Virus record (IMG/VR): IMGVR_UViG_2865671049_000004
Location: 14,759 to 78,758 of that record
Reading direction: 5' to 3' (one strand)
DNA: 64,000 nt
From: a virus
Lineage: Duplodnaviria > Caudoviricetes
In this document: one piece after another, positions 1 to 64,000 of the stretch
How positions within the stretch are numbered: position 1 is the first letter of the stretch
Layout of the letters: every line of letters begins with the position of its first letter
The notes under the pieces: model-generated
Told to the model about the DNA's origin: nothing
Seen by the model: only the letters and a program-made list of their open reading frames with translations
Database searches by the model: none
Translations under genes and position numbers: made by a program

Positions 1-1
1 C

Positions 2-316
2 TACGCCGTCCGCGAGGTCCCCTTCCGGAACGCCACCGACCTCGGCCGCACCCCGTGCCTCGTCTGCGCGGTCCCCCCGGCCACCGAGTGGACCGTCACC
101 CCGGACAATCTCGGCGAGCTGCTGGAGATCGTCGACCCGTCGAAGGTCCACTACGCCCCCGCCGGGCCCGGCCGCTACGTCAGCGTCGAGGCCGACGGCC
201 TGACCGTCATGGCGCACAAGGGCCTGGCCCGCACCTGGGCCCGGTTCGGCGACACGATCCGCCGTGAGCGTGGCGGCCGCTACACCGTCCAGCACGCCAC
301 CGCCCTGGAGGGCTGA
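2..316 (+). CDS. Hypothetical phage protein (5' truncated by window edge)
   Basis: Open frame YAVREVPF...QHATALEG* with high GC3; includes CLVC. Confidence 0.7.
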   Translation, partial: YAVREVPFRNATDLGRTPCLVCAVPPATEWTVTPDNLGELLEIVDPSKVHYAPAGPGRYVSVEADGLTVMAHKGLARTWARFGDTIRRERGGRYTVQHATALEG

Positions 317-321
317 CCGTC

Positions 322-501
322 ATGACCACCCCGCAGCCCGAGTTGACCCCCGCCGAGTGGGACGAGCGTGAACGCCGTCTCGACGCCGACATCAACGACG
401 CCCGCAAGGCCCTCAACGCTGCCCGCAACCACTTCGACCAACTCTGCGAGGAGCGCCGCGAGATGCGCTACCAGCGGATCGAGACCGCCCTGGAGGGCTG
501 A
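322..501 (+). CDS. Small coiled-coil hypothetical protein (59 aa)
   Basis: MTTPQPEL...IETALEG*, GGAGG upstream, TGATG coupling to next gene; below the ORF-track cutoff. Confidence 0.75.
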   Translation: MTTPQPELTPAEWDERERRLDADINDARKALNAARNHFDQLCEERREMRYQRIETALEG

Positions 502-713
502 TGACCACCCCGCCGACCATCGAAGACGCCGTCCTCGGCCTGCTCGACGCCCTCGACGAATCGGATATCGACCGGCCCGCCCGCCAGGCCCTCACCGCAG
601 TCCTCGACGCCCTCCACGGGGCGGACACCGCCACCGTGCACCGAGCCGTGGAGCACGCCAAGACCGTCCTGCGCGAGCACCCCTTCATCGACGCCGCCGA
701 CCTGGAGAACTGA
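501..713 (+). CDS. Hypothetical protein
   Basis: ORF track 70 aa, coupled start, high GC3. Confidence 0.75.
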   Translation: MTTPPTIEDAVLGLLDALDESDIDRPARQALTAVLDALHGADTATVHRAVEHAKTVLREHPFIDAADLEN

Positions 714-714
714 C

Positions 715-1257
715 GTGACCACCCAGTCCGCGCTCACCGACGTGCAGCTGCGCGAAGCCGTCTGCACCGCGATCGTCGATGACGCCCTCAAGCCCCGCGC
801 CGAGCGCCTCGGCCTCGTCGACGCGATGCTCGCGGTCGTCTGGCCCCAACTCGACGCCGCCCGCCGGTCCGCCCGGGCCAGCGAGGAGAGCGCCACCATC
901 CTCCAGCGGCAGATCGACGCCCAGGCTGCCGAGCTGGACGCGATGACCGACCTCCGCCAGCGCCTGGCGACGGCCGAGGCCACGATTGAGCGGATGGAGC
1001 GCACCAACCGCATGGTCAACGGCGGTGCCCGCGACGCCCGCGAGCGCGCTGAGCGGGCCGAGGCCGAGCTGGACGCCGCCCGCGCCGAGCTCGCCACCGT
1101 CCGCGAGCAGCTGGCCGAGGCGACGATGACGCCCCGCGAGCGCGCCAACCGCCGCGTCCGGGCCCTCGTCAACGCCGGCGACTACGAAGGCGCCATGGCC
1201 GCCGCTGAAGCCTTCGAGGCCAGCGAGGCGCACGCCGCTACCAACCCGCAGCTGTGA
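715..1257 (+). CDS. Coiled-coil hypothetical protein
   Basis: 180 aa, heptad-rich Ala/Glu/Arg sequence. Confidence 0.75.
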   Translation: MTTQSALTDVQLREAVCTAIVDDALKPRAERLGLVDAMLAVVWPQLDAARRSARASEESATILQRQIDAQAAELDAMTDLRQRLATAEATIERMERTNRMVNGGARDARERAERAEAELDAARAELATVREQLAEATMTPRERANRRVRALVNAGDYEGAMAAAEAFEASEAHAATNPQL

Positions 1258-1290
1258 CCGCCCGTACCGCCACCTGACCGGAGGACCACC

Positions 1291-1638
1291 GTGCGCCGGA
1301 CCGCCGCCGACGACATCGACCCCGTCGCCATCGACCGCGTCATCAACAACCACCAGCCCCTCCCCGACCTCACCCCCGCCGAGAAGCGCCACGCCGCCGC
1401 CATCCTCCGCAAGGCCGGCATGACGTACCTCGCCATCGCCGCCCGCCTCCGCGCCCCCAAGGGCACCGTCTACGACTGGCTCCGCACCGCCCCGCCCCAG
1501 CCGATCCGGCACATCCCCTGCCCGTCCCGCGCCGCCTACCACCGGCACTTGGCGGCCGGCGAGGACTGCCCGCCCTGCCGGAGCGCGAACGCTGCCGCAG
1601 ACCGCCGCTACCGCCACACCGGCACCACCGCCGCCTGA
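1291..1638 (+). CDS. HTH DNA-binding protein with C-terminal Cys/His motif
   Basis: GMTYLAIAARLRAPKGTVYDWL HTH; CPSRAAYHRH...CPPCRSANA; GGAGG RBS. Confidence 0.65.
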   Translation: MRRTAADDIDPVAIDRVINNHQPLPDLTPAEKRHAAAILRKAGMTYLAIAARLRAPKGTVYDWLRTAPPQPIRHIPCPSRAAYHRHLAAGEDCPPCRSANAAADRRYRHTGTTAA

Positions 1639-1647
1639 CCCGCCCCC
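1628..1647 (+). repeat. 20-bp direct repeat, left copy (CCGCCGCCTGACCCGCCCCC)
   Basis: Identical to 2921-2940. Confidence 0.9.
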
Positions 1648-1666
1648 TACCGACCGGAGGACCACC

Positions 1667-2173
1667 GTGCACCGTGCCGCACCCATCGCCCTCGCCGCCT
1701 ACATCGCCACCATCCCCACCGCCAACTGGGCCGTGCAGCACTACGGCATGGTCCCCGTCGGCCTCGGCTACCTCGCCCCCGCCGGCGTCTACCTCGTCGG
1801 CGCCGCCCTCGTCCTTCGCGACCTCGCCCGCGAGAGCGCCGGACGCTGGCCCGTCGCCGCCGCCATCACCGTCGGAGCCGCCCTCTCCTGGTGGCTCGCC
1901 ACCCCCGCCCTCGCCCTCGCCAGCTGCGCGGCGTTCGCCCTCTCCGAAGCCCTCGACATGGCCGTCTACGAGCCGCTCCGCCGACGCGGCCTCCTGGTGG
2001 CGATGGCCGCCTCCAACGCGGTCGGCCTGGCCGTCGACAGCCTGCTGTTCCTGTGGCTCGCCTTCGGATCGCTGCAGTTCCTGCCCGGACAGCTCCTCGG
2101 CAAGACGTGGATGACCCTCACCGCCATCGCCACCATCTCCCTGTGGCGCCGCACCCGAACGGCCACCGCATGA
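1667..2173 (+). CDS. VUT/YhhQ-family queuosine-precursor (preQ0/preQ1) transporter-like membrane protein
   Basis: Multiple TM helices; ANW, LVLRD, SEALD..VY, SNAVG..VDSLLFLWLAF, GQLLGK motifs typical of the family. Confidence 0.75.
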   Translation: MHRAAPIALAAYIATIPTANWAVQHYGMVPVGLGYLAPAGVYLVGAALVLRDLARESAGRWPVAAAITVGAALSWWLATPALALASCAAFALSEALDMAVYEPLRRRGLLVAMAASNAVGLAVDSLLFLWLAFGSLQFLPGQLLGKTWMTLTAIATISLWRRTRTATA

Positions 2174-2931
2174 AGTTCTACCTCGGCACCCACATGCCCA
2201 ACTGGCTCGCCACCGCCGGCGTCCCCCTCTTCATCTCCCGCAACCGCCTCAAAACCCGCCGCACCTTCCCCCGCGCCATCGCCCCCTGGGCCCTCGACTC
2301 CGGCGGCTTCACCGAACTCATGCAGCACGGCCGGTGGACGATCACCCCCGAGCAGTACGTCACTGAAGTCCGCCGCTACCAGGACGCCATCGGCCAGCTC
2401 GACTGGGCCGCCCCCATGGACTGGATGTGCGAACCGTGGGTCATCGAAGGCGGCCAACACGGCCCCCTCACCTTCACCGGAACCGGCCTCACCGTCGCCG
2501 AACACCAGCGCCGCACCGTCGACAACCTGATCGAACTGCGGGCCCTCGCACCAGACCTGCCGTTCATCCCCGTCCTTCAAGGCTGGACCCTCGCCGACTA
2601 CGAGCACTGTGCGCAGCTATACGCGGACGCCGGCATCGACCTCGCCGCCGAGCCCGTTGTCGGCCTCGGCTCCGTCTGCCGACGCCAAGCCACCACGGAA
2701 ATCGGCGACATCGTCACCCTGTTCACCAGCCGCGGCCTGCGCCTACACGGCTTCGGCGTGAAAACCCGCGGGCTCGCCGACTACGGCGACGACCTCGGGT
2801 CTGCCGACTCGATGGCCTGGTCGCTGGCCGCCCGCCGCTCCGCCCCGCTGGCCGGCCACACGCACAAGAACTGCGCGAACTGCCCCGACTGGGCCCTCGC
2901 CTGGCGCCGGCGGATCCTCGCCGCCGCCTGA
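2170..2931 (+). CDS. Queuine tRNA-ribosyltransferase-like (TGT/DpdA-like) base-exchange protein
   Basis: LDSGGF, PVLQG, GLGS, LHGFG, SADSMAWS motifs; ATGA overlap with the transporter gene. Confidence 0.75.
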   Translation: MKFYLGTHMPNWLATAGVPLFISRNRLKTRRTFPRAIAPWALDSGGFTELMQHGRWTITPEQYVTEVRRYQDAIGQLDWAAPMDWMCEPWVIEGGQHGPLTFTGTGLTVAEHQRRTVDNLIELRALAPDLPFIPVLQGWTLADYEHCAQLYADAGIDLAAEPVVGLGSVCRRQATTEIGDIVTLFTSRGLRLHGFGVKTRGLADYGDDLGSADSMAWSLAARRSAPLAGHTHKNCANCPDWALAWRRRILAAA

Positions 2932-2940
2932 CCCGCCCCC
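2921..2940 (+). repeat. 20-bp direct repeat, right copy
   Basis: Identical to 1628-1647. Confidence 0.9.
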
Positions 2941-2990
2941 GGCCGGGCGGCCACCACCGCCCGGCCCCACCGACACCCCAGGAGAACCCG

Positions 2991-3335
2991 ATGTCCACCG
3001 CACTCACCCCCGCCGACCTCGTCCGCGACGCCGAGGACAGCCTTACGGCCGCCCGCTTCGCCGAGACCCTCCTCGCCAAGTACCCCGACCTGCCCATCGC
3101 CCGGATGCACGCCGTCGGCGTCGACGGCGAGGAGCAGGTCGGCCCCCTGCTGGAGATCCAGGTCGGCGACGACCCCGAGGCCGTCGCCAAGTGGGCGGCC
3201 GAGGTCGGCGTCAGCGTCGAGCAGGGCCCGTTCCTCAGCCTCACCCAGCACCGCGCGACCACCGTCGTCGACGGCGTCACGGTCATGGTCACCGCGTACG
3301 AGGAGCACGAGGACGAGGACGACGAGCAGTACTGA
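2991..3335 (+). CDS. Hypothetical protein
   Basis: AGGAGA RBS, MSTALTP...EDEDDEQY*. Confidence 0.75.
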   Translation: MSTALTPADLVRDAEDSLTAARFAETLLAKYPDLPIARMHAVGVDGEEQVGPLLEIQVGDDPEAVAKWAAEVGVSVEQGPFLSLTQHRATTVVDGVTVMVTAYEEHEDEDDEQY

Positions 3336-3386
3336 CCGCCTGCCGCCGCACCCCGGCGGCCGACCCCACCCCCGAAGGAGAGCACC

Positions 3387-3827
3387 GTGACCGAGAACCC
3401 GATCCTCGACTACCTCAACACCCTGCCGCCCGTCGCCGTCGCCCCGTTCGTCCTCCGCCGCACCGAAGACGTCACCGGCGTCTCCGGTACCGGCATCGTC
3501 GCCGACGGCGCCCTCTTCCCCGCTGCTGGCCAGAACAAGGCTGTCGTCCGCTGGCGCGGCGAGCGCGGATCCACCGTCGTCTGGGACCGCATTCAGCACG
3601 TCAAGGAGATCCACGGCCACGACGGCCGCACGACTGTCGAGCTGATCCCCGTCGGCGAGTTGATCGCCGCGCTCAAGGCCGTCGTCAGCCTTCCGTCCGC
3701 ACCCGTCTACTCCGACCACCCCGGGCACATCGCCACCGTCACCGGCTACAACACCGCACTCAGCGACGTTCGCACGGCGATCATCCTCGCGATCGAGGCC
3801 CTGCACGACCACGACGAGGCCCTGTGA
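3387..3827 (+). CDS. Hypothetical phage protein
   Basis: 146 aa; FVLRRTEDVTGVSGTGIVADG motif resembling actinophage early proteins. Confidence 0.7.
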   Translation: MTENPILDYLNTLPPVAVAPFVLRRTEDVTGVSGTGIVADGALFPAAGQNKAVVRWRGERGSTVVWDRIQHVKEIHGHDGRTTVELIPVGELIAALKAVVSLPSAPVYSDHPGHIATVTGYNTALSDVRTAIILAIEALHDHDEAL

Positions 3828-3883
3828 TCGAACCGCCCGCGCCCGACGACCAGCCCATCCCCTGCTGAAGGAGCACCCACCCC

Positions 3884-4039
3884 ATGCCCGTCTTCATCCT
3901 CGGCCTGCTGCTCGGCGGCGTATCCGGCGTCGGCACCTACATCCTCACCGCTGACGGCTCGCTGTCCGCCCTCGTGGCCGCCGCCGTCGCTGTCTGCTGC
4001 TGGCTCGGCATCGCCGCCGTCCTGTTCATCGACGACTGA
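3884..4039 (+). CDS. Small two-TM membrane protein (51 aa)
   Basis: MPVFILGLLLGG...WLGIAAVLFIDD*, AAGGAG RBS. Confidence 0.7.
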   Translation: MPVFILGLLLGGVSGVGTYILTADGSLSALVAAAVAVCCWLGIAAVLFIDD

Positions 4040-4119
4040 CCGCCACCGCCCGGGCCGGCTGCCCCCGCGACAGCCAGCCCGGCCCCACCTCCTAACCACC
4101 TCCTGACCGAGGAGCCACC

Positions 4120-4773
4120 GTGCCCGACCAGACCCCCGAGCCCATCGTTCCCGCCTCGATCGTCGACCTGTGGAACCGCTTCGGCTGGCCCGACGAGGAC
4201 ACGCTCGCCGCGATGGCCACGCCCGTTGACCCCCTGCTGACCAAGGAGCCCGCCGTGCCGGAGCCGACCGACCCGTTCGCTGCCACCCAAGCGCCGCTCG
4301 ACGTCATCCACGCCGCCGCCACAACCCTCGCCACCGCCGACCACCTGACGCTCGACCGCGACGGCGTTCACGCCCTGACCGTCCTGCTGCGCGTCACCGC
4401 ATGGCAGGCGGAGTCCAACCCCTTCGCAGCCGTGGAAGCCCTCGCCGTCGCCCGTGCCGTGCTCGGCGGGTGCCGAATGAGCGCCGGCGCCAGCGTCCCC
4501 GACTGGCTCGTCGACTACTTCACGCGGCGAGAGGCCGGCCGGGCCCAAGCCGTCGCCACTGTCCTCACTGGCCTGACCGAGCGGGAGCTGCTGCTCGTCA
4601 TGGAAGCGGCCGTCATGGGCTGGGTACAGGGCCAGCGGCATCACGACCTTCCGGTCCCCGGGAACCGGAAGATCCTGACCTCGGTCGTGGACGCCTGCCT
4701 CAGCTTCGCGGACATCTATCCGACGATCAGCGGCTACGTCGAAGAAGCCGAGGACGACGAGGCCGCCGAGTGA
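4120..4773 (+). CDS. Hypothetical protein, probably an in-frame fusion of 2-3 small genes
   Basis: Internal RBS+GTG at 4255; ATG at 4477 within an ATGA-overlap-like junction. Confidence 0.6.
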   Translation: MPDQTPEPIVPASIVDLWNRFGWPDEDTLAAMATPVDPLLTKEPAVPEPTDPFAATQAPLDVIHAAATTLATADHLTLDRDGVHALTVLLRVTAWQAESNPFAAVEALAVARAVLGGCRMSAGASVPDWLVDYFTRREAGRAQAVATVLTGLTERELLLVMEAAVMGWVQGQRHHDLPVPGNRKILTSVVDACLSFADIYPTISGYVEEAEDDEAAE

Positions 4774-4997
4774 CCGGGCCCGAGCTGGCCGGCCTGCTGG
4801 TCGTCCTTACCGCCATCACCGCCGCCGTCCTCGGCACCCTCGGTTGGGACCTGCGGCGCACCATCCGCTCCGCCGAGACCACCACCGAGACCGCCCTCGC
4901 CGCCCGATGCGCCGCCGCCGCCGAACAGGCCGAGCTGCAGCTCATGGCCGACGCCATCAGATCCGGCCTCATCTACCCCGGAGAGGAAACCCAGTGA
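4770..4997 (+). CDS. Small membrane-anchored hypothetical protein
   Basis: N-terminal TM helix, GTGA coupling. Confidence 0.7.
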   Translation: MTGPELAGLLVVLTAITAAVLGTLGWDLRRTIRSAETTTETALAARCAAAAEQAELQLMADAIRSGLIYPGEETQ

Positions 4998-5281
4998 CCG
5001 CCTTTCCCGCAGTCCAAGGCCACTGCCCCGCCTGCTCCCGCAGCACGCTGATCCTCGGCGCCGGCGGGTACGTCACCTGCGCCCACCTCGACTGCCCCAG
5101 CCCGACCGCGGCCAGCGACCTGCTGGACCGGCCGGGTGCAGCCGACATCGTGCACACCCTCCGCAACGCCCACGTAGGCCCGAACGAGGCTGATGGCATC
5201 GAAGCCGCGATCGACATTCTCACCGGCGAACGCCCCGCCCAAAGGCCCAAGCGCAACCGGCCGACCAGGAGGAAGCCGTGA
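4994..5281 (+). CDS. Zn-finger hypothetical protein (DUF6085-like)
   Basis: VQGHCPAC...LGAGGYVTCAHLDCPSP. Confidence 0.6.
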   Translation: MTAFPAVQGHCPACSRSTLILGAGGYVTCAHLDCPSPTAASDLLDRPGAADIVHTLRNAHVGPNEADGIEAAIDILTGERPAQRPKRNRPTRRKP

Positions 5282-5556
5282 CCCGCGCCGAAGTCCTCGC
5301 CAAGGCCATCGAGTGGGCCGCCAAGGCCGAAGACGCCGAAGCCACCCGGAACCACCACATCCGCGAGGCAGACCGCAACGCCCGCATCAAGTACTGCGAG
5401 CACCACGTCGCCACCCACCGCGCCAGAGCCGACGATGCCGCCGCAGAACGGCAGACCTCCATCGACATGGCCGCCATGTGGACCGCCATCGCTGCTGCCC
5501 TGCCCGGACCACAGCCCTACATCGCGTTCACCACCCCCGAGGAGCCGACCCCGTGA
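5278..5556 (+). CDS. Hypothetical protein
   Basis: 92 aa, coupled start and stop. Confidence 0.7.
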   Translation: MTRAEVLAKAIEWAAKAEDAEATRNHHIREADRNARIKYCEHHVATHRARADDAAAERQTSIDMAAMWTAIAAALPGPQPYIAFTTPEEPTP

Positions 5557-5954
5557 GCTCTCAGCCCCGCTCCAGCCACCGCATCAGCGGCCCCGCCCTG
5601 TGGCACATCCTCGACATCCAGCGGCAGGCCCGGCGCCTCTCCTGGCGAGGCGTCGCCCGCGAGACCGGCACCGCCACCGGCTCCCTGTTCACCCGCCTCC
5701 AGCGCGACGACATCAGCCTCCACGGTGACAGCCTCGTCAGCCTGCTCGTCTGGCTCGGCCTCGACGAGCAGATCCGCCCGCTCATCGTGGCTACGGGCAG
5801 CACCACCGCGCCTGGCCCCGAGACCGAGCCCCCTGGGATAGCTGTGCTCGTCCACATTCTGCGGAACAGCAAGGTCTCGCATCTGCAGCGCGCGTTCCGC
5901 GAGTGCGACATGAAGATCACATTCGACGCCACCCCGGAGGAGCCGACCTCGTGA
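5553..5954 (+). CDS. XRE-like HTH domain protein
   Basis: LSWRGVARETG...LFTRL...LVSLLVWLG. Confidence 0.55.
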   Translation: MSSQPRSSHRISGPALWHILDIQRQARRLSWRGVARETGTATGSLFTRLQRDDISLHGDSLVSLLVWLGLDEQIRPLIVATGSTTAPGPETEPPGIAVLVHILRNSKVSHLQRAFRECDMKITFDATPEEPTS

Positions 5955-6370
5955 GCCTCCTCACCGCCCGTCAGCTGCAGATCCTCACCCGGGTGGCCGA
6001 GGGTGACAGCAACCCGCAGATCGCGAAGCGCTACGACCTGGCCCTCGGTACCGTCGCCACCCACCTCGTGAAGATCCGCGCGCGGCTCGGCGCCCGGGAC
6101 CGAGCGCACGCCGTTCACCTCGCGCACGAGGCTGGCCTGCTCGGACGCAAGCCCCGCCGCCCCAGCGCCCAGCAGGTGAGCATCCTCGCTCTCGCTGGCG
6201 ACGGGCTCTCGAACGCCCAGATCGCCGAGGGGCTGGGCCTGCCCGTCCACGTGGTCAAGAACTCCCTCCACAAGACGTTCCTGCTGCTCGGCGTTGCTCG
6301 CCGGGCGGATGCCATCGACGCCGCCCGACGGGCCGGCCTCATCCCCACCCCCCTGAGGAGCGCCGCATGA
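5951..6370 (+). CDS. Regulator with two tandem LuxR-type HTH domains
   Basis: LTARQLQIL..VAEG.SNPQIA..HL.KIRARLGARDRAHAV and a second PSAQQVSIL..G.SNAQIA..LHKTF..LGV.RRADA. Confidence 0.75.
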   Translation: MSLLTARQLQILTRVAEGDSNPQIAKRYDLALGTVATHLVKIRARLGARDRAHAVHLAHEAGLLGRKPRRPSAQQVSILALAGDGLSNAQIAEGLGLPVHVVKNSLHKTFLLLGVARRADAIDAARRAGLIPTPLRSAA

Positions 6371-7056
6371 CCGAGCCCACCACCGACCTCGCCGCCCTGC
6401 TCGGCCAACGCGTCACCGTCACCGGCCCCAACGGCAGCACGTGGGCCGGCACCCTCACAGCCCTCGCCGACCAGCCGACTGCCGTCATCGACCGACCCGA
6501 CGGTGGACGCGTCTCCCTGCCGCAGAGCTACACGTACACCGTGGTGTCCCGCCCGGAGGACGAACTCCGCGAGCAGCTGGCCGCCGCCGAAGCCCGCATC
6601 GCCGCCGCCCGGGCGCTGCACTATGCCGAGGGTTCCCAGTGGGGCGGCCTGCAGTGCTACCTGTGCCGCGACCCGTACCCGTGCGCCACGGTGACCGCGC
6701 TCGACACCTCGACCGCCGCCTTCGCCCTGCCTGTCGACGTCCTCGGCGCGCTCGTTCGAATCGCCCGCCACGTTTCCGCTGGCCGTGACGCTGTCGGCGC
6801 CCAGGAGCCGTACCCGGACGTGGCCGCCCGGTGGGCGCTGGGCCGGCTCGACGACGTCGGGCTCCTTGCTCGGCTCGACGGTCACACCTGCGCGGATGGT
6901 GAGCCGTGTCCGGCTCATGACGAGATCGCCGACACCCCGGCCGCACCGTGCGACCACCGGAACCCGAAGCGCCTCGCCTGTCGGCCCCTCGACCTCGCCG
7001 TCGTCTGCGCCTGCGGCACCGAGGTCACAGCCGGTCTCCGACCGCACCGGCGCTGA
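6367..7056 (+). CDS. Mosaic hypothetical protein
   Basis: 229 aa with several small Cys-containing modules (CYLC..YPCAT). Confidence 0.65.
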   Translation: MTEPTTDLAALLGQRVTVTGPNGSTWAGTLTALADQPTAVIDRPDGGRVSLPQSYTYTVVSRPEDELREQLAAAEARIAAARALHYAEGSQWGGLQCYLCRDPYPCATVTALDTSTAAFALPVDVLGALVRIARHVSAGRDAVGAQEPYPDVAARWALGRLDDVGLLARLDGHTCADGEPCPAHDEIADTPAAPCDHRNPKRLACRPLDLAVVCACGTEVTAGLRPHRR

Positions 7057-7176
7057 CCTGGCAGTAACGATGTGGCAGCCTCGCGTGACGGCCCGAATCG
7101 TTCCTGCCGACCGGGCCATTTTCCGTGACCTTTTCGGGCTCTGGCCGGGCATTTACCAGCTCTGTACAACGGACTC

Positions 7177-7374
7177 ATGACCAACCCCGAGTACTTCCCG
7201 ATCAGCGCCGCGCACCTGCGGAACTTCTTCGACGCCGACGGCAAGCCCCTTGCCGGGCGGAGCAAGTGTCCGACGTGCGGCAAGACCGTCTTGTTCCAGC
7301 TGGACTTCTCGAACGGGCAGGTGATGCGGTTCCGCAGTCCCTGCCACGCCTTTGAGGTGCCGACGCCCAGTTGA
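7177..7374 (+). CDS. Small Zn-ribbon hypothetical protein
   Basis: KCPTCGK; preceded by a 120-bp promoter-like gap. Confidence 0.55.
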   Translation: MTNPEYFPISAAHLRNFFDADGKPLAGRSKCPTCGKTVLFQLDFSNGQVMRFRSPCHAFEVPTPS

Positions 7375-7465
7375 TCGTTGGCGTTCCTCAACGCGCCCGA
7401 CCGCTTTGGTCGGGCGCTTTCGCGTGTCAGGTCCGGTGGAACGGTGGACTCGGTACGCTCTGCCG

Positions 7466-7825
7466 GTGACTGAGACACCTGCTTCGTTCGCTGCCCTGCG
7501 TGCTGCCACCGACGCCAATGGCGGTGTTCATCGGACGACCGTTCGGACGCTTCGCAACCTGGTTGGCCAGTCCCGGATGAGTCGGGGCGTAGCGGAGAAG
7601 ATCGAGCTGAACCTCAACGCGGTGGGGTTGCGGTACCTGCCGCCGCAGATTCCTGAGGGGCAGGACGACGTGGTGGTGCTGCACACTGACGCCGAGGGGC
7701 TGGCTTCGGTGATCAGCCTGGTGCGGCGGATGGCTGCTGCGCCCGCGGATGATCGTCGGTCGGTGATGACTGCTTCGCAGTTGAGCTGGGAGTTGCGGCG
7801 GTTGCAGGGTGGGGCCGGCTCGTAG
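7466..7825 (+). CDS. Hypothetical protein (moron-like)
   Basis: MTETPASF...LQGGAGS*; start chosen within ORF 7352-7825; followed by a strong hairpin. Confidence 0.55.
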   Translation: MTETPASFAALRAATDANGGVHRTTVRTLRNLVGQSRMSRGVAEKIELNLNAVGLRYLPPQIPEGQDDVVVLHTDAEGLASVISLVRRMAAAPADDRRSVMTASQLSWELRRLQGGAGS

Positions 7826-7830
7826 GTGTG

Positions 7831-7867
7831 CGTGTGCCCCGCCGGCTTGGGTCCGGCGGGGCACACG
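7831..7867. terminator. Perfect 15-bp-stem hairpin
   Basis: cgtgtgccccgccgg-cttgggt-ccggcggggcacacg. Confidence 0.75.
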
Positions 7868-8117
7868 TGGTCGTCTGCGGGCGGCCTGTTCCGGGTGATC
7901 GCGCCAAGGGGGCCGATGACGTGATCAGGCGGGGTTGCGGCAGGTCATGCCGGGCCTGTCCGGGGAGACGACGCCCTCGGCCTGGGAGGCCGCCGAGGGC
8001 TGCGGCCGGCGGGCACTGACCGCGGTCTCACGGTAGACCTGCCGGGCCGGTTCCGGAAGTCTTGACTCCGCTCTCTTCGGGGCCCATGCTGACCGTCCCT
8101 CACGAAGGAGGTCACCG

Positions 8118-8414
8118 GTGCCGGAGATGTATGTCGGAGACCCGAAGGACTGGCCGCCGTGCACGCGGTGCGGTCGGGAACTGCTGTACTCCCTGCATGT
8201 GTCGCTGGGCGACGGCGTCCAGTTGGAGCTCTGCCAGTTGTGCGACGTGGAGGTTCCGTATGCCGCGGAGCTGGTGATGATGCTGGCGACCGGTTTGATC
8301 GCTGCGGAGCGGGTGCAGCCGGCGTTGACGGTGTGGATGCACGGGGCGATGGCCGCCCGTGGCTGGTACCACCATCCTCATGGCGAGCGTGTGGACGAGG
8401 GCCCGGTGTCATAG
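8118..8414 (+). CDS. DUF6300-like Zn-binding protein
   Basis: PPCTRCG...LELCQLCD; GAAGGAGG RBS. Confidence 0.6.
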   Translation: MPEMYVGDPKDWPPCTRCGRELLYSLHVSLGDGVQLELCQLCDVEVPYAAELVMMLATGLIAAERVQPALTVWMHGAMAARGWYHHPHGERVDEGPVS

Positions 8415-8582
8415 GCCGGGCAGCGTGTCCTGGTCGATGTCGTGGCGGGCGGTGTGGCCGATGTGGTCTCAGCATTCGGGGCCCAGGCGGAGCAGCCGGG
8501 ATTCCGGGTCGTGGAGTGCCCGTTTGCAGCGGCGGCAGGTGACGCGGACGGTGAGCTGCCCCTGCGCCGGGAATAGATCCAC
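8409..8582 (-). pseudogene. DUF6011-like Zn-finger gene with a premature TGA
   Basis: VTCRRCKRALHDPESRLLRLGPEC-TGA-DHIGHTARHDIDQDTLPGL*; in-frame stop at 8469-8471. Confidence 0.6.
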
Positions 8583-8693
8583 TGGATGACTGCCCATCAA
8601 ACATCGCAATATCGAATAGAATTGGAGGGCAAGCGAGCCCCCGAATGGTCACACATTCGAGGGCTCTGCGATCACCTATATCGGAGGTGTCGC

Positions 8694-9242
8694 ATGAGTG
8701 AGCGTACCTGCTCCATGCGCGGATGTACGAACAAGCACTGCGCTCGCGGTCTGTGCCAGCAGCACTACAGGCAGGCGCGAGCCAAAGGATTCCCTCCTGA
8801 ACAGCTGGCGCTTCCTGCACCCAATGTGCACTCTATAAGCAATCCTGACGTGGAAGCCCGAACCGGGGACTGCTCGACCTGTGGTCCTGGAGTTCGCATC
8901 CGAGTGGGTAACGGCCAGCGAGGCAACGAGTGCATTACCAAGCGGTACCAAGATAACCGTCGCATGAACGGCGTACGGGATCGGACGACCTACCGCAGGA
9001 AATCGCACCTGCGAGCCAAGTACGGGCTAGAACCGCATGAGTACACCGCCATGGTCGAGGAGCAGCGGGGCCTGTGCCTGATCTGCGAGACCCCTCAGGA
9101 AAAGCTTGTCGTGGATCACGACCATCAGACGGGGAAGGTGCGAGGGCTCCTATGCAATTCGTGCAATGCCGCGCTGGGATTCCTTCGCGATAGACCAGAA
9201 GTTGCTTTGGCTGCAGCGCGATACCTTCTGGATCGAAGTTGA
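8694..9242 (+). CDS. Recombination endonuclease VII-family (HNH-like) endonuclease
   Basis: KYGL..YTAMVEEQRGLCLIC...VDHDHQTGKVRGLLCNSCN..LG; lower GC, opposite orientation to neighbours. Confidence 0.85.
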   Translation: MSERTCSMRGCTNKHCARGLCQQHYRQARAKGFPPEQLALPAPNVHSISNPDVEARTGDCSTCGPGVRIRVGNGQRGNECITKRYQDNRRMNGVRDRTTYRRKSHLRAKYGLEPHEYTAMVEEQRGLCLICETPQEKLVVDHDHQTGKVRGLLCNSCNAALGFLRDRPEVALAAARYLLDRS

Positions 9243-9251
9243 CTTGCAGGG

Positions 9252-9497
9252 TCACAGTCTCGGGGCCTTCTCGGTGAGGGCGTAGAAGCGGCGTGCCGGC
9301 CTGCTCGGGTGCGGGCCGGTTTCCTCCGTGACGCTGAGCCAGCCGGCCTCGGAGAGGCGGCGGAGCAGCGGGTACAGGGTGCCGGTGCCGAGGCCGGTGT
9401 CCGTGGCGATCTGCAGGCCGTAGGCCGGCTCGTCCCGCCGGGCAAGGTCGGCGAGGACGATGCGCACCGGGGTGGTGAGCCGCGGGCGGCCCGTCAT
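9252..9497 (-). CDS. PadR-like winged-helix regulator
   Basis: YGLQIATDTGLGTGTLYPLLRRLSEAGWL...RRFYALT. Confidence 0.8.
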   Translation of the reverse strand: MTGRPRLTTPVRIVLADLARRDEPAYGLQIATDTGLGTGTLYPLLRRLSEAGWLSVTEETGPHPSRPARRFYALTEKAPRL

Positions 9498-9694
9498 GAG
9501 GACTGCAGGCGGGCGAGTTCGGCTTCGAGCTGAGCGATACGGCGGGCTGCGTCGGCCGGGGAGAGGACTTCCTGCAGCGGGGTGCCGGGCGGCAGGCAGT
9601 CGGGGTGCCAGAGGCGGCCGTCGGCACCCGCCTTCCAGAGGCGCAGGGGGCGGTCGCAGTTGGCGGCGCAGGTACGGGCGGGAAGGGCGCTCAC
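9494..9694 (-). CDS. Hypothetical protein
   Basis: MSALPARTC...LARLQSS*; coupled. Confidence 0.65.
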   Translation of the reverse strand: MSALPARTCAANCDRPLRLWKAGADGRLWHPDCLPPGTPLQEVLSPADAARRIAQLEAELARLQSS

Positions 9695-10131
9695 TTGGCT
9701 ACCTCCGGGTCGATGATGTCGGCGGTCATGCCGACGCATCGGTTCCAGCGTGATGCGTCGTAGGAGCGGCCGGGGGCGTGCATCTCGCGGCGTTGCTGCT
9801 CGGCCAGTTGGTGGGCGAAGGCGAGTAGCGCGGAGGCGAGCGCGGACTGGTGGTGGTCGGTGAAGTACGCCTGCCAGCCCGGGCCGATCTCCTGCCGCGC
9901 GTGGTCGTAGGTGACCTTGTAGGAGGCCCAGGCTGCTTCGAACGCGCCGGTGTCGTCGGCGCGCATCTCCTGGATTCGTTCGAGGTGCTGGGCTTCGGTG
10001 AGGCGCCGGCATTCTGCGCAGGGGACGCCTGCGGGGTGGCCGATGGAGCGGCAGGGGCGTGTGCCGTCGGGCATCTGCTCGTGCTGGTCCGGGTGGTGGC
10101 CGCAGCCGATGCACATGGTCTCGCTGCTCAC
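9691..10131 (-). CDS. Hypothetical protein (Cys/His-rich N-terminus)
   Basis: 146 aa ORF, coupled. Confidence 0.7.
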   Translation of the reverse strand: MSSETMCIGCGHHPDQHEQMPDGTRPCRSIGHPAGVPCAECRRLTEAQHLERIQEMRADDTGAFEAAWASYKVTYDHARQEIGPGWQAYFTDHHQSALASALLAFAHQLAEQQRREMHAPGRSYDASRWNRCVGMTADIIDPEVAK

Positions 10132-10550
10132 TGCTGCTCCTCGATGGTGGGCCAGTCCCGTTCGGCGCGGGCGAGCGCGTCGTCCGGGATCGGCCCGTAG
10201 GTGACGTCGAGGTGGTCGAGGAGCTCGCCGAGCTTCTCGTTGTCGAGTGTGATGGCCACGAGGTCGACGCGCTTCGGGTCGTTCCGGTCGCTGACCAGTG
10301 CTTTCCCCTCCCCCGGGTATTCGCGGCCAGCGGCGAGGGCATCACGTGCCTTCTGTGCTTCGGCGATGAACTTGTCGAGGGCGTACAGGGCGTTCTGCTG
10401 GGTGCTGGGGTCGCTGTACTCGGTGTCGGCGTCAATACGCCAGCCGTCGCACTGGTTGGGCAGGCTGACCTTCCAGCCGGGCTTGTTGTCTTCGTCGAGC
10501 CAGGGTTCGTCGACGTATTCGACGGTGAAGCCAAAGACAGGCTTGCTCAT
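10128..10550 (-). CDS. Hypothetical protein
   Basis: MSKPVFGF...IEEQQ*; AAGGAGA RBS. Confidence 0.7.
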   Translation of the reverse strand: MSKPVFGFTVEYVDEPWLDEDNKPGWKVSLPNQCDGWRIDADTEYSDPSTQQNALYALDKFIAEAQKARDALAAGREYPGEGKALVSDRNDPKRVDLVAITLDNEKLGELLDHLDVTYGPIPDDALARAERDWPTIEEQQ

Positions 10551-10783
10551 CCGCTGATCTCCTTCTCGCAGGTACCGCAGAGGGGGTGGTCGCCGGGTGT
10601 GGCGCCGTAGTTGCCGCAACGCTGGCACTCGGTGTTGGCGTGGGCACTGTCGACGGCTTTGGCGAGGCGGACGACGGTGGCGGCGAGTTCCTCTTCGTCG
10701 TGCTCGCGGAAGAGGTGGTCTTCGAGGTCGGTGTCGTCGAGGAGCTCGTCGGCGTCGCAGTCGGTGACGGGGCAGGGCTTCAC
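10547..10783 (-). CDS. Small Zn-finger hypothetical protein
   Basis: CPVTDC..HLFREH; CQRC..CGTC. Confidence 0.65.
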   Translation of the reverse strand: MKPCPVTDCDADELLDDTDLEDHLFREHDEEELAATVVRLAKAVDSAHANTECQRCGNYGATPGDHPLCGTCEKEISG

Positions 10784-11145
10784 TGGGTGGCCTCCAGGTC
10801 GATGGTGAGTTGGCCGGCGGCGGCGAGTGCGGCTGCGCGGGTGCGGGCTGCGGTCTCACGGTGGTGCGGACCGTCGTACCGAAGGTGGCAGAGCTGGCAC
10901 GCCGCAAGGAGGTTCTCGGGTCGAACGTCCCGCGGCTCGTGGTTGAGGTGGGCGACGGTGAGGACGACCTTCGATCCCGTGACCGGGTTGGGCTGACCGT
11001 TGCGGGCTTGGCAGCGGCCGTCGTGGTCGAGGCCGCAGTGCCCGGTGCATTCACAGCGGCCTGCGGCGCGGTTGGTGCGGATGTCGAGGCTGATGGCCGG
11101 CCAGTTCTTCGGGTACCGGTCGCGGTTCTCGGGGCGGATGGGCAC
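10780..11145 (-). CDS. HNH endonuclease-like protein
   Basis: YPKNW...RAAGRCEC...VLTVAHLNHEPRDVRPENLLAACQLCHLRYD. Confidence 0.8.
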   Translation of the reverse strand: MPIRPENRDRYPKNWPAISLDIRTNRAAGRCECTGHCGLDHDGRCQARNGQPNPVTGSKVVLTVAHLNHEPRDVRPENLLAACQLCHLRYDGPHHRETAARTRAAALAAAGQLTIDLEATQ

Positions 11146-11159
11146 TGCTGCTCCCTCGG

Positions 11160-11432
11160 TCAGGTGGTGGGCTGGCAGCCGAGCTGGTGACAGTCCTGGT
11201 CGCCGCCGCAGGTGGGGCAGGCGTCGGCAGGTCGGCCGATGATGGCGCGGGCGAGGGTGACGGTTTCGGGGCCGGCGACACGGTGGAGATGGTCGGGGTC
11301 CCAGCCGGTCATCTGGTGCCAGGCGGTGAGCATGTCGGCGATGAGGGGGTTGAGGGAAGCGGGGAGGCTGGTGGGGCGTTCTCCGAGTTCGCGGATCGCC
11401 GCGGCGAGGGCCTCGGCGTCGGTCACGGTCAT
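11160..11432 (-). CDS. Hypothetical protein
   Basis: MTVTDAEAL...CPTCGG..CHQLGC. Confidence 0.65.
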   Translation of the reverse strand: MTVTDAEALAAAIRELGERPTSLPASLNPLIADMLTAWHQMTGWDPDHLHRVAGPETVTLARAIIGRPADACPTCGGDQDCHQLGCQPTT

Positions 11433-12226
11433 CACTCGCCTCCCGCGGACGCCGGCACCAGCACGGGCAGGGCCGGGATGGTGCTGGCCAGCCAGCCGCC
11501 GGGGGCCGTCGTGAAGTGCGGCGCGCCGGCGGTCTCCCACCAGGATCGGATCGCGGTGGTCCGGACGGCCTCACTTGTGCGCTTGTCGACGTACTCGACG
11601 TCCTTCTCCCCCGTTCGGCGGACGGTGACTCGGCCGCGCTTGCAGCCGTCGGGGTAGTCGCTCCAGTTGATGCGGTGGTCGGCCCAGAGGAGTTCCTGCA
11701 TTTGTCCGGTGCTGACGCCGTCGAGCTGGCGGTGGGAGTAGTGGGCCTGCGCGGCCATGGAGATGGAGTTGCGGACGGCGTCGCGCTGGCGCCACAAGAA
11801 GTAGTTGGCGACCTCGACGGGGTCGGCGACGGTGAAGACGCGGGCGTCGAACAGGGCACGGCCGCCCGGCCGGCGGGTGTTGAGTTCGGCGGTGGCGATG
11901 GACGCGGCGATGCTGGTCTGCTTGGCGATGACGCCGCCGAACCACGGCTGGGTGCTGGGGGTGGCGAAGTCGGTGACGAGCACGCTGATCTCGTCGGACT
12001 GGGTGTAGGCGAGGACGGCGCCGGTGATCTCGTTGCAGAGGGCTTCGGCGACGTGGTTCATGTCTGCCATGAAGGCCTCGTCGTAGGGCTTGGTGGCGCC
12101 GCGGAGGTAGGAGTGGAAGGCGCGGCCGTCGACGCGGAGGAGGGTGTAGGTGCGGCGGGGCAGGAGAGCACGGTAGGTGGCTTCGTGGCGCTTCATGCGG
12201 TCGCCGAGGGCGGTCTTGTCGCTCAC
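11432..12226 (-). CDS. tRNA(His) guanylyltransferase Thg1-like protein (3'-5' nucleotidyltransferase)
   Basis: RMKRHE; LRVDGRAFH; YTQSDEISV; WFGG..K..S; FDAR; NYFLWRQRDAVRNS. Confidence 0.9.
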   Translation of the reverse strand: MSDKTALGDRMKRHEATYRALLPRRTYTLLRVDGRAFHSYLRGATKPYDEAFMADMNHVAEALCNEITGAVLAYTQSDEISVLVTDFATPSTQPWFGGVIAKQTSIAASIATAELNTRRPGGRALFDARVFTVADPVEVANYFLWRQRDAVRNSISMAAQAHYSHRQLDGVSTGQMQELLWADHRINWSDYPDGCKRGRVTVRRTGEKDVEYVDKRTSEAVRTTAIRSWWETAGAPHFTTAPGGWLASTIPALPVLVPASAGGE

Positions 12227-12462
12227 TTGGGCTCCTTGCGGGTGCGGGCGTTGAGGATGGCGGTTGCGGCGCGGTTCTGGCCGAAGCGGTACCAGTGCTG
12301 GTCGTCGCCGGCGGAGGTGGCGGGCGGGAGGTTGTGGATGATGGCGGCGGCTTCGGCGAGCACCTGGTCGCGGTAGTTGTCGAGCAGCACCGCAGCCTGC
12401 TCGGGCAGCTTGAAGGAGACGTGGAACGCGCGCTCGATCCGCTCGCGCGGGGACCGCTTCAT
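12223..12462 (-). CDS. Hypothetical protein
   Basis: MKRSPRERIE...TRKEPK*. Confidence 0.65.
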   Translation of the reverse strand: MKRSPRERIERAFHVSFKLPEQAAVLLDNYRDQVLAEAAAIIHNLPPATSAGDDQHWYRFGQNRAATAILNARTRKEPK

Positions 12463-12719
12463 CGGTGCTTCTCCTCGGTGAGCGGGCCGTAGGTGGCTTC
12501 GACGCTGGCGCGGGTGGCGGGCCGCATGTTGCTGGCGAACGGGACGAGGATGGCCTCGCCGTGCCACGTCCAGGGAACGAGTGCCCAGGTCTCGCTGTCT
12601 CGGTCTACGAACCACGGGTAGCGGTGCAGGGTGTCGTCGCACAGCTCGTCTTCGAGGGTCCAGGTGGGATGGAATCCGCCCTCGATCGAGTCGTTCTCGG
12701 GGATTCCGACGAGGGCCAT
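12459..12719 (-). CDS. Hypothetical phage protein (phiSA1p31-like)
   Basis: WFVDRDSETW...VEATYGPL pattern. Confidence 0.55.
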   Translation of the reverse strand: MALVGIPENDSIEGGFHPTWTLEDELCDDTLHRYPWFVDRDSETWALVPWTWHGEAILVPFASNMRPATRASVEATYGPLTEEKHR

Positions 12720-12720
12720 G

Positions 12721-13137
12721 TCAGTACCTCCAGGTGAGGCCGTCAACGTCTTCGCAGTCGTCGCCGTGGTCGGGGTCGAGGATGCAGAACACTTCGCGCC
12801 CGGTGGAGTCGTGGTTCATCTCGTCGCAGAACGGGCCGTCGCCGATCCGGGCGTGGATCTCGGCGTCGCGGGCCAGCTCGTCCTCGAAGGCGGCCAGCTC
12901 GGCGGCCTCTCGGGCTCGTCGGGTCTCCCAGCCCCTCTGAGCTGCGTCTGTCCGGGCCTTGCGTGCTTCGGGGCTGTTGCGGCGGGCGGCGCGGGCTCGC
13001 TGTCCGGCTTCGGCAATCGCAGCCATGGCGTCAGCCATGCGGTGCAGGTTGCCCCAGATGGCGTCGGGCTGGCTGTTCACCGCGACACGGGCTGCCTGCT
13101 CGAAGTCCGCCTTGAGACGCTGGGCGTCGTCGGTCAT
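12721..13137 (-). CDS. Hypothetical protein
   Basis: 138 aa; C-terminal CILDPDHGDDC; AAGGAG RBS. Confidence 0.7.
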   Translation of the reverse strand: MTDDAQRLKADFEQAARVAVNSQPDAIWGNLHRMADAMAAIAEAGQRARAARRNSPEARKARTDAAQRGWETRRAREAAELAAFEDELARDAEIHARIGDGPFCDEMNHDSTGREVFCILDPDHGDDCEDVDGLTWRY

Positions 13138-13146
13138 GGCTGCTCC

Positions 13147-13308
13147 TTACAGGGGTCGGCCGTCGCAGTTGGCATACCCGTCGGCGGTGCGGTGGGGTTC
13201 GATGCAGTCGGCGTGGGCGTCCACCGGTGCGAGCTCCCAGCGGTTGGTGTGGTTGCTCCAGTAGTACTCGCGGCCGTCGGCGGGCGGCAGGGATCCGTCG
13301 TAGGTCAC
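13147..13308 (-). CDS. Small hypothetical protein
   Basis: MTYDGSLP...NCDGRPL*; GTGA coupling. Confidence 0.6.
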   Translation of the reverse strand: MTYDGSLPPADGREYYWSNHTNRWELAPVDAHADCIEPHRTADGYANCDGRPL

Positions 13309-13559
13309 GGCCTGGCCTTCGATCCGGCGCACCACGGTGTCCGCTGTCCGGCCTGGGCGGTGCCGTATCGGGTGTGGTGCGGGATGGTGCCGTTGGCGCG
13401 GAGGTTGCACGACTGTTTGCAGGCGGGGCAGTTGGCGATCTGGCGTCGGGTGGAGGGGGCGTCGATGCGGGCTCGGGCCTCGGGGCTGATCCCGGCGTCG
13501 TCGAGGATCTGGTTGAGGATGGTGTCGTAGTACGCCGGGTCTCCGGGGGCGGTAGTCAC
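13305..13559 (-). CDS. Small Zn-ribbon hypothetical protein
   Basis: NCPAC...IPHH...WCAGS. Confidence 0.65.
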   Translation of the reverse strand: MTTAPGDPAYYDTILNQILDDAGISPEARARIDAPSTRRQIANCPACKQSCNLRANGTIPHHTRYGTAQAGQRTPWCAGSKARP

Positions 13560-14353
13560 GGCTGCTCCTTGGTGAGTGCCCGGTCGGCGATGCGCTGGAC
13601 CTTCGCGGCGAAGTGCTGCTCAGGGTTGTCGGTGAAGCGGTGGAGTGTGACGAGGGCGGTGACGACCAGGTCGCAGAGCTCGTCGGCGACGTCGGTGGCG
13701 GTGTGGGTCTGGCCCTTGCGGGGGTTCTGGCCGAGCTGCCCGATGCGGGCCTGGGCTACTTCGCCGGCTTCCTCGACGAGCTTGAGGACGCGGAGGGTGG
13801 TCTCGTGGTCGCTGGTGCCGTTGGCGCGGTCGAGCCAGTCGACGAGGTTGCGGATGGTGGTGAAGGTGTTGGCCTGCTGGGTCTTGTGCTGCTCGTAGGC
13901 GGCGGGCTCGATGTACGTCCGGCCCCGGTTGTAGTGCGGCACCGGGTCGATGCCGGGCAGCAGGACGCGGCTCTGCGCGTCGACCTCGTTGAGGTTCCGG
14001 TCGTAGTAGGTCGGGTCGGTCTCGTGCTTGGCTCGCCACTCGCGCAGCCCCTCGGCGGTGGCAACGTCCGGTGCGATCTCGCCGCCATACCAGTCGACGC
14101 TGTAGCCGACCTCCTTGAGCTCGGCGGCTGTCAGTTCGCTGACCTCTCGCTCGACGCCAGCGGTGACTTCGTAGGCCTCGGCTTGCGGGATGTGGGTGTA
14201 GGCGTCGTGTAGGGCGTCGAGGTGCTGGACGAAGCCGGCCTGCCAGTCGACGGGCATGGACTGGAGCAAGGTGCGGGGCAGGACCAGGTAGTTGGCGTAG
14301 CTCAGGCCGAAGTGGCCGTGGACCGGGCCGTCGGTGGGGTGGAGCTCGGACAT
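13556..14353 (-). CDS. Fusion of an uncharacterised phage domain with a C-terminal MazG-like nucleotide pyrophosphohydrolase
   Basis: C-term LKLVEEAGEVAQA.IG..GQNPRKG.TH...VADELCD; N-term HGHFGLSYANYLVLPRTLLQSMP..WQ. Confidence 0.8.
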   Translation of the reverse strand: MSELHPTDGPVHGHFGLSYANYLVLPRTLLQSMPVDWQAGFVQHLDALHDAYTHIPQAEAYEVTAGVEREVSELTAAELKEVGYSVDWYGGEIAPDVATAEGLREWRAKHETDPTYYDRNLNEVDAQSRVLLPGIDPVPHYNRGRTYIEPAAYEQHKTQQANTFTTIRNLVDWLDRANGTSDHETTLRVLKLVEEAGEVAQARIGQLGQNPRKGQTHTATDVADELCDLVVTALVTLHRFTDNPEQHFAAKVQRIADRALTKEQP

Positions 14354-14397
14354 GGTGCTGCTCCTCAGGTTCGGTGGTAGGTGACGCGGGGGCCGGC

Positions 14398-14850
14398 TCA
14401 GCGGAACGGGCTGAGGGTGCTGTTCGACAGGGCATAGGCGTGGCCGTACGCGGAGTCGAGGCGGGGGCCGGCAGACCCGTGGTGGAACTCGATCGCCGCG
14501 CACTGCAGCGCCGTCGTCGCCTCAAACAGCCCGAGAGCTTGCAGCTGCAAGTACAGGGCCTGGTCCTCGGGCAGACCGCCAGCAACGACGTGGCAGCGGA
14601 GTTCGCTGTCGAGCCCGTCCAGAGCGTCGCGCCAGGTGGAGAGCATGTCGAGGTGCCCGCGGACGAACTTGTCAACCTCGGCGGCGATGGTGGTGGCCGG
14701 GTTGAGGCTGGTGGCGTAGGCCGCGATCTCGGCGAGGGACTTGCCGTTGAGGTGGTCGAAGCAGTCGGGGATGCCTGCGATTGCAGTCTCGTACTGGCTG
14801 AGGGCGGCGCGTGCGGTGCCGCTCAAGCTCGAAGCGTCAAGTACGTTCAT
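14398..14850 (-). CDS. Hypothetical helical protein, divergent from the Phd-like gene
   Basis: ORF 14398-14886; no RBS, so probably leaderless from the ATG at 14850 or 14856. Confidence 0.6.
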   Translation of the reverse strand: MNVLDASSLSGTARAALSQYETAIAGIPDCFDHLNGKSLAEIAAYATSLNPATTIAAEVDKFVRGHLDMLSTWRDALDGLDSELRCHVVAGGLPEDQALYLQLQALGLFEATTALQCAAIEFHHGSAGPRLDSAYGHAYALSNSTLSPFR

Positions 14851-14871
14851 GTACATCAGTGTACATGAACG
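14844..14871. promoter_or_regulatory. Palindromic operator (12-bp arms with TGTACA-type core)
   Basis: CGTTCATGTACA-tcag-TGTACATGAACG perfect inverted repeat between divergent starts. Confidence 0.8.
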
Positions 14872-14894
14872 GACGTGAGAGTACACTCCTGTTC

Positions 14895-15089
14895 ATGAAT
14901 GAAGTCGCCGTTGAGATGAGCACTGCCGACGTCCGAGCCAAACTCGCCGACGTCGTGAACGCGGCCGCAGCTCACGGCCGCATCACCTACCTCACAAGCC
15001 GAGGCCGACGGATCGCCGCCATGGTTCCCCTGGCCATTGCCGAACAGGCAGAAGCCGAACGGAAGGCCGCCGAACCCGACGGCCCCTAG
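14895..15089 (+). CDS. Phd/YefM-family antitoxin (no adjacent canonical toxin)
   Basis: MSTADVRAKLADVVNAA..GRITYLTSRGRRIAAMVP. Confidence 0.85.
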   Translation: MNEVAVEMSTADVRAKLADVVNAAAAHGRITYLTSRGRRIAAMVPLAIAEQAEAERKAAEPDGP

Positions 15090-15093
15090 CCCG

Positions 15094-15124
15094 AGCCCCC
15101 GCCCAGCAGCGGGGGCTTCTTGCT
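15094..15124 (+). terminator. Intrinsic terminator after the antitoxin
   Basis: agcccccgc-ccagca-gcgggggct followed by tcttgctt. Confidence 0.7.
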
Positions 15125-15187
15125 TCAGCGCGCGGTTCCGACCGACGGGGATCACCATCAAAGGACACCCGCACCCAGGAGGCACCG

Positions 15188-15412
15188 ATGCTCTTGCAAG
15201 GACTCGACGACTGGTGGCCCTGCCCACGCTGCCGCAACAACGACAGAAGCAACGTCAGCTGGGACAAGTTCGACACGCAGTGGGCCTTCCCCGAGCCGCC
15301 CGAGGGGCAGCAGCTGACCTTCCGCAAGCACTACAAGGTCAGCGGCGAGTTCTCCTGCAAGGCCTGCGGGGAGTCCGGGCGGGACGTGCTGATCAAAGGT
15401 GCCTCGCGGTAG
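15188..15412 (+). CDS. Small Zn-ribbon protein
   Basis: WPCPRC...FSCKACG; GGAGG RBS. Confidence 0.7.
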   Translation: MLLQGLDDWWPCPRCRNNDRSNVSWDKFDTQWAFPEPPEGQQLTFRKHYKVSGEFSCKACGESGRDVLIKGASR

Positions 15413-15423
15413 CACCGCGCCTC

Positions 15424-15714
15424 TCAGGCCGCCGCAGCCGGTGCTCCTGCCGTGAGCTCCTGCCCGCCGGCTATCGGCCCGAGGAGCTGAAGCGCTTCGG
15501 CGCCTCGCTCTCCCAGCCTTCCGATGAGGTCTAGCACCTCACCGGCGGTGACGCTGCGTACCGCGAATCCGGCCTGCAGCAGGAGCTGGGCCGGCTGGTT
15601 GAGGTACTGGGCGACGTACAGCTCGGAGCCGTCGGGCAGCCGAATGTGGGCGCTCTCGTGGGACCAGAGGTCGCCGGCGACGCAGTAGCCGCCGAGTCCG
15701 GTGCAGGTGCTCAT
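15424..15714 (-). CDS. Hypothetical protein
   Basis: 96 aa, GGGAGG RBS immediately after two hairpins. Confidence 0.7.
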   Translation of the reverse strand: MSTCTGLGGYCVAGDLWSHESAHIRLPDGSELYVAQYLNQPAQLLLQAGFAVRSVTAGEVLDLIGRLGERGAEALQLLGPIAGGQELTAGAPAAAA

Positions 15715-15729
15715 TGTGTCCTCCCATGC

Positions 15730-15810
15730 GAAAGGCCCCGCCGTGATCGGCGGGGCCTTCGGTGTGCGGGCATGAAGAAAGCCCCGTCGCGGATGCGGCG
15801 GGGCTTGCGG
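15730..15810 (-). terminator. Two tandem terminator-like hairpins between two minus-strand genes
   Basis: Minus strand aagcccgccgcatccgcgacggggctttctt then aaggccccgccgatcacggcggggcctttcgcat. Confidence 0.7.
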
Positions 15811-15822
15811 GTGCGGGGTGGG

Positions 15823-16113
15823 TCAGTGGCGGGCGCGGCGTCGGGCGAGGGCGAGGCGGGCGGCGAGGTGGAGCAGGGGGATGGTCGTGGCGGCGAGGCG
15901 CAGGGCGAGGGCGGCGGCCTGCCGCGGGGTCAGGTCCAGGACGTCGGTGTCGCCGATGAACACGGCGAGGGTGGGCTCGGTGTCGTCCCAGTGTTCGGGG
16001 CGGGCCTTGACCTGGTAGTTCGGGGCGATGGTGACGGTGTGGTCCTTCGCGAAGTGGTGCCAGTGCTGGCCGGTCTGGGTGCAGTGGCCGCCGAGGTGCG
16101 GGCAGTGGGGCAA
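15823..16113 (-). CDS. Hypothetical protein (His/Cys-rich N-terminus)
   Basis: TTG start with GGAGG RBS; MPHCPHLGGHC...RRRARH*. Confidence 0.6.
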   Translation of the reverse strand: MPHCPHLGGHCTQTGQHWHHFAKDHTVTIAPNYQVKARPEHWDDTEPTLAVFIGDTDVLDLTPRQAAALALRLAATTIPLLHLAARLALARRRARH

Positions 16114-16124
16114 GTGGGCCTCCG

Positions 16125-16242
16125 GGAATGCGAAAAGGCCTCGCCCCGGGGTGGGGTGAGGCCTTGGTGGGGGAACGCAAAAAGGCCCCGGCCGGATCGG
16201 GTCCGGGGGGCCTCGGGGTGTTCTGGCGTGGTTTCCGCCAGA
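16125..16242 (-). terminator. Three stacked hairpins (two with T-tails) in the 5' leader
   Basis: Minus strand ctggcg/cgccag hairpin, then ...ggggcctttttgcgttccc and ...gaggccttttcgcattccc. Confidence 0.7.
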
Positions 16243-16248
16243 GCGACG

Positions 16249-16278
16249 AGTGTAGCGGGATGCCCCGGCACCGATCAA
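16249..16278 (-). promoter_or_regulatory. Housekeeping-sigma-type promoter
   Basis: Minus strand TTGATC-N18-TACACT. Confidence 0.6.
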
Positions 16279-16318
16279 GGGTCGGGCGGATGTCAGTGCC
16301 GGCTGCCACCATCCCGCC

Positions 16319-16849
16319 ATGAATGATCCCCTCGGCTCATGGGGTGCCGGCCCGTGCCGTGACTGCGGCGGCCACTCCCCCGGGCGTTGGCCTGGTGAGC
16401 GTTGTCGTCCGTGCTGGGAGGCGCGCGTGGCGGCCCGCAATGCCGTCTTCTGGTCCGGTCCGACGGGCCTGTACCGCCTGTACGACGCGGACGGGTTGCT
16501 GCTGTACGTGGGGCTGAGTACGGAGCCGGAGCGGCGTTTCAGGGAGCACCGCAGGACGCCGTGGTGGCGGGACGTTGACCCGGTACGGACCACGATCGAG
16601 TGGTTGAACTGCGGGGGGAACGCGGCGATCAGCATGGAGTGGAAGGTGATCGCCGTGGAGCGGCCGGCAGCGAATGTGGAGGGAGCGGTGGCCCTGCCGC
16701 CTGGGTGTCCGGACCTGCCGGAGCTGGGGGTGTGGTTTGACCGGGACGCGCAGTATCGGGTCTGGCGGCGGTGGTTCGTGGTGTGGCGGGATTGTCGGTT
16801 GAACGGGGAGGAGTTGGCGGCGAGGGCGGCGTGTTGTTCGAGGCGGTAG
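16319..16849 (+). CDS. GIY-YIG nuclease-family protein
   Basis: GLYRLYDADGLLLYVGLSTEPERRFREH. Confidence 0.8.
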   Translation: MNDPLGSWGAGPCRDCGGHSPGRWPGERCRPCWEARVAARNAVFWSGPTGLYRLYDADGLLLYVGLSTEPERRFREHRRTPWWRDVDPVRTTIEWLNCGGNAAISMEWKVIAVERPAANVEGAVALPPGCPDLPELGVWFDRDAQYRVWRRWFVVWRDCRLNGEELAARAACCSRR

Positions 16850-16944
16850 CGAACAGTTCGTCACGGAAGCATCACGTCCACCACGGGTGTCGGTGGTGGC
16901 TGGGAGCATCTGCCCCACCACATCACCATTCCGGGGAGAGCCCC

Positions 16945-17304
16945 TTGTCCAACCCCAACTACCAGCCGCCGCAGCGTCAGGTTGTGAAGCGCGGCGCGAA
17001 CCATGGCCTGCACGTAGCGTTGAGCGTTTTGACGTGCGGCCTGTGGGCGATCACGGGTTGGCCTATCGCTGCGGCGATGGGCCGGAAGACCGTGACGACG
17101 ACGAACGGCGGAATGCCACCGTACGCGGCCCCGCAGCCCCCTCCCGGATACGGGCCGCCACCGCAGGGCTACAGGCCGCCTCAGGGCCCGTACGGGGCCG
17201 CGCCGGGCCCATACCCGCCGCAGGGGCAGACCCCGCCGCAGGGCACCAGCTGGCAGGGCACCGGGCAGTGGCCCCAGCAGCCACCCGGACCGCCCCAGCA
17301 GTAG
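16945..17304 (+). CDS. Membrane protein with a Pro/Gly/Gln-rich tail
   Basis: ANHGLHVALSVLTCGLWAITGW TM segment; TTG start with GGAGAG RBS. Confidence 0.7.
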   Translation: MSNPNYQPPQRQVVKRGANHGLHVALSVLTCGLWAITGWPIAAAMGRKTVTTTNGGMPPYAAPQPPPGYGPPPQGYRPPQGPYGAAPGPYPPQGQTPPQGTSWQGTGQWPQQPPGPPQQ

Positions 17305-17354
17305 ACACACCTGCGCCCCGCCGCGAGCAACACGGCGGGGCGCAGTCACGTCCG

Positions 17355-17534
17355 TCAAGGGCGAGACGCCATCAACAGGACCACCCGCGTGAACACCTCC
17401 ACCATCTCCGAGTCCCGCTGCGGCCCGACCGGCGCGGCCCTACCCTCGGCGATCCGCTGCTCCATGAACTCGGAGGTGAACGAGGACGCCGCGGTCAGCA
17501 TCTCGTCAGTCAGCCACTCCCCCGAACTACTCAC
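17355..17534 (-). CDS. Small hypothetical protein (59 aa)
   Basis: MSSSGEWLTDEML...LMASRP*; overlaps the stop of the upstream gene. Confidence 0.55.
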   Translation of the reverse strand: MSSSGEWLTDEMLTAASSFTSEFMEQRIAEGRAAPVGPQRDSEMVEVFTRVVLLMASRP

Positions 17535-18066
17535 AGGTCACCACCGGATCCACCCTCTCGATCCAATCAGTGCGCCACAGCACCACCTGCCTCGTACCGT
17601 GCCCGTACCAGCCGTCACCGAGGGAGTACCGCAAGAGCGGGTCCTGCTGCGTCCACCACTTGATGCGCGCCAGGTCCTCGTCCAAGACCTGGTACGGGGC
17701 GGACGTGAGGGCCGCAGGCCGGCCGTCCTTCAGCCACCCCACCGGATGGTCCAGCCAGCCCGCGTCCGGCCTCCCGCCGCCGTAGTGCGTGCAGCTGTCC
17801 CCGCCACGCGACGGCCGGCATGTGCGGCTGCTGCGCCGTTGGAGCCACCGGGGGCAGCAACCGCGAACCGACCGCTTGAGGCCGTACTCCTCCGCCCAGC
17901 CGACGATGGCTTCCTGCTTGGCTCGCTGGAGGGGGAGGCGGGCGTTGAAGGCGTCGGGATCGGTGCGCCTGAGGTGGAGGGGAGGCGTTTCGATGCCGTA
18001 CGGCCAGTCGATTTCGTGATCGTTGGTGCCGAAGATCTTGGCGGCTCGGGTGAACAGGTCGGTCAT
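17527..18066 (-). CDS. Hypothetical protein
   Basis: MTDLFTRAA...; WLDHPVGW.KDGRP..LTSAPY; AAGGAG RBS. Confidence 0.7.
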   Translation of the reverse strand: MTDLFTRAAKIFGTNDHEIDWPYGIETPPLHLRRTDPDAFNARLPLQRAKQEAIVGWAEEYGLKRSVRGCCPRWLQRRSSRTCRPSRGGDSCTHYGGGRPDAGWLDHPVGWLKDGRPAALTSAPYQVLDEDLARIKWWTQQDPLLRYSLGDGWYGHGTRQVVLWRTDWIERVDPVVTCE

Positions 18067-18143
18067 GCGCTGCTCCTTCACGCGGGGTGCAGAGACAGTG
18101 TCGGGGAGGCTGTGACTGCTGGCGCCGGGATTTGCCAAACTGA

Positions 18144-18410
18144 TCAGGTGTCGGTACTGCACGCGCAGTCGGGCTGGGTGCAGTAGCCGGCTTCGCCTTC
18201 GCAGACGCCGCCGCAGTTCGGGTCGGGGCACGGGCCGTAGATCACGCCACGGATGCACAGGTAGTAGCCGCTGAGGTCATGACCGCACGGGCACTCGGCC
18301 GGCTTGACCGGGACCGCGGCAAGGACGGCCAGCACGCCGGGAGCACCGAGGCTCGATGCGGCTACCAGCTCGTTGAACTCGGCATCGGTGGGATCGGTCT
18401 CGGCGCCCAT
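18144..18410 (-). CDS. Cys-rich hypothetical protein
   Basis: CPCGH...LCIRG...CPDPNCGGVC..CTQPDCAC. Confidence 0.65.
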   Translation of the reverse strand: MGAETDPTDAEFNELVAASSLGAPGVLAVLAAVPVKPAECPCGHDLSGYYLCIRGVIYGPCPDPNCGGVCEGEAGYCTQPDCACSTDT

Positions 18411-18413
18411 GGG

Positions 18414-18659
18414 TCAGCCCTCCTCGGCGGCGTGGGCCGCTTCGTACCGGATCTGCTGGAGCAGGGCGGCAGCCCGGTCCCTGCGGCGGGCCCGCGTCAC
18501 CTCGGCGTCGGCGGCGAGCGACCTGTTCTCCTCGCGGAGCCGGGCGACCTCGGCGAGGAGCCGGCCGACATCGGTCTGGCCGCGCCAGTCGGGGTGGGTG
18601 GAGGCCTCATGACGGGCCCGGATGTCGGCGAGCTGCTGGTCGGCCAGCGGTCCGGTCAC
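18414..18659 (-). CDS. Hypothetical coiled-coil protein
   Basis: QQLADIRARHEA...DVGRLLAEVARLR. Confidence 0.7.
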   Translation of the reverse strand: MTGPLADQQLADIRARHEASTHPDWRGQTDVGRLLAEVARLREENRSLAADAEVTRARRRDRAAALLQQIRYEAAHAAEEG

Positions 18660-18662
18660 GGG

Positions 18663-19001
18663 TCAGATCTCCATGGTTGCGGGGGTCTTCTGGTAGCCGG
18701 CGAGCAGTACGCCCTTCACGGCATAGACGGCGGCGCGCCAGCACGGGTCGCACGGCTGGTTACGGTCGGGGCGGTGGCCGAGCGGGGCTGTGATGTGGGC
18801 GTTGGCGTGGAGGTACTCGGCGGCGTTGGTCCAGGCGGCCAGGTGCTGCTCGCCGACCACCCACAGCAGCTGCGGCGGGTACAGGACGACGGCGCCGGCG
18901 GGCTTCGCGCTCTCGCGGGCGGCCAAGACCTTGGCGCTGAGGGCGGCGGCCTGCTCGTCGATCTCGTGGAGCGGCACGTTGAGCGAGTCGGGGGCGCTCA
19001 T
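18663..19001 (-). CDS. Hypothetical protein
   Basis: MSAPDSLNVP...ATMEI*; ATGA coupling. Confidence 0.65.
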   Translation of the reverse strand: MSAPDSLNVPLHEIDEQAAALSAKVLAARESAKPAGAVVLYPPQLLWVVGEQHLAAWTNAAEYLHANAHITAPLGHRPDRNQPCDPCWRAAVYAVKGVLLAGYQKTPATMEI

Positions 19002-19372
19002 CGGCCAACCTCCTGGGTACGGGCGGCGAGCCGCAGGAGCACGTCGGCGTGGCAGGGTGCGCCTTCGGGGCAGTAGCAGGCCAGGCTCTTCCCTCGGAGG
19101 GCCGGCAGGCCGTCGAGGATCCGCCGACGGGCCCGGTCGCCTTCCTCGGACTGCCACATGCTGCGGTTGCCGCGCAGCCAGTCCTCGAAGGCACCGACGA
19201 CGGCCTTGCGGGCCTGCTCGACGTCGCCGTCGCGGGCGTAGCCGAGTTCGTAGGCCATGGCGAGGGTGAACGGGTTCCCGAAGCGGGACGGGCGCGTGAC
19301 GATCACCGTGTTGTCGGGGGTGCGCCAGCCCTTGGTGCGGCGTCGTTGGATGCGGGAGGGCGTGAGGGTCAT
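18998..19372 (-). CDS. DUF4326 domain protein
   Basis: RIQRRRTKGW..VTRPSRFGNPF...LRGKSLACYC..PCHADVLL. Confidence 0.85.
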   Translation of the reverse strand: MTLTPSRIQRRRTKGWRTPDNTVIVTRPSRFGNPFTLAMAYELGYARDGDVEQARKAVVGAFEDWLRGNRSMWQSEEGDRARRRILDGLPALRGKSLACYCPEGAPCHADVLLRLAARTQEVGR

Positions 19373-19490
19373 GGGTGCTTCCTCCTGGTTCGTAGTCAAT
19401 TGTCCTGCAGTTTTGGGCGTGCGGGTAGCCCTGTGACGTGGCGGGATGCGCTCAACTCGACTTCGAGGAGCAGCGGGTGGGGCCGGCCGG

Positions 19491-19778
19491 CTAGCGAGGG
19501 TCTTCGTCGACCGTGACGCTGACCTTCACGTCCAGCGCTCGGGCGTACCGCATGATCGCCGACAGGCGGGGGTCCCCGCCCAGGCGTTCGAAGTCCGCCA
19601 CCGCAGCGGCGGTGGTCTCCATGGTGCCTGCAACCGCCTGGTGGGTGAGCCCGGCCGCCTGCCGGCGGGCTACGAGGGTCTCGATCAGGGTCACCTGCGC
19701 TTCCGCGTCTTCGGCGGCCTGCACTGTGCGGGGGTCGGTCGGGTCGATGCCGAGCAGGGTTGCCAGGTTGCTGTCCAC
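19491..19778 (-). CDS. XRE/HigA-like HTH protein
   Basis: LVARRQAAGLTHQAVAGTMETTAAAVADFERLGGDPRLSAIMRYARAL. Confidence 0.8.
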   Translation of the reverse strand: MDSNLATLLGIDPTDPRTVQAAEDAEAQVTLIETLVARRQAAGLTHQAVAGTMETTAAAVADFERLGGDPRLSAIMRYARALDVKVSVTVDEDPR

Positions 19779-19842
19779 GTGGTCCGTCCTCGTTCGGGTG
19801 GGGCCGGCGGGGCGTTGCGCCTGTCCGCAACGCCCCTGTCGG

Positions 19843-20085
19843 CTACTGGTTGTTGCAGGCGCAGTCGTGCGCGTCGGGCCCGTACTCGGGGCAGCCGGGC
19901 TTGTGCAGCTGCTTCGGCCAGCCCCCGACGGGCAGGCCGTCCTCGCGGGACTTCGGCGCGGCCGCCGCGGGAATCGCGTCGCCCTGCACATCGCCCGGGC
20001 GCTTGCTCAGGCTGCGGATGAACGACCGCAGGTCGCCCTGCGCGCGCATCTCCCGGATGTCACTGCTGTCGAAGTCGTCGCTCAC
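19843..20085 (-). CDS. Hypothetical protein
   Basis: MSDDFDSSDIREMRAQGDLRSF...DCACNNQ*. Confidence 0.65.
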   Translation of the reverse strand: MSDDFDSSDIREMRAQGDLRSFIRSLSKRPGDVQGDAIPAAAAPKSREDGLPVGGWPKQLHKPGCPEYGPDAHDCACNNQ

Positions 20086-20101
20086 GGAACTTCCCCTCAC
20101 G

Positions 20102-21493
20102 TCACTCGCGTGTCATGTCTACGAAGCGGGAGTAGTGACCTTGGAACGCCACGGTGATCGTGGCGGTAGCGCCGTTCCTGTGCTTGCCGACGATGACGTC
20201 CGCCTCGCCGGCCCGGGGAGATGTCTTCTCGTAAGCGTCCTCCCGGTGAAGGAGGATCACCAGATCCGCGTCCTGCTCAAGTGATCCCGACTCACGCAGG
20301 TCCGAAACCATCGGGATCTTCTCCGCGCGCAACTCAGGGCCGCGGTTCAACTGCGCCAACGCGATGATCGGCACATCGAGTTCCTTCGCGAGGAGCTTCA
20401 GGCTCCGCGAGATGTACGACACCTCGACCTGCCGCGACTCGAAACGCCGGTTGCTGCCGGAGCCGAGGAGCTGCAGGTAGTCGATGACGATCAGCTTCAG
20501 GCCCTGCTTCTCCTTCAGGCGACGGGCCTTGGCCCGGATCTGCGACAGGTCGAGGTTCGGGGAGTCGTCGATGTACAGCGGCGCACCGGTGACGTCGGGC
20601 ATGCGGCGGGCGATGCGCGTCCAGTCGTCGTCCTCCAGGACCCCGGCGCGCATGTTGTGCAGGCCGACGCGGGCTTCGGCGGACAGCATCCGCATGTTGA
20701 TCTCGTTGCGGGACATCTCCAGGGAGAAGATCACCGACGGGAGGTTGTGCTTGATGGAGCAGGCCCGCAGGAAGTCGTTAGCGATCGTCGACTTCCCCAT
20801 CGCCGGCCGGGCGGCGACGATGATGAACTGGCCGCCCTGCCAGCCCTGCGTGAGGGCGTCGAGGTCGTTGAAGCCGGTGGGCACGCCCGTGAGCTTGCCC
20901 TTGTTCTCGGCGATGGCCTCCAGGAAGTCGAGAGTGCCTTCCATGGACTCGGCGATCAGGTGGAGACCTTCCTCGGCCTGTTCGGCTTCGACGGCGGTGA
21001 TCTGCGCCTGGATGTCGGCGATGATCTCCTTGGGGTCTCCTGCGCCGGACAGGAGGTTCTGGGTGGCGCGCATGGTGGCCTGCGCGAAGTCCCGGGCGAC
21101 GAAGCGTTCGCGGACGATCTCGGCGTAGTACTCGCCGTTCGCCGCGGTCGGCACCGCGGCGACGAGCCTGTGCAGGTACGGGGCGCCGCCGGCGCGGACC
21201 AGTTCCCCGGACTTGAGGAGCGCCGCCGACACGGTGATTGGGTCGGCGACTTCGCCGGCACCGTGGAGCTCCATGATCGTGTTGTGGATGAGCTCGTGCG
21301 CGGGCCGGTAGTAGTGCTTGCCCTTGACGATCTGTCCGATGTCGTCGATGACCTTGCGGTTGAGGAGCATCGCACCGAGGACGGCCTCCTCGGCGTCCTG
21401 GTCGTGCGGGGCGGTGTAGTTGAGGCCGTCGGGTCGGCCGCCGCTAGCGGTGTCGTCGCGGTCGTCGTCGAACGGGTTGGTGTCGGTGGTCAT
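20102..21493 (-). CDS. dnaB: Replicative DNA helicase DnaB
   Basis: AEEAVLGAML; GVPTGFNDLD; AARPAMGKST; FSLEMS; IVIDYLQLL; QLNRGPE; SDLRESGSLEQDAD. Confidence 0.97.
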   Translation of the reverse strand: MTTDTNPFDDDRDDTASGGRPDGLNYTAPHDQDAEEAVLGAMLLNRKVIDDIGQIVKGKHYYRPAHELIHNTIMELHGAGEVADPITVSAALLKSGELVRAGGAPYLHRLVAAVPTAANGEYYAEIVRERFVARDFAQATMRATQNLLSGAGDPKEIIADIQAQITAVEAEQAEEGLHLIAESMEGTLDFLEAIAENKGKLTGVPTGFNDLDALTQGWQGGQFIIVAARPAMGKSTIANDFLRACSIKHNLPSVIFSLEMSRNEINMRMLSAEARVGLHNMRAGVLEDDDWTRIARRMPDVTGAPLYIDDSPNLDLSQIRAKARRLKEKQGLKLIVIDYLQLLGSGSNRRFESRQVEVSYISRSLKLLAKELDVPIIALAQLNRGPELRAEKIPMVSDLRESGSLEQDADLVILLHREDAYEKTSPRAGEADVIVGKHRNGATATITVAFQGHYSRFVDMTRE

Positions 21494-22434
21494 GCTGCTT
21501 CTCCAGCTTCGGTGCGGATGCGGCGGGCGACGGCGGCGGGGTGGCAGTCGTCGCAGGGGACGAGCTCGTTGTCCCGGGCGGGGTCCTTGCGCATGCGGTG
21601 GTTGGGGTCTTGGCAGTGGCCGCACCAGTCGGAGCGACTGTCGACGGCCTTGCGGACAGTGGGGACGGTGGAGCGGTCGCAGTGCTTCGCGAGGTCGGTC
21701 CAACCGTTCGCGACCAGTTCGCGAGCCCGGTCGCAGAGCCACGCCAGGGGGACGCCCGCGGCCAGACGCTCGGCCGCGTCGTCGAGGAGCTTGCTGCGGG
21801 AGTCCCCGAACAGCGGCCTACCGAGAGCTTCCTCGTAGGCGGCAAGGACCCTGGCGGCCTGGCCCGTGAAGAGATCGTTCTCTCTCTCCTCCGGGTCCAC
21901 AGGAGGCTCCACGGCGGCCTGCCGGGGCAGTTGAGGAGGAGAGAGAGTCTTCTTCCGACTGGTGTGCTTGGAGTTGTTCTTCTTATGCGGCAGATCAGCC
22001 ACCGTAGGTTGAGCCACCGCTGGTTCAGCCACCGTAGGCTGACCCAACGTAGGCTCAGCCTGCGTAGGCTCAGCCACCGCAGGTTCTGACCTGCGGTTTT
22101 CCAGCTCCAGAGCGCCGATTGCGGACTCGGGCTGGTCGGTGATGAAGTACACAGCGCCACCGAGGGTGCCGTTCGTGTTCCGCAGCCGGGTGCGCTGGAG
22201 GTACCCCAGCGTTTCGAGGTTGCGCAGCGACGTTTTGATGGCCGTGATGCCGTCGGTGGGGGAGCAGGCGGCGATGGATTCGGCGCTGACGCCGTAGCCG
22301 TCGCGGTGGGTGCTGATCAGCCCGAAGACGCCCTTGTCGCGGAAGGAGAGCCGCGTGTCCCGGAAGAGGGCGTTGCGGATCTGGGTGAACGCATCGGCGG
22401 CCATCGGGCCGCGGCGGATCCGTCCGTAGTTCAC
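21490..22434 (-). CDS. Phage replication initiator (N-terminal wHTH) containing iterons
   Basis: FTQIRNALFRDTRLSFRDKG...LRNLETLGYL; directly upstream of dnaB; internal 5-aa repeats. Confidence 0.75.
   Translation of the reverse strand: MNYGRIRRGPMAADAFTQIRNALFRDTRLSFRDKGVFGLISTHRDGYGVSAESIAACSPTDGITAIKTSLRNLETLGYLQRTRLRNTNGTLGGAVYFITDQPESAIGALELENRRSEPAVAEPTQAEPTLGQPTVAEPAVAQPTVADLPHKKNNSKHTSRKKTLSPPQLPRQAAVEPPVDPEERENDLFTGQAARVLAAYEEALGRPLFGDSRSKLLDDAAERLAAGVPLAWLCDRARELVANGWTDLAKHCDRSTVPTVRKAVDSRSDWCGHCQDPNHRMRKDPARDNELVPCDDCHPAAVARRIRTEAGEAA
21997..22086. repeat. Six tandem 15-bp iteron-like repeats (candidate origin)
   Basis: AGCCACCGTAGGTTG / AGCCACCGCTGGTTC / AGCCACCGTAGGCTG / ACCCAACGTAGGCTC / AGCCTGCGTAGGCTC / AGCCACCGCAGGTTC next to an AT-richer stretch at 21971-21987. 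Confidence 0.75.
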
Positions 22435-22952
22435 GTCTGGTCCCCCTTTCGTGAGTTGCAGGGCCGGCAGAGCACTCGGAGGTTGTCGACCGTGTCGGAG
22501 CCGCCGAGGGACCAGGGGTAGATGTGGTCGAGCGTCAGGTCGTCGACCGCTCCGCAGGAGACGCACCGATGCCCGTCGCGATCTCGGACAGCCGCGCGAG
22601 TTGCTGCAGGGATGGTCTTTCGGTTGACCTGACCGCCTCTGAGCGCGACCTTGGCGCCTTGGCGAGCCGCGCGCTCCTGCATCGCTGCCTGGGCCTCGGC
22701 GAGTTCTCGGCGCCGGCGGGCAGTGAGCAAGACGAGCATGCCGTCGTCTACGTAGGCGAGACCCTGGTCGATGAGGTAGGCGAATGCAGCGCGGACTTCA
22801 GCGACGGAGAGCTCGGTCTTGTCGGCCCATCGTTCGTGGTCGAGCGGGGTGAAGTAGGCGCCCGACTCGCCAGCGATCAACTGCGCGATCATGGTGGCTG
22901 TGCTCCAGCCGGTTTTCATGCCTGGGTGCCAGGCGGCAGCAAGGTCGTTCAT
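22431..22952 (-). CDS. HNH endonuclease
   Basis: VRDRDGHRCVSCG..LTLDHIYPWSLGGSDTVDNLRVLCRPCNSRKG. Confidence 0.9.
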   Translation of the reverse strand: MNDLAAAWHPGMKTGWSTATMIAQLIAGESGAYFTPLDHERWADKTELSVAEVRAAFAYLIDQGLAYVDDGMLVLLTARRRRELAEAQAAMQERAARQGAKVALRGGQVNRKTIPAATRAAVRDRDGHRCVSCGAVDDLTLDHIYPWSLGGSDTVDNLRVLCRPCNSRKGDQT

Positions 22953-23056
22953 TGGATCGCCGCCAGCTGCAGGGGCGGAGTGTGCGTGCGCACGTCGTCT
23001 CCAGGGGAGCGAAGTTCGAGGGGGTGGGGGCCGCCCCTGCGTGGGGCGGCCCGGGG

Positions 23057-23254
23057 TCAGCGGCCGAGGATCCGGTCGATGGTGCGCTGCGCCGTGGTGG
23101 CGGGCAGGTCACCGGTGACGGTGTGCTCGCGGGTGGCCGGCAGGTAGTGCGTCTCGACGTTGGTGAAGCCGAGCTGCCTGGCGTCGCGCGCGGTGGCGAC
23201 GGCCTGGGCGGCGGCACCGGGCTTGCTGGCGTGGATGACCGACAGGAGCTTCAC
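23057..23254 (-). CDS. Hypothetical protein
   Basis: 65 aa, GTGA coupling. Confidence 0.65.
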   Translation of the reverse strand: MKLLSVIHASKPGAAAQAVATARDARQLGFTNVETHYLPATREHTVTGDLPATTAQRTIDRILGR

Positions 23255-23469
23255 GCGGTCACCACCGCGGCCGGGGTGACGTCGACGAGGGAGCCGAACA
23301 GGCTGGTGAGGATCTCCCAGGCGTCGGCGCGGGCCAGCTGCGCCGGCGAGTACGCGGCGACGATGCCCTCGCGGATCCGCTGGTACCGGATCGGGTGCGG
23401 TGCGTCGTCGGGGAGGGCCGGCGCGAGGGCGGCGGGGAGACTGTGGAACTTCTCAAGAACAGCTGCCAT
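23251..23469 (-). CDS. Hypothetical protein
   Basis: 72 aa, AAAGGAG RBS. Confidence 0.7.
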   Translation of the reverse strand: MAAVLEKFHSLPAALAPALPDDAPHPIRYQRIREGIVAAYSPAQLARADAWEILTSLFGSLVDVTPAAVVTA

Positions 23470-23533
23470 GATGGTGTTGCTCCTTTCGCGAGCGCCTCGG
23501 TTCCTAGGCCAGGTGGCGTTCGCATCGGATTCG

Positions 23534-23556
23534 ACGGCCCCGTCTATCGGGGCCGT
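23534..23556 (-). terminator. Hairpin downstream of the cro-like gene (tR1/nut-like position)
   Basis: acggccccg-tctat-cggggccgt. Confidence 0.55.
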
Positions 23557-23583
23557 TCGCGTTTGTGCTGCCGGCTTGGGGCG

Positions 23584-23817
23584 TTACGCCGCGAGCGCCG
23601 GGGTCAAGCTGGGCTCGTAGACCAGCGACTCGACGGAGACTCGGTAGCAGGCCGCGAGCCTCATGAGCGTGCCGATGCTGGGCTCTCCCTGTCCGTTGAC
23701 GAGGCGGGAGAGTGTTGCGCGGGCGACGCCGGAGCGCTTCGAGATGCGGTAGTCGGTCTTGTCTCCGAGCTTCTCGGCGACGTTGCGCAGGGCGGTTGCG
23801 TTGAGCTGGTGTGCCAT
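23584..23817 (-). CDS. Cro-like XRE HTH repressor
   Basis: ISKRSGVARATLSRLVNGQGEPSIGTLMRLA; divergent from cI and heads the early operon. Confidence 0.85.
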   Translation of the reverse strand: MAHQLNATALRNVAEKLGDKTDYRISKRSGVARATLSRLVNGQGEPSIGTLMRLAACYRVSVESLVYEPSLTPALAA

Positions 23818-23884
23818 ATGCACCCCCTCAATTGCATGGGCGGGATTGATTCCCCTAGCGGGACATCCTCAGCCTAGGCGAACC

Positions 23885-24018
23885 GTTCCATGCGCGCAAC
23901 TAGTTCCATGCATGTCGCACCCTGAAAGAGGCCGCCCCTCCCATCGGAGTGCCCCCTACCTGCCCGATTGCGCATGTGCAACCATTTGCGTCGAGGGCAC
24001 CACTCGGGTACCCGAGTG
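23885..24018. promoter_or_regulatory. cro/cI control region with candidate operators
   Basis: GTTCCATGC direct repeat (23885, 23903); imperfect palindromes GTTCCATGCGCGCAAC and ATTGCGCATGTGCAAC; perfect 18-bp palindrome CACTCGGGTACCCGAGTG (24001-24018). Confidence 0.65.
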
Positions 24019-24039
24019 ATCTAGGGAGGACTGCCGACA

Positions 24040-24489
24040 ATGACGCCAGCCGAAAGGTTCGCGGCCTGGCTCAAGCCGGCCATGCGGAACGCCGGTCTCG
24101 ACGTTGACCGCCAGCAGGGCGGCGGCCGGGCCGCGCTCGCCAAGGCATGCGACGTATCTCGCAGCACGGTGGGCCGCTGGCTGGACGGTCAGAGCCTGCC
24201 GGCAGCCAGCCACTTCAAGCCCATCGCCGACACCCTCAACCTGCCGGTCGCCGACGTACTCGTAGCCGGCGGGATCATCTCTCAGGACGACCTCGACGCC
24301 CCGCCCGTGACGCTCAACACGGAAGAGAGCATCGCGGCGCTGGCAGTGCGCTGGGGCATCCCCGAGGAGAACATGCCCATGTTCCGCGCTTCGGTGGAGG
24401 CGCTTGCCACCGGCTTCGCCGCGGGCCGCAAGCCGGAGGAGACACCCAAGCGGCGCCGCACCGTTCGACGCCCGACGGCATCCGAGTAG
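24040..24489 (+). CDS. CI-like immunity repressor (XRE HTH)
   Basis: AALAKACDVSRSTVGRWLDGQSLP; GGGAGG RBS. Confidence 0.85.
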   Translation: MTPAERFAAWLKPAMRNAGLDVDRQQGGGRAALAKACDVSRSTVGRWLDGQSLPAASHFKPIADTLNLPVADVLVAGGIISQDDLDAPPVTLNTEESIAALAVRWGIPEENMPMFRASVEALATGFAAGRKPEETPKRRRTVRRPTASE

Positions 24490-24500
24490 CCCAAACACAA

Positions 24501-24534
24501 CTGCGCCCCACCATCCCGCGATGGTGGGGCGCAG
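24501..24534. terminator. Bidirectional terminator between convergent genes
   Basis: ctgcgccccaccatc-ccgc-gatggtggggcgcag. Confidence 0.8.
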
Positions 24535-24546
24535 CCGTGTCTACCC

Positions 24547-24816
24547 CTACTCGTTCGTACCGTCGTCCGACGACTTGAGCCGCCTCTCGATCTTCTTGCC
24601 CGGCTGCTTGGGATTGGCCTCGAAGTAGGCCTCCACCGCCTCGGCGTTGAAGCGGAGCCGCGTGCTGCCCTCGGCGGCGACGGGGGAAGGGAAGACACCC
24701 CGCCGGCGGAGGTTATGGACGGTCTGCCTGCTCACTCCGTGGCGCTCTGCGATTTCGCCGATGGTCAACAGTTCTGGTGCCTCCTCTCGCTGCGGGTCCT
24801 GCGGCATGTCAGTCAT
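24547..24816 (-). CDS. AlpA/Xis-like HTH protein (candidate tra-operon regulator)
   Basis: LLTIGEIAERHGVSRQTVHNLRRRGVFPSP..RF.AEAVEAY; divergent from the tra operon promoter. Confidence 0.8.
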   Translation of the reverse strand: MTDMPQDPQREEAPELLTIGEIAERHGVSRQTVHNLRRRGVFPSPVAAEGSTRLRFNAEAVEAYFEANPKQPGKKIERRLKSSDDGTNE

Positions 24817-24831
24817 TGTGCCCGATTCCTC

Positions 24832-24867
24832 TTGACTATGTAAAGAGGTTCCGCCTAAGGTGGAACC
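24832..24867 (+). promoter_or_regulatory. tra-operon promoter with overlapping palindromic operator
   Basis: TTGACT-N18-TAAGGT; GGTTCCGCCTAAGGTGGAACC (24847-24867) covers the -10 box. Confidence 0.7.
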
Positions 24868-24878
24868 CAGAACGACAA

Positions 24879-24985
24879 AGCCCCGGCGGTGGTGAGACAC
24901 CAGTCCGGGGCTGCAAGACGGGCCTGGCCGGTGGTGAGACACCGGCCAGGCCCAACCCCGGAGCGGTGTGAGATACCGCGCCGGG
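24879..24985 (+). repeat. Three tandem stem-loops with an identical GTGAGA loop in the operon leader
   Basis: ggtgGTGAGAcacc twice (second with a perfect 14-bp stem) and gcggtGTGAGAtaccgc. Confidence 0.8.
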
Positions 24986-25021
24986 AGCCCAGCCCACCTG
25001 CGTGAACAGGAAGGCAAGACC

Positions 25022-25225
25022 TTGACGAATGGTAAGGGGTTCACCCCCTCCAGCGACAGCACCCCGGATCTCGTCGAGCCGCAGCGCTCCGAGCCGACCC
25101 TCCCCTACGGCGCCCCCTTCATCGGCGTCGACACCCTCCCCACCCGCGGTGCTTCCAGCTACCCGGGCTCGTCGACCTACCGTCGACCCGCCGCCACCAC
25201 CCTGCGGCCCGGGAGCAGCCAGTGA
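25022..25225 (+). CDS. Small hypothetical protein
   Basis: TTG start after CAGGAAGG; GTGA coupling to the next ORF. Confidence 0.5.
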   Translation: MTNGKGFTPSSDSTPDLVEPQRSEPTLPYGAPFIGVDTLPTRGASSYPGSSTYRRPAATTLRPGSSQ

Positions 25226-25314
25226 GCGACGACGACTGGAAGCCCGGCCCCGTGATCCCCAAGTTCCCCAGGCAGCGGAAGCCCCCGCCGCCCGCACCGA
25301 AGGAGAAGCCCTGA
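25222..25314 (+). CDS. 30-aa Pro-rich peptide
   Basis: MSDDDWKPGPVIPKFPRQRKPPPPAPKEKP*; TGATG coupling. Confidence 0.5.
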   Translation: MSDDDWKPGPVIPKFPRQRKPPPPAPKEKP

Positions 25315-25502
25315 TGGCCACCACCTTCCAGGAGCAGCAGGACAACGCCGCCTCCGTCGCCCGCGCCCTCGGCGACATCACCACCGACACCACCCCCGCC
25401 GACGCCCAGGCCGTCATCGACCAGCTCGCCGACGAGCAGGTCTACAACAACTCCGTCCGCATCCTCCGCATCCTCGGCTGGGACGAACCGGCCGCCGCCT
25501 GA
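25314..25502 (+). CDS. Small hypothetical protein
   Basis: MATTFQEQ...DEPAAA*, AAGGAG RBS. Confidence 0.7.
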   Translation: MATTFQEQQDNAASVARALGDITTDTTPADAQAVIDQLADEQVYNNSVRILRILGWDEPAAA

Positions 25503-25623
25503 CCACCAACCCGCCCGAAGGAGACCCAAGACGGCCAGCCCGTCCAACGGGCCACCGCCGAACAGAACGCCAACGCGCACGCCGGCACCTGCCGCCGCAT
25601 CCCCGCCTGAACAGGAGATCCCA

Positions 25624-25809
25624 ATGGCCACCTACGAACAGCAGACCATCGACAGCTACACCCGCGCCCGCCGCGAAGCCGATCTCGACGCCATGGGTGC
25701 CCTGATCGATGCCGCAAACAAGTACGACTCGCTCAACCCCGGCAAGAACCTCTACCAGCGCCTCATCGACGTTGCCATCCGCATGCCGCTCAACACCGCC
25801 ACCGGCTGA
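25624..25809 (+). CDS. Small hypothetical protein
   Basis: 61 aa, CAGGAG RBS. Confidence 0.7.
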   Translation: MATYEQQTIDSYTRARREADLDAMGALIDAANKYDSLNPGKNLYQRLIDVAIRMPLNTATG

Positions 25810-25892
25810 CCGCCGGCCGGCGCCGCACAGCTCCAGCTGCGCGGCGGCCGCAGGCACTCAGTCGACATCCCAACTCCGAAGGAACCCACAAC

Positions 25893-26075
25893 ATGCCCAC
25901 CAACCAGATCGCCGAGGCCGCTATCACCGGCCGCTCCGGCGGATGCGACCTCCCCGTCCGGGTCCTCAACGACAACGGCACCACCGCCCAGATCCTCATC
26001 GAGGGCACCGGCATCTACCTCACCCAGGGCCAGGTCCACACCGTCTCCACCACCGACGTCCGCCCCAACCGCTAA
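25893..26075 (+). CDS. Small beta-rich hypothetical protein
   Basis: 60 aa, GAAGGA RBS. Confidence 0.7.
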   Translation: MPTNQIAEAAITGRSGGCDLPVRVLNDNGTTAQILIEGTGIYLTQGQVHTVSTTDVRPNR

Positions 26076-26148
26076 CCACCCCCGGCGCGCTCCACCGGAT
26101 CAACCTGCACCGGACGCGCCCGCCGCACCCCCAAGGAGGGAGAACCCC

Positions 26149-26847
26149 ATGGAACACAACGTCATCACCCTCGACGGACAGCCCTACCCGACGCGGAACA
26201 ACCCGCCTCGGCCCATCCTCGGCTGCGGCAGCCGCGACCTCTACAACCTCCCCGACGACCAGTACCGCAGGGTCGTCGCCATCCACGAAGCCGGCCACGC
26301 CATCGCCCACCTTGCCGGCGGCAACGCTCACCTCATCCACGCCAGCATCTCCGACGACCTCGACGCGGAGATCACCGGCACCGTCAAGGCCTGGTCCTAC
26401 GACCTCCACGCACCCGCCGCAGTCATCACAGACTGCGCCGGCGAGCGAGCCGTCGACAAGTGGCTCCACCTCTCCGGCCTGTGGACGGACGAACGCGCCA
26501 TCGCCGCCGAGATCGGCGCCCGATCCGACCGCGCCCTCGCACTCAACGTGCCCGGCATGACCCAGGCCCTCCTGCGCGGCATGCACACCCCCACCGACGA
26601 CCTCCTCGCCGCCCACTGGCCCAGCGTCGAGGCCGTAGCCGAAGCCCTCATCAGCGCCCGGCACCTGACCGGCGACCAGGTCGCTCGCATCACCGGCCTG
26701 TCCAACCGGGCCCGACCCGCCATCACCCACCTCACCTCCTCGAAGGAGACCGTCATGGCCGACCAGCAGACCACCACCCAGCCCGAGCCCGCCCCGGCCC
26801 CGCAGGAGCAGCCCACCCAGAGCCGCGTCCCCCTCGACATCGTCTGA
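26149..26847 (+). CDS. Zn-metallopeptidase (M41/FtsH-protease-domain-like)
   Basis: VAIHEAGHA zincin motif; AGERA; SDRALA; HWPSVEAVAEAL...LTGDQV. Confidence 0.7.
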   Translation: MEHNVITLDGQPYPTRNNPPRPILGCGSRDLYNLPDDQYRRVVAIHEAGHAIAHLAGGNAHLIHASISDDLDAEITGTVKAWSYDLHAPAAVITDCAGERAVDKWLHLSGLWTDERAIAAEIGARSDRALALNVPGMTQALLRGMHTPTDDLLAAHWPSVEAVAEALISARHLTGDQVARITGLSNRARPAITHLTSSKETVMADQQTTTQPEPAPAPQEQPTQSRVPLDIV

Positions 26848-26936
26848 CCCCCCCGCTGGCCGGTGCGCGACCAACCCGCACCGGCCAGGCCATGACATGC
26901 ATATGCCATTACAGCCACTCGCCGAAGGGACGTGCC

Positions 26937-28310
26937 GTGACCGAGCCCGACCTCTCCACCGACCGCTGGCTCCCCATCACCAGCGTCCTGCCCCCTGCCA
27001 CGCCCCAGCCCAAGCCGGCTGCCGACAAGCGCATCCAGCGCATGACCGCCCGCGCCGCCGAGAAGCGCGCCAACCGCCACGACGCCCTCCAGCTCCGCGC
27101 CGAGGAGCGCCGCACCCTCCGCGAGGAGCGCAGCGCGGCCCGCACCGAGGCCCGCGAACTGCGCGCCGAGAAGCGCGCAGACCGCACCGAAAGCGCCCAC
27201 CGCGCCAAGGACCGCGCCACCGCCCTCGGCCGCGGCGTCCTCGTCACCGGCCCAATCCTCGCCCCCATGGCCGTCGCCTGGACCGGCCAGTCCCAGTTCG
27301 CCATCCAGATCCTCGGCTGGGCCTTCGCCGCCAGCGTCCTCTACGCCGCCGCGTACGAGCTGACCACCGTCTACTGGGCCTGGCTCTACCATCAGGCCCG
27401 CACCGACGGCGACAGCGGCTGGGAGTACCGACTCGGCACGTGGGTCTTCGCGGCCGGCGCAGCGGTCCAGCAGTGGTGGCACTACTCGGACCACTGGGCA
27501 GCCACCCCCCGGGCCGTCACCTACTCGGTCATGTCCGCCGTCGGCGTCCTGCTCTGGGAAGGCCGGGCCCGCTTGATCCACCGGCGCAAGATGCGGGCCG
27601 AGAACAAGCTGGCGCCGGCCCGGCCCAGGATCGGCGTGGCCCGCTGGGTCCGCTACCCGGTCCGGTCCTGGACCGCCTGGTCGCTCATCACCCTCGAAGG
27701 CCACCAGACGCTGGACGCCGCGTGGACCGCCGCGGACACCGCCGTGCGGTCCAGGAAGACGGACCGCACAGACCGGACCGGACGCCGGTCCACCTGGTGG
27801 GCCGTGCAGCGGACCGACGAACCGGACCGTAAGTCGCCGGCCGCCGTGGACCGGCCCGGCCGGACCACCCTTCCGGTCGCTGGACCGGACCGGGCCGCAG
27901 CTGTCCGGACCGAGCACGTGGATCTCACCGAGTCGGTCCGGACCACACGTCGTGGACCGGACCGGGCCAGCGGGACCGGACCGCGAGGATCCACCGGTCC
28001 GGACCACACGGACCGGACCGGAATGTCCGGCACGGACCGTCAGCGGACCGCCGGGTCCAGCAAGACGGACCGGACCGCCCCCGCAGGCGACGTACCCAGC
28101 ACGGACCTGCCGCCCGCGGACCGGACCGAAGCGGACCTGGTCCTCAACGAGACCGAGCAGGCGGCCATCGACCTCCTGCAAGCCGAAGCCCGGTCCATCA
28201 GCAAGCGGTCCATCGCCGACACGGTCCGGGCCAAACTCGGCCGGTCCATCGCCTCGGACCGGGCCGCCGAAATCGCCCGCCACTACCGGACCCTTCGGTC
28301 CGCCGCCTGA
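26937..28310 (+). CDS. DUF2637-like (Spd-type) membrane protein with a repeat region and C-terminal HTH
   Basis: Coiled coil, about 4 TM helices, APARPRIG..RW..YP.RSW.AWSL, T/D/R/G/P repeat region, C-terminal ISKRSIADTVR..GRSIASDRA. Confidence 0.7.
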   Translation: MTEPDLSTDRWLPITSVLPPATPQPKPAADKRIQRMTARAAEKRANRHDALQLRAEERRTLREERSAARTEARELRAEKRADRTESAHRAKDRATALGRGVLVTGPILAPMAVAWTGQSQFAIQILGWAFAASVLYAAAYELTTVYWAWLYHQARTDGDSGWEYRLGTWVFAAGAAVQQWWHYSDHWAATPRAVTYSVMSAVGVLLWEGRARLIHRRKMRAENKLAPARPRIGVARWVRYPVRSWTAWSLITLEGHQTLDAAWTAADTAVRSRKTDRTDRTGRRSTWWAVQRTDEPDRKSPAAVDRPGRTTLPVAGPDRAAAVRTEHVDLTESVRTTRRGPDRASGTGPRGSTGPDHTDRTGMSGTDRQRTAGSSKTDRTAPAGDVPSTDLPPADRTEADLVLNETEQAAIDLLQAEARSISKRSIADTVRAKLGRSIASDRAAEIARHYRTLRSAA

Positions 28311-28440
28311 CGGTCCACCCCCAGACCGGACCGGACCGCCATCACCGAGGAGAGACCATGACCACCCCGCCGCCGTTCCACCTCCCCCGCCCGGCCCGGT
28401 CCGCCGACAGCAATGCCGGACCGCGCCGGACCCGGACCGC
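27660..28440. repeat. Dense GG(A/T)CC(G) array spanning the 3' half of the DUF2637-like gene, the intergenic gap and the start of traA
   Basis: Hand count of about 34 GGACC and 14 GGTCC in about 780 bp, in several reading frames. Confidence 0.85.
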
Positions 28441-28954
28441 CCCCACCAGCGGGCCCGGCCCGCAGTCCGTCACCAACAACCGCACCCGGCAGGGAGGCGG
28501 CTTCAACCCCACCCTCGGCTTGAACCTCAACTTCGCCAAGGGCGCTCCGCAGGCCGGGACCCCCAGCCCGGCCCCCGCGGCTGGCCCGGGCGCCCCCGCC
28601 GCCGGCCGCGGCACCCCCGGAGCGTCCTTCATGTCCAACGAGGACATCCGCGCGTTCTCCGAGCACCTCCGCAAGGGCGCCCGCAACCGGGCCGTGGAAC
28701 GAGCCATGGACGCCGAACAGCTCGAAGCGGTCCTGCGTCACATCCCCACCCAGGACGGATCCATGGGCGGTGCCCGACTCCGGGCCCGCCGTGTCTCCCG
28801 CCACCTCAAGAAGATCGCGAAGGCGGAGCAGGCCATTGCAAAGGCCGCCGCCGCGCTCTACGCCCAGTTCGAGCAGGAATACGAGGCGAACCTGCGCAAG
28901 GTCGGCAAAGCCCGCGGCCCGCAGCCCACCCGCTTCACCTTCGGCGCCTCCTGA
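28358..28954 (+). CDS. traA: Streptomyces plasmid transfer protein TraA-like
   Basis: FMSNEDIRAFSEHLRK.AR.RA.ERAMDAEQLEAVLRHIP...RARARRVSRHLK..AKAE; directly upstream of traB. Confidence 0.65.
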   Translation: MTTPPPFHLPRPARSADSNAGPRRTRTAPTSGPGPQSVTNNRTRQGGGFNPTLGLNLNFAKGAPQAGTPSPAPAAGPGAPAAGRGTPGASFMSNEDIRAFSEHLRKGARNRAVERAMDAEQLEAVLRHIPTQDGSMGGARLRARRVSRHLKKIAKAEQAIAKAAAALYAQFEQEYEANLRKVGKARGPQPTRFTFGAS

Positions 28955-29024
28955 CACCCCTGACACCGCACCCGACCTGCACTGACACCCTCTGACACCC
29001 CGGAGTGACATCGTGACCGACACC
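28951..29024 (+). repeat. CTGACACC direct repeats upstream of traB (candidate TraB recognition sequences)
   Basis: CTGACACC at 28951, 28960, 28982, 28992; degenerate GTGACATC (29005) and CCGACACC (29017). Confidence 0.8.
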
Positions 29025-30998
29025 GCCCCGGCCGCCGCGAGGAAGGCCCTGCAGCACCCCCGCACCAGGCCCTGGCTCGTCGTCGCGGCCGAACTCCCCG
29101 CCACCTTCACCACCCACTACGTCTGGGGCAACAGCGCCCTCGCCGGCGCCGGCCTCACCCTCGCCGCCGGGGCCGTCACCGCCGCCACCTGGTTCGCCAG
29201 CCAAGGAAGCACCCACCAGCGGCGCGTCCACGCCACCGCCACCGCGGCCCTCGCCACCGGCTACCTCGTCATCGGCACCGCCGCCAACCCCTACGACCCC
29301 ACCCTCGTATCCACGCTGGTCATCGGCGGTGCCACCCTCGCCGGCACGTGGAACATCCGCCAGGTCCTCCGCGTCAACCCGGACACGAAGGCCATCGAGA
29401 AGGCCCCCGCCGAGGCCGGGATCCTCACCAAGTCCATCGGCGCCGCGAAGGTCCTGCTGCGTGGGAAGCCGAAGGTCGAGGCGAACAAGGTCACCGCCGA
29501 ACTGCAGCTCGCCCCGGGCGAACTGTCCACCGACGAACTCGGCAACCGCACCAAGCAGATCGCCGGTGAGCTGGGCGTTTCCGCCAACAGCATCAAGATC
29601 CTGCCCGACCCGGACCGTGCTGACCGCGCCACCCTCATCGTCGTCCCCGAGGACATGCTCAAGAAGACCACCCCGTGGCCCGGCCCGTCCTGCCTCGGCG
29701 ACTCCATCACCGAGCCCGTCGAGATCGGCATCTACGAGGACGGCGAGGTCGCCGTCCTGTGGTTCCCCGCCGGCCCCGGCCGCAACGCCACGCACTTCCT
29801 CACCGCCGGGATGAACGGCGCGGGGAAGTCCGCCGGCCAGTCCGTCGCCATCACCGAAGTCCTGACCAGGCGAGATGTCATCGTCTGGGCGATCGACCCC
29901 AGCAAGGGCCTGCAGACGTTCGCCCCGTTCCTGCCCTACCTGGACTGGGTGGAGATGACGATGTCCGGCGGCGAGGCGATGATCGCCGCCCTCGGCCAGG
30001 TCATCACCGCCCGCGCCAACGAGATGGGCAAGCACGGCTACAAGAACTGGACCCCCGAGGTGTACGAGCGCCTCGACATGCCGTACATGGTCGTGTGGAT
30101 CGAGGAGGCCGCGAAGTTCTTCCGCGAAGGCACCGAGATGGAAGGCCTCGTCATGGAGGCCCGCTCCGCCGGGATCTCCGTCATCATCAGCCTCCAACGC
30201 CCCTCCGCCACCTCCATGCCCACCGACGTCCGTGAGCAGCTCGGCGGCGCCCTCGTCTTCGGAGTGAAGGGCTCCACCACCGCCGACATGGCCCTTCCCG
30301 AGGACGTCCGCGACGCCGGCGCCCGCCCCGAGGTCTGGCAGAACCGCAAGCCCGGCTACTGCTACCTCGTCGCCCCCGGCGTCGACGAGGAGCGCTACCC
30401 CTTCCCCATCCGCACCTACTACATCACCGACGACCAGATCGAAGGGACCCTCGCCCTCGCGCCCCGCCCCACCGCCGACCCGGTCACCGCCCGCGCCGCC
30501 GGCGAGGCCTACGCCAACCGAGCCATCCACCTCCCCGACGGCGTCTACACCACCCCCACCAGCGCAGACACCATCACCGACGTGGAGCAGCAGGACATCA
30601 TGGACGACGAGGACCAGCGCATCCAGGCCGCCGTCGATAGGGAACTGGTCCTCGACGGTGCCGACGACGACGGCTCCCCGAGCCCCGACGTCGACCCCGA
30701 GCAGGAGATCGCCGCCCCCGCGGTCCTCTGGTCCTTCGGCCAGGCCCCGCCCGCCAGCGCCGAGGTCACCACCGAGCAGGCCCTAGGCGCGGTCCTCCTG
30801 CTCCTGGAGGTCTTCCGCGACGAGGGGCGCACCATCATCGGCCCCAAGGACTTCATGCCGCACCTGCCCGCCATCGGCCGCTCCCGCGCATGGCTCTCCC
30901 CGCAGCTCGCCGACCTCGGTGAGGCTGGCATCCACCTGCAGCCGACCGGGCGGCCCGGCGAGTACCACCTCCTCGACCCGCAGTTCGCCGACGCCTGA
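29013..30998 (+). CDS. traB: TraB, FtsK/SpoIIIE-like conjugative dsDNA translocase
   Basis: N-terminal TM helices; Walker A AGMNGAGKS; Walker B VVWIEEA; ARSAGISVIISLQRPS; C-terminal wHTH. Confidence 0.9.
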   Translation: MTDTAPAAARKALQHPRTRPWLVVAAELPATFTTHYVWGNSALAGAGLTLAAGAVTAATWFASQGSTHQRRVHATATAALATGYLVIGTAANPYDPTLVSTLVIGGATLAGTWNIRQVLRVNPDTKAIEKAPAEAGILTKSIGAAKVLLRGKPKVEANKVTAELQLAPGELSTDELGNRTKQIAGELGVSANSIKILPDPDRADRATLIVVPEDMLKKTTPWPGPSCLGDSITEPVEIGIYEDGEVAVLWFPAGPGRNATHFLTAGMNGAGKSAGQSVAITEVLTRRDVIVWAIDPSKGLQTFAPFLPYLDWVEMTMSGGEAMIAALGQVITARANEMGKHGYKNWTPEVYERLDMPYMVVWIEEAAKFFREGTEMEGLVMEARSAGISVIISLQRPSATSMPTDVREQLGGALVFGVKGSTTADMALPEDVRDAGARPEVWQNRKPGYCYLVAPGVDEERYPFPIRTYYITDDQIEGTLALAPRPTADPVTARAAGEAYANRAIHLPDGVYTTPTSADTITDVEQQDIMDDEDQRIQAAVDRELVLDGADDDGSPSPDVDPEQEIAAPAVLWSFGQAPPASAEVTTEQALGAVLLLLEVFRDEGRTIIGPKDFMPHLPAIGRSRAWLSPQLADLGEAGIHLQPTGRPGEYHLLDPQFADA

Positions 30999-31150
30999 CA
31001 CTCCACTGACAGGCCCCTGACCTGCACCGACGGGACCGCTGACACCTTCCTGCCCTGTCAGGACCTGTCAGCGGCCCCGTCAGGCCGCTGACACGGCCGC
31101 CCACCTATAGGAAAGCGATCAACCACCCCGCTGTCAGCCGGCGCTGACAG
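30995..31150. repeat. Candidate clt locus: about 10 CTGAC(A) copies in both orientations downstream of traB
   Basis: CTGACA at 30995, 31006, 31039, 31088, 31144; CTGACC 31017; reverse TGTCAG at 31056, 31066, 31132; CGTCAG 31078. Confidence 0.8.
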
Positions 31151-31170
31151 CCGAGCCCGAGGACGCCCGC

Positions 31171-31596
31171 ATGACCCGGAATCGACGCCCCCCGCGAGCA
31201 GCCGTCCTTGCCGCAGCCCTGCACTCCTGGACCACCACCACCGCCGCAGGTGACCAGGGCGAACCGGCCACGCGCCTCGCCGTCCGCCAAGGGCCCACCT
31301 GGGAGCACATCGCTACTGCCAGCCTCACCGACGTGCAGGTCACCCGACTGCTCGCGGCGCTGCGTGCCGACCTCGTTCCCGACCAGCCCGCCACTCCGAT
31401 GCAGGTGGCGGCGACCCTCGATCAGTTGCTCGCCGAGTGGCGGGCCGAGGGTCGCCGCATCGTCCGCCCCAGTGACCTTGTCGAGGCGCTGCCCCGGCTC
31501 GGCTGCACGACTGCCGAGCTCGCCGCCCAGCTCGTCCGTCTTGTCGACGACCGCTACTTGCACGAGACCCGCCACCCCGGCACCTACCGCCTCTGA
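31171..31596 (+). CDS. Protein whose C-terminal half is a paralogue of the TraB wHTH domain
   Basis: 25/68 identities by hand alignment to the TraB C-terminus (LL..WR.EGR.I..P.DL...LP..G...L..QL..L...L..T..PG.Y.L). Confidence 0.8.
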   Translation: MTRNRRPPRAAVLAAALHSWTTTTAAGDQGEPATRLAVRQGPTWEHIATASLTDVQVTRLLAALRADLVPDQPATPMQVAATLDQLLAEWRAEGRRIVRPSDLVEALPRLGCTTAELAAQLVRLVDDRYLHETRHPGTYRL

Positions 31597-31613
31597 CCAC
31601 CGTGGAGAACCCG

Positions 31614-32078
31614 ATGAACACTCAGAGCGCCAACAATCCACCCGTCTACCAGCCGACCCCGATCCCGTTCCTGCCCGCCCCTGTTCGGGCGCCCCAGCCG
31701 CTGGTCCAGCAGTTGCCCGGAGTCGTCGTCACCCCCGACGGGCAGCTGTACCACGGCTACCCGCCGATCCCGTACCCGGAGCCCCTCCCCCCAGACCCGC
31801 GGCCGAAGTTGCTGGCGAGCGCCGGCGTCTTCGGCGCGGGCGTCGGCTGGGGCGGGGCGCAGTTGCTGGGCGCGCTGGCCGGCGTCTCCACGGGGACACT
31901 GCTCGCGGCGACAGTCGCGGTGATCGCCCTGAAGACGAAGCTGCCGACGCCCGGGGGCGCTGGGGGCGGGACGGTGTACAACCACACCGAGCACAATCAC
32001 CACCACACCACCGCCACGGGCCTGTTCGGCCGGGCCACCACCGCGATCAACAGCGCGCGCACCAACAACTTCAACTGA
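31614..32078 (+). CDS. Pro-rich membrane protein (SpdD-like spread protein)
   Basis: Pro-rich N-terminus, two hydrophobic segments, YNHTEHNHHH tail; located in the tra locus. Confidence 0.55.
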   Translation: MNTQSANNPPVYQPTPIPFLPAPVRAPQPLVQQLPGVVVTPDGQLYHGYPPIPYPEPLPPDPRPKLLASAGVFGAGVGWGGAQLLGALAGVSTGTLLAATVAVIALKTKLPTPGGAGGGTVYNHTEHNHHHTTATGLFGRATTAINSARTNNFN

Positions 32079-32136
32079 CACAGCCGCCCGCCCCTGACAT
32101 TTCCAGGGGCGGGCACCGGCGCGAGAGGATGAACCC

Positions 32137-32415
32137 ATGAGCGAGCCCTATGCCCCCTTCCCCGGATCCGTAGAACTCAGCGCGACTGTCGAAGTCAACG
32201 GGCGCCGCTACCAAGCCCGCACCCAGGCTCCCCTGCAGGACTGGCAGCGGGACGAGCAGTACCAGGAGTGGCTGAAGGCGGATCTTCTGCGGTCCCTCGG
32301 CGAGGGGATCGTGAAGGGTCTCGCCCCCGAGGTCATGGTCACCCTGCCCGGCCCGACCCTGCAGGAGGCGCTCACCGACGCGCTCCGCCCCTTCGACTAC
32401 CCGACCGAGTACTGA
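32137..32415 (+). CDS. Hypothetical protein
   Basis: 92 aa, GAGAGG RBS. Confidence 0.7.
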   Translation: MSEPYAPFPGSVELSATVEVNGRRYQARTQAPLQDWQRDEQYQEWLKADLLRSLGEGIVKGLAPEVMVTLPGPTLQEALTDALRPFDYPTEY

Positions 32416-32795
32416 TGAGCACCGACCTGGCCGGGTTCCTGCTGGCCCGCCTCGACGAGGACATCGTCGAGATTGGGCGGCACCCGGATGGCGAGGACTA
32501 CTACCTCGAACCCTGGGATCTGGCAGCTGCTGTGGAGGCCAACTACCCGTGCTCGGCGTACCTCCAGATCGCAAAGGTTCGCGCACTGGCCGAGGTCGAC
32601 GCCAAGCGGTGCATCATCGACGAGCATCACGATGTCAACGACGGCAGCTGCGGCACATGCGTCACGCCCAGCTGGGGCTACCCCACCCACGGCAGCGCAT
32701 CGCCCGCCGCGTGGCCGTGCACCACACTCCGCCTGCTCGCCCTACCGTACGCGGCTCACCCCAACTACCGACCCGAGTGGGCACCCACCGCCTGA
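32415..32795 (+). CDS. DUF6221-like protein
   Basis: DLAGFLLARLDED...LAEVDAKR.IIDEH...PCTTLRLLALPYAAHPNYRPEW. Confidence 0.75.
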   Translation: MSTDLAGFLLARLDEDIVEIGRHPDGEDYYLEPWDLAAAVEANYPCSAYLQIAKVRALAEVDAKRCIIDEHHDVNDGSCGTCVTPSWGYPTHGSASPAAWPCTTLRLLALPYAAHPNYRPEWAPTA

Positions 32796-32810
32796 GTCTG
32801 CAGCGCACGA

Positions 32811-32845
32811 AAGCCCCGCCCTTCACCGGGCGGGGCTTCGTCGTT
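32811..32845 (+). terminator. Intrinsic terminator ending the tra operon
   Basis: aagccccgccc-ttcacc-gggcggggctt then cgtcgttt. Confidence 0.8.
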
Positions 32846-32945
32846 TGCAGAACCCGTCGCCACCCGTGCTCCGATAGGACCGCCCGCGAGGGCCCGGGAC
32901 CCCCTCCGCCCGGCCGCTGACCACCCGCGCCCACCGGAGGAACCC

Positions 32946-33392
32946 GTGGCCGACATCGCCTTCGTCGTAGCCCTCGGTCGCCAGGCCTACTACGCGTCCC
33001 TGCCCGCCGCCAACGACGCCCTCATCGCTGTACCCATCGAAACCAGCGGCATCGTTGCCGACGCCACCATGCGCGACTACGCCGACCTCGCCACCCTCCT
33101 CGCCGGCGCCAGCAACGAGCAGACGACTCTCGGCCGCAAGACGCTGGCCAGTGTCACCGTCACCGTTGACACCGCCAACGACCGCGTCGCCCTCGACTGC
33201 GCAGACATCACCTGGACCGCCACCGCCGGCAACGCCATCAGTGCAGTCCTCATCTGCTACGACCCCGACACCACCGGCGGCACCGACGCCGACATCATCC
33301 CCCTCACCAAGCACGGCGTGACCATGACCCCGGACGGCAACGACTTCACCCTCACCGTCGCCGACTTCTGCCGGATCACCTCGGCGGCCTGA
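32946..33392 (+). CDS. Probable virion structural protein (beta-rich)
   Basis: RKTLASVTVTVDTANDRVALDCADITWTA..GNAISAVLICYD; first gene of the late region. Confidence 0.65.
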   Translation: MADIAFVVALGRQAYYASLPAANDALIAVPIETSGIVADATMRDYADLATLLAGASNEQTTLGRKTLASVTVTVDTANDRVALDCADITWTATAGNAISAVLICYDPDTTGGTDADIIPLTKHGVTMTPDGNDFTLTVADFCRITSAA

Positions 33393-33411
33393 GCCACCGC
33401 CAGGAGCCCCC

Positions 33412-34920
33412 ATGACCGGCATCTCGGCCCTGGTCGACAACTTCAACGACAACACCGTCAACGGCACCCTATGGCCCGGCAACTACGGCACCTACCAGGA
33501 AACCGGCGGCCGGGCCCGCGTCGCCTGCGACACCGGCTTCAACGCCTACAAGTCCGGAACGATCTACACACTGACCGGCTCGTCCGTGTTCCTGCAGGTC
33601 TTCCCGCCAGCCGCGACGGGAGCCGCCACCTCCACCTGCACCATGTTCCTCACCACCACGACCGCGGGCACCGACGCAGGCTTCCTCATCGACACCGCCG
33701 GCAACGCCATGGGCATCTATCTGCGCTCCGGGTTCGCCGACGCCGGCGCGGTGTTCCTCACCTACAGTGCGACCGACCACGCGTGGCTGCGGCTCCGCGA
33801 AGCCGCGGGGTCGCTGTACTGGGAGACCAGTCCGAACGGTACGACCTGGACGGTCCAGCGGACCGCCGCCACCCCAGCCTGGGCCACGGACACGACGCTC
33901 AGCCTGTTCATGGACTCCCACCGCGACGCGGGCACCAACAACTGGGCCGAATACGACAACCTCAACTCGTTGCCAGTCACCACCATCGCCCTCGGCCCGG
34001 CAGCTTCCGTGTCCACTGCCCAGCCCCTTGTGGCGCGGCGCAGCACCACCCTCGGTGTCGCCACCGTCACCACCACGGCGCAGCACCCCGCCGCGGCCAA
34101 GACCCGAACCGCAGGCATCGCGGGCAGCACCGCCACCGTCCAGCCGTCGGCCGGCGCGAAAACCGGGCACCTCGGCCAAGCCGCCGCCAGCACCAGCGCA
34201 GCCACCCTCCCCGGCACCAAGCAGGCCTCGGCCACCCCCGCCGGAACGGCCAGCACCGCCCAGGCCACCACCAGCGCCAAGGCCCGCCAGCTCGGCCAAG
34301 CCGGCACCACCGCGACCCCGCGCACCCTGGCCGGCGCCAAGACCGCGCCCGTAGGCACCACGGCGGCAGTCGCCACCCCGCTCGCCTTCACCCCACGCCG
34401 TTCCGCGCCCCTCAACCCGGCCGGCACCAGCAGCACCGCCCAACCTGCCCCCGGCTACAAGCAGCGCACCCTCACCCCCGCCGGCGAGACCGCCACCTCC
34501 CGAACCCTCGCACCACCCGCACCACCCACCCACGCCATCCACCTCCAACTCACCGGCCCGCCCACCACCGCCTGGGCCACCCACGGCACCACCACCCCCT
34601 GGACCTGCACCGGAAGGACCGCCCCCGTGGACGCCCTCAGCACGGAGTACTACGAAGTCGGCGTCACCTGGGACCGCGGCACTCCCACCGCCCTCGACGT
34701 CCAGATCGCCATCATCCCCGTCGGCCACGAACCCGCCCTTGCGGACTGGCACCCCGCCCAGTGGGACACCACCAGCACCGGCACCACCGTCGCCAAGCTC
34801 CTCGTCGGCCCCGACGGCGGCGCCCTCGCCCCCACCCCCGGCCGCTACCGCGCCTGGGTGAACGTGGCCGCCACACCCGAACACCCCGTGCTCTCCACCG
34901 CCCCCTTCGACATCACCTGA
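33412..34920 (+). CDS. Probable virion minor/decoration protein with about nine 20-aa Thr/Ala-rich repeats
   Basis: N-terminal beta domain LVDNFNDN; repeats LGxAxxxxTAQxxxxxKxxx; C-terminal beta domain with internal RBS+GTG near 34627. Confidence 0.65.
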   Translation: MTGISALVDNFNDNTVNGTLWPGNYGTYQETGGRARVACDTGFNAYKSGTIYTLTGSSVFLQVFPPAATGAATSTCTMFLTTTTAGTDAGFLIDTAGNAMGIYLRSGFADAGAVFLTYSATDHAWLRLREAAGSLYWETSPNGTTWTVQRTAATPAWATDTTLSLFMDSHRDAGTNNWAEYDNLNSLPVTTIALGPAASVSTAQPLVARRSTTLGVATVTTTAQHPAAAKTRTAGIAGSTATVQPSAGAKTGHLGQAAASTSAATLPGTKQASATPAGTASTAQATTSAKARQLGQAGTTATPRTLAGAKTAPVGTTAAVATPLAFTPRRSAPLNPAGTSSTAQPAPGYKQRTLTPAGETATSRTLAPPAPPTHAIHLQLTGPPTTAWATHGTTTPWTCTGRTAPVDALSTEYYEVGVTWDRGTPTALDVQIAIIPVGHEPALADWHPAQWDTTSTGTTVAKLLVGPDGGALAPTPGRYRAWVNVAATPEHPVLSTAPFDIT

Positions 34921-34979
34921 CCGTTCGCAACCCCGCAGCCTCCCCGGGCGATCATCCAAGTCGACCCGAGGAGGACCCC

Positions 34980-35444
34980 ATGTCCGACGTCAACCGCTGG
35001 GAGAAGGTCGGCGTGTCCCTGCGCCGAGCCTCCCTCGTCAAGGCCCGCATCGACGGCGTCTCCTTCGAAGAGATCGCCAACGACCCCCACTTCGGATACA
35101 AGGGCTCCGAGTCCGCCGCCCGCAAGGACTTCACCCGCGCCAAGCGCGCCGCGTCCCAGGCCGAGCAGGAGATGGCCGACACGTGGATCGAGCTGCAGGT
35201 CGACCGGCTGGAGCACTACCTGGCCGCGCTCGCCCCGCGGGTCGACAGGGGTGAGCCGCGGGCGATCGAGGTGGCGATCGCCGCGTGCAAGGAGATCGCG
35301 AAGCTGCGGGGCATCAACGCTGCGATCAAGGTCGATGCGACGGTCACCGAGACGACGTCCGTGGACCTCGAACTCCGCGACATGATCAACGAGGCGAAGG
35401 CGCGCGTCGCCGCCGAAGAAGCCGCCCTGCGAGGCGAGCAGTGA
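34980..35444 (+). CDS. terS: Terminase small subunit
   Basis: HTH-like RIDGVSFEEIA; LQVDRLEHY; IAKLRGINA; position upstream of terL. Confidence 0.7.
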   Translation: MSDVNRWEKVGVSLRRASLVKARIDGVSFEEIANDPHFGYKGSESAARKDFTRAKRAASQAEQEMADTWIELQVDRLEHYLAALAPRVDRGEPRAIEVAIAACKEIAKLRGINAAIKVDATVTETTSVDLELRDMINEAKARVAAEEAALRGEQ

Positions 35445-35905
35445 CCGAGACCCACTACTACCTGGAGTCCCTCGTCCCGTCATGGCTCGCCGCCGACCCC
35501 GGGTACGTCGCGGCGCTCGGCGAACACCTGGCCGCCCGCATGGAACTTCAGGGCTACGAGGTCACCTCCGGGCCCGTCGTGGTGCCCGCCCACACGGAAG
35601 CGCGCGTCCCGGTCGGCATGACCCTCGTCCGCGCCGAGATCGGCGTCGAGGAGTTCGACCTCGACATGGACGACGACGCGTCCCGCCCGGCCGGCCCATG
35701 GCTCGCCTGGCAGCAGGACGACTTCACCGTGCACAGCGTCCCCCTGGACGACCTCATCGTCCACGACTTCACCGACGACTGCCCGTGCGGCCCCGACCAG
35801 ATCCCCATCCCCCGAGTCGACGGCGCTCAAGGCTGGATCGTGCGGCACCACTCCCTCGACGGCCGCGAGCAGCACGAGGCGTCGCCGGGCCCGTCAGGGG
35901 GGTAG
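35441..35905 (+). CDS. Hypothetical protein between the terminase subunits
   Basis: HSVPLDDLIVHD..DCPCGP...HHSLDGRE motif. Confidence 0.65.
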   Translation: MTETHYYLESLVPSWLAADPGYVAALGEHLAARMELQGYEVTSGPVVVPAHTEARVPVGMTLVRAEIGVEEFDLDMDDDASRPAGPWLAWQQDDFTVHSVPLDDLIVHDFTDDCPCGPDQIPIPRVDGAQGWIVRHHSLDGREQHEASPGPSGG

Positions 35906-35908
35906 CGC

Positions 35909-37468
35909 ATGCTCGACACCATCACCGAGCCCCTGGACTCCTACCTTGCCGGCGTCGACGCCGAGGCCTTCAACCTCGACCGGTTCCTCGACCAGTACGT
36001 CCCCGACTCCAGGGTCCTGGACGACGCCGAAGGCCGGCGCGCCCTCACCCGCCTCAACCCGCTCCTCTTCGGTCTCGTCTACCTGCGCCACCACCTCACC
36101 GATGCCGAGGGGACTGTGAGTTTCGGCGACGCCCACCTGGACTGGGTGCGCGCCGCTCGACGCTGGATCCGCCCGCCGACCAGACCGGCTGAGCAGCGTG
36201 ACGCCTACATCGCGCCGCGCTCCACCGGGAAGTCCACGATGTGGTTCCTCGTCCTGCCGATGTGGGCCGCCGCGCACGGCTTCGTGAAGTTCATCGCGGC
36301 GTTCTCCGCGTCCGCCGCGCAGGCCGAGGCGCACCTGTCGACGTTCAAGCTGGAGCTCGACAACAACGCGCGCCTGCGGGAGGACTACCCGGACCTGTGC
36401 GCGCCGGCGAAGCGCCCCAACGGCGGGAACGTCGCGGACACGCAGCGGATGTACGTCGCCGCGTCCCAGTTCGCGTTCGCCGCCCGCGGTATGGACTCCT
36501 CCAGCCTCGGCATGAAGGTCGGCTCGCACCGGCCCGACCTGCTGTTGCTCGACGATGTCGAGCCGGATGAGTCGTCATATTCGGCTGACCAGGCAGGCAA
36601 GCGCCTCACGACGCTGAAGGACGCCATCCTGCCGCTCAACATCTACGCGCGGGTCGTGCTGGTCGGAACGGTTACGATGCCAAACAGCATCGTGCACCAA
36701 CTTGTCAAGCACGGCCGCGGCGTGGAGACCGCCGAGTGGATCCGCGACGAGAACTTCCGGGCGCACTACTCGGCGCCGATCATCCGCGCCGACGACGGTG
36801 CTGAGCGCAGCATGTGGCCCGCCAAGTGGCCGCTCGCCTACCTGAAGTCCATCGAACACACCAGGTCCTACGCCAAGAACATGGCCAACGACCCGATGGG
36901 TGCCGACGGCGACTACTGGTGCGCCGAGGACTTCCGCTACGGCACCGAACCCGCCACGCACATGATGCTCAGCATCGACCCCGCCGTCACAGCGAAGGCC
37001 ACGTCCGACTACACCGGGCTGGGCGTCGTCTCCTGGTCCGCCCGGACGAAGTCCTGCACCGTGCACGCCGCGATCCCCGTCCGGATCCCGCCTGGCGCGA
37101 AGCTCCGCGAGCGGGTCCTCGCAGTCCTCGACGAGTTCCCGGAGATCGGCCTGATCGTCATCGAGACGAACCAGGGCGGCGACGCATGGGCGGCGATCCT
37201 GCACAGCATGCCCGTCAAGGTGAAGACCCTGCACCAGCGGGAGCCGAAGGAAGTGCGGGCCGCCCGGGTCCTCAACCACTACCAGCGCGGCCGGGTCCTG
37301 CACGCCAAGCCCCTGCGGGACCTGGAGGAGCAGATGGTTGCGTTCCCGAAGGCACCGCACGACGACCTCGTCGACTGCGTCGGTTCGGCGATCAGCAGGT
37401 TCCTCGACCCGCCGAAGCGGCCCGCGCCGGCGTCGGCGTCGAAGCAGTCATACGTCGGGCGCCGCTGA
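35909..37468 (+). CDS. terL: Terminase large subunit
   Basis: Walker A APRSTGKST; Walker B LLLLDDVE; nuclease SIDPA, IETNQGG, HDDLVD. Confidence 0.92.
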   Translation: MLDTITEPLDSYLAGVDAEAFNLDRFLDQYVPDSRVLDDAEGRRALTRLNPLLFGLVYLRHHLTDAEGTVSFGDAHLDWVRAARRWIRPPTRPAEQRDAYIAPRSTGKSTMWFLVLPMWAAAHGFVKFIAAFSASAAQAEAHLSTFKLELDNNARLREDYPDLCAPAKRPNGGNVADTQRMYVAASQFAFAARGMDSSSLGMKVGSHRPDLLLLDDVEPDESSYSADQAGKRLTTLKDAILPLNIYARVVLVGTVTMPNSIVHQLVKHGRGVETAEWIRDENFRAHYSAPIIRADDGAERSMWPAKWPLAYLKSIEHTRSYAKNMANDPMGADGDYWCAEDFRYGTEPATHMMLSIDPAVTAKATSDYTGLGVVSWSARTKSCTVHAAIPVRIPPGAKLRERVLAVLDEFPEIGLIVIETNQGGDAWAAILHSMPVKVKTLHQREPKEVRAARVLNHYQRGRVLHAKPLRDLEEQMVAFPKAPHDDLVDCVGSAISRFLDPPKRPAPASASKQSYVGRR

Positions 37469-37528
37469 GCGTCGCAGCATGTGGGCCGCCCCCTCCTATG
37501 GTGATCGCGAATCGACTTGGAGGACGCG

Positions 37529-39112
37529 GTGACGGCAAGCGACGACCTGTGGGTGGGCCTCGAAGCCCTTCGTAAGGCGAGGCCTGCCTACGTCCAGGCC
37601 GCCGCCTACTACGACGACGACGTGCCGGAGGTCTTCGCATCGGCCCGGTTCCGGCGGGCCCTGCAGCGGACCGGCATGGAGTTCGGGAAGCCCTTCATCG
37701 CGATGGTCGTCGACGCCGTCGTCTCCCGACTGAAGATCGCTGCTGTCACCAGCCCGCACAAGGACCAGGCCGAAGCCCTCAAGCAGGTGTGGAAGGCCAA
37801 CAAGATGCGGCGCGAGTCCCTCCAAGTGCACCGATGGGTGTCGATCTACGGCGACGCCTACCTCATTGTCCTGCCCGTACTCGACGACGCCGGCAACATC
37901 ACCGGCGTCGACATGTTCGGCAACGACCCTCTGACGGTCCGCACCATCTACGACGCCGAGAACCCCCGCGAGGCGGCATTCACGATCAAGAGGTGGTGCG
38001 AACCCGTCGGCCTCGACCGGACCGTCCACCGAGCCGAGCTCTACTACCCCGACGGCCGGGCGGAACGCTGGACAACGAAGGTCGACTCCGCCGGGACCGT
38101 CCCCGGGGACTGGAATCCGTGGCTGCCGGACCCGATCGTCGAGGCCGACGGAACCGTCATCGAGCCCGACGACGATGCCTGGATCATGCAGGCCGCACCC
38201 GGCTTGCCCGTCTTCCACTTCCGCAATGACCAGCCGTACGGCGTTCCGGAGCACCGCCGCGGCTACGGCTCGCAGAACAGCGTCAACAAGCTCGACAACA
38301 CGCATATGGGGACGGTCGACTACCAGGGCTGGCCGCAGCGGTACGCCCTCACGGACACCGCCACCACTGACACGGGCGACCTCGAACCCAGCGACTTCGA
38401 CGACGACATGTTCCCGCCTGACCCGGACGCCGGCCCCACCGACACCGGCGACGATTCGTCCCTGAAGGGCGGCCCCGGCGAGGTCATGCTCCTGCGCGGT
38501 TTCAAGCAGGTGGGTCAGTTCGATGCCGCAGACCCCAAGGTGTTCCTCGGTCCGATCGAGTTCAGCGTCCGCGCGATGGGTGTCCTCACCACCACCCCTC
38601 TTCACCTGTTCGACCCGTCTGGCGAACAGCCGTCCGGGCAGTCCCTGCGCGCGCAGGACGCCCCGTTCACGGAGAAGATCGAGGAGCGGCAGGAGGAGTA
38701 CACCGACACCTGGGACGAGAGCTACTCCTTCGCGCTCACGCTCCTCGGCTTCGCCGAGCCGTCCGTCGACGTCCGCTGGCACGCCGCGCAGACCCTCGAC
38801 GACAAGGAGTCCTGGGACACGGCGAAGGTCAAGTCCGACCTGGGTGTGCCCCTGCGGCAGATCCACCTGGAAGCCGGGTACGGCGAGGACCAGGTGCAAT
38901 CGTGGCTGGAGTCCCAGACCGACGACCCAGGCGAACTGTCCCGCCACCTCGCGGACCTGGCGACACTGTCCGAGTCGCTGCAGCGCATCGGCACCGCGGT
39001 CACCCTCGGCGCCATCGATCAGGGGCAGGCGCAGGCCCTGATCGAACCGATCCTCAAGGCGTTGACCGCGAAGTCGCCGCTGCCCATCGAGCCGGCCCCT
39101 GAGGGCCAGTGA
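37529..39112 (+). CDS. Portal protein
   Basis: YYDDD..; MVVDAVVSRL; IYGDAYLIV; WPQRYA; SGQSLR; position after terL. Confidence 0.9.
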   Translation: MTASDDLWVGLEALRKARPAYVQAAAYYDDDVPEVFASARFRRALQRTGMEFGKPFIAMVVDAVVSRLKIAAVTSPHKDQAEALKQVWKANKMRRESLQVHRWVSIYGDAYLIVLPVLDDAGNITGVDMFGNDPLTVRTIYDAENPREAAFTIKRWCEPVGLDRTVHRAELYYPDGRAERWTTKVDSAGTVPGDWNPWLPDPIVEADGTVIEPDDDAWIMQAAPGLPVFHFRNDQPYGVPEHRRGYGSQNSVNKLDNTHMGTVDYQGWPQRYALTDTATTDTGDLEPSDFDDDMFPPDPDAGPTDTGDDSSLKGGPGEVMLLRGFKQVGQFDAADPKVFLGPIEFSVRAMGVLTTTPLHLFDPSGEQPSGQSLRAQDAPFTEKIEERQEEYTDTWDESYSFALTLLGFAEPSVDVRWHAAQTLDDKESWDTAKVKSDLGVPLRQIHLEAGYGEDQVQSWLESQTDDPGELSRHLADLATLSESLQRIGTAVTLGAIDQGQAQALIEPILKALTAKSPLPIEPAPEGQ

Positions 39113-40122
39113 GCACCGCCGTCGAGGACCTTGCGGCCCTGGTGCAGGAGCAACAGGGCGACGAGGTCGCGGACTTCGACCAGCAGGTGCAGGATGCCGC
39201 TGTTGGTGACGCGGACGAGCGCATGGGCGGGGTGCTCGCCGCTGCGGCAGCACTTTGGGCCTCGGCGTTCGGCAGTACCACCGCGGTCGGCGTGGGTGCC
39301 GATCTGGCGCGGCTGCTGCGGACCGTCGGTGAGCAGGTCGGGAAGGCGCTCGCGGGCCTCGGCGAGCGGGCTCGGCAGGCCGTTCTCGAAGCGCTGCCCA
39401 GGGCGCTCGCTCTCGGCGTCGACCATGCCCGCCAGTTCGCCGCCGCAGCTGGCCACCACATCCGAACCGGCACCAGCAACGCCGGCCGCGTGCCGGCCAC
39501 CCTGTCGAAGGAAGCACGGCGGATCGTGACAGCCGTGGAGCAGCAACTCGCCCAGGCCGGCGCCCTGCTGTCCGCAGACCCCGATCGCTTCTCCGGCGTC
39601 GCGGCTGCCGTGCAGGTTGCCCGGGCCGCAGTCTCCAGGGTGCGGGCCGCCGTGTCGTGGCTGGTGCAGCGCACCATCACCGCGGGAACCGATGCGGAGG
39701 CGCAGCGCCTCGACGTGAGCCGGGTGTGGGTCGCCGAGCTGGACGCGTGCGTGCGGTGCGCCGCCTACTCGGGGCAGGTCGCGAAGCCCGGTGAGGACTT
39801 CGAAGGCGGCCGGTCCTTCGACCCGCAGCAGCGCGACCCATCAGCAGCCCCGGTCGCGGGGCCTCCGTTGCACCCGCACTGCCGGTGCCGGACCGTCCCA
39901 TGGTCACCGTCGTGGCACCGCCTCGGCCGGTCCCTGCCGAAGCATCTGGAGAAGCAGGCTGCGGTGTCCATTGCCGAGGGCCTCGCTCTGCCGTCCGAAT
40001 CCGGAGCCGCCCGGATTCGGGCGGCCAGGACCCTCCTCGCGTCCGGGCGCCGCCTGCCGGCCCGGGCCGCGGCGAAGGCCCGGCGGGCCCTGCGCGAGGG
40101 CCGTTTCGACCGCACCCGCTGA
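39109..40122 (+). CDS. Phage minor head / MuF-like morphogenesis protein
   Basis: WVAELDACVRCAAYSG...PPLHPHCRC. Confidence 0.85.
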   Translation: MSTAVEDLAALVQEQQGDEVADFDQQVQDAAVGDADERMGGVLAAAAALWASAFGSTTAVGVGADLARLLRTVGEQVGKALAGLGERARQAVLEALPRALALGVDHARQFAAAAGHHIRTGTSNAGRVPATLSKEARRIVTAVEQQLAQAGALLSADPDRFSGVAAAVQVARAAVSRVRAAVSWLVQRTITAGTDAEAQRLDVSRVWVAELDACVRCAAYSGQVAKPGEDFEGGRSFDPQQRDPSAAPVAGPPLHPHCRCRTVPWSPSWHRLGRSLPKHLEKQAAVSIAEGLALPSESGAARIRAARTLLASGRRLPARAAAKARRALREGRFDRTR

Positions 40123-40195
40123 TCACAGTCCTGCCAGAAGGCGGCGTTACGGTCGCCGCCAGTAGCCGACGAGCCCCCGCGATGGGAGACACCCC

Positions 40196-40801
40196 GTGGA
40201 AACCGACACCAACGACGTCGAGATGGACGAGACCGTCGAGGACGACGACCTCGAAGCGGACATCGAGGAGAGCGACGACGTCGAGGAGCAGAGCGAAGCC
40301 AAGCCCGCGCCGAAGAAGGAACCGGCGAAGGAGGACCCGGAGCTCGCCCGGCTCCGTGCCGCCCTCAAGAAGAGCAACGAGGACGCGAAGCGGCACCGAC
40401 TCGCCCTGAAGGAACGCGAGGAGAAGGACCGGGCGTCCGAGGGCGACCACGAGCGGGCGATCCGGGAGGCCCGCGAGGAAGCCGAGACCCGTTGGAAGCC
40501 CCGCATCGTCAACCAGGCCGCCCGGGCCGCGCTCGCCGAGGCCGGCGTTGCCGGCGGGCCGGATCGTGTCCTGCGGCTGCTGGACCTCGACGCCCTGTCC
40601 GTCGACGACGACGGCGACGTGGTCGGGCTCGTCACCGAGGTCGACCGCCTGCGGGCCGACTACCCGGAGTTCTTCACGAAGACAGAGGCGGAACGCCCCC
40701 GCCCGAAGGCCAGGCCGACCGGAGCACCGAAGCCCCCCGCGCCGGCCAAGCCGAAGAGCAGTTGGGAGCAGCACGCCGAGCGGGTGTTGAACGGCAACTG
40801 A
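40196..40801 (+). CDS. Capsid scaffolding protein
   Basis: Acidic N-terminus, LKKSNEDAKRHRL coiled coil, YPEFF; upstream of the capsid gene. Confidence 0.85.
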   Translation: METDTNDVEMDETVEDDDLEADIEESDDVEEQSEAKPAPKKEPAKEDPELARLRAALKKSNEDAKRHRLALKEREEKDRASEGDHERAIREAREEAETRWKPRIVNQAARAALAEAGVAGGPDRVLRLLDLDALSVDDDGDVVGLVTEVDRLRADYPEFFTKTEAERPRPKARPTGAPKPPAPAKPKSSWEQHAERVLNGN

Positions 40802-40919
40802 GCATCCGCCATACCGTTTGATCACGCCACCCGGTGATCGGGAGGCCACCTGTTCGAGGCGCCCGTGATGGGGCCCGAGCCCACCAGCTCCGCCCCATCA
40901 CCCGCCCCAGGAGGGCCCC

Positions 40920-41825
40920 GTGGCACGCAACACGTTCGAAGCTTGGATCCCGGAAGAGTACGACTCCAAGGTCATCACCCGCATCACCCAGACGTCCGCG
41001 GTCGAGGCCCTCGCCTCCCGCGTCCCCATGGGCTCCGACACCCGCCACACGCCGCGCTCAGCTGGCATGGGCGTCGACGTCATCGACAAGGGGTCCGCCT
41101 ACGGCGAGGACACCAGCCTCAACGACGAGGTCATCCTCTACGCCAAGAAGTTCGGCAAGGTCCTGCGCGTCGCCGAGGAGGACATCGACGACTCCCTGGC
41201 CAACATCCTCGCCACCAAGATGCAGGACTGGGCGATCTCCTACGCCAAGATCCTCGACAACGCGTGCCTCGCCGTCACCGCCGGTGTCGGCACCGGCGTG
41301 CCGTTCACATCGCTGTACAGCCTCCTGCACACCACCGACGCGACGCTCAGCTACACCGCCGACGACAACATCGTCACCGCGGCATCCGGCGGGGCGACCT
41401 ACACGGACTACTCGAACGCCATCGGCAAGGTCGAGGCCGGCGACTACTACGACCCGAGCACGCTCCTCGCCATCGCGCACCCGACGTTCAAGAAGTCCCT
41501 GCGGGGGATCGTCGACAGTCAGAGCAGGCCGATCTTCATCGAGGGTCTCGCGGGCACCCCGGACAGCATCTTCGGTGTGCAGATCCGCTGGTCGCTGGGC
41601 GCACGCACCTCCGCCACCGCGACCAGCGCCCCCACCGGCCGGCCCCTGATGGCGTTCGTGTCCACGGACATGATGCTCCTCGGCATCCGCTCCGGCCCGG
41701 AGTCCGTGTTCATCGACGGACGCGACGGCACGAGCGCCTTGACCGACGAGTCGCTGCTGAAGATGCGCGCCCGGCGCGGCTGGGCGTACGGCCACCCGGC
41801 CGGCGCCTCGATCCTCGTCGGCTAA
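40920..41825 (+). CDS. Major capsid protein (HK97 fold)
   Basis: WIPEEY..VI; AKKFGKVLRVAEEDIDDS; LRGIVDSQSRPIF; LLKMRARRGW. Confidence 0.92.
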   Translation: MARNTFEAWIPEEYDSKVITRITQTSAVEALASRVPMGSDTRHTPRSAGMGVDVIDKGSAYGEDTSLNDEVILYAKKFGKVLRVAEEDIDDSLANILATKMQDWAISYAKILDNACLAVTAGVGTGVPFTSLYSLLHTTDATLSYTADDNIVTAASGGATYTDYSNAIGKVEAGDYYDPSTLLAIAHPTFKKSLRGIVDSQSRPIFIEGLAGTPDSIFGVQIRWSLGARTSATATSAPTGRPLMAFVSTDMMLLGIRSGPESVFIDGRDGTSALTDESLLKMRARRGWAYGHPAGASILVG

Positions 41826-41831
41826 TCAGCT

Positions 41832-41864
41832 CCCCGCGCCGCCGAGGCTCGCGGCGGCGCGGGG
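41832..41864 (+). terminator. Hairpin after the capsid gene
   Basis: ccccgcgccgccg-aggctcg-cggcggcgcgggg. Confidence 0.7.
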
Positions 41865-41890
41865 CCACCACCCGGGGAAGGAGGGGCTTC

Positions 41891-42334
41891 GTGGTCGACG
41901 CATGGACCGACACCGCGACGACGCTGGCAATCACCGGCGTCGAGACGACCGATCAGCAGCTCCTCCAGGCGCAGGCCGACATCGAGATCTTCGCCGGCCG
42001 TATCTGGACCGACACGGCGCGGATCCGAACCAGGGACCTGTACTGGCTCGGCAGGGCGGTGGCGTTCCAGGCGGTGTGGGCGCAGGGCCAGCCGGGCCGT
42101 GAGACCCGGATGGATCTGACGTCGTCCACACAGGACGGGGTCTCGGCGAACCTCACCGGGGACGCAGTGGTGCTGGCGCCGATGGCAGCTCGGGCCGTCA
42201 ACCGGCTGTCGTGGCGCAGGTCCCGCACGGTTCACGTCCGCAGCCCGTTCATCGACGGCAGCAGCTACGGCAACCCCCTGCACGAGGCGAACGACGATCT
42301 TCGGCCGTGGACTCCGATGGGCCCCGGATGCTGA
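41891..42334 (+). CDS. Head-tail adaptor
   Basis: ITGVETTDQQL.QAQADIE..; WLGRAVAFQA; LAPMAARAVNRLSW; synteny. Confidence 0.75.
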   Translation: MVDAWTDTATTLAITGVETTDQQLLQAQADIEIFAGRIWTDTARIRTRDLYWLGRAVAFQAVWAQGQPGRETRMDLTSSTQDGVSANLTGDAVVLAPMAARAVNRLSWRRSRTVHVRSPFIDGSSYGNPLHEANDDLRPWTPMGPGC

Positions 42335-42666
42335 TCGCGACGACGTGGGTGACGGTGCTGCGAGGTGTCGCTACTGATCTATATGGAGATATTTCAGATT
42401 CCCCCACCGAGGCCGGTACGGACGCCCAAACGCACATCCCCGCCTCCCTGATCGAGGGCTCCCGCAGCAGCCGCACACCCGGCAGCGGCACCCCCCGCGT
42501 CGTCCGCTACACGGTCTGTCGGCTCCCCGCCGGCACGCAGGTCACCGAGGACGACCGGATCCGCGACGAGCGGACCGGCCGGATCTACTCCATCAGCGCC
42601 GTCACCCAGCCCGCGGCCGTCGGGATCACACCCGAGCTGCGACTGGACCTCACGCTCGTCAACTGA
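42328..42666 (+). CDS. Head closure (stopper) protein
   Basis: VTVLRG..DLYGD; CRLP.GT.VTEDDRIRDE.TG.IYSI; synteny. Confidence 0.75.
   Translation: MLIATTWVTVLRGVATDLYGDISDSPTEAGTDAQTHIPASLIEGSRSSRTPGSGTPRVVRYTVCRLPAGTQVTEDDRIRDERTGRIYSISAVTQPAAVGITPELRLDLTLVN
42353..42385 (+). promoter_or_regulatory. Candidate phage-specific late promoter, copy 1 (inside the stopper gene)
   Basis: CGGTGC-N6-GTGTCGCTACTGATCTATATG; 20/21 identical to 60273-60293; AT-rich codons atypical for the gene. Confidence 0.65.
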
Positions 42667-42736
42667 ACAGCACACGGCCACACGCCTGGGGAGACCGGGC
42701 GGCCACCACCCACCACGATCCGGAGAGGACGCGGCG

Positions 42737-43096
42737 ATGACGATCAGGCTTGACCCGAGCGCGGACGCGCACCTCGACGCCGCGCTGCACCGGGTCATGG
42801 AGCACCTCGGTCAGGACATCGCCGCCGACGCGCAGGCCACGGTCCGCGTCAACACCGGCCGCCTGAAGGCGAGCATCGTCGCGGAGGTGGAGGGGGTGAC
42901 CCTGCGGGTGTCCACGGACGTCCCCTACTGGCGGTACGTGGAGTACGGGACCGCCCCACACGTCATCCGGCCGACCACGAAGAAGGCCCTGTACTGGGAG
43001 GGCGCAGCGCACCCGGTGGCGATGGTCAACCACCCCGGAACTCCGGCGTTCCCGTTCCTGCGGCCCGCGCTGCTCAAGCCTCGGGAGCTGCGATGA
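42737..43096 (+). CDS. HK97 gp10-like neck/tail-completion protein
   Basis: VRVNTGRLKASI; YWRYVEYGT.PH; PFLRPAL. Confidence 0.85.
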   Translation: MTIRLDPSADAHLDAALHRVMEHLGQDIAADAQATVRVNTGRLKASIVAEVEGVTLRVSTDVPYWRYVEYGTAPHVIRPTTKKALYWEGAAHPVAMVNHPGTPAFPFLRPALLKPRELR

Positions 43097-43539
43097 GCAC
43101 CCTGCTGCGGGCGAGCACCGAGCTCGTCGCGACCGCGTGGCTGCGCGGGATCGTCGGCGACATCGTGTCGACGACCCTGCCCCGCGACAACAGCAGCTGG
43201 GCGGCGTCGGGGTTCGTGGTCGTCGCCACGGTCGGCGGAACCGCCGGCTTGTACGTGCCGCTGCGGTCTCCCGTCGTCTCCGTGGACTGCTGGGCCGTCG
43301 CGTCGAGCAGCAACCGGCCGCCGTGGAACAAGGCCGCGTTCCTGGCGGAGCGGATCCAGGCCGCCTGCTACGACATCGACGCCACACCGCGCCTGCTGAC
43401 CCTGCCGGCCAACTACCCGCAGGCCCGGGTCCTGACGGCGTACACCACGTACGAACCGCGGCGTGTCCCCGACGACGAAGCCTCCTACGCCCGCCTCAAC
43501 TTCGGTCTCACCCTCAACTGGGTGGAGGTGGCGACATGA
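43093..43539 (+). CDS. Tail terminator
   Basis: SPVVSVDCWA; synteny before the major tail gene. Confidence 0.7.
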   Translation: MSTLLRASTELVATAWLRGIVGDIVSTTLPRDNSSWAASGFVVVATVGGTAGLYVPLRSPVVSVDCWAVASSSNRPPWNKAAFLAERIQAACYDIDATPRLLTLPANYPQARVLTAYTTYEPRRVPDDEASYARLNFGLTLNWVEVAT

Positions 43540-43757
43540 GCCGCTGGGCGCTGCAGGGCGAGACAAGCAGGGACCTCCTCACGTGGAACGGCCTCGTCCT
43601 CGTCCATGACAACCGCGGGGAGCTGGAGTTCCTCATCGCCGGCGCCCGCGTCATCCCCTGCCCTCGCAGCATCCCGCCCGAGCAGACCCTCGCCCTGCCC
43701 TTCCACCCGCAGTTCGCCCACCACCGCTTCCCGATCCGCCGGGAGGACTACCGATGA
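43536..43757 (+). CDS. Small hypothetical protein
   Basis: MSRWALQGE...RREDYR*; ATGA coupling. Confidence 0.65.
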   Translation: MSRWALQGETSRDLLTWNGLVLVHDNRGELEFLIAGARVIPCPRSIPPEQTLALPFHPQFAHHRFPIRREDYR

Positions 43758-43840
43758 CCGCCACCAGCTTCGAGGACCCCTCCGCCTCGACGAACGCCCC
43801 CACCACGCAGACTGCCGCACCAGCGGCTGAGGAGGACTGA
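43754..43840 (+). CDS. 28-aa peptide
   Basis: MTATSFEDP...AAEED*; GGAGG RBS, carries the RBS for the major tail gene. Confidence 0.45.
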   Translation: MTATSFEDPSASTNAPTTQTAAPAAEED

Positions 43841-43842
43841 CC

Positions 43843-44403
43843 ATGTCCGTCACGACCAGCAACCTGCTGCTCGGCCCCGCGACCCTGTACCAGGGCGCGT
43901 TCGGGGCGACCGAGCCGGCCGAGACCGCCGTCAACAGCACGCCGCAGGCGTCCGCGTTCACGGACATGGGCGGCACCATGGACGGCGTCACCCTGGCCAT
44001 CGACCAGACGTACACGGCGCTGGAGGTCGACCAGATCGTCGACCGGGCGGGCAGCCGCCTCACCAAGCGCGACATGTCCGTGGCGACCAGCCTGGCGGAG
44101 GCGACGCTGGAGAACCTCGCGGTGTCGATGAACTCCGGCACCACGGCGTCCGGCGCCGGCTACAAGTCCCTGGAGCCGAACTTCGCGAGCTCCGCGACGC
44201 AGCCGAGCTACACGGCGCTGCTGTTCGACGGCTGGGGCGCGAACAGCTTCCGGCGGCGGGTCATCGTGCGGAAGGTCCTCTCGACCGACTCGGTGGAGAT
44301 GGCCTACACGAAGGACAAGCAGACCGTGTTCAAGGTCAAGTTCTCGGCGCACTACGTCAGCGCGGCCATCGCACCGTTCCACATCACCGAAGCCACCGCG
44401 TAA
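43843..44403 (+). CDS. Major tail (tube) protein
   Basis: NLLLGPATLY; DMGGTMDGV; VDQIVD; TSLAEATLENL; MAYTKDKQTVF. Confidence 0.88.
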   Translation: MSVTTSNLLLGPATLYQGAFGATEPAETAVNSTPQASAFTDMGGTMDGVTLAIDQTYTALEVDQIVDRAGSRLTKRDMSVATSLAEATLENLAVSMNSGTTASGAGYKSLEPNFASSATQPSYTALLFDGWGANSFRRRVIVRKVLSTDSVEMAYTKDKQTVFKVKFSAHYVSAAIAPFHITEATA

Positions 44404-44479
44404 CCCCCGACCGCCCGGCGGCGGCCCGTCCACCGCCGCCGGGCACGCACCCTCCACCCACCTCCGCAGGAGACCCACC

Positions 44480-44857
44480 GTGCCGACGAAGACCGCCAAG
44501 CCGAAGAAGACCACCGCCGCGCCGCCGCCGGAGCTCGCGGCCCCGGCCGAGTTCCAGCCCGTCCGCATCGCCAAGAGCACCACCACCGGCGACCCCGGCA
44601 TCCCCATCTTCTACATCGGCGACGACGAGTACCGGATCCCCACCAAGGTCCCCCGCTCCGCCGTCCTGGAGTTCCTGCGCCTGTCCCGCACCGACGGCGA
44701 GATGAGCGCGGCACAGCGCCTCCTGGAGCGCCTCCTCGGTCCCGCCGCCTACCTCGCGCTGGAGCAGTCCGACGACGTCGACGACGAGGCCCTCGACACG
44801 ATCCTGCGGGCGGTCATCCACCACATGGCCGGGGAGACGGAGTCGGGAAAAGCCTGA
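44480..44857 (+). CDS. Tail assembly chaperone (gpG-like)
   Basis: Between the tail tube and TMP genes; ends at slippery G GGA AAA. Confidence 0.8.
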   Translation: MPTKTAKPKKTTAAPPPELAAPAEFQPVRIAKSTTTGDPGIPIFYIGDDEYRIPTKVPRSAVLEFLRLSRTDGEMSAAQRLLERLLGPAAYLALEQSDDVDDEALDTILRAVIHHMAGETESGKA

Positions 44858-45240
44858 TCTGGGACCGGTCATTCGCCGAGATCGTCAAGCTCCTCGGCGG
44901 GTGGGCGTCCCCGGCCGGGGAGAGGTACGCGCAGCTCGGCTGGATCCTCGACCACCAGGCCGACCTGCACGCCGACTTCCGCCGGTTCTACGGCATCGAC
45001 CTGGACGACGAGGACGCGATCGACGGCCGCCGGTACATCGAGTACGCGCTCAGGGTCCCGGCGTACGGCGGGGTGATGGCGGCCCGCGTCGACGCGCAGC
45101 GGGACCCGGACAGCCGGCACGCAGCACCTGCACAGCAGCAGGCGCAAGGCCAGCAGGACATGGAGTTGGCGCAGTTCCAACTCGCCCACCCAGGGCTGGT
45201 CACCATCAGCCGAGTCATAGAGCAGGAGGAGGTGGAGTAG
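44845..45240 (+). CDS. Tail assembly chaperone -1 frameshift extension (gpGT-like)
   Basis: G GGA AAA at 44845-44851; the -1 frame is open (SLIWDRSF...ADFRRFYGIDL...EEVE*) to the TAG abutting the TMP start. Confidence 0.85.
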   Translation, partial: GKSLIWDRSFAEIVKLLGGWASPAGERYAQLGWILDHQADLHADFRRFYGIDLDDEDAIDGRRYIEYALRVPAYGGVMAARVDAQRDPDSRHAAPAQQQAQGQQDMELAQFQLAHPGLVTISRVIEQEEVE

Positions 45241-48200
45241 ATGAGCTTCAGGGTCGCCGAGGGATTCGTCGAAGTGACGATGGACCGCTCGAAGTACGAC
45301 GCGGACCTCCAGCGGCTCAAGAGCCAGAAGCTCGACCTGCGGGTCCTCGCGAAGCTCGACGACACCGCGGCCCGCACCCAGCTCGCCTCCCTCACCAAGC
45401 CGATCACCCTCAAGGTGCAGGCCTCTCTCGACGACGCCGCGGTCCGCGCCCGCATCGAGCAGCTCAGCGAGACCCTCACGATCCGGCTCGACGACTCCGC
45501 CGCCCGGGCCAGCCTCGACGCCCTCACCCGCGACCGCGTCGTGCCCGTCGTCGCGGTCGTCTCCACCGCGCAGGCCAGCGCCGACCTGCAGCAGCTCACC
45601 GCGCCCCTTCAGGTCGCCGTCGTCCCCGCCCTGCACGTGCCGTCCACGCAGGAGATGTCGGACTACCTGTCGCACCTGCAGCCGCTGTTTGCCGCGGCGG
45701 CATCCTCGGCGGCGTCGGGGGCGACCATCGCCGGCGGTGACATCGGTCCGCGGCTCACCAACTTCGTGGCGTCCGCGTCGGCGCCGATCGAGATCCCCAT
45801 CACCGCGAAGATCTCGTTCCTGGCGCAGTTCCGCGTCAACCGGTGGCGCCGCCAGATCAGCGACAGCATCAGCGTCTCCGTCGTGCCGCGGCTCGATGCC
45901 ACCGCGGCAAGCGTGGTGCGCTCCGAGCTGCAGGCCTTCGAGCCGCCGATCGACGTCCCGGTCCGACCCGAATGGGACAGCGCTGCGGCGGCGATCGTCG
46001 AGGCGCACCTGCACGCCCTTCAGGATCCGCTGCAGATCCCGGTGGAGCCGGACTGGGACTCCGCTGCGATGCCGGTGCTTGCCGCGCACCTGGAGCAGCT
46101 CCGCGAGACGATCAACGTCACGGTGACGCCCGAGTTCGACGAGGCCGCCCGGCACCTCGTCGCCGCGCACCTGGATGCTTTCCGGATCCCCGTCGACGTG
46201 CCCATCAGGCCGACGTACGACGACGCAGCGGGCGCGACGGTGTGGCAGCGCCTCCACCGGCTCGCCAACCCCATGGCCGCGGTCGTCCAGACCGAGCTCG
46301 CCAGCGTGCCGTTCATGCTCGCCGGCACCTTGCTGGACCGCTTGGCTCGGCGCCGCACCGCCGAGGTCGACGTCCGCGTCGAGCAGACCCAGCTTCCGGC
46401 GCTCACCCACTCCCTCGACCAGGTCGGCGCGAAGGCCCGGGCCGGAACAGCCGGCTTGAGCGTGTTCGCCGGCGCGAGCCGCCTGCTGATGGCGAGCGCC
46501 GCGGGGGCGATCCCCACCCTGGCCTCGCTCGGCCAGGCGATCATCTCCATGGGGCCGGCCGCAGCCGTCGCGGCCCCCGCCATCGGCTCCCTCATCTCCA
46601 TCTTCGGAGCCCTCAAGATCGGCCTCAGCGGGATCAGCGGCGCCTTCAAGCAGGCCTTCGCCCCCGCCGCCGGCGGAGCAGGAGGCGCTGCCGGCGCCAC
46701 CCACGCCCTCGCCGACGCCCAGCAGCAGCTGAAGACGGCGATCCGCGACGCCGGCGACGCCAACCGGCACGCCATCCAGCAGGTCGCCGCCGCCGAACGG
46801 GACCTCACCACCGCACAGCGACAGGAACGCCAGGCACAGCTCGACCTCATCGCCGCCCGCAAGGACGCCGCGCAGCAACTGGAGGACTACAAGCAGAAGC
46901 TCGTCGACAGCGAGCTCGACCACCGTCAGGCCGTCCTCGACGTCCAGCAGGCGAAGGAGGATCTCGACAAGACCCTCGCGGACCCAAAGGCGACGGAGCT
47001 GCAGAAGCAGCAGGCGCAGCTCGCGTCCGACCAGGCCGTGCAGCACCTGAAGGAGCAGGAGACCGCGCAGGCCCGCCTCAAGGAGGAGGCCGCGGCCGCC
47101 GCGGCCGCGGGCGTGGACGGCAACCAGCGGGTCGCGCAGGCGACGCAGGATGTTGCCGACGCACAGCAGGACGTCACCGACAAGACGCTGGCCCTGTCCG
47201 AGGCACGGATCTCCGCCGACCGCACCGCGGAGGATGCGGCGCTGCGGATCGCTCAGGCGCAGCAAGGCATCGCCGACGCCATGCAGTCGGCGGGCGGCGG
47301 GGCTGCCGGGATGGCCAATGCGATGGCGAAGCTGGCGCCGTCGGCGCGGGAGTTCGTTGACGCTGTCGTCGCGCTGAAGCCGGCGTGGGACGCGCTCAAG
47401 ATGGACGTGCAGCAGCAGTTGTTCGAGGGTGTCGGCGCGAAGCTCACGTCGGTCGCCAAGCAGGTGCTCCCCGACCTGCGGGCCGGTCTGGTGGGCACGG
47501 CCGGAGTACTGAACCAGATGGGGCTGCAGGCCCTGGATGCCGTCGACAAGCTCAGCAAGACGGGCACGCTGAAGCAGGCGTTCGCCGGGATCAACGAGGG
47601 CTTGAAGCCCTTGCAGTCCGTCCCCGCCAACCTGCTGACGATGTTCGGGCAGTTGACCGCCGCAGCGGGACCGGCGTTCCTGAAGGTCACGTCGGCAATC
47701 GGCGAGACGATCGGCTCCTTCACGAAGCGGCTGGGCGATGCGTTCGCGAGCGGCCGGCTGACGGAAGCCATCGATGCGGCGATGGGGCTCGTCAAGCAGT
47801 TCGGGAAGATGCTCGGCGATGTGGCCGGAACGCTCGGCAACATCCTCAAGGCGGTGGCTGGTGCGGGCGGTGACGCGCTCGGTGTCCTTGGCGAGGTCTT
47901 CTCGGAGCTGCGGCGGATCACGGCGATGCCGGAGGTTCAGGGCGCGCTGACCAGCCTGTTCAAGACTTTGAACCTGCTGGCCGCCACGGTGGCGCCGCTG
48001 TTCGGTCAGGCTCTGATGGCGCTCGGGCCGGTGATCCAGGCGCTGGCGCCGCCAGTTCAGGCGCTGATCACGGCGCTGGGCTCCGCCCTGTCACCGATCA
48101 TCGGGGCGCTCGGGCCGATCCTGGTGACGGCGGCACAGGCCATCGGCACGGTCGTCACGGCGTTGCTGCCGCTCCTGCCGGTGATCAGTCAGCTGGTGGT

Positions 48201-49410
48201 GTCGCTACTGCCGGTGCTGAACCCGCTGCTGCAGGCGGTTGCGACGATCGCCGCGCAACTCGCGCCGGTGATTGCCCTGGTGGCGCAGACGTTCGCGTCG
48301 GTGTTCCTGCCGGTCATCAACACGTTGATCGGTACGGTGCTCCCGCCGTTGGTGCAGATCCTGACGACGATCATCAGTGCGGTGTTCCCGGTTCTGACGG
48401 CGTTGCTGACTGCGCTGCAGCCGGCGCTGACGGACATGTCGGCGGCGTTCGTTCAGTTGGCGGTGGCGCTGGCGCCGGTGCTGCTGGCGTTGGCGGAGCT
48501 GATCGGGCCGATCCTGACTGCGTTGATGCCGGTGCTGTTGCCGATCATCGACACGATCGGGAAGCTCGCGTCGATCTTCGTGGGCGAGTTGGCGAATGTG
48601 ATCACGACGATCGTGGTGCCCGCGCTGCAGATGATCACGCAGTTCCTGAACGGGGACTTCCATGGCGCCTGGGATTCGGCGAAGGAGCTGATCAGGGGCG
48701 TCGTCATGGAGGTTGTGCGGCTGATTGCCGAACTCCCGTTCAAGATCATCAATGCGCTGATCGACCTCGGCTCCAGCCTCCTCAGGGTCTTCGGCAACGC
48801 CTTCGTCCAGCTCAACATCAAGATCATCGAGCACATGGACGACATCAAGGGCTTCTTCCGCGACCTCCCCGGCAACATCCTCAACGCCCTCGGCGACCTC
48901 GGCAACCTCCTCGCCGACGCCGGCCGCCGCCTCATCTCCGGCCTCATCAAGGGCATCAAGGGCAGCATGGGATCCCTCGGATCCGTCCTCAGCGACGTCA
49001 CCAGCTACATCACCGAACACAAGGGGCCGCCCGAGGTCGACGCCATCCTCCTCACCCCCGCCGGCGAATCCATCATGGACAGCCTCATGGGCGGCCTCGA
49101 CAACCGCCTGCCCGCCCTACGCGGAAAGCTCGACGGGATCACCGCCGCCATCAGCGGCACCGTCACCGGCACCGGCACCACCCTCCCCATCGGGCAGGTC
49201 GTCACCGCGCCCACCACCCAGACAGCGTTCGCAGGCGGGGCGCCGGCAGTTGCAACCCCCGCGGGCGGAGGCATCAGGATCGACAGCATCACGATCAACG
49301 CCGGATCGCTGGACATGGCGTCCGCGGCGGAACGGCGACGGATCGCGGAGGCCCTCGTGGTGGAGATCAAGGACTCCCTGCGGAACTACGACCGAGAGAG
49401 GGCCCGCTGA
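45241..49410 (+). CDS. Tape measure protein
   Basis: 1389 aa, Ala/Leu-rich helical, periodic aromatic repeats, AGRRLISGLIKG, HKGPP motif. Confidence 0.93.
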   Translation: MSFRVAEGFVEVTMDRSKYDADLQRLKSQKLDLRVLAKLDDTAARTQLASLTKPITLKVQASLDDAAVRARIEQLSETLTIRLDDSAARASLDALTRDRVVPVVAVVSTAQASADLQQLTAPLQVAVVPALHVPSTQEMSDYLSHLQPLFAAAASSAASGATIAGGDIGPRLTNFVASASAPIEIPITAKISFLAQFRVNRWRRQISDSISVSVVPRLDATAASVVRSELQAFEPPIDVPVRPEWDSAAAAIVEAHLHALQDPLQIPVEPDWDSAAMPVLAAHLEQLRETINVTVTPEFDEAARHLVAAHLDAFRIPVDVPIRPTYDDAAGATVWQRLHRLANPMAAVVQTELASVPFMLAGTLLDRLARRRTAEVDVRVEQTQLPALTHSLDQVGAKARAGTAGLSVFAGASRLLMASAAGAIPTLASLGQAIISMGPAAAVAAPAIGSLISIFGALKIGLSGISGAFKQAFAPAAGGAGGAAGATHALADAQQQLKTAIRDAGDANRHAIQQVAAAERDLTTAQRQERQAQLDLIAARKDAAQQLEDYKQKLVDSELDHRQAVLDVQQAKEDLDKTLADPKATELQKQQAQLASDQAVQHLKEQETAQARLKEEAAAAAAAGVDGNQRVAQATQDVADAQQDVTDKTLALSEARISADRTAEDAALRIAQAQQGIADAMQSAGGGAAGMANAMAKLAPSAREFVDAVVALKPAWDALKMDVQQQLFEGVGAKLTSVAKQVLPDLRAGLVGTAGVLNQMGLQALDAVDKLSKTGTLKQAFAGINEGLKPLQSVPANLLTMFGQLTAAAGPAFLKVTSAIGETIGSFTKRLGDAFASGRLTEAIDAAMGLVKQFGKMLGDVAGTLGNILKAVAGAGGDALGVLGEVFSELRRITAMPEVQGALTSLFKTLNLLAATVAPLFGQALMALGPVIQALAPPVQALITALGSALSPIIGALGPILVTAAQAIGTVVTALLPLLPVISQLVVSLLPVLNPLLQAVATIAAQLAPVIALVAQTFASVFLPVINTLIGTVLPPLVQILTTIISAVFPVLTALLTALQPALTDMSAAFVQLAVALAPVLLALAELIGPILTALMPVLLPIIDTIGKLASIFVGELANVITTIVVPALQMITQFLNGDFHGAWDSAKELIRGVVMEVVRLIAELPFKIINALIDLGSSLLRVFGNAFVQLNIKIIEHMDDIKGFFRDLPGNILNALGDLGNLLADAGRRLISGLIKGIKGSMGSLGSVLSDVTSYITEHKGPPEVDAILLTPAGESIMDSLMGGLDNRLPALRGKLDGITAAISGTVTGTGTTLPIGQVVTAPTTQTAFAGGAPAVATPAGGGIRIDSITINAGSLDMASAAERRRIAEALVVEIKDSLRNYDRERAR

Positions 49411-50627
49411 TGGCCGGCACATGGGGCACCGTCCAGCTCGGACGCACCAGCCTCCGCGAGACGTTCACCGTCGCGGAGTCCAGCGCTGACGCCCGCGGCC
49501 TGGACCTTGACGGGCAGGAGTCCACCCCGCCGCTGACCCGCGCCGTCCTCGTAGCCCGCCACGACAACCTCCTCGCCCTGCAGCAGGGCGTCCCCACGCC
49601 GGTGACGTGGACCGACAAACCCGAGCGCAACGGCTACTACTCGGTGAAGGGCTCCTCGGCGGCACTGCGGGAGTACGTCAACGACACCGTCACCTCCACC
49701 TGGAAGGTCTCCCTGGAGCGGCTCGGCTCCTCCGCCGAAGTCGACCTGCAGTCCCGCCTTACGGGCGTCGTGCGGGCAAACGACTTCTCCCTGACCGGCG
49801 AGACCTGGCACGCCCCACCGATCGGCCACACCACCTACTACACCGGCGCGACCAGCCCCAGCCTCATGACCCGCGCCACCGCCGACGGCACCATGACCGT
49901 CTACCGGGGCATCCCCACCGGCGCCTCCCCCCGCTGGGCATGCGACCCAAGCCTGTACCTGGCCGGCCGGGTCCGCATCAACGACACCGTCGCCGCGACC
50001 GGCACCGGGTTCGAAATCGACGGCACGGAGCAGCCCCTGCCCGTCGCCGGGTGGACGATGGGCAACGGCCTCGTCAACATCGTCCCCAGCGCGTCGGCCG
50101 GCGTCCTGGACGTACAGGCCTACACCGGCTCGGCGTGGCACTCCAAGCTGTGGAACATCACCGTCGGCGGCTCAGGCGTCGCCGCGTGGGACTCCGCGAC
50201 GATCCTCCGCAACGACTTGGAGCAGTGCGTCCTGCGCCTCACCGCGCCCCGCTCCCCCGGGCGTGCCACCCTGGACCTCACTCTCCGCCGCGGCTCCCGC
50301 TTCGTCGAGGGCTACCTGCAGACCGGCGCCGCGTCGACCCTCGCCGTGTACCTCCGCACCTCCGAGACCAACACCTCGGCCGCAGCGTCCGGGTACGTCG
50401 TCGCCACGGGCAACGACGCCGACAGCAACCGCTTCGCAGCCGGCTCCGCCCGCACCTTCACCGCGCACGCCAACGGCGGCGTCAGCAAGGCCACCACTGC
50501 GACCCTGGACTTCTGGCTCGGCGTCGTCGCCGCCGGCGGCAGCGCCGTGTCCGGGGACGCCGTCACCGACCTGCGAAACCAGTACATCGGCGCCTTGGCG
50601 GAGTCCACCTACACGGCGAGGCGATGA
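49410..50627 (+). CDS. Distal tail (Dit-like) / minor tail protein
   Basis: Follows TMP, 405 aa, beta-rich. Confidence 0.7.
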   Translation: MAGTWGTVQLGRTSLRETFTVAESSADARGLDLDGQESTPPLTRAVLVARHDNLLALQQGVPTPVTWTDKPERNGYYSVKGSSAALREYVNDTVTSTWKVSLERLGSSAEVDLQSRLTGVVRANDFSLTGETWHAPPIGHTTYYTGATSPSLMTRATADGTMTVYRGIPTGASPRWACDPSLYLAGRVRINDTVAATGTGFEIDGTEQPLPVAGWTMGNGLVNIVPSASAGVLDVQAYTGSAWHSKLWNITVGGSGVAAWDSATILRNDLEQCVLRLTAPRSPGRATLDLTLRRGSRFVEGYLQTGAASTLAVYLRTSETNTSAAASGYVVATGNDADSNRFAAGSARTFTAHANGGVSKATTATLDFWLGVVAAGGSAVSGDAVTDLRNQYIGALAESTYTARR

Positions 50628-50630
50628 CCC

Positions 50631-53471
50631 ATGTCCGTCACCGAAGTCCTCACCGCGCTCGGCCGCTGGCAGATCGAACTCCAACCCACGACCCCCCGCG
50701 ACGTCCTCGATGCCATCGCCCAGTTCGGACACATCGCGATCGTGCCCGGCCGCGTCGACCCGCGCACCGGCGGCGACAACCTCCTGACCGCGGCCCGGTA
50801 CGTCGGCGTCGTCCGCACCAAAGTCCTCGCCGACGATGGCCGCACCAAGACCCCCGGCGACAAGGTCCAGGTCGGCGGCTGCGGCCTCGCCATGTGGCTC
50901 GGCGACGAGGACGACAAGGGCAGCGTCTACGAGAACGCCACGACGTTCGCCTCCGCCTCCTTCGCGAACACCATCCGCGGCCTCCTGCCGGCCTCCGGCG
51001 CCATCACCGAAGGCACCCTGTACTCCGTCGCCGGCACCTACTCGGGCACCCATCAGTGGCAGTCCCCGCGCAAGGCCATCCAGTACGTCTGCGACACCAT
51101 GTCGACCACGGCCATCCCGGTCAGCTGGCGGATCAACGGCAACGGCACGTTGGACGCCGGCCCCGAGAGCAGCCTGTTCACCACCACGCCGACGTGCTCG
51201 ATCGTCCGCCGCGGCGCTGGCCAGGACATGACTCTTACGGCACTGCCCGGCCAGCTCAACCTCGCGCAGGACGTGGAGGATTTCACGACCCGCGTGGTGC
51301 TCCTCGCCGAGGGCGAAGGCGTGTCAACGGCGACAGGCTCCGCGGACATCAACCCGGGCCTCAACCCGTACAAGGACCTGCACGGCAACACGGTCAAGCT
51401 GACCCGCATGGTCAGCGAGTCGGGGACCTCACAGGTCAACGCGGCGATCCGCGCGCAGCTAGCGCTCTCCCAGTTCGTCGGCCCCCGCAATGCCTTGACC
51501 CTGTCCACCGCCGACTACGACGTCGACGGGTCCTTCTCCCCCGGCGACTACGTGTGGGCGTACGACCCGGACAAGGGGCTCCTCGACACCGCCAACGAGA
51601 TCACCTTCCGAGGTCAGCGCCTCAACCCCCTCAAGTTGCAGGTCACCGAAGCAACGTGGCCCGTCACCGCCAGCCACACCGTCGCCTACCGGGCAGCGAA
51701 CGGCACCTGGACCGACCTCACCGACTACGTCGCGTTCGAGGCGAACGGCGCGACGACCGTCGTCGTCGGCGACTTCGAGCGGCAACTCTCCAACTCCAGC
51801 ACGGAGCCCGTCGGGTCACGTCCCAACGCCGACACCACCGTGCCCGGCGTGCCGACCTTCGTGACGCCGTTCTCCGGCGCCGCGTACCTCGACAACAGGG
51901 GCTTCACCCGCAGCAGGGTGATCGTGTCTTGGAACGCCCCCAACAACGTCGACGGCTCCACCGTCCTCGACGGCGACCACTACGAGATCCGCTACGCGGT
52001 CGACACCGACCTGATCTACCCCGCAACGTGGACGCAGCTGTCCGTCGTCCGCTGGCAGGACCTGCAGCAGTGGCGGCAGCCCTTCGCGGCGCCGACCGGC
52101 CGCTGGGAGTACATGAACGTCCCGTGGGGGACGGCGACGGCGCAGCTGCAGGACTTGGCGCCGGGCATCGGCTACGACGTGCAGATCCGCGCGGTCGACA
52201 AGGCCGGCAACGCGGGGGCCTGGTCCGGCACGACGACGTTCGTGGCGACTGCCGACAACATCGCGCCGTCGACGCCCGCGGCACCGTCGGTGGCGGCGTC
52301 CCGCATCGCGGTGCAGATCACGCACACCCTCGGCAAGGCCACCGGCGGAACGTACAACCTCGAATCGGATCTCCACCACCTGGAGATCCACGTCGAGTAC
52401 GAGCCGACGTTCACGCCGTCCCCGACGACCCTCAAGGCCAAGGTCTCCGCAACCTCCGGGATGATCCAGGCGCAGGTGCCGGTCGTCGCGACCGTCCAGG
52501 TCGAGGAGACGTCCGCTCGGTACGTGCGGGTCATCGCCGTGGACATCGCCGGCAACAAATCCGCGCCCTCCGCCGCGGTCAGCTCAACCGCCCTGCTGAT
52601 CGACGACGCCCACATCTCCGACCTGACCGTCACCAAGGTCACCGCCGGCACCATCTCGGCGGACTGGATCGTCGGCGCCCGCATCAAGACCGCCGACACC
52701 GGCGCCCGCGTCGAACTGTCCTCCCTCGGCGTACAGACGTACAACTCCGCCGGCACCCGCACCTTCTTCGCCGACGCCGCCACCGGAAACGTCTCCATCG
52801 TCGGCGAAATCTCCACAGGCCCATCCGGCCGCCGGATCGTCATCAACCCCGGCAACACCGGAGAAGCCGTCATCCGGTTCTACAACGCGGACGGCACCGA
52901 CTTCGCCTACATCAACGCCTGGGGGAACAGCGGCCAAGCCAACGTCGGTCTCCAGTCCGGAGTAGACGGCGCCGGCAAGGTCTCCGTCCTGAAGCTCGCA
53001 GAGGGAAGCATCGACTTCGGGCGATTCCCCACGGGCGTGGATACCGCAAGCGGCGGCTACATGACGGTCGTGGACGACCAGATCCTCATGTCCGTACCCG
53101 GCGGAGGCGCCGGCCGAGCAACAAGCAACCAATGGCTGTCCGGAGCATTCGGTAACACCAACGCCACCAATTCGTACTGGATTCACTACACAGACGGTTC
53201 GGCGCAAATGTTCGGACGGATAGCGTTCGGCGTCGCCGCCGCGTACCAAGCCCTCCTCGTCGACAAGTGGGATTTCTCCAGCGGGGCCGGAGCCCACGTC
53301 ATCACTTACGGACCCACCATGGATTCAACAACCATCCCGCTAGTCACCTACTACGACGGTAACGGGACACTCTGCCGATGGCAGGTGACCGCTTTCAGCA
53401 CAACGAGCTTCACAGTCTCCACGGAGTTTGCAACAGGCCCGACCAGCTTCGCCTACATCGCGTTCAGGTGA
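50631..53471 (+). CDS. Baseplate hub / minor tail protein with FN3-like domains
   Basis: 946 aa; LAPGIGYDVQIRAVDKAGNAGAWS FN3 signature; ISDLTVTKVTAGTI; lower-GC C-terminus. Confidence 0.8.
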   Translation: MSVTEVLTALGRWQIELQPTTPRDVLDAIAQFGHIAIVPGRVDPRTGGDNLLTAARYVGVVRTKVLADDGRTKTPGDKVQVGGCGLAMWLGDEDDKGSVYENATTFASASFANTIRGLLPASGAITEGTLYSVAGTYSGTHQWQSPRKAIQYVCDTMSTTAIPVSWRINGNGTLDAGPESSLFTTTPTCSIVRRGAGQDMTLTALPGQLNLAQDVEDFTTRVVLLAEGEGVSTATGSADINPGLNPYKDLHGNTVKLTRMVSESGTSQVNAAIRAQLALSQFVGPRNALTLSTADYDVDGSFSPGDYVWAYDPDKGLLDTANEITFRGQRLNPLKLQVTEATWPVTASHTVAYRAANGTWTDLTDYVAFEANGATTVVVGDFERQLSNSSTEPVGSRPNADTTVPGVPTFVTPFSGAAYLDNRGFTRSRVIVSWNAPNNVDGSTVLDGDHYEIRYAVDTDLIYPATWTQLSVVRWQDLQQWRQPFAAPTGRWEYMNVPWGTATAQLQDLAPGIGYDVQIRAVDKAGNAGAWSGTTTFVATADNIAPSTPAAPSVAASRIAVQITHTLGKATGGTYNLESDLHHLEIHVEYEPTFTPSPTTLKAKVSATSGMIQAQVPVVATVQVEETSARYVRVIAVDIAGNKSAPSAAVSSTALLIDDAHISDLTVTKVTAGTISADWIVGARIKTADTGARVELSSLGVQTYNSAGTRTFFADAATGNVSIVGEISTGPSGRRIVINPGNTGEAVIRFYNADGTDFAYINAWGNSGQANVGLQSGVDGAGKVSVLKLAEGSIDFGRFPTGVDTASGGYMTVVDDQILMSVPGGGAGRATSNQWLSGAFGNTNATNSYWIHYTDGSAQMFGRIAFGVAAAYQALLVDKWDFSSGAGAHVITYGPTMDSTTIPLVTYYDGNGTLCRWQVTAFSTTSFTVSTEFATGPTSFAYIAFR

Positions 53472-53475
53472 CCCA

Positions 53476-53976
53476 ATGAATTTCACCATCGAAACTGTCG
53501 AAGAAGGCGCCAACGAGCGCGGCGAATACTGGGTCGTCGTCATGTCGGACGACGCCGGATCCAAGGTCAACCACGCCTTCCCGAAGGACGCACTGCTGTG
53601 GCGGGCAGCCGAATACGGCATCGACCCGACTGACACCGGCACGCTCCTCGACATCATCCTGCACGAGCCGTACATCCCGGACCCGCGCCTGAACGACCCG
53701 CCGGCAGCTGCGGCTGTCCGCGCCGAGGTCGGCGGCAAGCGGGTACCGGCCACGCTCGCAACCGCCGCCACCACGGCGGATGCCCGGACCGCGCACCTCG
53801 CCCGGATCGCTCACGTGAAGGCGAATGTCCGTCGCATCGCCGGCCCGCAAGGCAAGGGGGCGGCGAATCCGCTGGATGTGATCCTCATCCACCCGGTCGA
53901 CCACGGCCGGCTGGCAGAGATCCGGGAAGCCCGTCAGCCTGCCACGCCCCTTAACCACCCCGGGAGCCGTCGATGA
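53476..53976 (+). CDS. Tail-associated hypothetical protein (possible assembly chaperone)
   Basis: LLWRAAEYGIDP..LLDIILHEP; position between tail genes. Confidence 0.6.
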   Translation: MNFTIETVEEGANERGEYWVVVMSDDAGSKVNHAFPKDALLWRAAEYGIDPTDTGTLLDIILHEPYIPDPRLNDPPAAAAVRAEVGGKRVPATLATAATTADARTAHLARIAHVKANVRRIAGPQGKGAANPLDVILIHPVDHGRLAEIREARQPATPLNHPGSRR

Positions 53977-54830
53977 CTTCTACGACCACCACCCGCGTCG
54001 GCCTGTACAAGACCAGCAGCGACGGCTCCGACCTCGTCAACGTGGTCACGGACCTGCTGAACAACTGGGACGCGATCGACCTGAACATCGGCTACCGGGA
54101 CTGCACATCGACCACGCGCCCGTCGACGGTGTGGAAGGGCCTGCCCATCCGGGAGTCCGACACGGGCCGCCTGTACGTCTCCAACGGCACCGCCCCGGCG
54201 TCCGGGAGTTGGGTGCAGATCCCGGCTGCGGGCGCCAGCTTCCTCGCCGCGTTCACGTTCGCCGGCGCCGTCTCCCTGAACTCCACCCTGGCAGTCACCG
54301 GGGCGACCACGCTCTCATCGACGCTCGCCGTCACCGGCGCCACCACCCTGTCCTCCACCCTTGGCGTAACCGGAGCGGTGACCCTCAACAGCACGCTCGC
54401 CGTCACCGGCAACATCACCAACAGCGGAACGATCAGCAGCCTCACCTCCAGCGCGGCAGAGGACACCACCAGCCGAACCACGACCAGCACCAGCCTCACC
54501 ACCATCGCTGGCGCCCTCGCAGCGACGCTGACGGTCCCGCCGTCCGGGAAGGTGAAGGTGACTCTTCTGACGCTGCAGCGCAACTCCGGCGCCGGCAACA
54601 CCTTCAGCAGCTTCCGGGCGGCCGGGTCCGTCTCCGGCACCAACTTCACCGAAACGTTGACCGGCAGCATCGGCGTCACGGGCACCAACAACTCGACCGG
54701 CATGATCGTGCGACGCCTCACCGGCCTCACCGCCGGAGAGACCCTCACTGTCACCCCGTACCACATGGTCAACAGCGGTACGGGCACCTACGACTACCGC
54801 TACATCATGCTCGAAGCCCTCGGCGTCTAG
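53973..54830 (+). CDS. Tail fibre / minor tail protein with 12-aa beta repeats
   Basis: STLAVTGATTLS-type repeat x4; N-terminal anchor NNWDAIDLN. Confidence 0.75.
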   Translation: MTSTTTTRVGLYKTSSDGSDLVNVVTDLLNNWDAIDLNIGYRDCTSTTRPSTVWKGLPIRESDTGRLYVSNGTAPASGSWVQIPAAGASFLAAFTFAGAVSLNSTLAVTGATTLSSTLAVTGATTLSSTLGVTGAVTLNSTLAVTGNITNSGTISSLTSSAAEDTTSRTTTSTSLTTIAGALAATLTVPPSGKVKVTLLTLQRNSGAGNTFSSFRAAGSVSGTNFTETLTGSIGVTGTNNSTGMIVRRLTGLTAGETLTVTPYHMVNSGTGTYDYRYIMLEALGV

Positions 54831-54839
54831 GAGACCCTC

Positions 54840-55076
54840 ATGTCCGACACCACCCAGCAGAGCACCGTGTCCCTCGAAGCGGTCCTCGACCAGTACGTTC
54901 AGATGACCACTGATCTGACGATGACTCTCGCGCAGGTCCGCGCGCTCCTCGGTGAGCGGAACCGCGAGCTCGCAGCTGTACGCGGCGAAGCGGAGGAGAT
55001 GCGGGCGAAGCTGGCCGCAGCCGACGCCGCCCCGGCGTGGCCGTACGAGACACCTCCCGGCGGCGTGCAGAGCTGA
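54840..55076 (+). CDS. Small coiled-coil protein
   Basis: 78 aa, AGGAGA RBS. Confidence 0.7.
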   Translation: MSDTTQQSTVSLEAVLDQYVQMTTDLTMTLAQVRALLGERNRELAAVRGEAEEMRAKLAAADAAPAWPYETPPGGVQS

Positions 55077-55679
55077 TCAGAAGCGGGCGTCGCCCTGCCC
55101 GGGCAGGCCACTGGTGTTGGCGCCATGAGCGTTCCACAGCCAGGTCCGGCGGGGCAGGTGCACGATCCGGGCGCCCGCGGCAATGCACTCGACGGTGAAC
55201 TGGAAGTCCTCGCCGTAGCGCTCGCCGTCAATGAGGGCACCGGCCGGCGGTTCGCGGAAGCCGACAGCCTGGGCGAGCTCGGTCCGGACCAAGGTGGTGA
55301 TCGTCGTCTGCGTCGGGTGCTCGGGGTCGAAGACCTTCCCGAAGTGCGGCAGCGGGTCCGAGCCGAATCCCACCGGTACGTACCAGGCGTAGACGTAGTC
55401 GGCGCCGGTCTCCTGGGCGCACGCCATCAGGTCCGCGAGATGGTTTGGCTTCAGCTGGTCGTCCGAGTCGAGGAACGCGACCCAGTCGGTGGTGGCCTTC
55501 ATGAGGCCGCGGTGCCGGGTCGCTGCCGCGCCGGCCCGGTCGAGGTCGTGCTCGACGATGAGGGATGCGGCGGGCAGGGTCTGGCCGAGGATGCTGCCGA
55601 CGGCGCGCTTGGTCATGCCGTTGCGGACCCGAGCCGGGTGAGTCGGGACGATGACGGTGATGTCAGATCCGAAGGGCAC
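55077..55679 (-). CDS. Glycosyltransferase family 2
   Basis: ITVIVPTH; WVAFLDSDD; GEDFQF. Confidence 0.88.
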   Translation of the reverse strand: MPFGSDITVIVPTHPARVRNGMTKRAVGSILGQTLPAASLIVEHDLDRAGAAATRHRGLMKATTDWVAFLDSDDQLKPNHLADLMACAQETGADYVYAWYVPVGFGSDPLPHFGKVFDPEHPTQTTITTLVRTELAQAVGFREPPAGALIDGERYGEDFQFTVECIAAGARIVHLPRRTWLWNAHGANTSGLPGQGDARF

Positions 55680-56535
55680 GTCGGATCCCTTCTTCCAGCG
55701 TCACAGCAGGCTTGTAGAAGGTGTGCAGCTTGGTCGGGTCGGCGACGCGGTACTGGACGCCGTCGGGCGCGCCGAGGATGTGGTGCAGCTTCGGCGTGTA
55801 GCCGGCCTCAGCACAGACGAGCTCGGCAAGCTCGTTGAAGCTGGTGGCGCGGCCGGTGCCGATGTTCGTCGGGCCTGTGACGTCCTGGTCGATGGCGGCG
55901 AGGGTCGCGCCCACGACGTCGTCGATGTGGACCCAATCCCTGACCTGCCGGCCGGTGCCCCAGATCTCGAACGGATCCCGCCGCTGCCGGGCCCGCTGGA
56001 TGAACGACGGGAACGGGTAGTCGAGGGCCTGGTCGGCGCCGTATCCGGACATGGGGCGCAGCACGTGGACGCGGCAGCCCTCTGCTTCGGCGTACGGGAC
56101 GAGCTGCTCGCCGGTCAACTTCGCGAGGCCATAGGTGGCGTCGGGCTGTGCCGTCCAGTACAGGTCGATGTCAGTCTCGGCCAGACGGTGGCCGCTGCCT
56201 TCGCGCTGCAGGTAGACCGGGTAGGCGGCGGAGCTGGAGTAGTAAACGGCACGGCGGGTGCGGGACGCGATGAGCCACCGCATGTACCAAGCGTCCAATG
56301 CGAGGTTGGTGGCGACGCCCAGGGGGTGCCCGTCGATGCTGGCGCGGCCGCCGACGATCGCAGCGCAGTGGATGGACAGGTCGTAGGGGGTGCGGTCGCG
56401 GCGGAAGAAGTCGAGGGCGTCGCCGATGTTCGCGGCCCGCAGGTCGCAGGTGGTGACGTGGTCGCCTCGTTCTTCAAGTGCGCGGTGAAGGTGGCGGCCG
56501 ATGAACCCGGCGCTGCCGCTCAGGAAGACTCGCAT
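55663..56535 (-). CDS. NAD-dependent epimerase/dehydratase
   Basis: GSAGFIG; YYSSSAAY; YGLAK; RDWVHIDD. Confidence 0.93.
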   Translation of the reverse strand: MRVFLSGSAGFIGRHLHRALEERGDHVTTCDLRAANIGDALDFFRRDRTPYDLSIHCAAIVGGRASIDGHPLGVATNLALDAWYMRWLIASRTRRAVYYSSSAAYPVYLQREGSGHRLAETDIDLYWTAQPDATYGLAKLTGEQLVPYAEAEGCRVHVLRPMSGYGADQALDYPFPSFIQRARQRRDPFEIWGTGRQVRDWVHIDDVVGATLAAIDQDVTGPTNIGTGRATSFNELAELVCAEAGYTPKLHHILGAPDGVQYRVADPTKLHTFYKPAVTLEEGIRRALRI

Positions 56536-56545
56536 GCTGTTCTCC

Positions 56546-56935
56546 TCAGAGCCACGTCACGGCAGCGGCGTTGATAGCCAGGTGGATGGTGTTGTCAGCG
56601 ATGATCATCAGCCAGACGGCCATCCACGCCGGACGGTCCTGGTGGTAGCCCGTGCCTGAGCATTCGGCCCACGGGTGCCGGTACGCCTTCGGGGCGACGA
56701 GGTTCTTCGCCCAGCAGACGTGCCGGGCGAGCCGGTAGTGGTCGATGACGGCGTGCGTGATGACGATGACCGCCAGCGCGGGCAGCGAGCGGGTCACCGC
56801 GATGTACGGCAGCCCGTAGGTCAGGGCGTGAGCCCAGGCGGGCCACCAGCGCTTCGTCTTCTCGTTCGCCATCCAGTCGGACTGGATGAGGTAGTCGCCG
56901 CAGAGGTGTGCGAGGACGATGCCGAATGCGATCAC
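56546..56935 (-). CDS. DUF3307-family membrane protein
   Basis: AHLCGDYLIQSDWMA..K; HALTY; THAVIDH; ADNTIH. Confidence 0.8.
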   Translation of the reverse strand: MIAFGIVLAHLCGDYLIQSDWMANEKTKRWWPAWAHALTYGLPYIAVTRSLPALAVIVITHAVIDHYRLARHVCWAKNLVAPKAYRHPWAECSGTGYHQDRPAWMAVWLMIIADNTIHLAINAAAVTWL

Positions 56936-57528
56936 TGCTTCTCCCCGAGGATGACTTGGAACTGGCCGACCGTCTCGTGCCGCAGTACCCGGAAGCCGCC
57001 CTGCTCGATGAGCACCCGGTAGCCGTCCTGATCCCAGGCCCAGCAGTGGCACTCGTCGTGGGACTCGGGCGTCTCCGTCCACGGGGACGACGCCACCAGG
57101 TACCGGGACGTCCCACCGATCCACCGAACGACACCGTGGGGGTCCGCGACGTGCTCCAGCACCTCGGTCGTCACCGCGATGTCGCCGAGCTGGACACGGT
57201 CCCGGTCGGCGCCGAACACGTCGAGGGGGTAGGCGCGAACACCGCGGGCCCGCCATCCGTCGCGGTTGGAGGGCTGGAAGTCGTAGCCCCAGCAGTCAAT
57301 GTCCGCCGCCATGAGGAGCGACAGGAGGCCCCCGTCGCCGCAGCCAAGGTCCGACACGGTTGCCCGCCGGTCGATCATGCGGGACGCGTCGATGGCCATG
57401 GAAGCGGCGAGGTCGAGGCGGGGCCGGTGTACGGGCTGTTCGAGGTGCGGGGCCCGCTCCCGGTGCTCGTGGAAGGCTGCGGTGGAGACGTGCGGGACGT
57501 CGCCTTCGAACAGGCGATGCTCAGCCAC
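56932..57528 (-). CDS. Class I SAM-dependent methyltransferase
   Basis: VSDLGCGDG; GYDF; TEVLEHVADPH. Confidence 0.9.
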   Translation of the reverse strand: MAEHRLFEGDVPHVSTAAFHEHRERAPHLEQPVHRPRLDLAASMAIDASRMIDRRATVSDLGCGDGGLLSLLMAADIDCWGYDFQPSNRDGWRARGVRAYPLDVFGADRDRVQLGDIAVTTEVLEHVADPHGVVRWIGGTSRYLVASSPWTETPESHDECHCWAWDQDGYRVLIEQGGFRVLRHETVGQFQVILGEKQ

Positions 57529-58219
57529 GGGGGTACTCCTTGATCTGCTGAACCCATCGGGCCAGGTCGTTGGCCCGCCACGCTTCGAAAACGGCCCGGT
57601 CGGCGTCGGACCGCTCGTCGGTGTTGCACTCGGCGTAGCCCTCGTCGTACTCGGCTTTGCCTGCGATCGGGTGCATGTGCTCGACGACGACGTCCGGCAG
57701 GTAGCGGATCGCCCCGAGCGCCTGCCCGAGGGTCAGCCAGACGTTGTCCGCCCAGAGGTGCACGAGCCCGGGCGGCACCATGTAGCCCGTGGCGAGGACG
57801 ATGTCCGACGTCATCGCGACCTGCGTCGGCAGGCTCGCGCCCTGGATCAGGTCATTGCCGTAGACGAGGCCCGTACCGAGCTGGTCGAGGGCCTCGATGT
57901 ACTGGCCGTCCCAGCCGACGGTGCGCGGCCGGTGGTCGTCACCGAGGAACCCGATGTGGCGGCTGCCCGCGGCGACGGTCGGTGCGAGGGCGTTGAGCGT
58001 GCCCCCGAGGCGGAGTCGGGGCCCGACCTGCATCTGGAGCCGGGGATCACCGTCGGCCCAGTCGAGCCTCTGCTCGTACCCGAGCAGGAACGGGTCGTCG
58101 TCGTCGACCGCGGCAAGCAGCACTGTGTCGGCGGTGGACGTCTCCTTGAACGCGCACCAGAGTTCCCAGAGGTTTCCGGGCCGGCTGCGGGTCGGCACGA
58201 TGATCGTCAGGTCAGGCAT
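57521..58219 (-). CDS. Glycosyltransferase family 2-like
   Basis: LTIIVPTRSRP; VDDDDP; GFLGDDH; HLWADN; VVEHMHP. Confidence 0.8.
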   Translation of the reverse strand: MPDLTIIVPTRSRPGNLWELWCAFKETSTADTVLLAAVDDDDPFLLGYEQRLDWADGDPRLQMQVGPRLRLGGTLNALAPTVAAGSRHIGFLGDDHRPRTVGWDGQYIEALDQLGTGLVYGNDLIQGASLPTQVAMTSDIVLATGYMVPPGLVHLWADNVWLTLGQALGAIRYLPDVVVEHMHPIAGKAEYDEGYAECNTDERSDADRAVFEAWRANDLARWVQQIKEYPRG

Positions 58220-58536
58220 GCTGCCTCCTCCATGTACTCGATGTGCACGTCCAGCGACGTCTCGACCGCGCCGTCCGTCTCGCCGGTCATCTCGTATCCG
58301 CACCAGCAGGTGATCGTGTAGTCGCGGCCCTCTTCGCAGTCCCCGCCGTACGGGTAGATGGCGTCGGTGCCGTGGTGTCGGTCGAGTTCGTCACGCAGGT
58401 GCTGGCATGCGCTATTCATCGCGGCCTGCTGAGAACCCCAGTTGAGGCTGAATCGCCAGCAGTTGCCGTTGGAGCAGCGCCATTGCCAGGTTGTGGAGTT
58501 GGGCGAGCGGCGGACCTCAACCATCGGTTCGGGCAC
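58207..58536 (-). CDS. Hypothetical Cys/His-containing protein
   Basis: WRCSNGNC; ITCWCG..H. Confidence 0.6.
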   Translation of the reverse strand: MPEPMVEVRRSPNSTTWQWRCSNGNCWRFSLNWGSQQAAMNSACQHLRDELDRHHGTDAIYPYGGDCEEGRDYTITCWCGYEMTGETDGAVETSLDVHIEYMEEAACLT

Positions 58537-58633
58537 CGTGGTCGTCCTTCTGCTTGGCGCCGGCCCAGGCGGCGATCCAGACGACGGCGACGAGGGTCGC
58601 GCAGATGATCGCGGTGATGATGATGGCGGTCAC
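58517..58633 (-). CDS. 38-aa single-TM peptide
   Basis: MTAIIITAIICATLVAVVWIAAWAGAKQKDDHGARTDG*; GGAGG RBS. Confidence 0.6.
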   Translation of the reverse strand: MTAIIITAIICATLVAVVWIAAWAGAKQKDDHGARTDG

Positions 58634-58923
58634 AGTTGTTCCTCCGTGGAATCGTTGACGATGCGGACGACGTGCCCGCACGCCGTGAAATCGACTCGGT
58701 CAGGGTCGTCGCGGTAGAACGTCAGCTTCGCCTGATGAGCCCAGCAGACAGGGCACCGTGGGAGGGGTTGCGGCATCGGAAGGATCGGACCGCCGACGAC
58801 GAACAGCTCCGCCCAGCGCATATCTCGTTCGGCGCGCCGCTCGGCGAGGTCGACGTTCTCGACCTTCATGTAGTCCTCGAACTCGGCGCGGGTCATGAGG
58901 CGGACCTCGGCTTGCTCGGTCAT
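58630..58923 (-). CDS. Hypothetical Zn-ribbon protein
   Basis: CPVC...FTACGH; ATGA coupling to GT4. Confidence 0.65.
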   Translation of the reverse strand: MTEQAEVRLMTRAEFEDYMKVENVDLAERRAERDMRWAELFVVGGPILPMPQPLPRCPVCWAHQAKLTFYRDDPDRVDFTACGHVVRIVNDSTEEQL

Positions 58924-59915
58924 CCCGCGATCGCCTTCGCCCAGTCGTCGACGTTGCCTTCGATCGTCCAGTCCGCTGCCTGCCGTCGGCCGGCGGCGCC
59001 CATCTCCTCGCGCATCGCCTCGTCGTTCACGAGGTCCCGCAGGTACCGGCTCCACTCGTGATCCCGGCGCACGAGGAACCCGGTCTCGCCGTGCTTCACG
59101 AAGCGGGCGTACGGCCCGTAGTCCGACGCGATGACGGGGATGCCGAGGATCGCCGCTTCCAGCGGGCGCAGCGGCGACTTGGAGGCGTTGAAGCGGTGCG
59201 GGCGCAGCGGGGCGAGCATCACGTCGTAGTCGATCGCCCGCCAGTAGTCCGGCACCGAGTTCGTCCACCCGGTGTGCCGCACCCGCTCCCGAACCCCGAG
59301 CTCCTTCGCGTAGTTGGAGCCCATCAGGTGCAGCTCCGTGTGCGCGTTCCGAGCCATGACCTGCCGCAGTTGGCCACCCAGCTCGCCGACGTCCATCTGG
59401 TGCGTGGAGGAGCCTCCCCAGCCGATCGTCACCACGCCCTCACGCCGCGGCCTCTCGTGGGTGAGCAGCCAGGCCGGAAGCCGGTTCGGGATGACGTGCA
59501 CGCTCGGGTTGAAGGGGCGGACGACATCGGCGAGTTCCTCCGTCGTCACCGTGACCGCGTCCGCGACCCGGATGTTCGCCTCCAGGCGTGCCTGCACGCC
59601 CGTCTGGTTGAAGAAGCCGTGGGCGACCGGCGACGTCGCGTCGATGGTCCACAGGTCGTCGTCCAGCTCAAAGACGAGCCGCGGCCGGTCCTCCTGGGCA
59701 GCGAGTTGCTGCCAGCGGCTCGACGGGCCCGGCATGCACACCCGCTGCCCGATGATCGTGGCCGCCTGCAGATCGGCGGGCATCCGCTCGCTGAAGCCGG
59801 CAGCGACGCCTTGGTCCCGCAGGGTGGTGAGGGGCAGTTCGATGCGGAGGGTTCCGCAGCCGGTTCGGTCCGCCATCCAGCCGAAGACGTCCAGGCCGGG
59901 GTGTGGGGGCGCCAC
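58920..59915 (-). CDS. Glycosyltransferase family 4 (GT-B)
   Basis: GCGTLRIELP; FELDDDLW; IGWGGSSTH; FNASKSPLRPLEAAILGIPVIASD. Confidence 0.9.
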   Translation of the reverse strand: MAPPHPGLDVFGWMADRTGCGTLRIELPLTTLRDQGVAAGFSERMPADLQAATIIGQRVCMPGPSSRWQQLAAQEDRPRLVFELDDDLWTIDATSPVAHGFFNQTGVQARLEANIRVADAVTVTTEELADVVRPFNPSVHVIPNRLPAWLLTHERPRREGVVTIGWGGSSTHQMDVGELGGQLRQVMARNAHTELHLMGSNYAKELGVRERVRHTGWTNSVPDYWRAIDYDVMLAPLRPHRFNASKSPLRPLEAAILGIPVIASDYGPYARFVKHGETGFLVRRDHEWSRYLRDLVNDEAMREEMGAAGRRQAADWTIEGNVDDWAKAIAG

Positions 59916-60259
59916 GGTGCCGCTCCGATCAAGCGGGGTGGTAGCGGGGTTGGACGCGGGACCCGACCCCGCTAGAGCGGGCCCCGCGCGGCGACCTGCA
60001 TGGGGGGACACACCAGCCGCACGCCCAGACAGTAGGCGCGGCCCCTTCTGACGGTGGAAATGCAGGTCAGAGCGTTGCGAGAGCACGCCAGTGGCAGGTG
60101 AGTCTGAGGGTGTGGGTCCGGTGCCAGGTGGCGTACGCGGACGGCTGGAGGGTCGCGGACACGGGCGCTGACCTGCACCGGATCCACATCGTCCCGTTCC
60201 CCGAGGGGGTGCCCGATGCCCGGTAGTACAGCGCGTCCCGTGCTGTGCCGGCCGATCAT

Positions 60260-60293
60260 CGGTGCGCGTGGTGTGTCGCTACTGGTCTATATG
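60260..60293 (+). promoter_or_regulatory. Candidate phage-specific late promoter, copy 2 (upstream of the endolysin)
   Basis: CGGTGC-N7-GTGTCGCTACTGGTCTATATG, 56 bp before the lysin ATG. Confidence 0.7.
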
Positions 60294-60349
60294 ACTCGGA
60301 TTTGGCATGCCGGCACCGCCCCGGGTGACCCTCACCCCTTGGAGGCCTG

Positions 60350-61219
60350 ATGGCCTGGTACCCCGGCGCCGAGCGCATGGAGCTCCAACCCGAGTCCGAC
60401 GACCAACCGGCCATCGTGCCGACCCAGCTGATCGCGCACAGCATCGCCGCCCCCTGGACTCCGCAGCGGATCTTCGAGTACTGGCGGGACAGCACGAACC
60501 TGGAGAGCCACTTCGGCCTCGGGTACGACGGCGCGATCGCGCAGTACATCGGCACGCAGACCAAAGCGGACGCCAACATGTACGCCAACCGGCGCCCCGA
60601 CGGCACCGGCGCGGTCAGCATCGAGACCGCCTCCAACCTCCAGCACACCGACCCATGGACGCCGGAGCAGGTCGAGGCGCTGATCCGGCTCGGCGTGTGG
60701 CTGCACCAGCAGCACGGAATCCCGCTTCGGATCTGCCGCAGCTGGGACGACCCCGGGTACGGCTACCACCGCCTCTTCGCCGAATGGTCGGACGGCGGCA
60801 CCGCCTGCCCGGGTGATGCCCGCGTGCAGCAGTTCAAGGACCGCGTCTTCCCCGGCATCGTCGCCCGAGCCAGCGGCCAGCTGCCCCCCGCCCCCAACGC
60901 GTCCCAGGAGGACGACATGCCCACCCCCCAGGAGTACGCCGCCGCCGTCTGGGACCAGCCCCTAGTCGACGTCGCCACCGGCAAGAAGGTCACCCCCGGC
61001 ACGGTCCTCGCCTGGATGGACAAGGTCCACAACACCCAGGTCGAGATCCTCGGCCGGCAGAACGCAGCCACCACCGCCGCCATCACCGCACTGGCCACCC
61101 AGCTCGCCCAGGTCCATGGCGTCGACACCGCAACGGTCGTCGCAGCCGTCCAGCAGGCCATCGCCGACGCGGTACTCGACGTCAACGTCTCCGTCACCTC
61201 CACCCCGAAGGGAAACTGA
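60350..61219 (+). CDS. Endolysin, N-acetylmuramoyl-L-alanine amidase (Amidase_2-like)
   Basis: IAHS; SHFG; AVSIET; GYGYHR; TACPG. Confidence 0.9.
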   Translation: MAWYPGAERMELQPESDDQPAIVPTQLIAHSIAAPWTPQRIFEYWRDSTNLESHFGLGYDGAIAQYIGTQTKADANMYANRRPDGTGAVSIETASNLQHTDPWTPEQVEALIRLGVWLHQQHGIPLRICRSWDDPGYGYHRLFAEWSDGGTACPGDARVQQFKDRVFPGIVARASGQLPPAPNASQEDDMPTPQEYAAAVWDQPLVDVATGKKVTPGTVLAWMDKVHNTQVEILGRQNAATTAAITALATQLAQVHGVDTATVVAAVQQAIADAVLDVNVSVTSTPKGN

Positions 61220-61221
61220 CC

Positions 61222-61602
61222 ATGCCCATCCTCGGACGCGAACCCGCGCTCTGGCTCAGCCTCGTAGCAGTCCTCGTCAAAACCGGCACCGCGTTCGGAC
61301 TCGACCTCACCGTCGACCAGCAGTCCGTCATCAACGCCGCAGCCGCAGCACTCGTCGGCCTCGCCGTCGCCGTCATCGCCCACGACAGCGTCAGCGCCGC
61401 CCTCCTCGGCGCCGTCCAGGCCGTCATCGCCCTCGCCGTCGGCTTCGGTCTCCACTGGGGAGCCGACCAGCAGGCCGTCGTCATGTCCCTGGTCGCCATC
61501 GCCGTCGGCATGTACACCCGCACGCAGGTGACCGCGCCCGTCAGCGCGAAGGCCCCACTGCCGCCCCTGACCGCGGTACCCGGCGACGCCTACGGTGGAT
61601 GA
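61222..61602 (+). CDS. Holin-like membrane protein
   Basis: GREPAL..; about 4 TM segments; RTQVTAPV; follows the lysin. Confidence 0.75.
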   Translation: MPILGREPALWLSLVAVLVKTGTAFGLDLTVDQQSVINAAAAALVGLAVAVIAHDSVSAALLGAVQAVIALAVGFGLHWGADQQAVVMSLVAIAVGMYTRTQVTAPVSAKAPLPPLTAVPGDAYGG

Positions 61603-61930
61603 GCTGGCCGGCCTCGGCATCGTCCAGGGCGGCGCCGCAGCCGTCCTGGGCCTCGTCGTCATGCTGATCCTGCTGGGTCGCCTCGTACCCCGCAGCACCC
61701 TCGATGACCTACGCGCGGACCGTGACGCGCGGATCACAGAACTCGCGGCTGAAAGAGACACCTGGAAGGCCGCCCACCAACTGAGTGAGGAGGCCCGCCA
61801 CGTGGCACAGGACCAGGTCGGCGAACTGCTGGAGCTGTCACGCACATCGGTCCACGTACTGACATCGCTGCCCCGCACCGAGGGGGTGGCTCATGCTCAG
61901 CTGGATCAGGGCATGGCGACGCAGGGGTAA
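61595..61930 (+). CDS. Lysis-cassette membrane/coiled-coil protein
   Basis: N-terminal TM, GRLVPRSTLDD..ERDTWKAAH. Confidence 0.7.
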   Translation: MDELAGLGIVQGGAAAVLGLVVMLILLGRLVPRSTLDDLRADRDARITELAAERDTWKAAHQLSEEARHVAQDQVGELLELSRTSVHVLTSLPRTEGVAHAQLDQGMATQG

Positions 61931-62135
61931 CCGCGTGTCCCTCGTACGCAAGACGCCGAGGGCCACCGCAGGACAGCGGGACGCGGATCAGGCACTATCG
62001 CGCGCCGAGTCGGCGTGCACAGCGGTGAGGGAGCAGGCGGCGGAGGTGTCCACCCTGACCGCGAAGCTGCGGTCCGAGCGGGCGTCGAACCACTTCGCAG
62101 AGAGAATCAGGCTGACGGTAGAGGGAGGCCGCTGA
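61893..62135 (+). CDS. Lysis-cassette hypothetical protein
   Basis: C-terminal NHFAERI motif; overlaps its neighbours. Confidence 0.65.
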   Translation: MLSWIRAWRRRGNRVSLVRKTPRATAGQRDADQALSRAESACTAVREQAAEVSTLTAKLRSERASNHFAERIRLTVEGGR

Positions 62136-62449
62136 TGGACGCGGCGCAGATTGCGAACGTCTCGGCGTCTGGCCTGGTGGCGGGTGCTGCCGCCGTGGCG
62201 GCGGTCGTCTACCACTGGAAGGCCAGGTGGTGGCAGTCGCGGTGGGGCCGGCATGTGATGGCTGTGACGGTCAGCATGGGCCTGCTGGGGCTGTACACGG
62301 TGCTGGTCACGTTGGTGTGGCCGGCGGGTCCGGTGACGGCGGCGTTGCGGGTGGCCCGGACGGTTCTGCTGGTGATAGTGGCCGGCTTGTTGGTGCAGCG
62401 GACGCGGCTGGTGGTGGAGGCTCAGCGCCGGGTGGAGCCCGAGAAGTAG
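62135..62449 (+). CDS. Putative second holin (3 TM)
   Basis: ARWWQSRWGRHVM; hydrophobic segments; QRTRLVVEAQ. Confidence 0.65.
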   Translation: MDAAQIANVSASGLVAGAAAVAAVVYHWKARWWQSRWGRHVMAVTVSMGLLGLYTVLVTLVWPAGPVTAALRVARTVLLVIVAGLLVQRTRLVVEAQRRVEPEK

Positions 62450-62459
62450 CGGCACGGAC

Positions 62460-62495
62460 AGCGCCCCGTCTGACCTTCGGGTCGGTCGGGGCGCT
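62460..62495 (+). terminator. Terminator ending the lysis operon
   Basis: agcgccccg..gacc-TTCG-ggtc..cggggcgct followed by tcgtcgt. Confidence 0.8.
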
Positions 62496-62544
62496 TCGTC
62501 GTGTCTGCGACCGGCAGCGCCGCCACCTGTCGCATGATGCGTCC

Positions 62545-62955
62545 ATGAGTCACCCCCGCGCCCGTGTCACCCTGCCCGACGGCCAGACGGTCGACGCTCT
62601 GGTGCTGGCCCGGGAGCGGGCGGAGGACGGCACGTGGTGGTACTCCCTGCGGCTCACGCTGCCGGGGCCGACGAAGGTCGACTTCAAGGCGTCGCCTCCG
62701 ACGGTCCAGCCGATCCCCGGCGAGGACTACAGCCTCCTGCCGGGCCCGGCGGCGACCTCCTCGGCGTGGCTGCTGACGGAACTGCGGCGGGCCGGCGATC
62801 CGATGCTGCTGCTGCACCGGGCCGACTGCTGGCTGGCCCCGACGGACTCCCGGCCGGTCACCGACGCCGAGATGCGCGCCCTGGTCGAGGCCGGCGCCCG
62901 GCAGTGCGACGCCTGCCTCCCAGACAGGGAAGCCACGTGGGACGCCAGGTCGTAG
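62545..62955 (+). CDS. DUF6233-like protein
   Basis: LLHRADCW...ARQCDACLPD. Confidence 0.7.
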   Translation: MSHPRARVTLPDGQTVDALVLARERAEDGTWWYSLRLTLPGPTKVDFKASPPTVQPIPGEDYSLLPGPAATSSAWLLTELRRAGDPMLLLHRADCWLAPTDSRPVTDAEMRALVEAGARQCDACLPDREATWDARS

Positions 62956-62959
62956 GCGG

Positions 62960-63280
62960 TCAGGCGTCGGTGCTGGCCCGGGCGGCGTCCTTGAGTGCCT
63001 GCTCCGTCACCGGGTGACAGCCCTCAGCTAGGGCCTGCTGCATGGTCGGGTGCTGCCGGACGGCGGTGGCCGCAGCAGCCACGGCGGCCCGCAGGGCGAG
63101 GTGCCGATCGCTGATGTTGGCGGGCCAGGTCTGGCGCTCCACGATCTGCTCCTCCCCCGGGAACTCGATCCGGCGGGCAGCGGACACTTCCTCGACGTAC
63201 GTGTCCAGCTCGGCGCGCGCGGCATCGAGGGCACGCTGGAGGGTGATCAGGTCATCAGGCAGAGGCAGAGCATCAGGCAT
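62960..63280 (-). CDS. Hypothetical protein
   Basis: MPDALPLPDDLITLQRA...QALKDAARA. Confidence 0.7.
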   Translation of the reverse strand: MPDALPLPDDLITLQRALDAARAELDTYVEEVSAARRIEFPGEEQIVERQTWPANISDRHLALRAAVAAAATAVRQHPTMQQALAEGCHPVTEQALKDAARASTDA

Positions 63281-63337
63281 GCGGTGATCGTACGGGCGGC
63301 CACCGACAGGACGTCCTCGGCTCGCTAAGCTGCCGGG

Positions 63338-64000
63338 ATGACGATCAGGGCAGTGGTGTTCGATGTCGGCGAGTGCCTGGTGGACGAGACCCGCGAGTAC
63401 GGGACGTGGGCTGACTGGCTGGGCGTTCCGCGGCATACGTTCGTCGCGCAGTTCGGTGCGGTCATCGCCGAGGGCCGGGACTACCGGGAGACGTTCCAGG
63501 TGTTCCGGCCGGGCTTCGACCTGTACGAGGAGCGCGAGAAGCGCGCGGCGGCCGGGAAGCCGGAGTGGTTCGGAGAGGAGGACATCTACTCGGACGTCCG
63601 CCCCGCGTTCGCCCAGCTTCGGGCGGACGGCCTGTGGCTGGCCATCGCCGGCAACCAGACGGTGCGGGCCGGCGGCCTGCTGCGCGAGCTGTTCACCGGC
63701 GACGTCGACCTGATCGGCACCTCGGACGACTGGGGCGCCAGCAAGCCCGACGTGGCGTTCTTCGACCGCGTCGCCGAGGTCACGCCGGCTGCCCTCGACG
63801 AGATCCTGTACGTCGGGGACCGCCTCGACAACGACGTGCTGCCGGCGCTCGCCGCGGGGATGCGCACCGCGCTGATCCGGCGCGGCCCGTGGGGCTGGAT
63901 CCAGCAGCACGACCCGGCCGCCGACCGGTCGACGTTCCGCATCGACTCGCTGGCCGAGCTGCCCGCGTTGATCGAGAAGCTCAACGCTGGAGAGAGCTGA
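63338..64000 (+). CDS. HAD-family hydrolase
   Basis: VVFDVGECLVD; AGNQ; SKP; YVGDRLDNDV. Confidence 0.93.
   Translation: MTIRAVVFDVGECLVDETREYGTWADWLGVPRHTFVAQFGAVIAEGRDYRETFQVFRPGFDLYEEREKRAAAGKPEWFGEEDIYSDVRPAFAQLRADGLWLAIAGNQTVRAGGLLRELFTGDVDLIGTSDDWGASKPDVAFFDRVAEVTPAALDEILYVGDRLDNDVLPALAAGMRTALIRRGPWGWIQQHDPAADRSTFRIDSLAELPALIEKLNAGES

What the first reader, a model, noticed from the sequence alone, without database searches (positions are those of the whole stretch)
1667..2931. Two-gene salvage-type 7-deazaguanine module: precursor transporter coupled to a TGT/DpdA-like enzyme, with no synthesis genes
Seen: a VUT/YhhQ-like membrane gene is translationally coupled (ATGA) to a TGT-fold gene (DSGGF, PVLQG, HGFG, DSMAW); no folE/queD/queE/queC appears in the window. 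Established: phage DpdA-family enzymes exchange guanine in DNA for preQ0-type bases and give restriction resistance; YhhQ imports preQ0/preQ1; some Streptomyces make preQ0 en route to toyocamycin/sangivamycin. Inference: the element may scavenge a neighbour's antibiotic precursor to modify its DNA, or instead edit host tRNA.
Basis: partly seen in the sequence, partly recalled or inferred. Interest (0 to 1): 0.75.

Follow-up and report, generated by a model that had tools for sequence, protein, structure and literature searches.

The report
Phage deazaguanine importer plus DNA-swapping enzyme
A Streptomyces prophage carries a two-gene cassette, a small membrane importer for queuosine-precursor-type bases coupled to a DNA guanine-swapping enzyme, with no genes to make the base; the same cassette recurs in many phages and suggests DNA protection that depends on a base taken from outside.

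Summary
Gene A (1667-2173, 168 aa) is a short YhhQ/VUT-family membrane protein. Gene B (2170-2931, 253 aa) is a DpdA-family (PF23859, 307 bits) TGT-fold enzyme. They overlap by ATGA. No QueC, QueD, QueE, FolE or FolE2 was found in the whole 78.7-kb provirus record.

The pair is a recurrent, self-contained cassette. Of 81 IMG/VR loci with this short VUT, 70 have a DpdA or DpdA-like gene adjacent. In 31 of 34 PF23859 pairs the start overlaps or abuts the VUT stop. None of 50 such viral records has QueC, including 22 that are at least 90% complete.

In Streptomyces genomes the same short VUT sits either in these prophage pairs or inside chromosomal Dpd (7-deazaguanine DNA modification) islands. 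Bacterial TGT was not found in the 14 VUT-carrying actinomycete genomes searched.

The enzyme belongs to the "singleton DpdA" clade (54% identical to phage Orion gp20). Its one tested member left DNA unmodified in a host without preQ0.

Best reading (about 0.6): import-dependent 7-deazaguanine modification of phage DNA. The concept was already suggested in 2019, and the systematic coupling found here makes it testable. The scan flagged the same module in other genomes. It is a new variant of a known kind, of moderate interest.

The parts
1628..1647 (+). Left copy of a perfect 20-bp direct repeat (CCGCCGCCTGACCCGCCCCC). It covers the last codons and stop of the upstream HTH gene plus 9 nt.
1656..1661 (+). 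Shine-Dalgarno-like GGAGGA, 5 nt before the GTG start of gene A. The 16-nt junction ACCGGAGGACCACCGT (1653-1668) also occurs at 1277-1292, before the upstream gene.
   Evidence: family D8.
1667..2173 (+). Gene A: a 168-aa short VUT/YhhQ-family (COG1738, PF02592) six-helix membrane protein, the predicted importer of a 7-deazaguanine base.
2170..2173 (+). ATGA overlap: the start of gene B lies inside the stop of gene A (translational coupling). No separate SD is evident before gene B.
   Evidence: The arrangement is conserved: 31 of 34 related pairs overlap or lie within 2 nt, and 16 have the same 4-nt overlap.
2170..2931 (+). Gene B: a 253-aa DpdA-family (PF23859) TGT-fold transglycosylase of the Orion-type 'singleton' clade. 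D43, D84 and D213 are invariant.
2921..2940 (+). Right copy of the 20-bp direct repeat. It covers the last codons and stop of gene B plus 9 nt, so the two copies bracket the cassette.

Best explanation
This is a self-contained, mobile two-gene cassette in the early/replication operon of a temperate Streptomyces siphophage.

Gene A is a trimmed (168 aa, six-helix, ECF-S-component-like) member of the YhhQ/QPTR family of queuosine-precursor transporters. It is made first from its own ribosome-binding site. Gene B, translated by coupling to gene A, is a minimal TGT-fold DNA guanine transglycosylase of the DpdA family.

During phage replication the importer is proposed to bring a free 7-deazaguanine base, most likely preQ0, into a host that usually cannot make it. 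DpdA is proposed to exchange guanines in phage DNA for that base, giving protection from restriction. The protection would exist only when the base is available outside the cell.

Shown here: the family memberships, the fold, the conserved catalytic-type residues, the coupling, the recurrence of the pair, and the absence of synthesis genes. Inferred: the direction of transport, the identity of the base, DNA rather than RNA as the target, and the anti-restriction benefit.
For: 1. Family and fold.
- Searches cover DpdA. Searches cover the VUT.

2. Catalytic-type residues.
- D43 (in DSGGF, with F47 four residues on), D84 and D213 (in DSMAW) are invariant in 53 homologues.
- Their spacings (41 and 129) are like those of the three essential Asp of Salmonella DpdA, D95/F99, D130 and D256 (35 and 126; PMC10164549).

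3. Conserved pairing in viral contigs.
- Of 81 IMG/VR loci with the short VUT, 37 have a PF23859 DpdA adjacent (34 immediately downstream on the same strand).
- 19 have a StevieRay-gp54-type 'DpdA-like' gene, and 14 have a third family related to that one (hhalign 95%, E 2e-8).
- 2 have QueC nearby.
- Named phages of Arthrobacter, Mycobacterium, Rhodococcus, Sinorhizobium, Pectobacterium and Pseudanabaena show the same neighbourhood.

4. Coupling is conserved in 31 of 34 pairs.

5. No synthesis genes.
- None were found in this provirus.
- QueC is absent from 0 of 50 related viral records, including 0 of 22 that are at least 90% complete.

6. The VUT subfamily tracks DNA modification, not tRNA.
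- In 400 Streptomyces species it occurs in 16 genomes. Six copies sit next to PF23859 DpdA. In seven more a QueC lies on the same contig: three of these are 2.2-2.4 kb from the VUT and four are about 23 kb away. An eighth has QueC on another contig.
- In Kitasatospora, Nonomuraea and Thermopolyspora the VUT closes a queC-queE-queD-folE2 operon beside bacterial dpdA and DndB-like genes.
- PF01702 TGT was over cut-off in 0 of the 14 VUT-carrying actinomycete genomes searched.

7. Hosts usually cannot make the base.
- QueC was found in 41 of 400 Streptomyces species, and in only 1 of 6 unbiased hosts of the pair.

8. The literature allows it.
- E. coli YhhQ imports preQ0 and preQ1 (PMC5372724).
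- Uptake was proposed for DpdA-only phages (PMC6884629).
Against: - No member of this DpdA clade has been shown to modify DNA. Orion (gp20, 54% identical) had fewer than 6 deazaguanines per 10^6 nt (PMC6884629). This is expected if the base is missing, but it is equally compatible with a different function.
- Bacterial DpdA needs the DpdB ATPase (PMC10164549). No DndB/ParB-like partner is present here.
- The VUT is below both NCBIfam equivalog cut-offs (33.7 vs 50.95, and 26 vs 252). Its substrate therefore cannot be read from sequence.
- In phage CAjan, deleting yhhQ changed nothing (PMC7544227), although that phage makes its own preQ0.
- Most PF23859 DpdAs in Streptomyces have no adjacent VUT (16 of 19).
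- This prophage's own host genome (GCA_001905045.1) could not be searched.
Confidence: 0.6

Rival explanations
1. The mechanism is the same but the base is different. The singleton DpdA clade has diverged in function, and with its dedicated importer it inserts some other exogenous purine analogue (preQ1, CDG, 7-deazaguanine, queuine or an uncharacterised base), producing a modification not looked for so far.
For: - Hutinet et al. note that singleton DpdAs form their own network clusters and may have diverged (PMC6884629).
- The enzyme is not BLAST-detectable against the dPreQ0-proven Rosebush DpdA.
- The VUT is below the equivalog cut-offs.
- YhhQ subgroups differ in preQ0, preQ1 or queuine preference (PMC5372724, PMC11570991).
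Against: - The same short VUT closes queC-queE-queD-folE2 operons in Dpd islands. The pathway product there is preQ0, and this is the simplest pointer to its substrate.
- One viral locus (L070) combines the VUT with a full preQ0 pathway.
Confidence: 0.15
2. The target is tRNA rather than DNA. The enzyme acts as a minimal tRNA-guanine transglycosylase and installs an imported precursor into tRNAs of a host that has no TGT of its own, to tune translation of phage genes.
For: - The hosts searched lack PF01702 TGT.
- GenBank annotators call relatives 'queuine tRNA-ribosyltransferase'.
- The same phage also carries a Thg1-like tRNA-His guanylyltransferase.
Against: - The protein is a bare 253-aa barrel. 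It lacks the extra tRNA-binding parts of the 360-580-aa TGT chains it aligns to.
- It scores on the DpdA model and not on PF01702 at E up to 1.
- Its importer subfamily is found in DNA-modification islands.
- No tRNA genes are in the window.
Confidence: 0.1
3. The cassette is counter-defence by mimicry, or lysogenic conversion. It exists to mark phage or lysogen DNA with the same dPreQ0/dADG mark that host Dpd restriction-modification islands use as 'self', using host-made preQ0. In that case the importer is only a supplement.
For: - Four of the six Streptomyces genomes found by the pattern scan to carry the pair also carry a complete Dpd island elsewhere: DndB-like, bacterial DpdA, DndB-like, then queC, queE, queD, folE2.
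- Dpd islands restrict unmodified DNA (PMC12235509, citing Thiaville et al.).
Against: - The enrichment was not reproduced in an unbiased sample. Only 1 of 6 pair-carrying hosts among 400 Streptomyces species has QueC, against a 10% background.
- PF23859 DpdA overall shows no association with QueC: 2 of 19, with 2.3 expected.
- The cassette sits in the lytic early operon, not beside immunity or integration genes.
Confidence: 0.1
4. The cassette is an inert passenger. It is a mosaic 'moron' with no current function in this host and is retained by drift.
For: - Orion-type DpdA gave no modification in the laboratory (PMC6884629).
- The cassette is bracketed by a 20-bp repeat and has no conserved neighbours.
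- Some genomic copies look split, for example G036 and G170.
Against: - Both ORFs are intact, with coding-type GC3 of 0.93 for gene A.
- The catalytic-type residues are invariant in 53 homologues.
- Gene order and the overlap are conserved across phages with 52-70% G+C. This indicates purifying selection on the pair.
Confidence: 0.05

Closest known systems
Singleton ('DpdA-only') phage DpdAs, e.g. Mycobacterium phage Orion gp20 / PG1 (cluster B1) and cluster K phages (Hutinet et al. 2019, PMC6884629)
   Same: It belongs to the same Pfam family (PF23859). It is 54% identical over the full length to Orion gp20, and about 400 mycobacteriophages carry relatives at 52-56% identity. No preQ0 synthesis genes are in the phage.
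   Different: Here the enzyme is translationally coupled to a dedicated importer. The Orion locus shows no adjacent VUT gene, and no cluster-B1 phage appeared in the VUT tblastn. Orion DNA was unmodified on a host lacking preQ0.
E. coli YhhQ / QPTR (COG1738), the preQ0/preQ1 importer (Zallot et al. 2017, PMC5372724)
   Same: It is homologous over residues 13-134 (hhalign 96.6%, 29% identity). Both are six-helix small membrane proteins, and both are associated with 7-deazaguanine genes.
   Different: It is 168 aa against 221 aa. It lacks a loop of about 20 residues and about 20 C-terminal residues. It is below the TIGR00697 and PRK11212 equivalog cut-offs. It belongs to a distinct short subfamily of 160-190 aa with 1316 representative clusters. 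No transport has been tested.
Phage preQ0 clusters with DpdA1, e.g. Escherichia phage CAjan (folE-queD-queE-queC-yhhQ-dpdA) and Mycobacterium phage Rosebush
   Same: Both are phage-borne and combine a DpdA with, in CAjan, a YhhQ homologue. The product there is dPreQ0, which gives restriction resistance (PMC6884629, PMC7544227).
   Different: Those phages synthesise preQ0 themselves, and CAjan yhhQ is dispensable. Their DpdA is a different clade: Rosebush gp2 is not BLAST-similar (E 0.015). One IMG/VR locus (L070) shows this full type with the short VUT.
Bacterial Dpd restriction-modification islands (dpdA-K), including the Streptomyces and Kitasatospora islands seen here
   Same: They use a TGT-fold DpdA and preQ0. 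The same short VUT subfamily is embedded in some islands. YhhQ is reported in about 9% of dpd islands (PMC12235509).
   Different: The islands carry DndB-like DpdB and further dpd genes, and often the preQ0 pathway. None of these is in the provirus. The island DpdA is a 406-aa protein of another clade.
StevieRay gp54 / Aoka gp40 / ReqiPine5 gp03 'DpdA-like' proteins with adjacent VUT
   Same: The architecture is the same (a short VUT followed, often with overlap, by a roughly 210-aa enzyme) and so is the genomic position among early genes.
   Different: The enzyme is a different family with no Pfam match. It is only weakly alignable to PF23859 (hhalign 15.6%, E 0.0017, over the H...DS block). 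Its TGT-like nature rests on motifs and on the depositors' annotation.

Membership tests
DpdA family (Pfam PF23859, 'DeoxyPurine in DNA protein A') | Scores above the curated gathering threshold of the family model over most of its length | tested here: met
   306.8 bits against a cut-off of 27, covering residues 2-252 and model positions 4-252 of 291. The provirus-wide search gave 307.6 bits.
DpdA family (Pfam PF23859) | TGT-type TIM-barrel fold | tested here: met
DpdA family (Pfam PF23859) | Three invariant active-site aspartates (general acid/base in DSGGF-type motif, base-recognition Asp, nucleophile Asp), as in Salmonella DpdA D95/D130/D256 | tested here: met
   D43 (DSGGF, with F47), D84 and D213 (DSMAW) are invariant in 9 and in 53 homologues. 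The correspondence to D95/F99, D130 and D256 is by motif and spacing, not by residue-level superposition.
DpdA family (Pfam PF23859) | Structural zinc site | tested here: inconclusive
   This protein has H230, H232, C235 and C238 after the nucleophile Asp. The cysteines are replaced in some homologues (L009, L012, phiLM21 p025).
DpdA family (Pfam PF23859) | Exchanges guanine in DNA for a 7-deazaguanine base | not testable with these tools
   This needs biochemistry or LC-MS. The only tested clade member (Orion) showed no modification (PMC6884629).
VUT / QPTR (YhhQ, COG1738, Pfam PF02592) | Scores above the Pfam gathering threshold | tested here: met
   42.5 bits against 27.2, but only residues 78-152 match, on model positions 64-131 of 152.
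VUT / QPTR (YhhQ, COG1738, Pfam PF02592) | Meets the NCBIfam equivalog cut-offs for 'queuosine precursor transporter' (TIGR00697) and the preQ0/preQ1 transporter (PRK11212) | tested here: not met
   33.7 bits against 50.95, and 26 bits against 252. It is therefore a family member, not a demonstrated equivalog of YhhQ.
VUT / QPTR (YhhQ, COG1738, Pfam PF02592) | Homology to E. coli YhhQ across the helical core; six transmembrane helices | tested here: met
   hhalign gives 96.6% probability and E 6e-10, residues 13-134 against 21-164. AF2 shows six helices with pLDDT 95.3.
VUT / QPTR (YhhQ, COG1738, Pfam PF02592) | Imports preQ0/preQ1 | not testable with these tools
   Only gene-context evidence is available.
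Bacterial Dpd restriction-modification system | DpdB (DndB/ParB-like ATPase), DpdC and restriction genes accompany DpdA | tested here: not met
   tblastn with the Kitasatospora island's DndB-like proteins and bacterial DpdA finds nothing better than E 0.06 in the 78.7-kb record.
Phage DpdA1-type preQ0 clusters (9g, CAjan, Rosebush) | DpdA1-clade enzyme together with FolE, QueD, QueE and QueC or Gat-QueC | tested here: not met
   No que or folE genes are present. BLASTP to Rosebush gp2 gives E 0.015 over 52 residues.
tRNA-guanine transglycosylase (Pfam PF01702) | Scores on the TGT family model | tested here: not met
   PF01702 is not reported at E up to 1 for gene B. The similarity to TGT is structural only.

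The most novel reading that the evidence does not exclude
Singleton DpdAs are conditional, environment-fed DNA modifiers. Phages of hosts that cannot make preQ0 carry their own importer and use 7-deazaguanine bases released by neighbouring producers. Roughly one Streptomyces species in ten carries a QueC-family gene; those inspected lie in Dpd islands. Anti-restriction protection would then switch on only in certain soil communities. This would explain why Orion-type phages look unmodified in pure laboratory culture. A stronger version is that the imported base is not preQ0 and yields a DNA modification not yet described.
Probability: 0.4. Interest if true: 0.7.

Novelty: new variant of a known kind. 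Interest (0 to 1): 0.5.

Why it matters
About 400 sequenced mycobacteriophages and thousands of actinobacterial prophage genes encode this DpdA clade. Its function has been an acknowledged open question since 2019, because the one phage tested was unmodified.

A dedicated importer is translationally coupled to this enzyme, and to two other putative TGT-like families, in dozens of phages that never carry QueC. This gives a concrete and cheap test: feed the base and look for the modified nucleoside.

If the test is positive, it would show that a phage's DNA protection can depend on a metabolite shared in the community. It would also assign a function to a large subfamily of short VUT proteins (1316 representative clusters).

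Tried and rejected
1. Host check. The host assembly (GCA_001905045.1, contig LWLA01000034.1) is not held, so its queC/dpd status is unknown.

2. Anti-Dpd mimicry.
- 4 of 6 pair-carrying genomes from the pattern scan have a Dpd island.
- An unbiased sample of 400 Streptomyces species gave 1 of 6, against a 10% background, so the enrichment is not supported.
- PF23859 against QueC in 150 species gave an overlap of 2, with 2.3 expected.
- PF06508 also covers non-biosynthetic QueC relatives (PMC13082051), so 10% is an upper bound for preQ0 producers.

3. Sequence searches of the PDB with gene A, gene B and a 9-sequence DpdA profile found nothing meaningful. Only fold comparison linked gene B to DpdA/TGT.

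5. A profile of the StevieRay-type plus third family gave no PDB hit and only a weak hhalign link to PF23859. Their TGT nature remains unproven here.

6. I looked for a third co-travelling gene. None of the window neighbours (715-1257, 1291-1638, 2991-3335, 3387-3827, 4120-4773) accompanies the pair in 95 loci. 14 phages with the HTH-gene homologue lack the pair.

7. No sigma-70-like promoter or intrinsic terminator was found in 1-8000.

11. The 2024 MMBR review on 7-deazaguanines is not held, so prior description of the pairing there cannot be excluded.

Full report
**What is there**

The window is the right-hand 64 kb of a 78,758-bp IMG/VR provirus record. The record lies on a 540-kb contig of NCBI assembly GCA_001905045.1.

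- The G+C content is about 70%.
- The gene content is that of a temperate siphophage of a Streptomyces-like host. There is a long rightward early block with an RDF-like protein, an exonuclease, SSB, a DnaC-like loader and regulators.
- A leftward block carries DnaB and a Thg1-like enzyme.
- A rightward late block carries terminase, portal, capsid and a 1389-aa tape measure.

The finding sits in the early block. Gene A (1667-2173) starts with GTG behind GGAGGA. Gene B (2170-2931) starts with the ATG of an ATGA overlap and has no ribosome-binding site of its own.

**Gene B**

Gene B scores 306.8 bits on Pfam DpdA (PF23859) and matches phrog_1279.

- An AlphaFold model built on 53 homologues has pLDDT 95.7.
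- The best Foldseek match is the crystal structure of the DNA preQ0 insertase DpdA, 7UI4, at E 1.2e-7.
- D43 (DSGGF, with F47), D84 and D213 (DSMAW) are invariant. They match, by motif and spacing, the three essential aspartates of Salmonella DpdA (PMC10164549).
- The protein is 54% identical to Mycobacterium phage Orion gp20, and about 400 mycobacteriophages carry relatives.
- It is not detectably similar by BLASTP to the Rosebush DpdA.

It therefore belongs to the "singleton DpdA" group of Hutinet et al. 2019. Orion DNA carried no 7-deazaguanine, which the authors expected because neither the phage nor M. smegmatis makes preQ0 (PMC6884629).

**Gene A**

Gene A passes the Pfam Vut_1 threshold on its second half only. 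It fails both NCBIfam equivalog cut-offs. It matches phrog_4899 over its whole length.

- A profile of 62 diverse relatives aligns to E. coli YhhQ with 96.6% probability over residues 13-134. Gene A lacks one loop and part of the C-terminus.
- The model (pLDDT 95.3) has six helices.
- The subfamily is large, with 1316 clusters at 50% identity, most of them 160-190 aa.

**No synthesis genes**

QueC has no candidate anywhere in the record. tblastn with QueC, QueD, QueE, FolE, FolE2, bacterial DpdA and DndB-like proteins from a Kitasatospora island and from Rosebush finds nothing better than E 0.06.

**The pair is a recurrent cassette**

I analysed 81 IMG/VR loci encoding this VUT. They were the best 80 of 239, plus one from a first scan. 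I scanned them with local HMMs.

| Gene adjacent to the short VUT | Loci |
|---|---|
| PF23859 DpdA (34 directly downstream on the same strand) | 37 |
| StevieRay-gp54-type "DpdA-like" protein of about 210 aa | 19 |
| Third family of 230-250 aa, just upstream | 14 |
| QueC (one locus with a full preQ0 pathway and a Rosebush-like DpdA) | 2 |
| None of these | 9 |

- hhalign ties the third family to the StevieRay type (95%, E 2e-8), through DNGxF and DS-type motifs.
- The link of those two families to PF23859 is weak. Their TGT nature rests on motifs and on depositors' annotations.
- In 31 of 34 PF23859 pairs the enzyme's start overlaps or abuts the VUT stop.
- QueC is absent from all 50 viral records tested. 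These include 22 judged at least 90% complete, several with terminal repeats.
- Isolated phages of Arthrobacter, Mycobacterium (cluster P), Rhodococcus, Sinorhizobium, Pectobacterium and Pseudanabaena show the same neighbourhood.
- No other neighbour travels with the pair.
- In this window a perfect 20-bp repeat that includes both stop codons brackets the cassette. This fits insertion or exchange as a unit.

**Context in bacterial genomes**

Among 400 Streptomyces species representatives, the short VUT occurs in 16.

- Six copies are next to PF23859 DpdA.
- Seven have a QueC on the same contig: three are 2.2-2.4 kb from the VUT and four are about 23 kb away. An eighth has QueC on another contig.
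- Two are in other contexts.

In Kitasatospora, Nonomuraea and Thermopolyspora the VUT closes a queC-queE-queD-folE2 operon next to a 406-aa TGT-like DpdA flanked by DndB-like genes. That is a bacterial Dpd island. YhhQ in dpd islands, and COG1738 in TGT-less bacteria with DNA deazapurines, have been noted before (PMC12235509, PMC5372724).

None of the 14 VUT-carrying actinomycete genomes has a PF01702 TGT over the cut-off. This subfamily therefore tracks DNA modification, not queuosine in tRNA.

**Where would the base come from?**

QueC-family genes occur in 41 of 400 Streptomyces species. This is an upper bound for producers, because the family also includes defence proteins (PMC13082051). 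Only one of the six unbiased hosts of the pair has QueC.

An initial impression that pair-carrying hosts are enriched for Dpd islands (4 of 6) did not survive this larger sample. I therefore reject mimicry of the host Dpd mark as the main explanation. Whether this prophage's own host makes preQ0 could not be checked.

**Interpretation**

The best-supported model is an import-dependent version of phage 7-deazaguanine DNA modification. The importer supplies a base the cell lacks, and the coupled DpdA inserts it into phage DNA.

The activity, the base, the target and the benefit are all inferred. The main weakness is that no enzyme of this clade has yet been shown to act.

[quoted passage not shown] What is added here:
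- The correlation does exist for a specific short VUT subfamily.
- It is tight and translationally coupled.
- It spans three partner enzyme families.
- It is essentially exclusive of QueC.

Earlier notes of this scan flagged the same module in other genomes. I treated those only as leads.

Noticed in passing
window 11432-12226 (-): A Thg1-like tRNA-His guanylyltransferase (Pfam Thg1 at 5.7e-21 plus Thg1C; phrog_4717 at 9e-73) in a phage whose 64-kb window has no tRNA gene.
   Followed up: partly
window 3387-3827 (+): The 146-aa gene two genes downstream of DpdA carries a precomputed Pfam hit PF26761 'Acb5' and matches phrog_7499. My Pfam copy gave no hit. Homologues lie near VUT-DpdA pairs in L022, L038 and L058, but not consistently.
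   Followed up: partly
window 1277-1292 and 1653-1668; 1628-1647 and 2921-2940: Repeated gene-junction sequences. The 16-nt ACCGGAGGACCACCGT (RBS plus GTG start) precedes two successive genes. A 20-nt stop-codon-containing repeat brackets the cassette. These may be recombination points for module exchange.
   Followed up: partly
L025 (Kitasatospora, G003:C24:70000-89999) 5802-13843; also L026-L032: Actinobacterial Dpd islands have a fixed core: DndB-like, 406-aa TGT-like DpdA, DndB-like, a 254-aa protein, then divergently queC-queE-queD-folE2. The short VUT follows in Kitasatospora, Nonomuraea and Thermopolyspora but not in four Streptomyces islands.
   Followed up: yes
G086:C18, G207:C30, G210:C1, G313:C2 (Streptomyces species genomes): In four genomes the short VUT lies a near-constant 23-24 kb from QueC on the same contig. 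This suggests it marks the far end of a large Dpd island.
   Followed up: no
L067:5231-5989, L079:5303-6007, L083:4172-4858 and 11 more IMG/VR loci: A 230-250-aa protein family with no Pfam match sits immediately upstream of the short VUT in 14 viral contigs with 52-63% G+C. It carries DNGAF and ADSTN motifs reminiscent of the DSGGF and DSMAW motifs of TGT.
   Followed up: partly
P0363 (306 aa), P0292 (271 aa), P0354 (411 aa): Apparent fusions of the short VUT: with an N-terminal SAM-methyltransferase domain (P0363), with an RseA_N anti-sigma domain (P0292), or with a 240-aa unassigned N-terminus (P0354).
   Followed up: no
L018:4497-5354, L020:4657-5502; G036, G054, G169, G173: A subset of PF23859 DpdAs next to VUT carry an insertion of about 20-30 residues after the first third of the barrel, so the HMM match splits at model positions 95 and 101. 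In G036 the VUT itself is in two pieces and may be a pseudogene.
   Followed up: no
window 54092-59915 (-): A leftward block after the tail genes encodes an NAD-dependent epimerase/dehydratase and a group-1 glycosyltransferase. It is either host flank inside the 'provirus' call or phage-borne surface-sugar modification genes.
   Followed up: no
window 5951-6370 (+): A 139-aa protein made of two tandem LuxR/GerE-type HTH domains lies in the early operon.
   Followed up: no

What the first reader, a model, noticed from the sequence alone, without database searches (positions are those of the whole stretch)
24547..32845. Complete tailed phage with a Streptomyces TraA/TraB conjugation operon in the slot next to the repressor
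Seen: immediately after cI come a divergent HTH with promoter/operator, small ORFs, a Spd-like gene, traA, traB (intact Walker A/B and wHTH), candidate clt repeats and a terminator, and then an apparently intact virion module; no integrase is seen in 64 kb. Established: TraB alone translocates dsDNA between hyphae after binding 8-bp clt repeats, and the plasmid-phage pZL12 is a precedent for a dual lifestyle. Inference: one replicon that spreads both by virions and by hyphal conjugation, with the two programmes wired into adjacent switches; conjugation could bypass receptor limits and defences that act on injected DNA.
Basis: partly seen in the sequence, partly recalled or inferred. Interest (0 to 1): 0.85.

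Follow-up and report, generated by a model that had tools for sequence, protein, structure and literature searches.

The report
Streptomyces prophage carrying plasmid conjugation genes
A complete-looking tailed prophage of a Streptomyces-type bacterium carries, between its repressor region and its DNA-packaging genes, an intact plasmid-style DNA-transfer module (TraA, TraB pump and its DNA recognition repeats), so it may spread both as virus particles and by hyphal mating; one such element (pZL12) has been described before, so this is a new member of a rare known kind.

Summary
Window 24040-32851 holds a cI-like repressor, a convergent HTH_17 regulator and three operator-like palindromes. A rightward operon follows, with small ORFs, a DUF2637 membrane protein, TraA (NCBIfam equivalog passed) and TraB (791 bits against a cut-off of 800; FtsK fold plus C-terminal wHTH). 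CTGACAC(C) repeats bracket traB, and a strong terminator closes the operon. An intact siphovirus packaging, head, tail and lysis set comes next.

The repeat is the same motif that the TraB homologue of plasmid pWTY27 footprints in its clt. It recurs downstream of traB in all six homologous loci I examined.

The tra block is not a nested AICE. It has no integrase or rep gene and no flanking repeats. A collinear Kitasatospora prophage (portal 94% identical) carries a different DUF2637 + FtsK-like pair in the same slot.

The plasmid-like reading is weak. The 78.8-kb record is an IMG/VR provirus cut at gene borders, it encodes a Gp3-like RDF, and the sister prophage has a large serine integrase just beyond the point where this record starts.

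The same TraB clade (at least 52% identical) occurs in 15 other IMG/VR virus records and on plasmids pCQ3 and pCQ4 next to virion genes. The published precedent is pZL12. Verdict: new member of a known kind. Transfer function is inferred, not shown.

The parts
24040..24489 (+). cI-like HTH_3 repressor gene (149 aa), divergent from the leftward early/replication operon
   Evidence: Pfam HTH_3 E 1e-5 and phrog_3949 'transcriptional repressor' E 4e-15; GC3 0.87
24503..24533 (.). Hairpin terminator between the convergent cI-like gene and the HTH_17 gene
   Evidence: RNA fold -37.2 kcal/mol, z -8.0; region conserved in the Kitasatospora relative
24547..24816 (-). HTH_17 (MerR/excisionase-like) regulator, divergent from the tra-containing operon; the longest ORF runs to 25062
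   Evidence: Pfam HTH_17 E 1.7e-9; phrog_66 'excisionase and transcriptional regulator' E 1e-14; promoter-like site 24844-24815 on the minus strand
24879..24985 (.). Three tandem palindromes/hairpins (core GGTGGTGAGACACC) in the divergent control region; candidate operators
   Evidence: fold z -8.06. Function is inferred
25022..26075 (+). Five small ORFs at the head of the rightward operon; DNA homology with the sister prophage ends at about 25861
   Evidence: GC3 gene calls; homology map
26149..26847 (+). 232-aa protein of no known family, first gene of the variable slot
   Evidence: No Pfam, PHROG or NCBIfam match; GC3 0.93
26937..28310 (+). DUF2637 membrane protein (457 aa) with a hydrophilic repeat-rich linker and a C-terminal HTH-like tail; the 'Spd-like' gene
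   Evidence: Pfam DUF2637 24.9 bits (cut-off 22.8), phrog_10376; a DUF2637 gene holds the same position upstream of traA-traB in pWTY27 and in the Kitasatospora slot; hydrophobic runs at residues 94-143
27660..28440 (.). Dense GGWCC array (48 sites) in the 3' half of the DUF2637 gene, running into traA
   Evidence: 48 sites against 3.9 per kb in the window; absent from homologous tra loci
28358..28954 (+). traA (198 aa)
   Evidence: NCBIfam NF041213 plasmid_TraA equivalog, 105 bits against cut-off 80; 54% identical to pCQ3 traA
28951..29000 (+). Four direct CTGACACC repeats in the traA-traB gap
   Evidence: also present upstream of traB in pCQ3, L006 and L007
29013..30998 (+). traB: FtsK-like dsDNA translocase with hydrophobic N-terminus, motor domain and C-terminal winged helix
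   Evidence: NF041214, 791.2 bits against cut-off 800, model positions 7-637 of 639; 64% identical to pCQ3 and pCQ4 traB, 37% to pWTY27; AF2 plus Foldseek FtsK 6t8g/2ius E 1e-15
30995..31150 (.). Candidate clt: 8 CTGACA(C) copies in both orientations, starting on the traB stop codon
   Evidence: 8 of the window's 25 copies, P about 6e-16; same motif after traB in six homologous loci and in the pWTY27 clt footprinted by its Tra protein
31333..31596 (+). Free-standing paralogue of the TraB C-terminal wHTH domain (87 aa; the longer ORF starts at 31171)
   Evidence: Matches NF041214 positions 565-632; 37% identical to TraB 588-656; homologue after traB in pCQ3 and L037; lacks the SRxW recognition residues
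31602..32795 (+). Three further genes of the slot: 158 aa and 92 aa (no family) and a DUF6221 protein (32415-32795)
32797..32851 (+). Terminator that closes the rightward operon; right border of the variable slot
   Evidence: -40.6 kcal/mol, z -5.8; the same hairpin is conserved in the Kitasatospora prophage
32946..53976 (+). Late operon: packaging, head and tail genes (terminase 35909-37468, portal 37517-39112, scaffold 40196-40801, capsid 40920-41825, major tail 43843-44403, tape measure 45241-49410, minor tail 50631-53471)
   Evidence: Pfam and PHROG hits; 76-95% protein identity to the Kitasatospora prophage
60350..61602 (+). Lysis genes: Amidase_2 endolysin and holin

Best explanation
The window is most of an 80-90 kb temperate siphovirus prophage of a Streptomycetaceae host. 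Between the immunity region and the late operon lies a variable slot inside the rightward operon. In this phage the slot holds a plasmid-type transfer module: DUF2637 membrane protein, TraA, TraB, CTGACACC clt repeats and a small wHTH paralogue. Proposed mechanism, inferred from plasmid work: once the prophage is a circular dsDNA, after excision by a serine integrase plus the Gp3-like RDF, TraB hexamers bind the CTGACACC repeats through the C-terminal winged helix. They then pump the double-stranded phage genome into a neighbouring hypha or across septal cross-walls, with the DUF2637 protein assisting as Spd proteins do. The element would then have a second, virion-independent transmission route, as shown for the plasmid-phage pZL12. 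Shown here: the identity and intactness of the parts, the conserved clt motif, the phage context, and the modular nature of the slot. Inferred: expression, excision, and actual transfer.
For: TraA passes its NCBIfam equivalog cut-off. TraB aligns end to end with the TraB equivalog model and misses the cut-off by 9 bits. TraB keeps every column that is invariant across 23 homologues, including Walker A and B. Its fold is an FtsK motor plus wHTH. The CTGACAC(C) repeats are concentrated at traB (8 of the window's 25 copies after the stop, 4 more before the start). They are conserved after traB in pCQ3, L006, L007, L010, L011 and L013. They equal the TGACACC repeats of the pWTY27 clt, which its Tra protein footprints and which plasmid transfer needs (PMC3583192). 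The wHTH recognition segment SRxWxSxxL is shared with pWTY27 and pCQ3. Gene order DUF2637 - x - traA - traB - clt is the same as in conjugative pWTY27. The phage context is solid, with an intact terminase-to-holin set and whole-record collinearity with a Kitasatospora prophage. The architecture recurs: 15 IMG/VR virus records carry this TraB clade, 9 of them with a Pfam capsid hit. Terminase plus portal lie within 10 kb downstream of traB in 11 of 38 loci. L030 and L037 share this phage's terminase type. [quoted passage not shown] SpdB2 homologues on actinophages have been proposed to spread phage DNA (PMC4447253).
Against: TraB scores just under the curated equivalog cut-off. No integrase is present in the record, so excision competence is inferred from a relative and from the Gp3-like RDF. 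The nearest relative of the backbone carries a very different FtsK-like gene (23% identical) and no traA, so the slot's function may not be conjugation as such. No GntR-type Kor/TraR repressor typical of Streptomyces plasmid tra control was seen. An 80-90 kb genome is larger than most characterised TraB substrates other than pZL12-type plasmids.
Confidence: 0.6

Rival explanations
1. The module serves spread of phage DNA within the mycelium rather than mating between strains. After infection or induction in one hyphal compartment, TraB and the DUF2637 protein move replicating or prophage DNA across septal cross-walls, enlarging the infected or lysogenised zone. This is a variant of the main reading with a different biological pay-off.
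For: [quoted passage not shown] The sister prophage keeps a DUF2637 + FtsK-like pair in the same slot without traA or CTGACAC repeats, which suggests the conserved need is a translocase plus membrane partner.
Against: The module here is the full plasmid set with traA and clt. Its closest relatives lie on plasmids that NCBI names transfer proteins. Nothing in the sequence separates spread within a mycelium from transfer between mycelia.
Confidence: 0.2
2. The tra block is passenger DNA: a cassette captured from a plasmid by recombination into a hot spot for variable genes. It may be neutral, or used for something other than moving the phage, such as mobilising host chromosome or clt-bearing plasmids, or excluding incoming DNA.
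For: Only traA, traB and the small wHTH gene are shared with pCQ3, L006 and L007, whose phage backbones are unrelated. GC is slightly higher in 26-32 kb (0.71-0.73 against about 0.68-0.69 in the flanks). The slot content differs between near-identical backbones.
Against: All genes are intact, with high GC3 and conserved motifs. The cis site is kept with the gene in every locus. The same position relative to packaging genes recurs on at least four unrelated backbones, which argues for selection of the combination.
Confidence: 0.13
3. A separate AICE or small plasmid is inserted in the prophage as a nested element.
For: The gene order resembles small plasmids such as pWTY27.
Against: No integrase, resolvase or Rep lies in or next to the block, or anywhere in the 78.8-kb record. 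There are no tRNAs. No direct repeat longer than 11 bp flanks the block. The block lies inside one operon between conserved phage flanks and a conserved terminator.
Confidence: 0.03
4. The element is an extrachromosomal plasmid-phage of the pZL12/pCQ3 type. Its parAB and rep genes would lie in the roughly 10 kb missing from the record.
For: No integrase in 78.8 kb. The closest TraB is on circular plasmids pCQ3 and pCQ4, which have ParAB. Many TraB homologues sit on 85-101 kb contigs.
Against: IMG/VR classes the record as a provirus, and both ends are cut at gene borders. A Gp3-like RDF is present. The collinear sister element is integrated beside host genes with a serine integrase at the matching end. 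No ParA or ParB was found.
Confidence: 0.15

Closest known systems
Streptomyces plasmid-phage pZL12 (Zhong et al. 2010, J Bacteriol 192:3747; cited in PMC3583192 and PMC4487206; the paper itself could not be opened)
   Same: One replicon with a tailed-phage virion gene set and a Streptomyces-type transfer locus (a major tra gene plus adjacent genes). The dual virion and conjugation lifestyle was shown experimentally; that detail is from my recollection of the abstract. The requirement for tra genes is stated in PMC3583192.
   Different: pZL12 is an autonomous circular plasmid with repA and parAB. This element is classed as a provirus, has no parAB, and probably integrates. I could not compare sequences directly because pZL12 was not among the plasmid hits.
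Plasmids pCQ3 (NC_013449.1, Streptomyces sp. W9, 85.5 kb) and pCQ4 (NC_019307.1, Streptomyces sp. W75, 84.8 kb)
   Same: They carry the closest traA (54%), traB (64%) and downstream wHTH gene. The same CTGACAC repeats follow traB. The tra module sits upstream of capsid and tail genes.
   Different: The virion, replication and regulatory genes are unrelated; only about 10 proteins match. pCQ3 has ParAB and a tyrosine recombinase.
Conjugative plasmid pWTY27 (NC_013667.2; PMC3583192)
   Same: Same order DUF2637 - x - traA - traB - clt. The clt consists of TGACACC repeats that start inside the 3' end of the translocase gene. The recognition-helix residues are shared. Transfer and DNA binding are shown experimentally for pWTY27.
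   Different: TraB is only 37% identical. pWTY27 is a 14-kb theta plasmid with no virion module, although RefSeq annotates one 'phage major capsid protein' gene after the tra region.
AICEs (pSAM2, SLP1; PMC2440964, PMC3218068)
   Same: Integrated elements that would excise, replicate and transfer as dsDNA by a single FtsK-like Tra protein. If the integrase lies just outside the record, this prophage has all three AICE module types.
   Different: AICEs are 9-24 kb, have RepSA, RepAM or Prim-Pol replication genes, and no virion genes. Here replication is phage-type (DnaB, DnaC-like, SSB) and a full virion set is present.
Kitasatospora sp. NPDC057223 prophage (NZ_JBHUWW010000001.1, about 104.7-188.4 kb)
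   Same: Collinear over the whole record (portal 94%, capsid 92%, tail proteins 85-95%). It has the same flanks and terminator around the slot.
   Different: Its slot holds a 335-aa DUF2637 protein and a 640-aa FtsK_SpoIIIE protein only 23% identical to this TraB. It has no traA and no CTGACAC repeats. A serine integrase is visible at its left end.

Membership tests
Streptomyces TraB (FtsK-like conjugative dsDNA translocase; NCBIfam NF041214) | Full-length match to the curated equivalog model above its cut-off | tested here: inconclusive
   791.2 bits against a cut-off of 800, E 7e-238, model positions 7-637 of 639. This is 9 bits short. More than 100 homologues at 57-97% identity are named TraB by NCBI.
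Streptomyces TraB (FtsK-like conjugative dsDNA translocase; NCBIfam NF041214) | FtsK/SpoIIIE-type motor domain with Walker A and B | tested here: met
   GMNGAGKS at residue 266 and VVWIEE at residue 360. The AF2 core has pLDDT 80-95, and the top Foldseek hits are FtsK motor domains 6t8g and 2ius, E 1e-15. Pfam FtsK_SpoIIIE itself gives no hit.
Streptomyces TraB (FtsK-like conjugative dsDNA translocase; NCBIfam NF041214) | [quoted passage not shown] | tested here: met
   The AF2 model gives H587-603, H611-621, H625-638, E642-644 and E651-653 at pLDDT 86-92. The segment SRxWxSxxL is shared with pWTY27 and pCQ3. DNA binding was not tested.
Streptomyces TraB (FtsK-like conjugative dsDNA translocase; NCBIfam NF041214) | Cognate clt: clustered short repeats next to the gene | tested here: met
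   8 + 4 CTGACA(CC) copies flank traB, P about 6e-16. They are conserved in six homologous loci and identical to the footprinted pWTY27 repeat.
Streptomyces TraB (FtsK-like conjugative dsDNA translocase; NCBIfam NF041214) | Mediates plasmid or element transfer and pock formation | not testable with these tools
   Needs mating assays.
Plasmid transfer protein TraA (NCBIfam NF041213) | Match above the curated equivalog cut-off, encoded directly upstream of traB | tested here: met
   105 bits against a cut-off of 80. The gene ends 58 bp before traB starts.
Spd (spread) proteins / SpdB2 | Oligomeric integral membrane protein with about 4 TM helices that binds dsDNA and interacts with TraB (PMC4447253) | tested here: inconclusive
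   The DUF2637 protein has hydrophobic runs only at residues 94-143 by a crude hydropathy scan. It shares the DUF2637 family and position with the gene upstream of traA-traB in pWTY27. No direct comparison with SpdB2 was made.
Plasmid-phage (pZL12 type) | Virion gene set and tra locus on one replicon | tested here: met
Plasmid-phage (pZL12 type) | Autonomous plasmid maintenance (rep, parAB) without integration | tested here: not met
   No ParA or ParB family hit in the 78.8-kb record. The record is labelled provirus and cut at gene borders. The sister element is integrated with a serine integrase. About 12% of the genome is unseen, so this is not final.
AICE | Integrase + AICE-type replication gene (RepSA, RepAM or Prim-Pol) + FtsK-like Tra within one 9-24 kb integrated element (PMC3218068) | tested here: not met
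   Tra is present. No integrase is in the record. The only replication genes found are phage-type: DnaB, IstB/DnaC-like and SSB. RepSA, RepAM and Prim-Pol were not searched for directly. The size is about 80-90 kb with virion genes.
Complete temperate tailed phage | Terminase, portal, capsid, tail, lysis, replication and repressor genes, all uninterrupted | tested here: met
   CheckV completeness is 88%. The integrase was not seen.

The most novel reading that the evidence does not exclude
Temperate tailed phages of mycelial actinomycetes routinely keep a 'translocase slot' (a DUF2637 membrane protein plus an FtsK/TraB-family pump with its own repeat array) between immunity and packaging genes, and swap alleles of it with conjugative plasmids. 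In this member the slot holds a full plasmid TraA-TraB-clt set. An integrating prophage would then also be a self-transmissible AICE-like element, moving as naked dsDNA between hyphae without receptors or capsids. This integrative phage-AICE hybrid would be distinct from the plasmid-phage pZL12.
Probability: 0.35. Interest if true: 0.75.

Novelty: new member of a known kind. Interest (0 to 1): 0.55.

Why it matters
Phage-plasmid hybrids that can also conjugate are thought to be rare. In Streptomyces, however, conjugation needs essentially one protein and a short cis site, so a phage can afford to carry it. This locus and its relatives show the combination on several unrelated phage backbones: 15 further IMG/VR virus records, pCQ3 and pCQ4, and chromosomal loci. 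The sister prophage shows that the slot is exchangeable. If the module works, such prophages could reach hosts that lack the phage receptor, avoid defences that act on injected linear DNA, and mobilise chromosomal DNA. That would blur the line between prophages and AICEs in the main antibiotic-producing genus. It also gives a ready test system: a traB or clt knockout in a packaging-defective lysogen.

Tried and rejected
- Megablast of 24-44 kb against 50,697 phage genomes found no match.
- tblastn of TraB against the same phage genomes found only distant Bacillus (and one Xanthomonas) FtsK-like genes at 24-28% identity. No sequenced actinophage there has this TraB type. The Kitasatospora FtsK-like type hits only Streptomyces phage Gilgamesh.
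- Pfam gives no hit for TraB or TraA, so NCBIfam and PHROGs were needed.
- Rfam found no family and ARAGORN no tRNA in the window.
- The simple terminator scan missed both strong hairpins because their T-runs are short. Folding confirmed them.
- There is no terminal repeat or end-to-start overlap in the record.
- The blastn-short comparison of the two slot borders found no shared match longer than 11 bp (one imperfect 13-bp match at 92%), so no att-like repeat.
- Phage Yara shares only head genes with this element.
- The portal search in IMG/VR gave only a 5-kb fragment.
- The pZL12 paper (PMC2897331) is not held, and pZL12 is not among the plasmid hits.
The flanks of the source contig, expression, and circular junctions could therefore not be examined.

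Full report
**Where the window lies.** The window is bases 14759-78758 of a 78,758-bp IMG/VR record classed as 'provirus', with a CheckV completeness of 88%. The record starts exactly at an ATG and ends exactly at the stop codon of a HAD-hydrolase gene, and it has no terminal repeat. That pattern fits a segment trimmed at gene borders from a larger contig. GC is 66-74%, so I called genes by third-position GC.

**Anatomy of the flagged region.**
- A cI-like HTH_3 repressor lies at 24040-24489 (+) (phrog_3949, E 4e-15). It is divergent from a leftward early operon that includes DnaB, an HNH nuclease and Thg1.
- A strong hairpin at 24503-24533 (z -8.0) separates it from a convergent HTH_17/MerR/excisionase-like gene at 24547-24816 (-).
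- The 200-bp gap to the next plus-strand genes holds three tandem palindromes (24879-24985, z -8.1). Two of them carry the exact core GGTGGTGAGACACC. They are plausible operators, but their function is inferred.
- A rightward operon follows:
  - five small ORFs (25022-26075);
  - a 232-aa protein of no known family (26149-26847);
  - a 457-aa DUF2637 membrane protein (26937-28310);
  - traA (28358-28954);
  - traB (29013-30998);
  - an 87-aa protein (31333-31596);
  - two proteins of unknown function;
  - a DUF6221 protein (to 32795).
- A terminator closes the operon at 32797-32851 (-40.6 kcal/mol, z -5.8).
- The late operon comes next: terminase (phrog_38), SPP1-type portal, scaffold, HK97-type capsid, major tail protein, a 1389-aa tape measure and minor tail proteins. 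After a minus-strand glycosylation cluster come an amidase and a holin.

**Are these real Tra genes?**
- TraA passes the curated NCBIfam equivalog model (105 bits against a cut-off of 80).
- TraB aligns over positions 7-637 of the 639-position TraB equivalog model at 791.2 bits, 9 bits under the cut-off of 800.
- TraB is 64% identical over its full length to traB of plasmids pCQ3 and pCQ4. It is 34-38% identical to TraB of small conjugative plasmids, including pWTY27 and pJV1.
- More than 100 database homologues at 57-97% identity are named 'plasmid transfer protein TraB'.
- TraB retains every column that is invariant in a 23-sequence alignment. Walker A is at residue 266 and Walker B at residue 360.
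- An AlphaFold model built on that alignment has a confident motor core (residues 220-510) and a confident C-terminal helix-helix-helix-strand-strand winged helix (587-653). Foldseek ranks FtsK motor domains first (6t8g, 2ius; E about 1e-15), followed by the conjugation coupling protein TcpA.

**The clt.**
- Eight of the 25 CTGACA/TGTCAG hexamers in the 64-kb window lie in 30995-31150. The first overlaps the traB stop codon, and copies occur in both orientations (Poisson P about 6e-16).
- Four direct CTGACACC copies fill the traA-traB gap.
- The same motif is clustered right after traB in pCQ3, two IMG/VR contigs and three Streptomyces genome loci.
- In pWTY27 the clt needed for transfer spans the last 16 bp of the translocase gene plus 159 bp. 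It contains four TGACACC repeats that the translocase footprints (PMC3583192). I confirmed those repeats in the pWTY27 sequence.
- The recognition segment of the wHTH (SRxWxSxxL) is shared by pWTY27, pCQ3 and this TraB.
- pWTY27 also has the same gene order: DUF2637, one gene, traA, traB, clt.
- Together, the cis site and the protein that reads it are both present and conserved. This is the strongest in-silico argument that the module is functional.

**Is the block a nested AICE?** No.
- The whole record has no tyrosine integrase, large serine recombinase, resolvase, ParA or ParB.
- It has no tRNA.
- The block has no flanking direct repeat longer than 11 bp.
- The best relative of the backbone is a prophage in Kitasatospora sp. 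NPDC057223 (portal 94%, capsid 92%, tail proteins 85-95%). It is collinear with the entire record.
- DNA homology stops at window 25861 and resumes at 32789. The same terminator hairpin is present at the right border in both.
- Between these points the Kitasatospora phage has 4 kb encoding a 335-aa DUF2637 protein and a 640-aa FtsK_SpoIIIE protein that is only 23% identical to this TraB. It has no traA and no CTGACAC repeats.
- The slot therefore holds a membrane protein plus a translocase in both phages, but as very different alleles. This looks like module exchange inside an operon, not insertion of an autonomous element.

**Lifestyle.** The evidence points the other way.
- IMG/VR labels the record a provirus, and its ends are cut at gene borders.
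- It encodes a Gp3-like recombination directionality factor (Pfam PF18897, E 8e-37).
- The collinear Kitasatospora prophage has a 511-aa large serine recombinase (Resolvase + Recombinase domains). It lies next to a host amino-acid permease gene, about 1.5 kb beyond the position that matches base 1 of this record.
- I therefore rate an integrating prophage as more likely than a plasmid-phage. About 12% of the genome is unseen, so this is not settled.

**How common is the arrangement?**
- No isolated actinophage among 50,697 GenBank phage genomes has this TraB type.
- A profile-seeded search found the clade (at least 52% identical) in 15 IMG/VR records, 10 labelled provirus. Nine of them have a Pfam capsid hit over the cut-off.
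- The same search found 23 loci in species-representative genomes, some in complete chromosomes.
- Terminase and portal genes lie within 10 kb downstream of traB in 11 of the 38 loci.
- These belong to at least three head-module types: phrog_9/phrog_104, this phage's own type (L030 and L037, terminase 67% identical), and the pCQ3 type.
- The combination of traA-traB-clt just upstream of the packaging genes is therefore recurrent across unrelated temperate phage backbones.

**Comparison with the literature.**
- The plasmid-phage pZL12 is the published case of a Streptomyces replicon with both a transfer locus and a virion cycle. I could not open that paper. [quoted passage not shown] - I found no paper describing a tailed, integrating prophage with a TraB-clt module.

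**Verdict.** The element is a new member of the pZL12 kind, possibly an integrative variant. Function remains to be tested.

**Other notes from this scan.** The scan's other notes on this genome cover the CTGACA repeats, the wHTH paralogue and the GGWCC array. I reached the first two independently, before reading those notes, and I checked the third.

Noticed in passing
window 27660-28440: 48 GGWCC sites (mostly CGGACCG/GGACCGGACC) lie in 780 bp, against 3.9 per kb in the window. They sit in the 3' half of the DUF2637 gene and run into traA. They are absent from the homologous tra loci. They may be a binding array for another protein of the module.
   Followed up: partly
L020:15428-15873 (Kitasatospora G001:C1:151428-151873): Six GCATCAC/GTGATGC copies in alternating orientation lie in the 3' part of the sister prophage's DUF2637 gene, just upstream of its FtsK-like gene. 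This is the position of the GGWCC array in this window. Each slot allele may carry its own cis array.
   Followed up: partly
window 31333-31596: A free-standing 87-aa copy of the TraB C-terminal winged helix follows the clt. It lacks the SRxW recognition residues. Homologues follow traB in pCQ3 and L037. It could be a regulator or competitor at the clt, or a partner of TraB.
   Followed up: partly
window 1667-2931: A Vut_1/YhhQ-like transporter gene is followed by DpdA (PF23859, E 1e-91). This suggests 7-deazaguanine DNA modification by salvage.
   Followed up: no
window 11432-12226 (-): A Thg1-family tRNA-His guanylyltransferase-like gene sits in the early leftward operon.
   Followed up: no
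window 55077-59915 (-): A minus-strand cluster of two or three glycosyltransferases, an NDP-sugar epimerase, a methyltransferase and a DUF3307 protein lies between the tail and lysis genes. It is conserved in the Kitasatospora prophage.
   Followed up: no
L005:1755-2765 (record bases 1755-2765, left of the window): A Gp3-like recombination directionality factor (PF18897, E 8e-37) is present with no integrase in the record. The Kitasatospora relative lacks a detectable homologue at that spot but has the serine integrase.
   Followed up: partly
L056:4265-4920 (pWTY27, NC_013667.2 10642-12102): RefSeq annotates a 'phage major capsid protein' gene on the 14-kb conjugative plasmid pWTY27, just downstream of traB and clt. 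This is another link between this Tra clade and phage genes.
   Followed up: no
L011:17005-18519 (Streptomyces sp. ODS28): The same 300-kb contig carries two copies of the TraA-TraB module (L010 and L011). One copy is followed within 5 kb by a tyrosine integrase (phrog_1).
   Followed up: no
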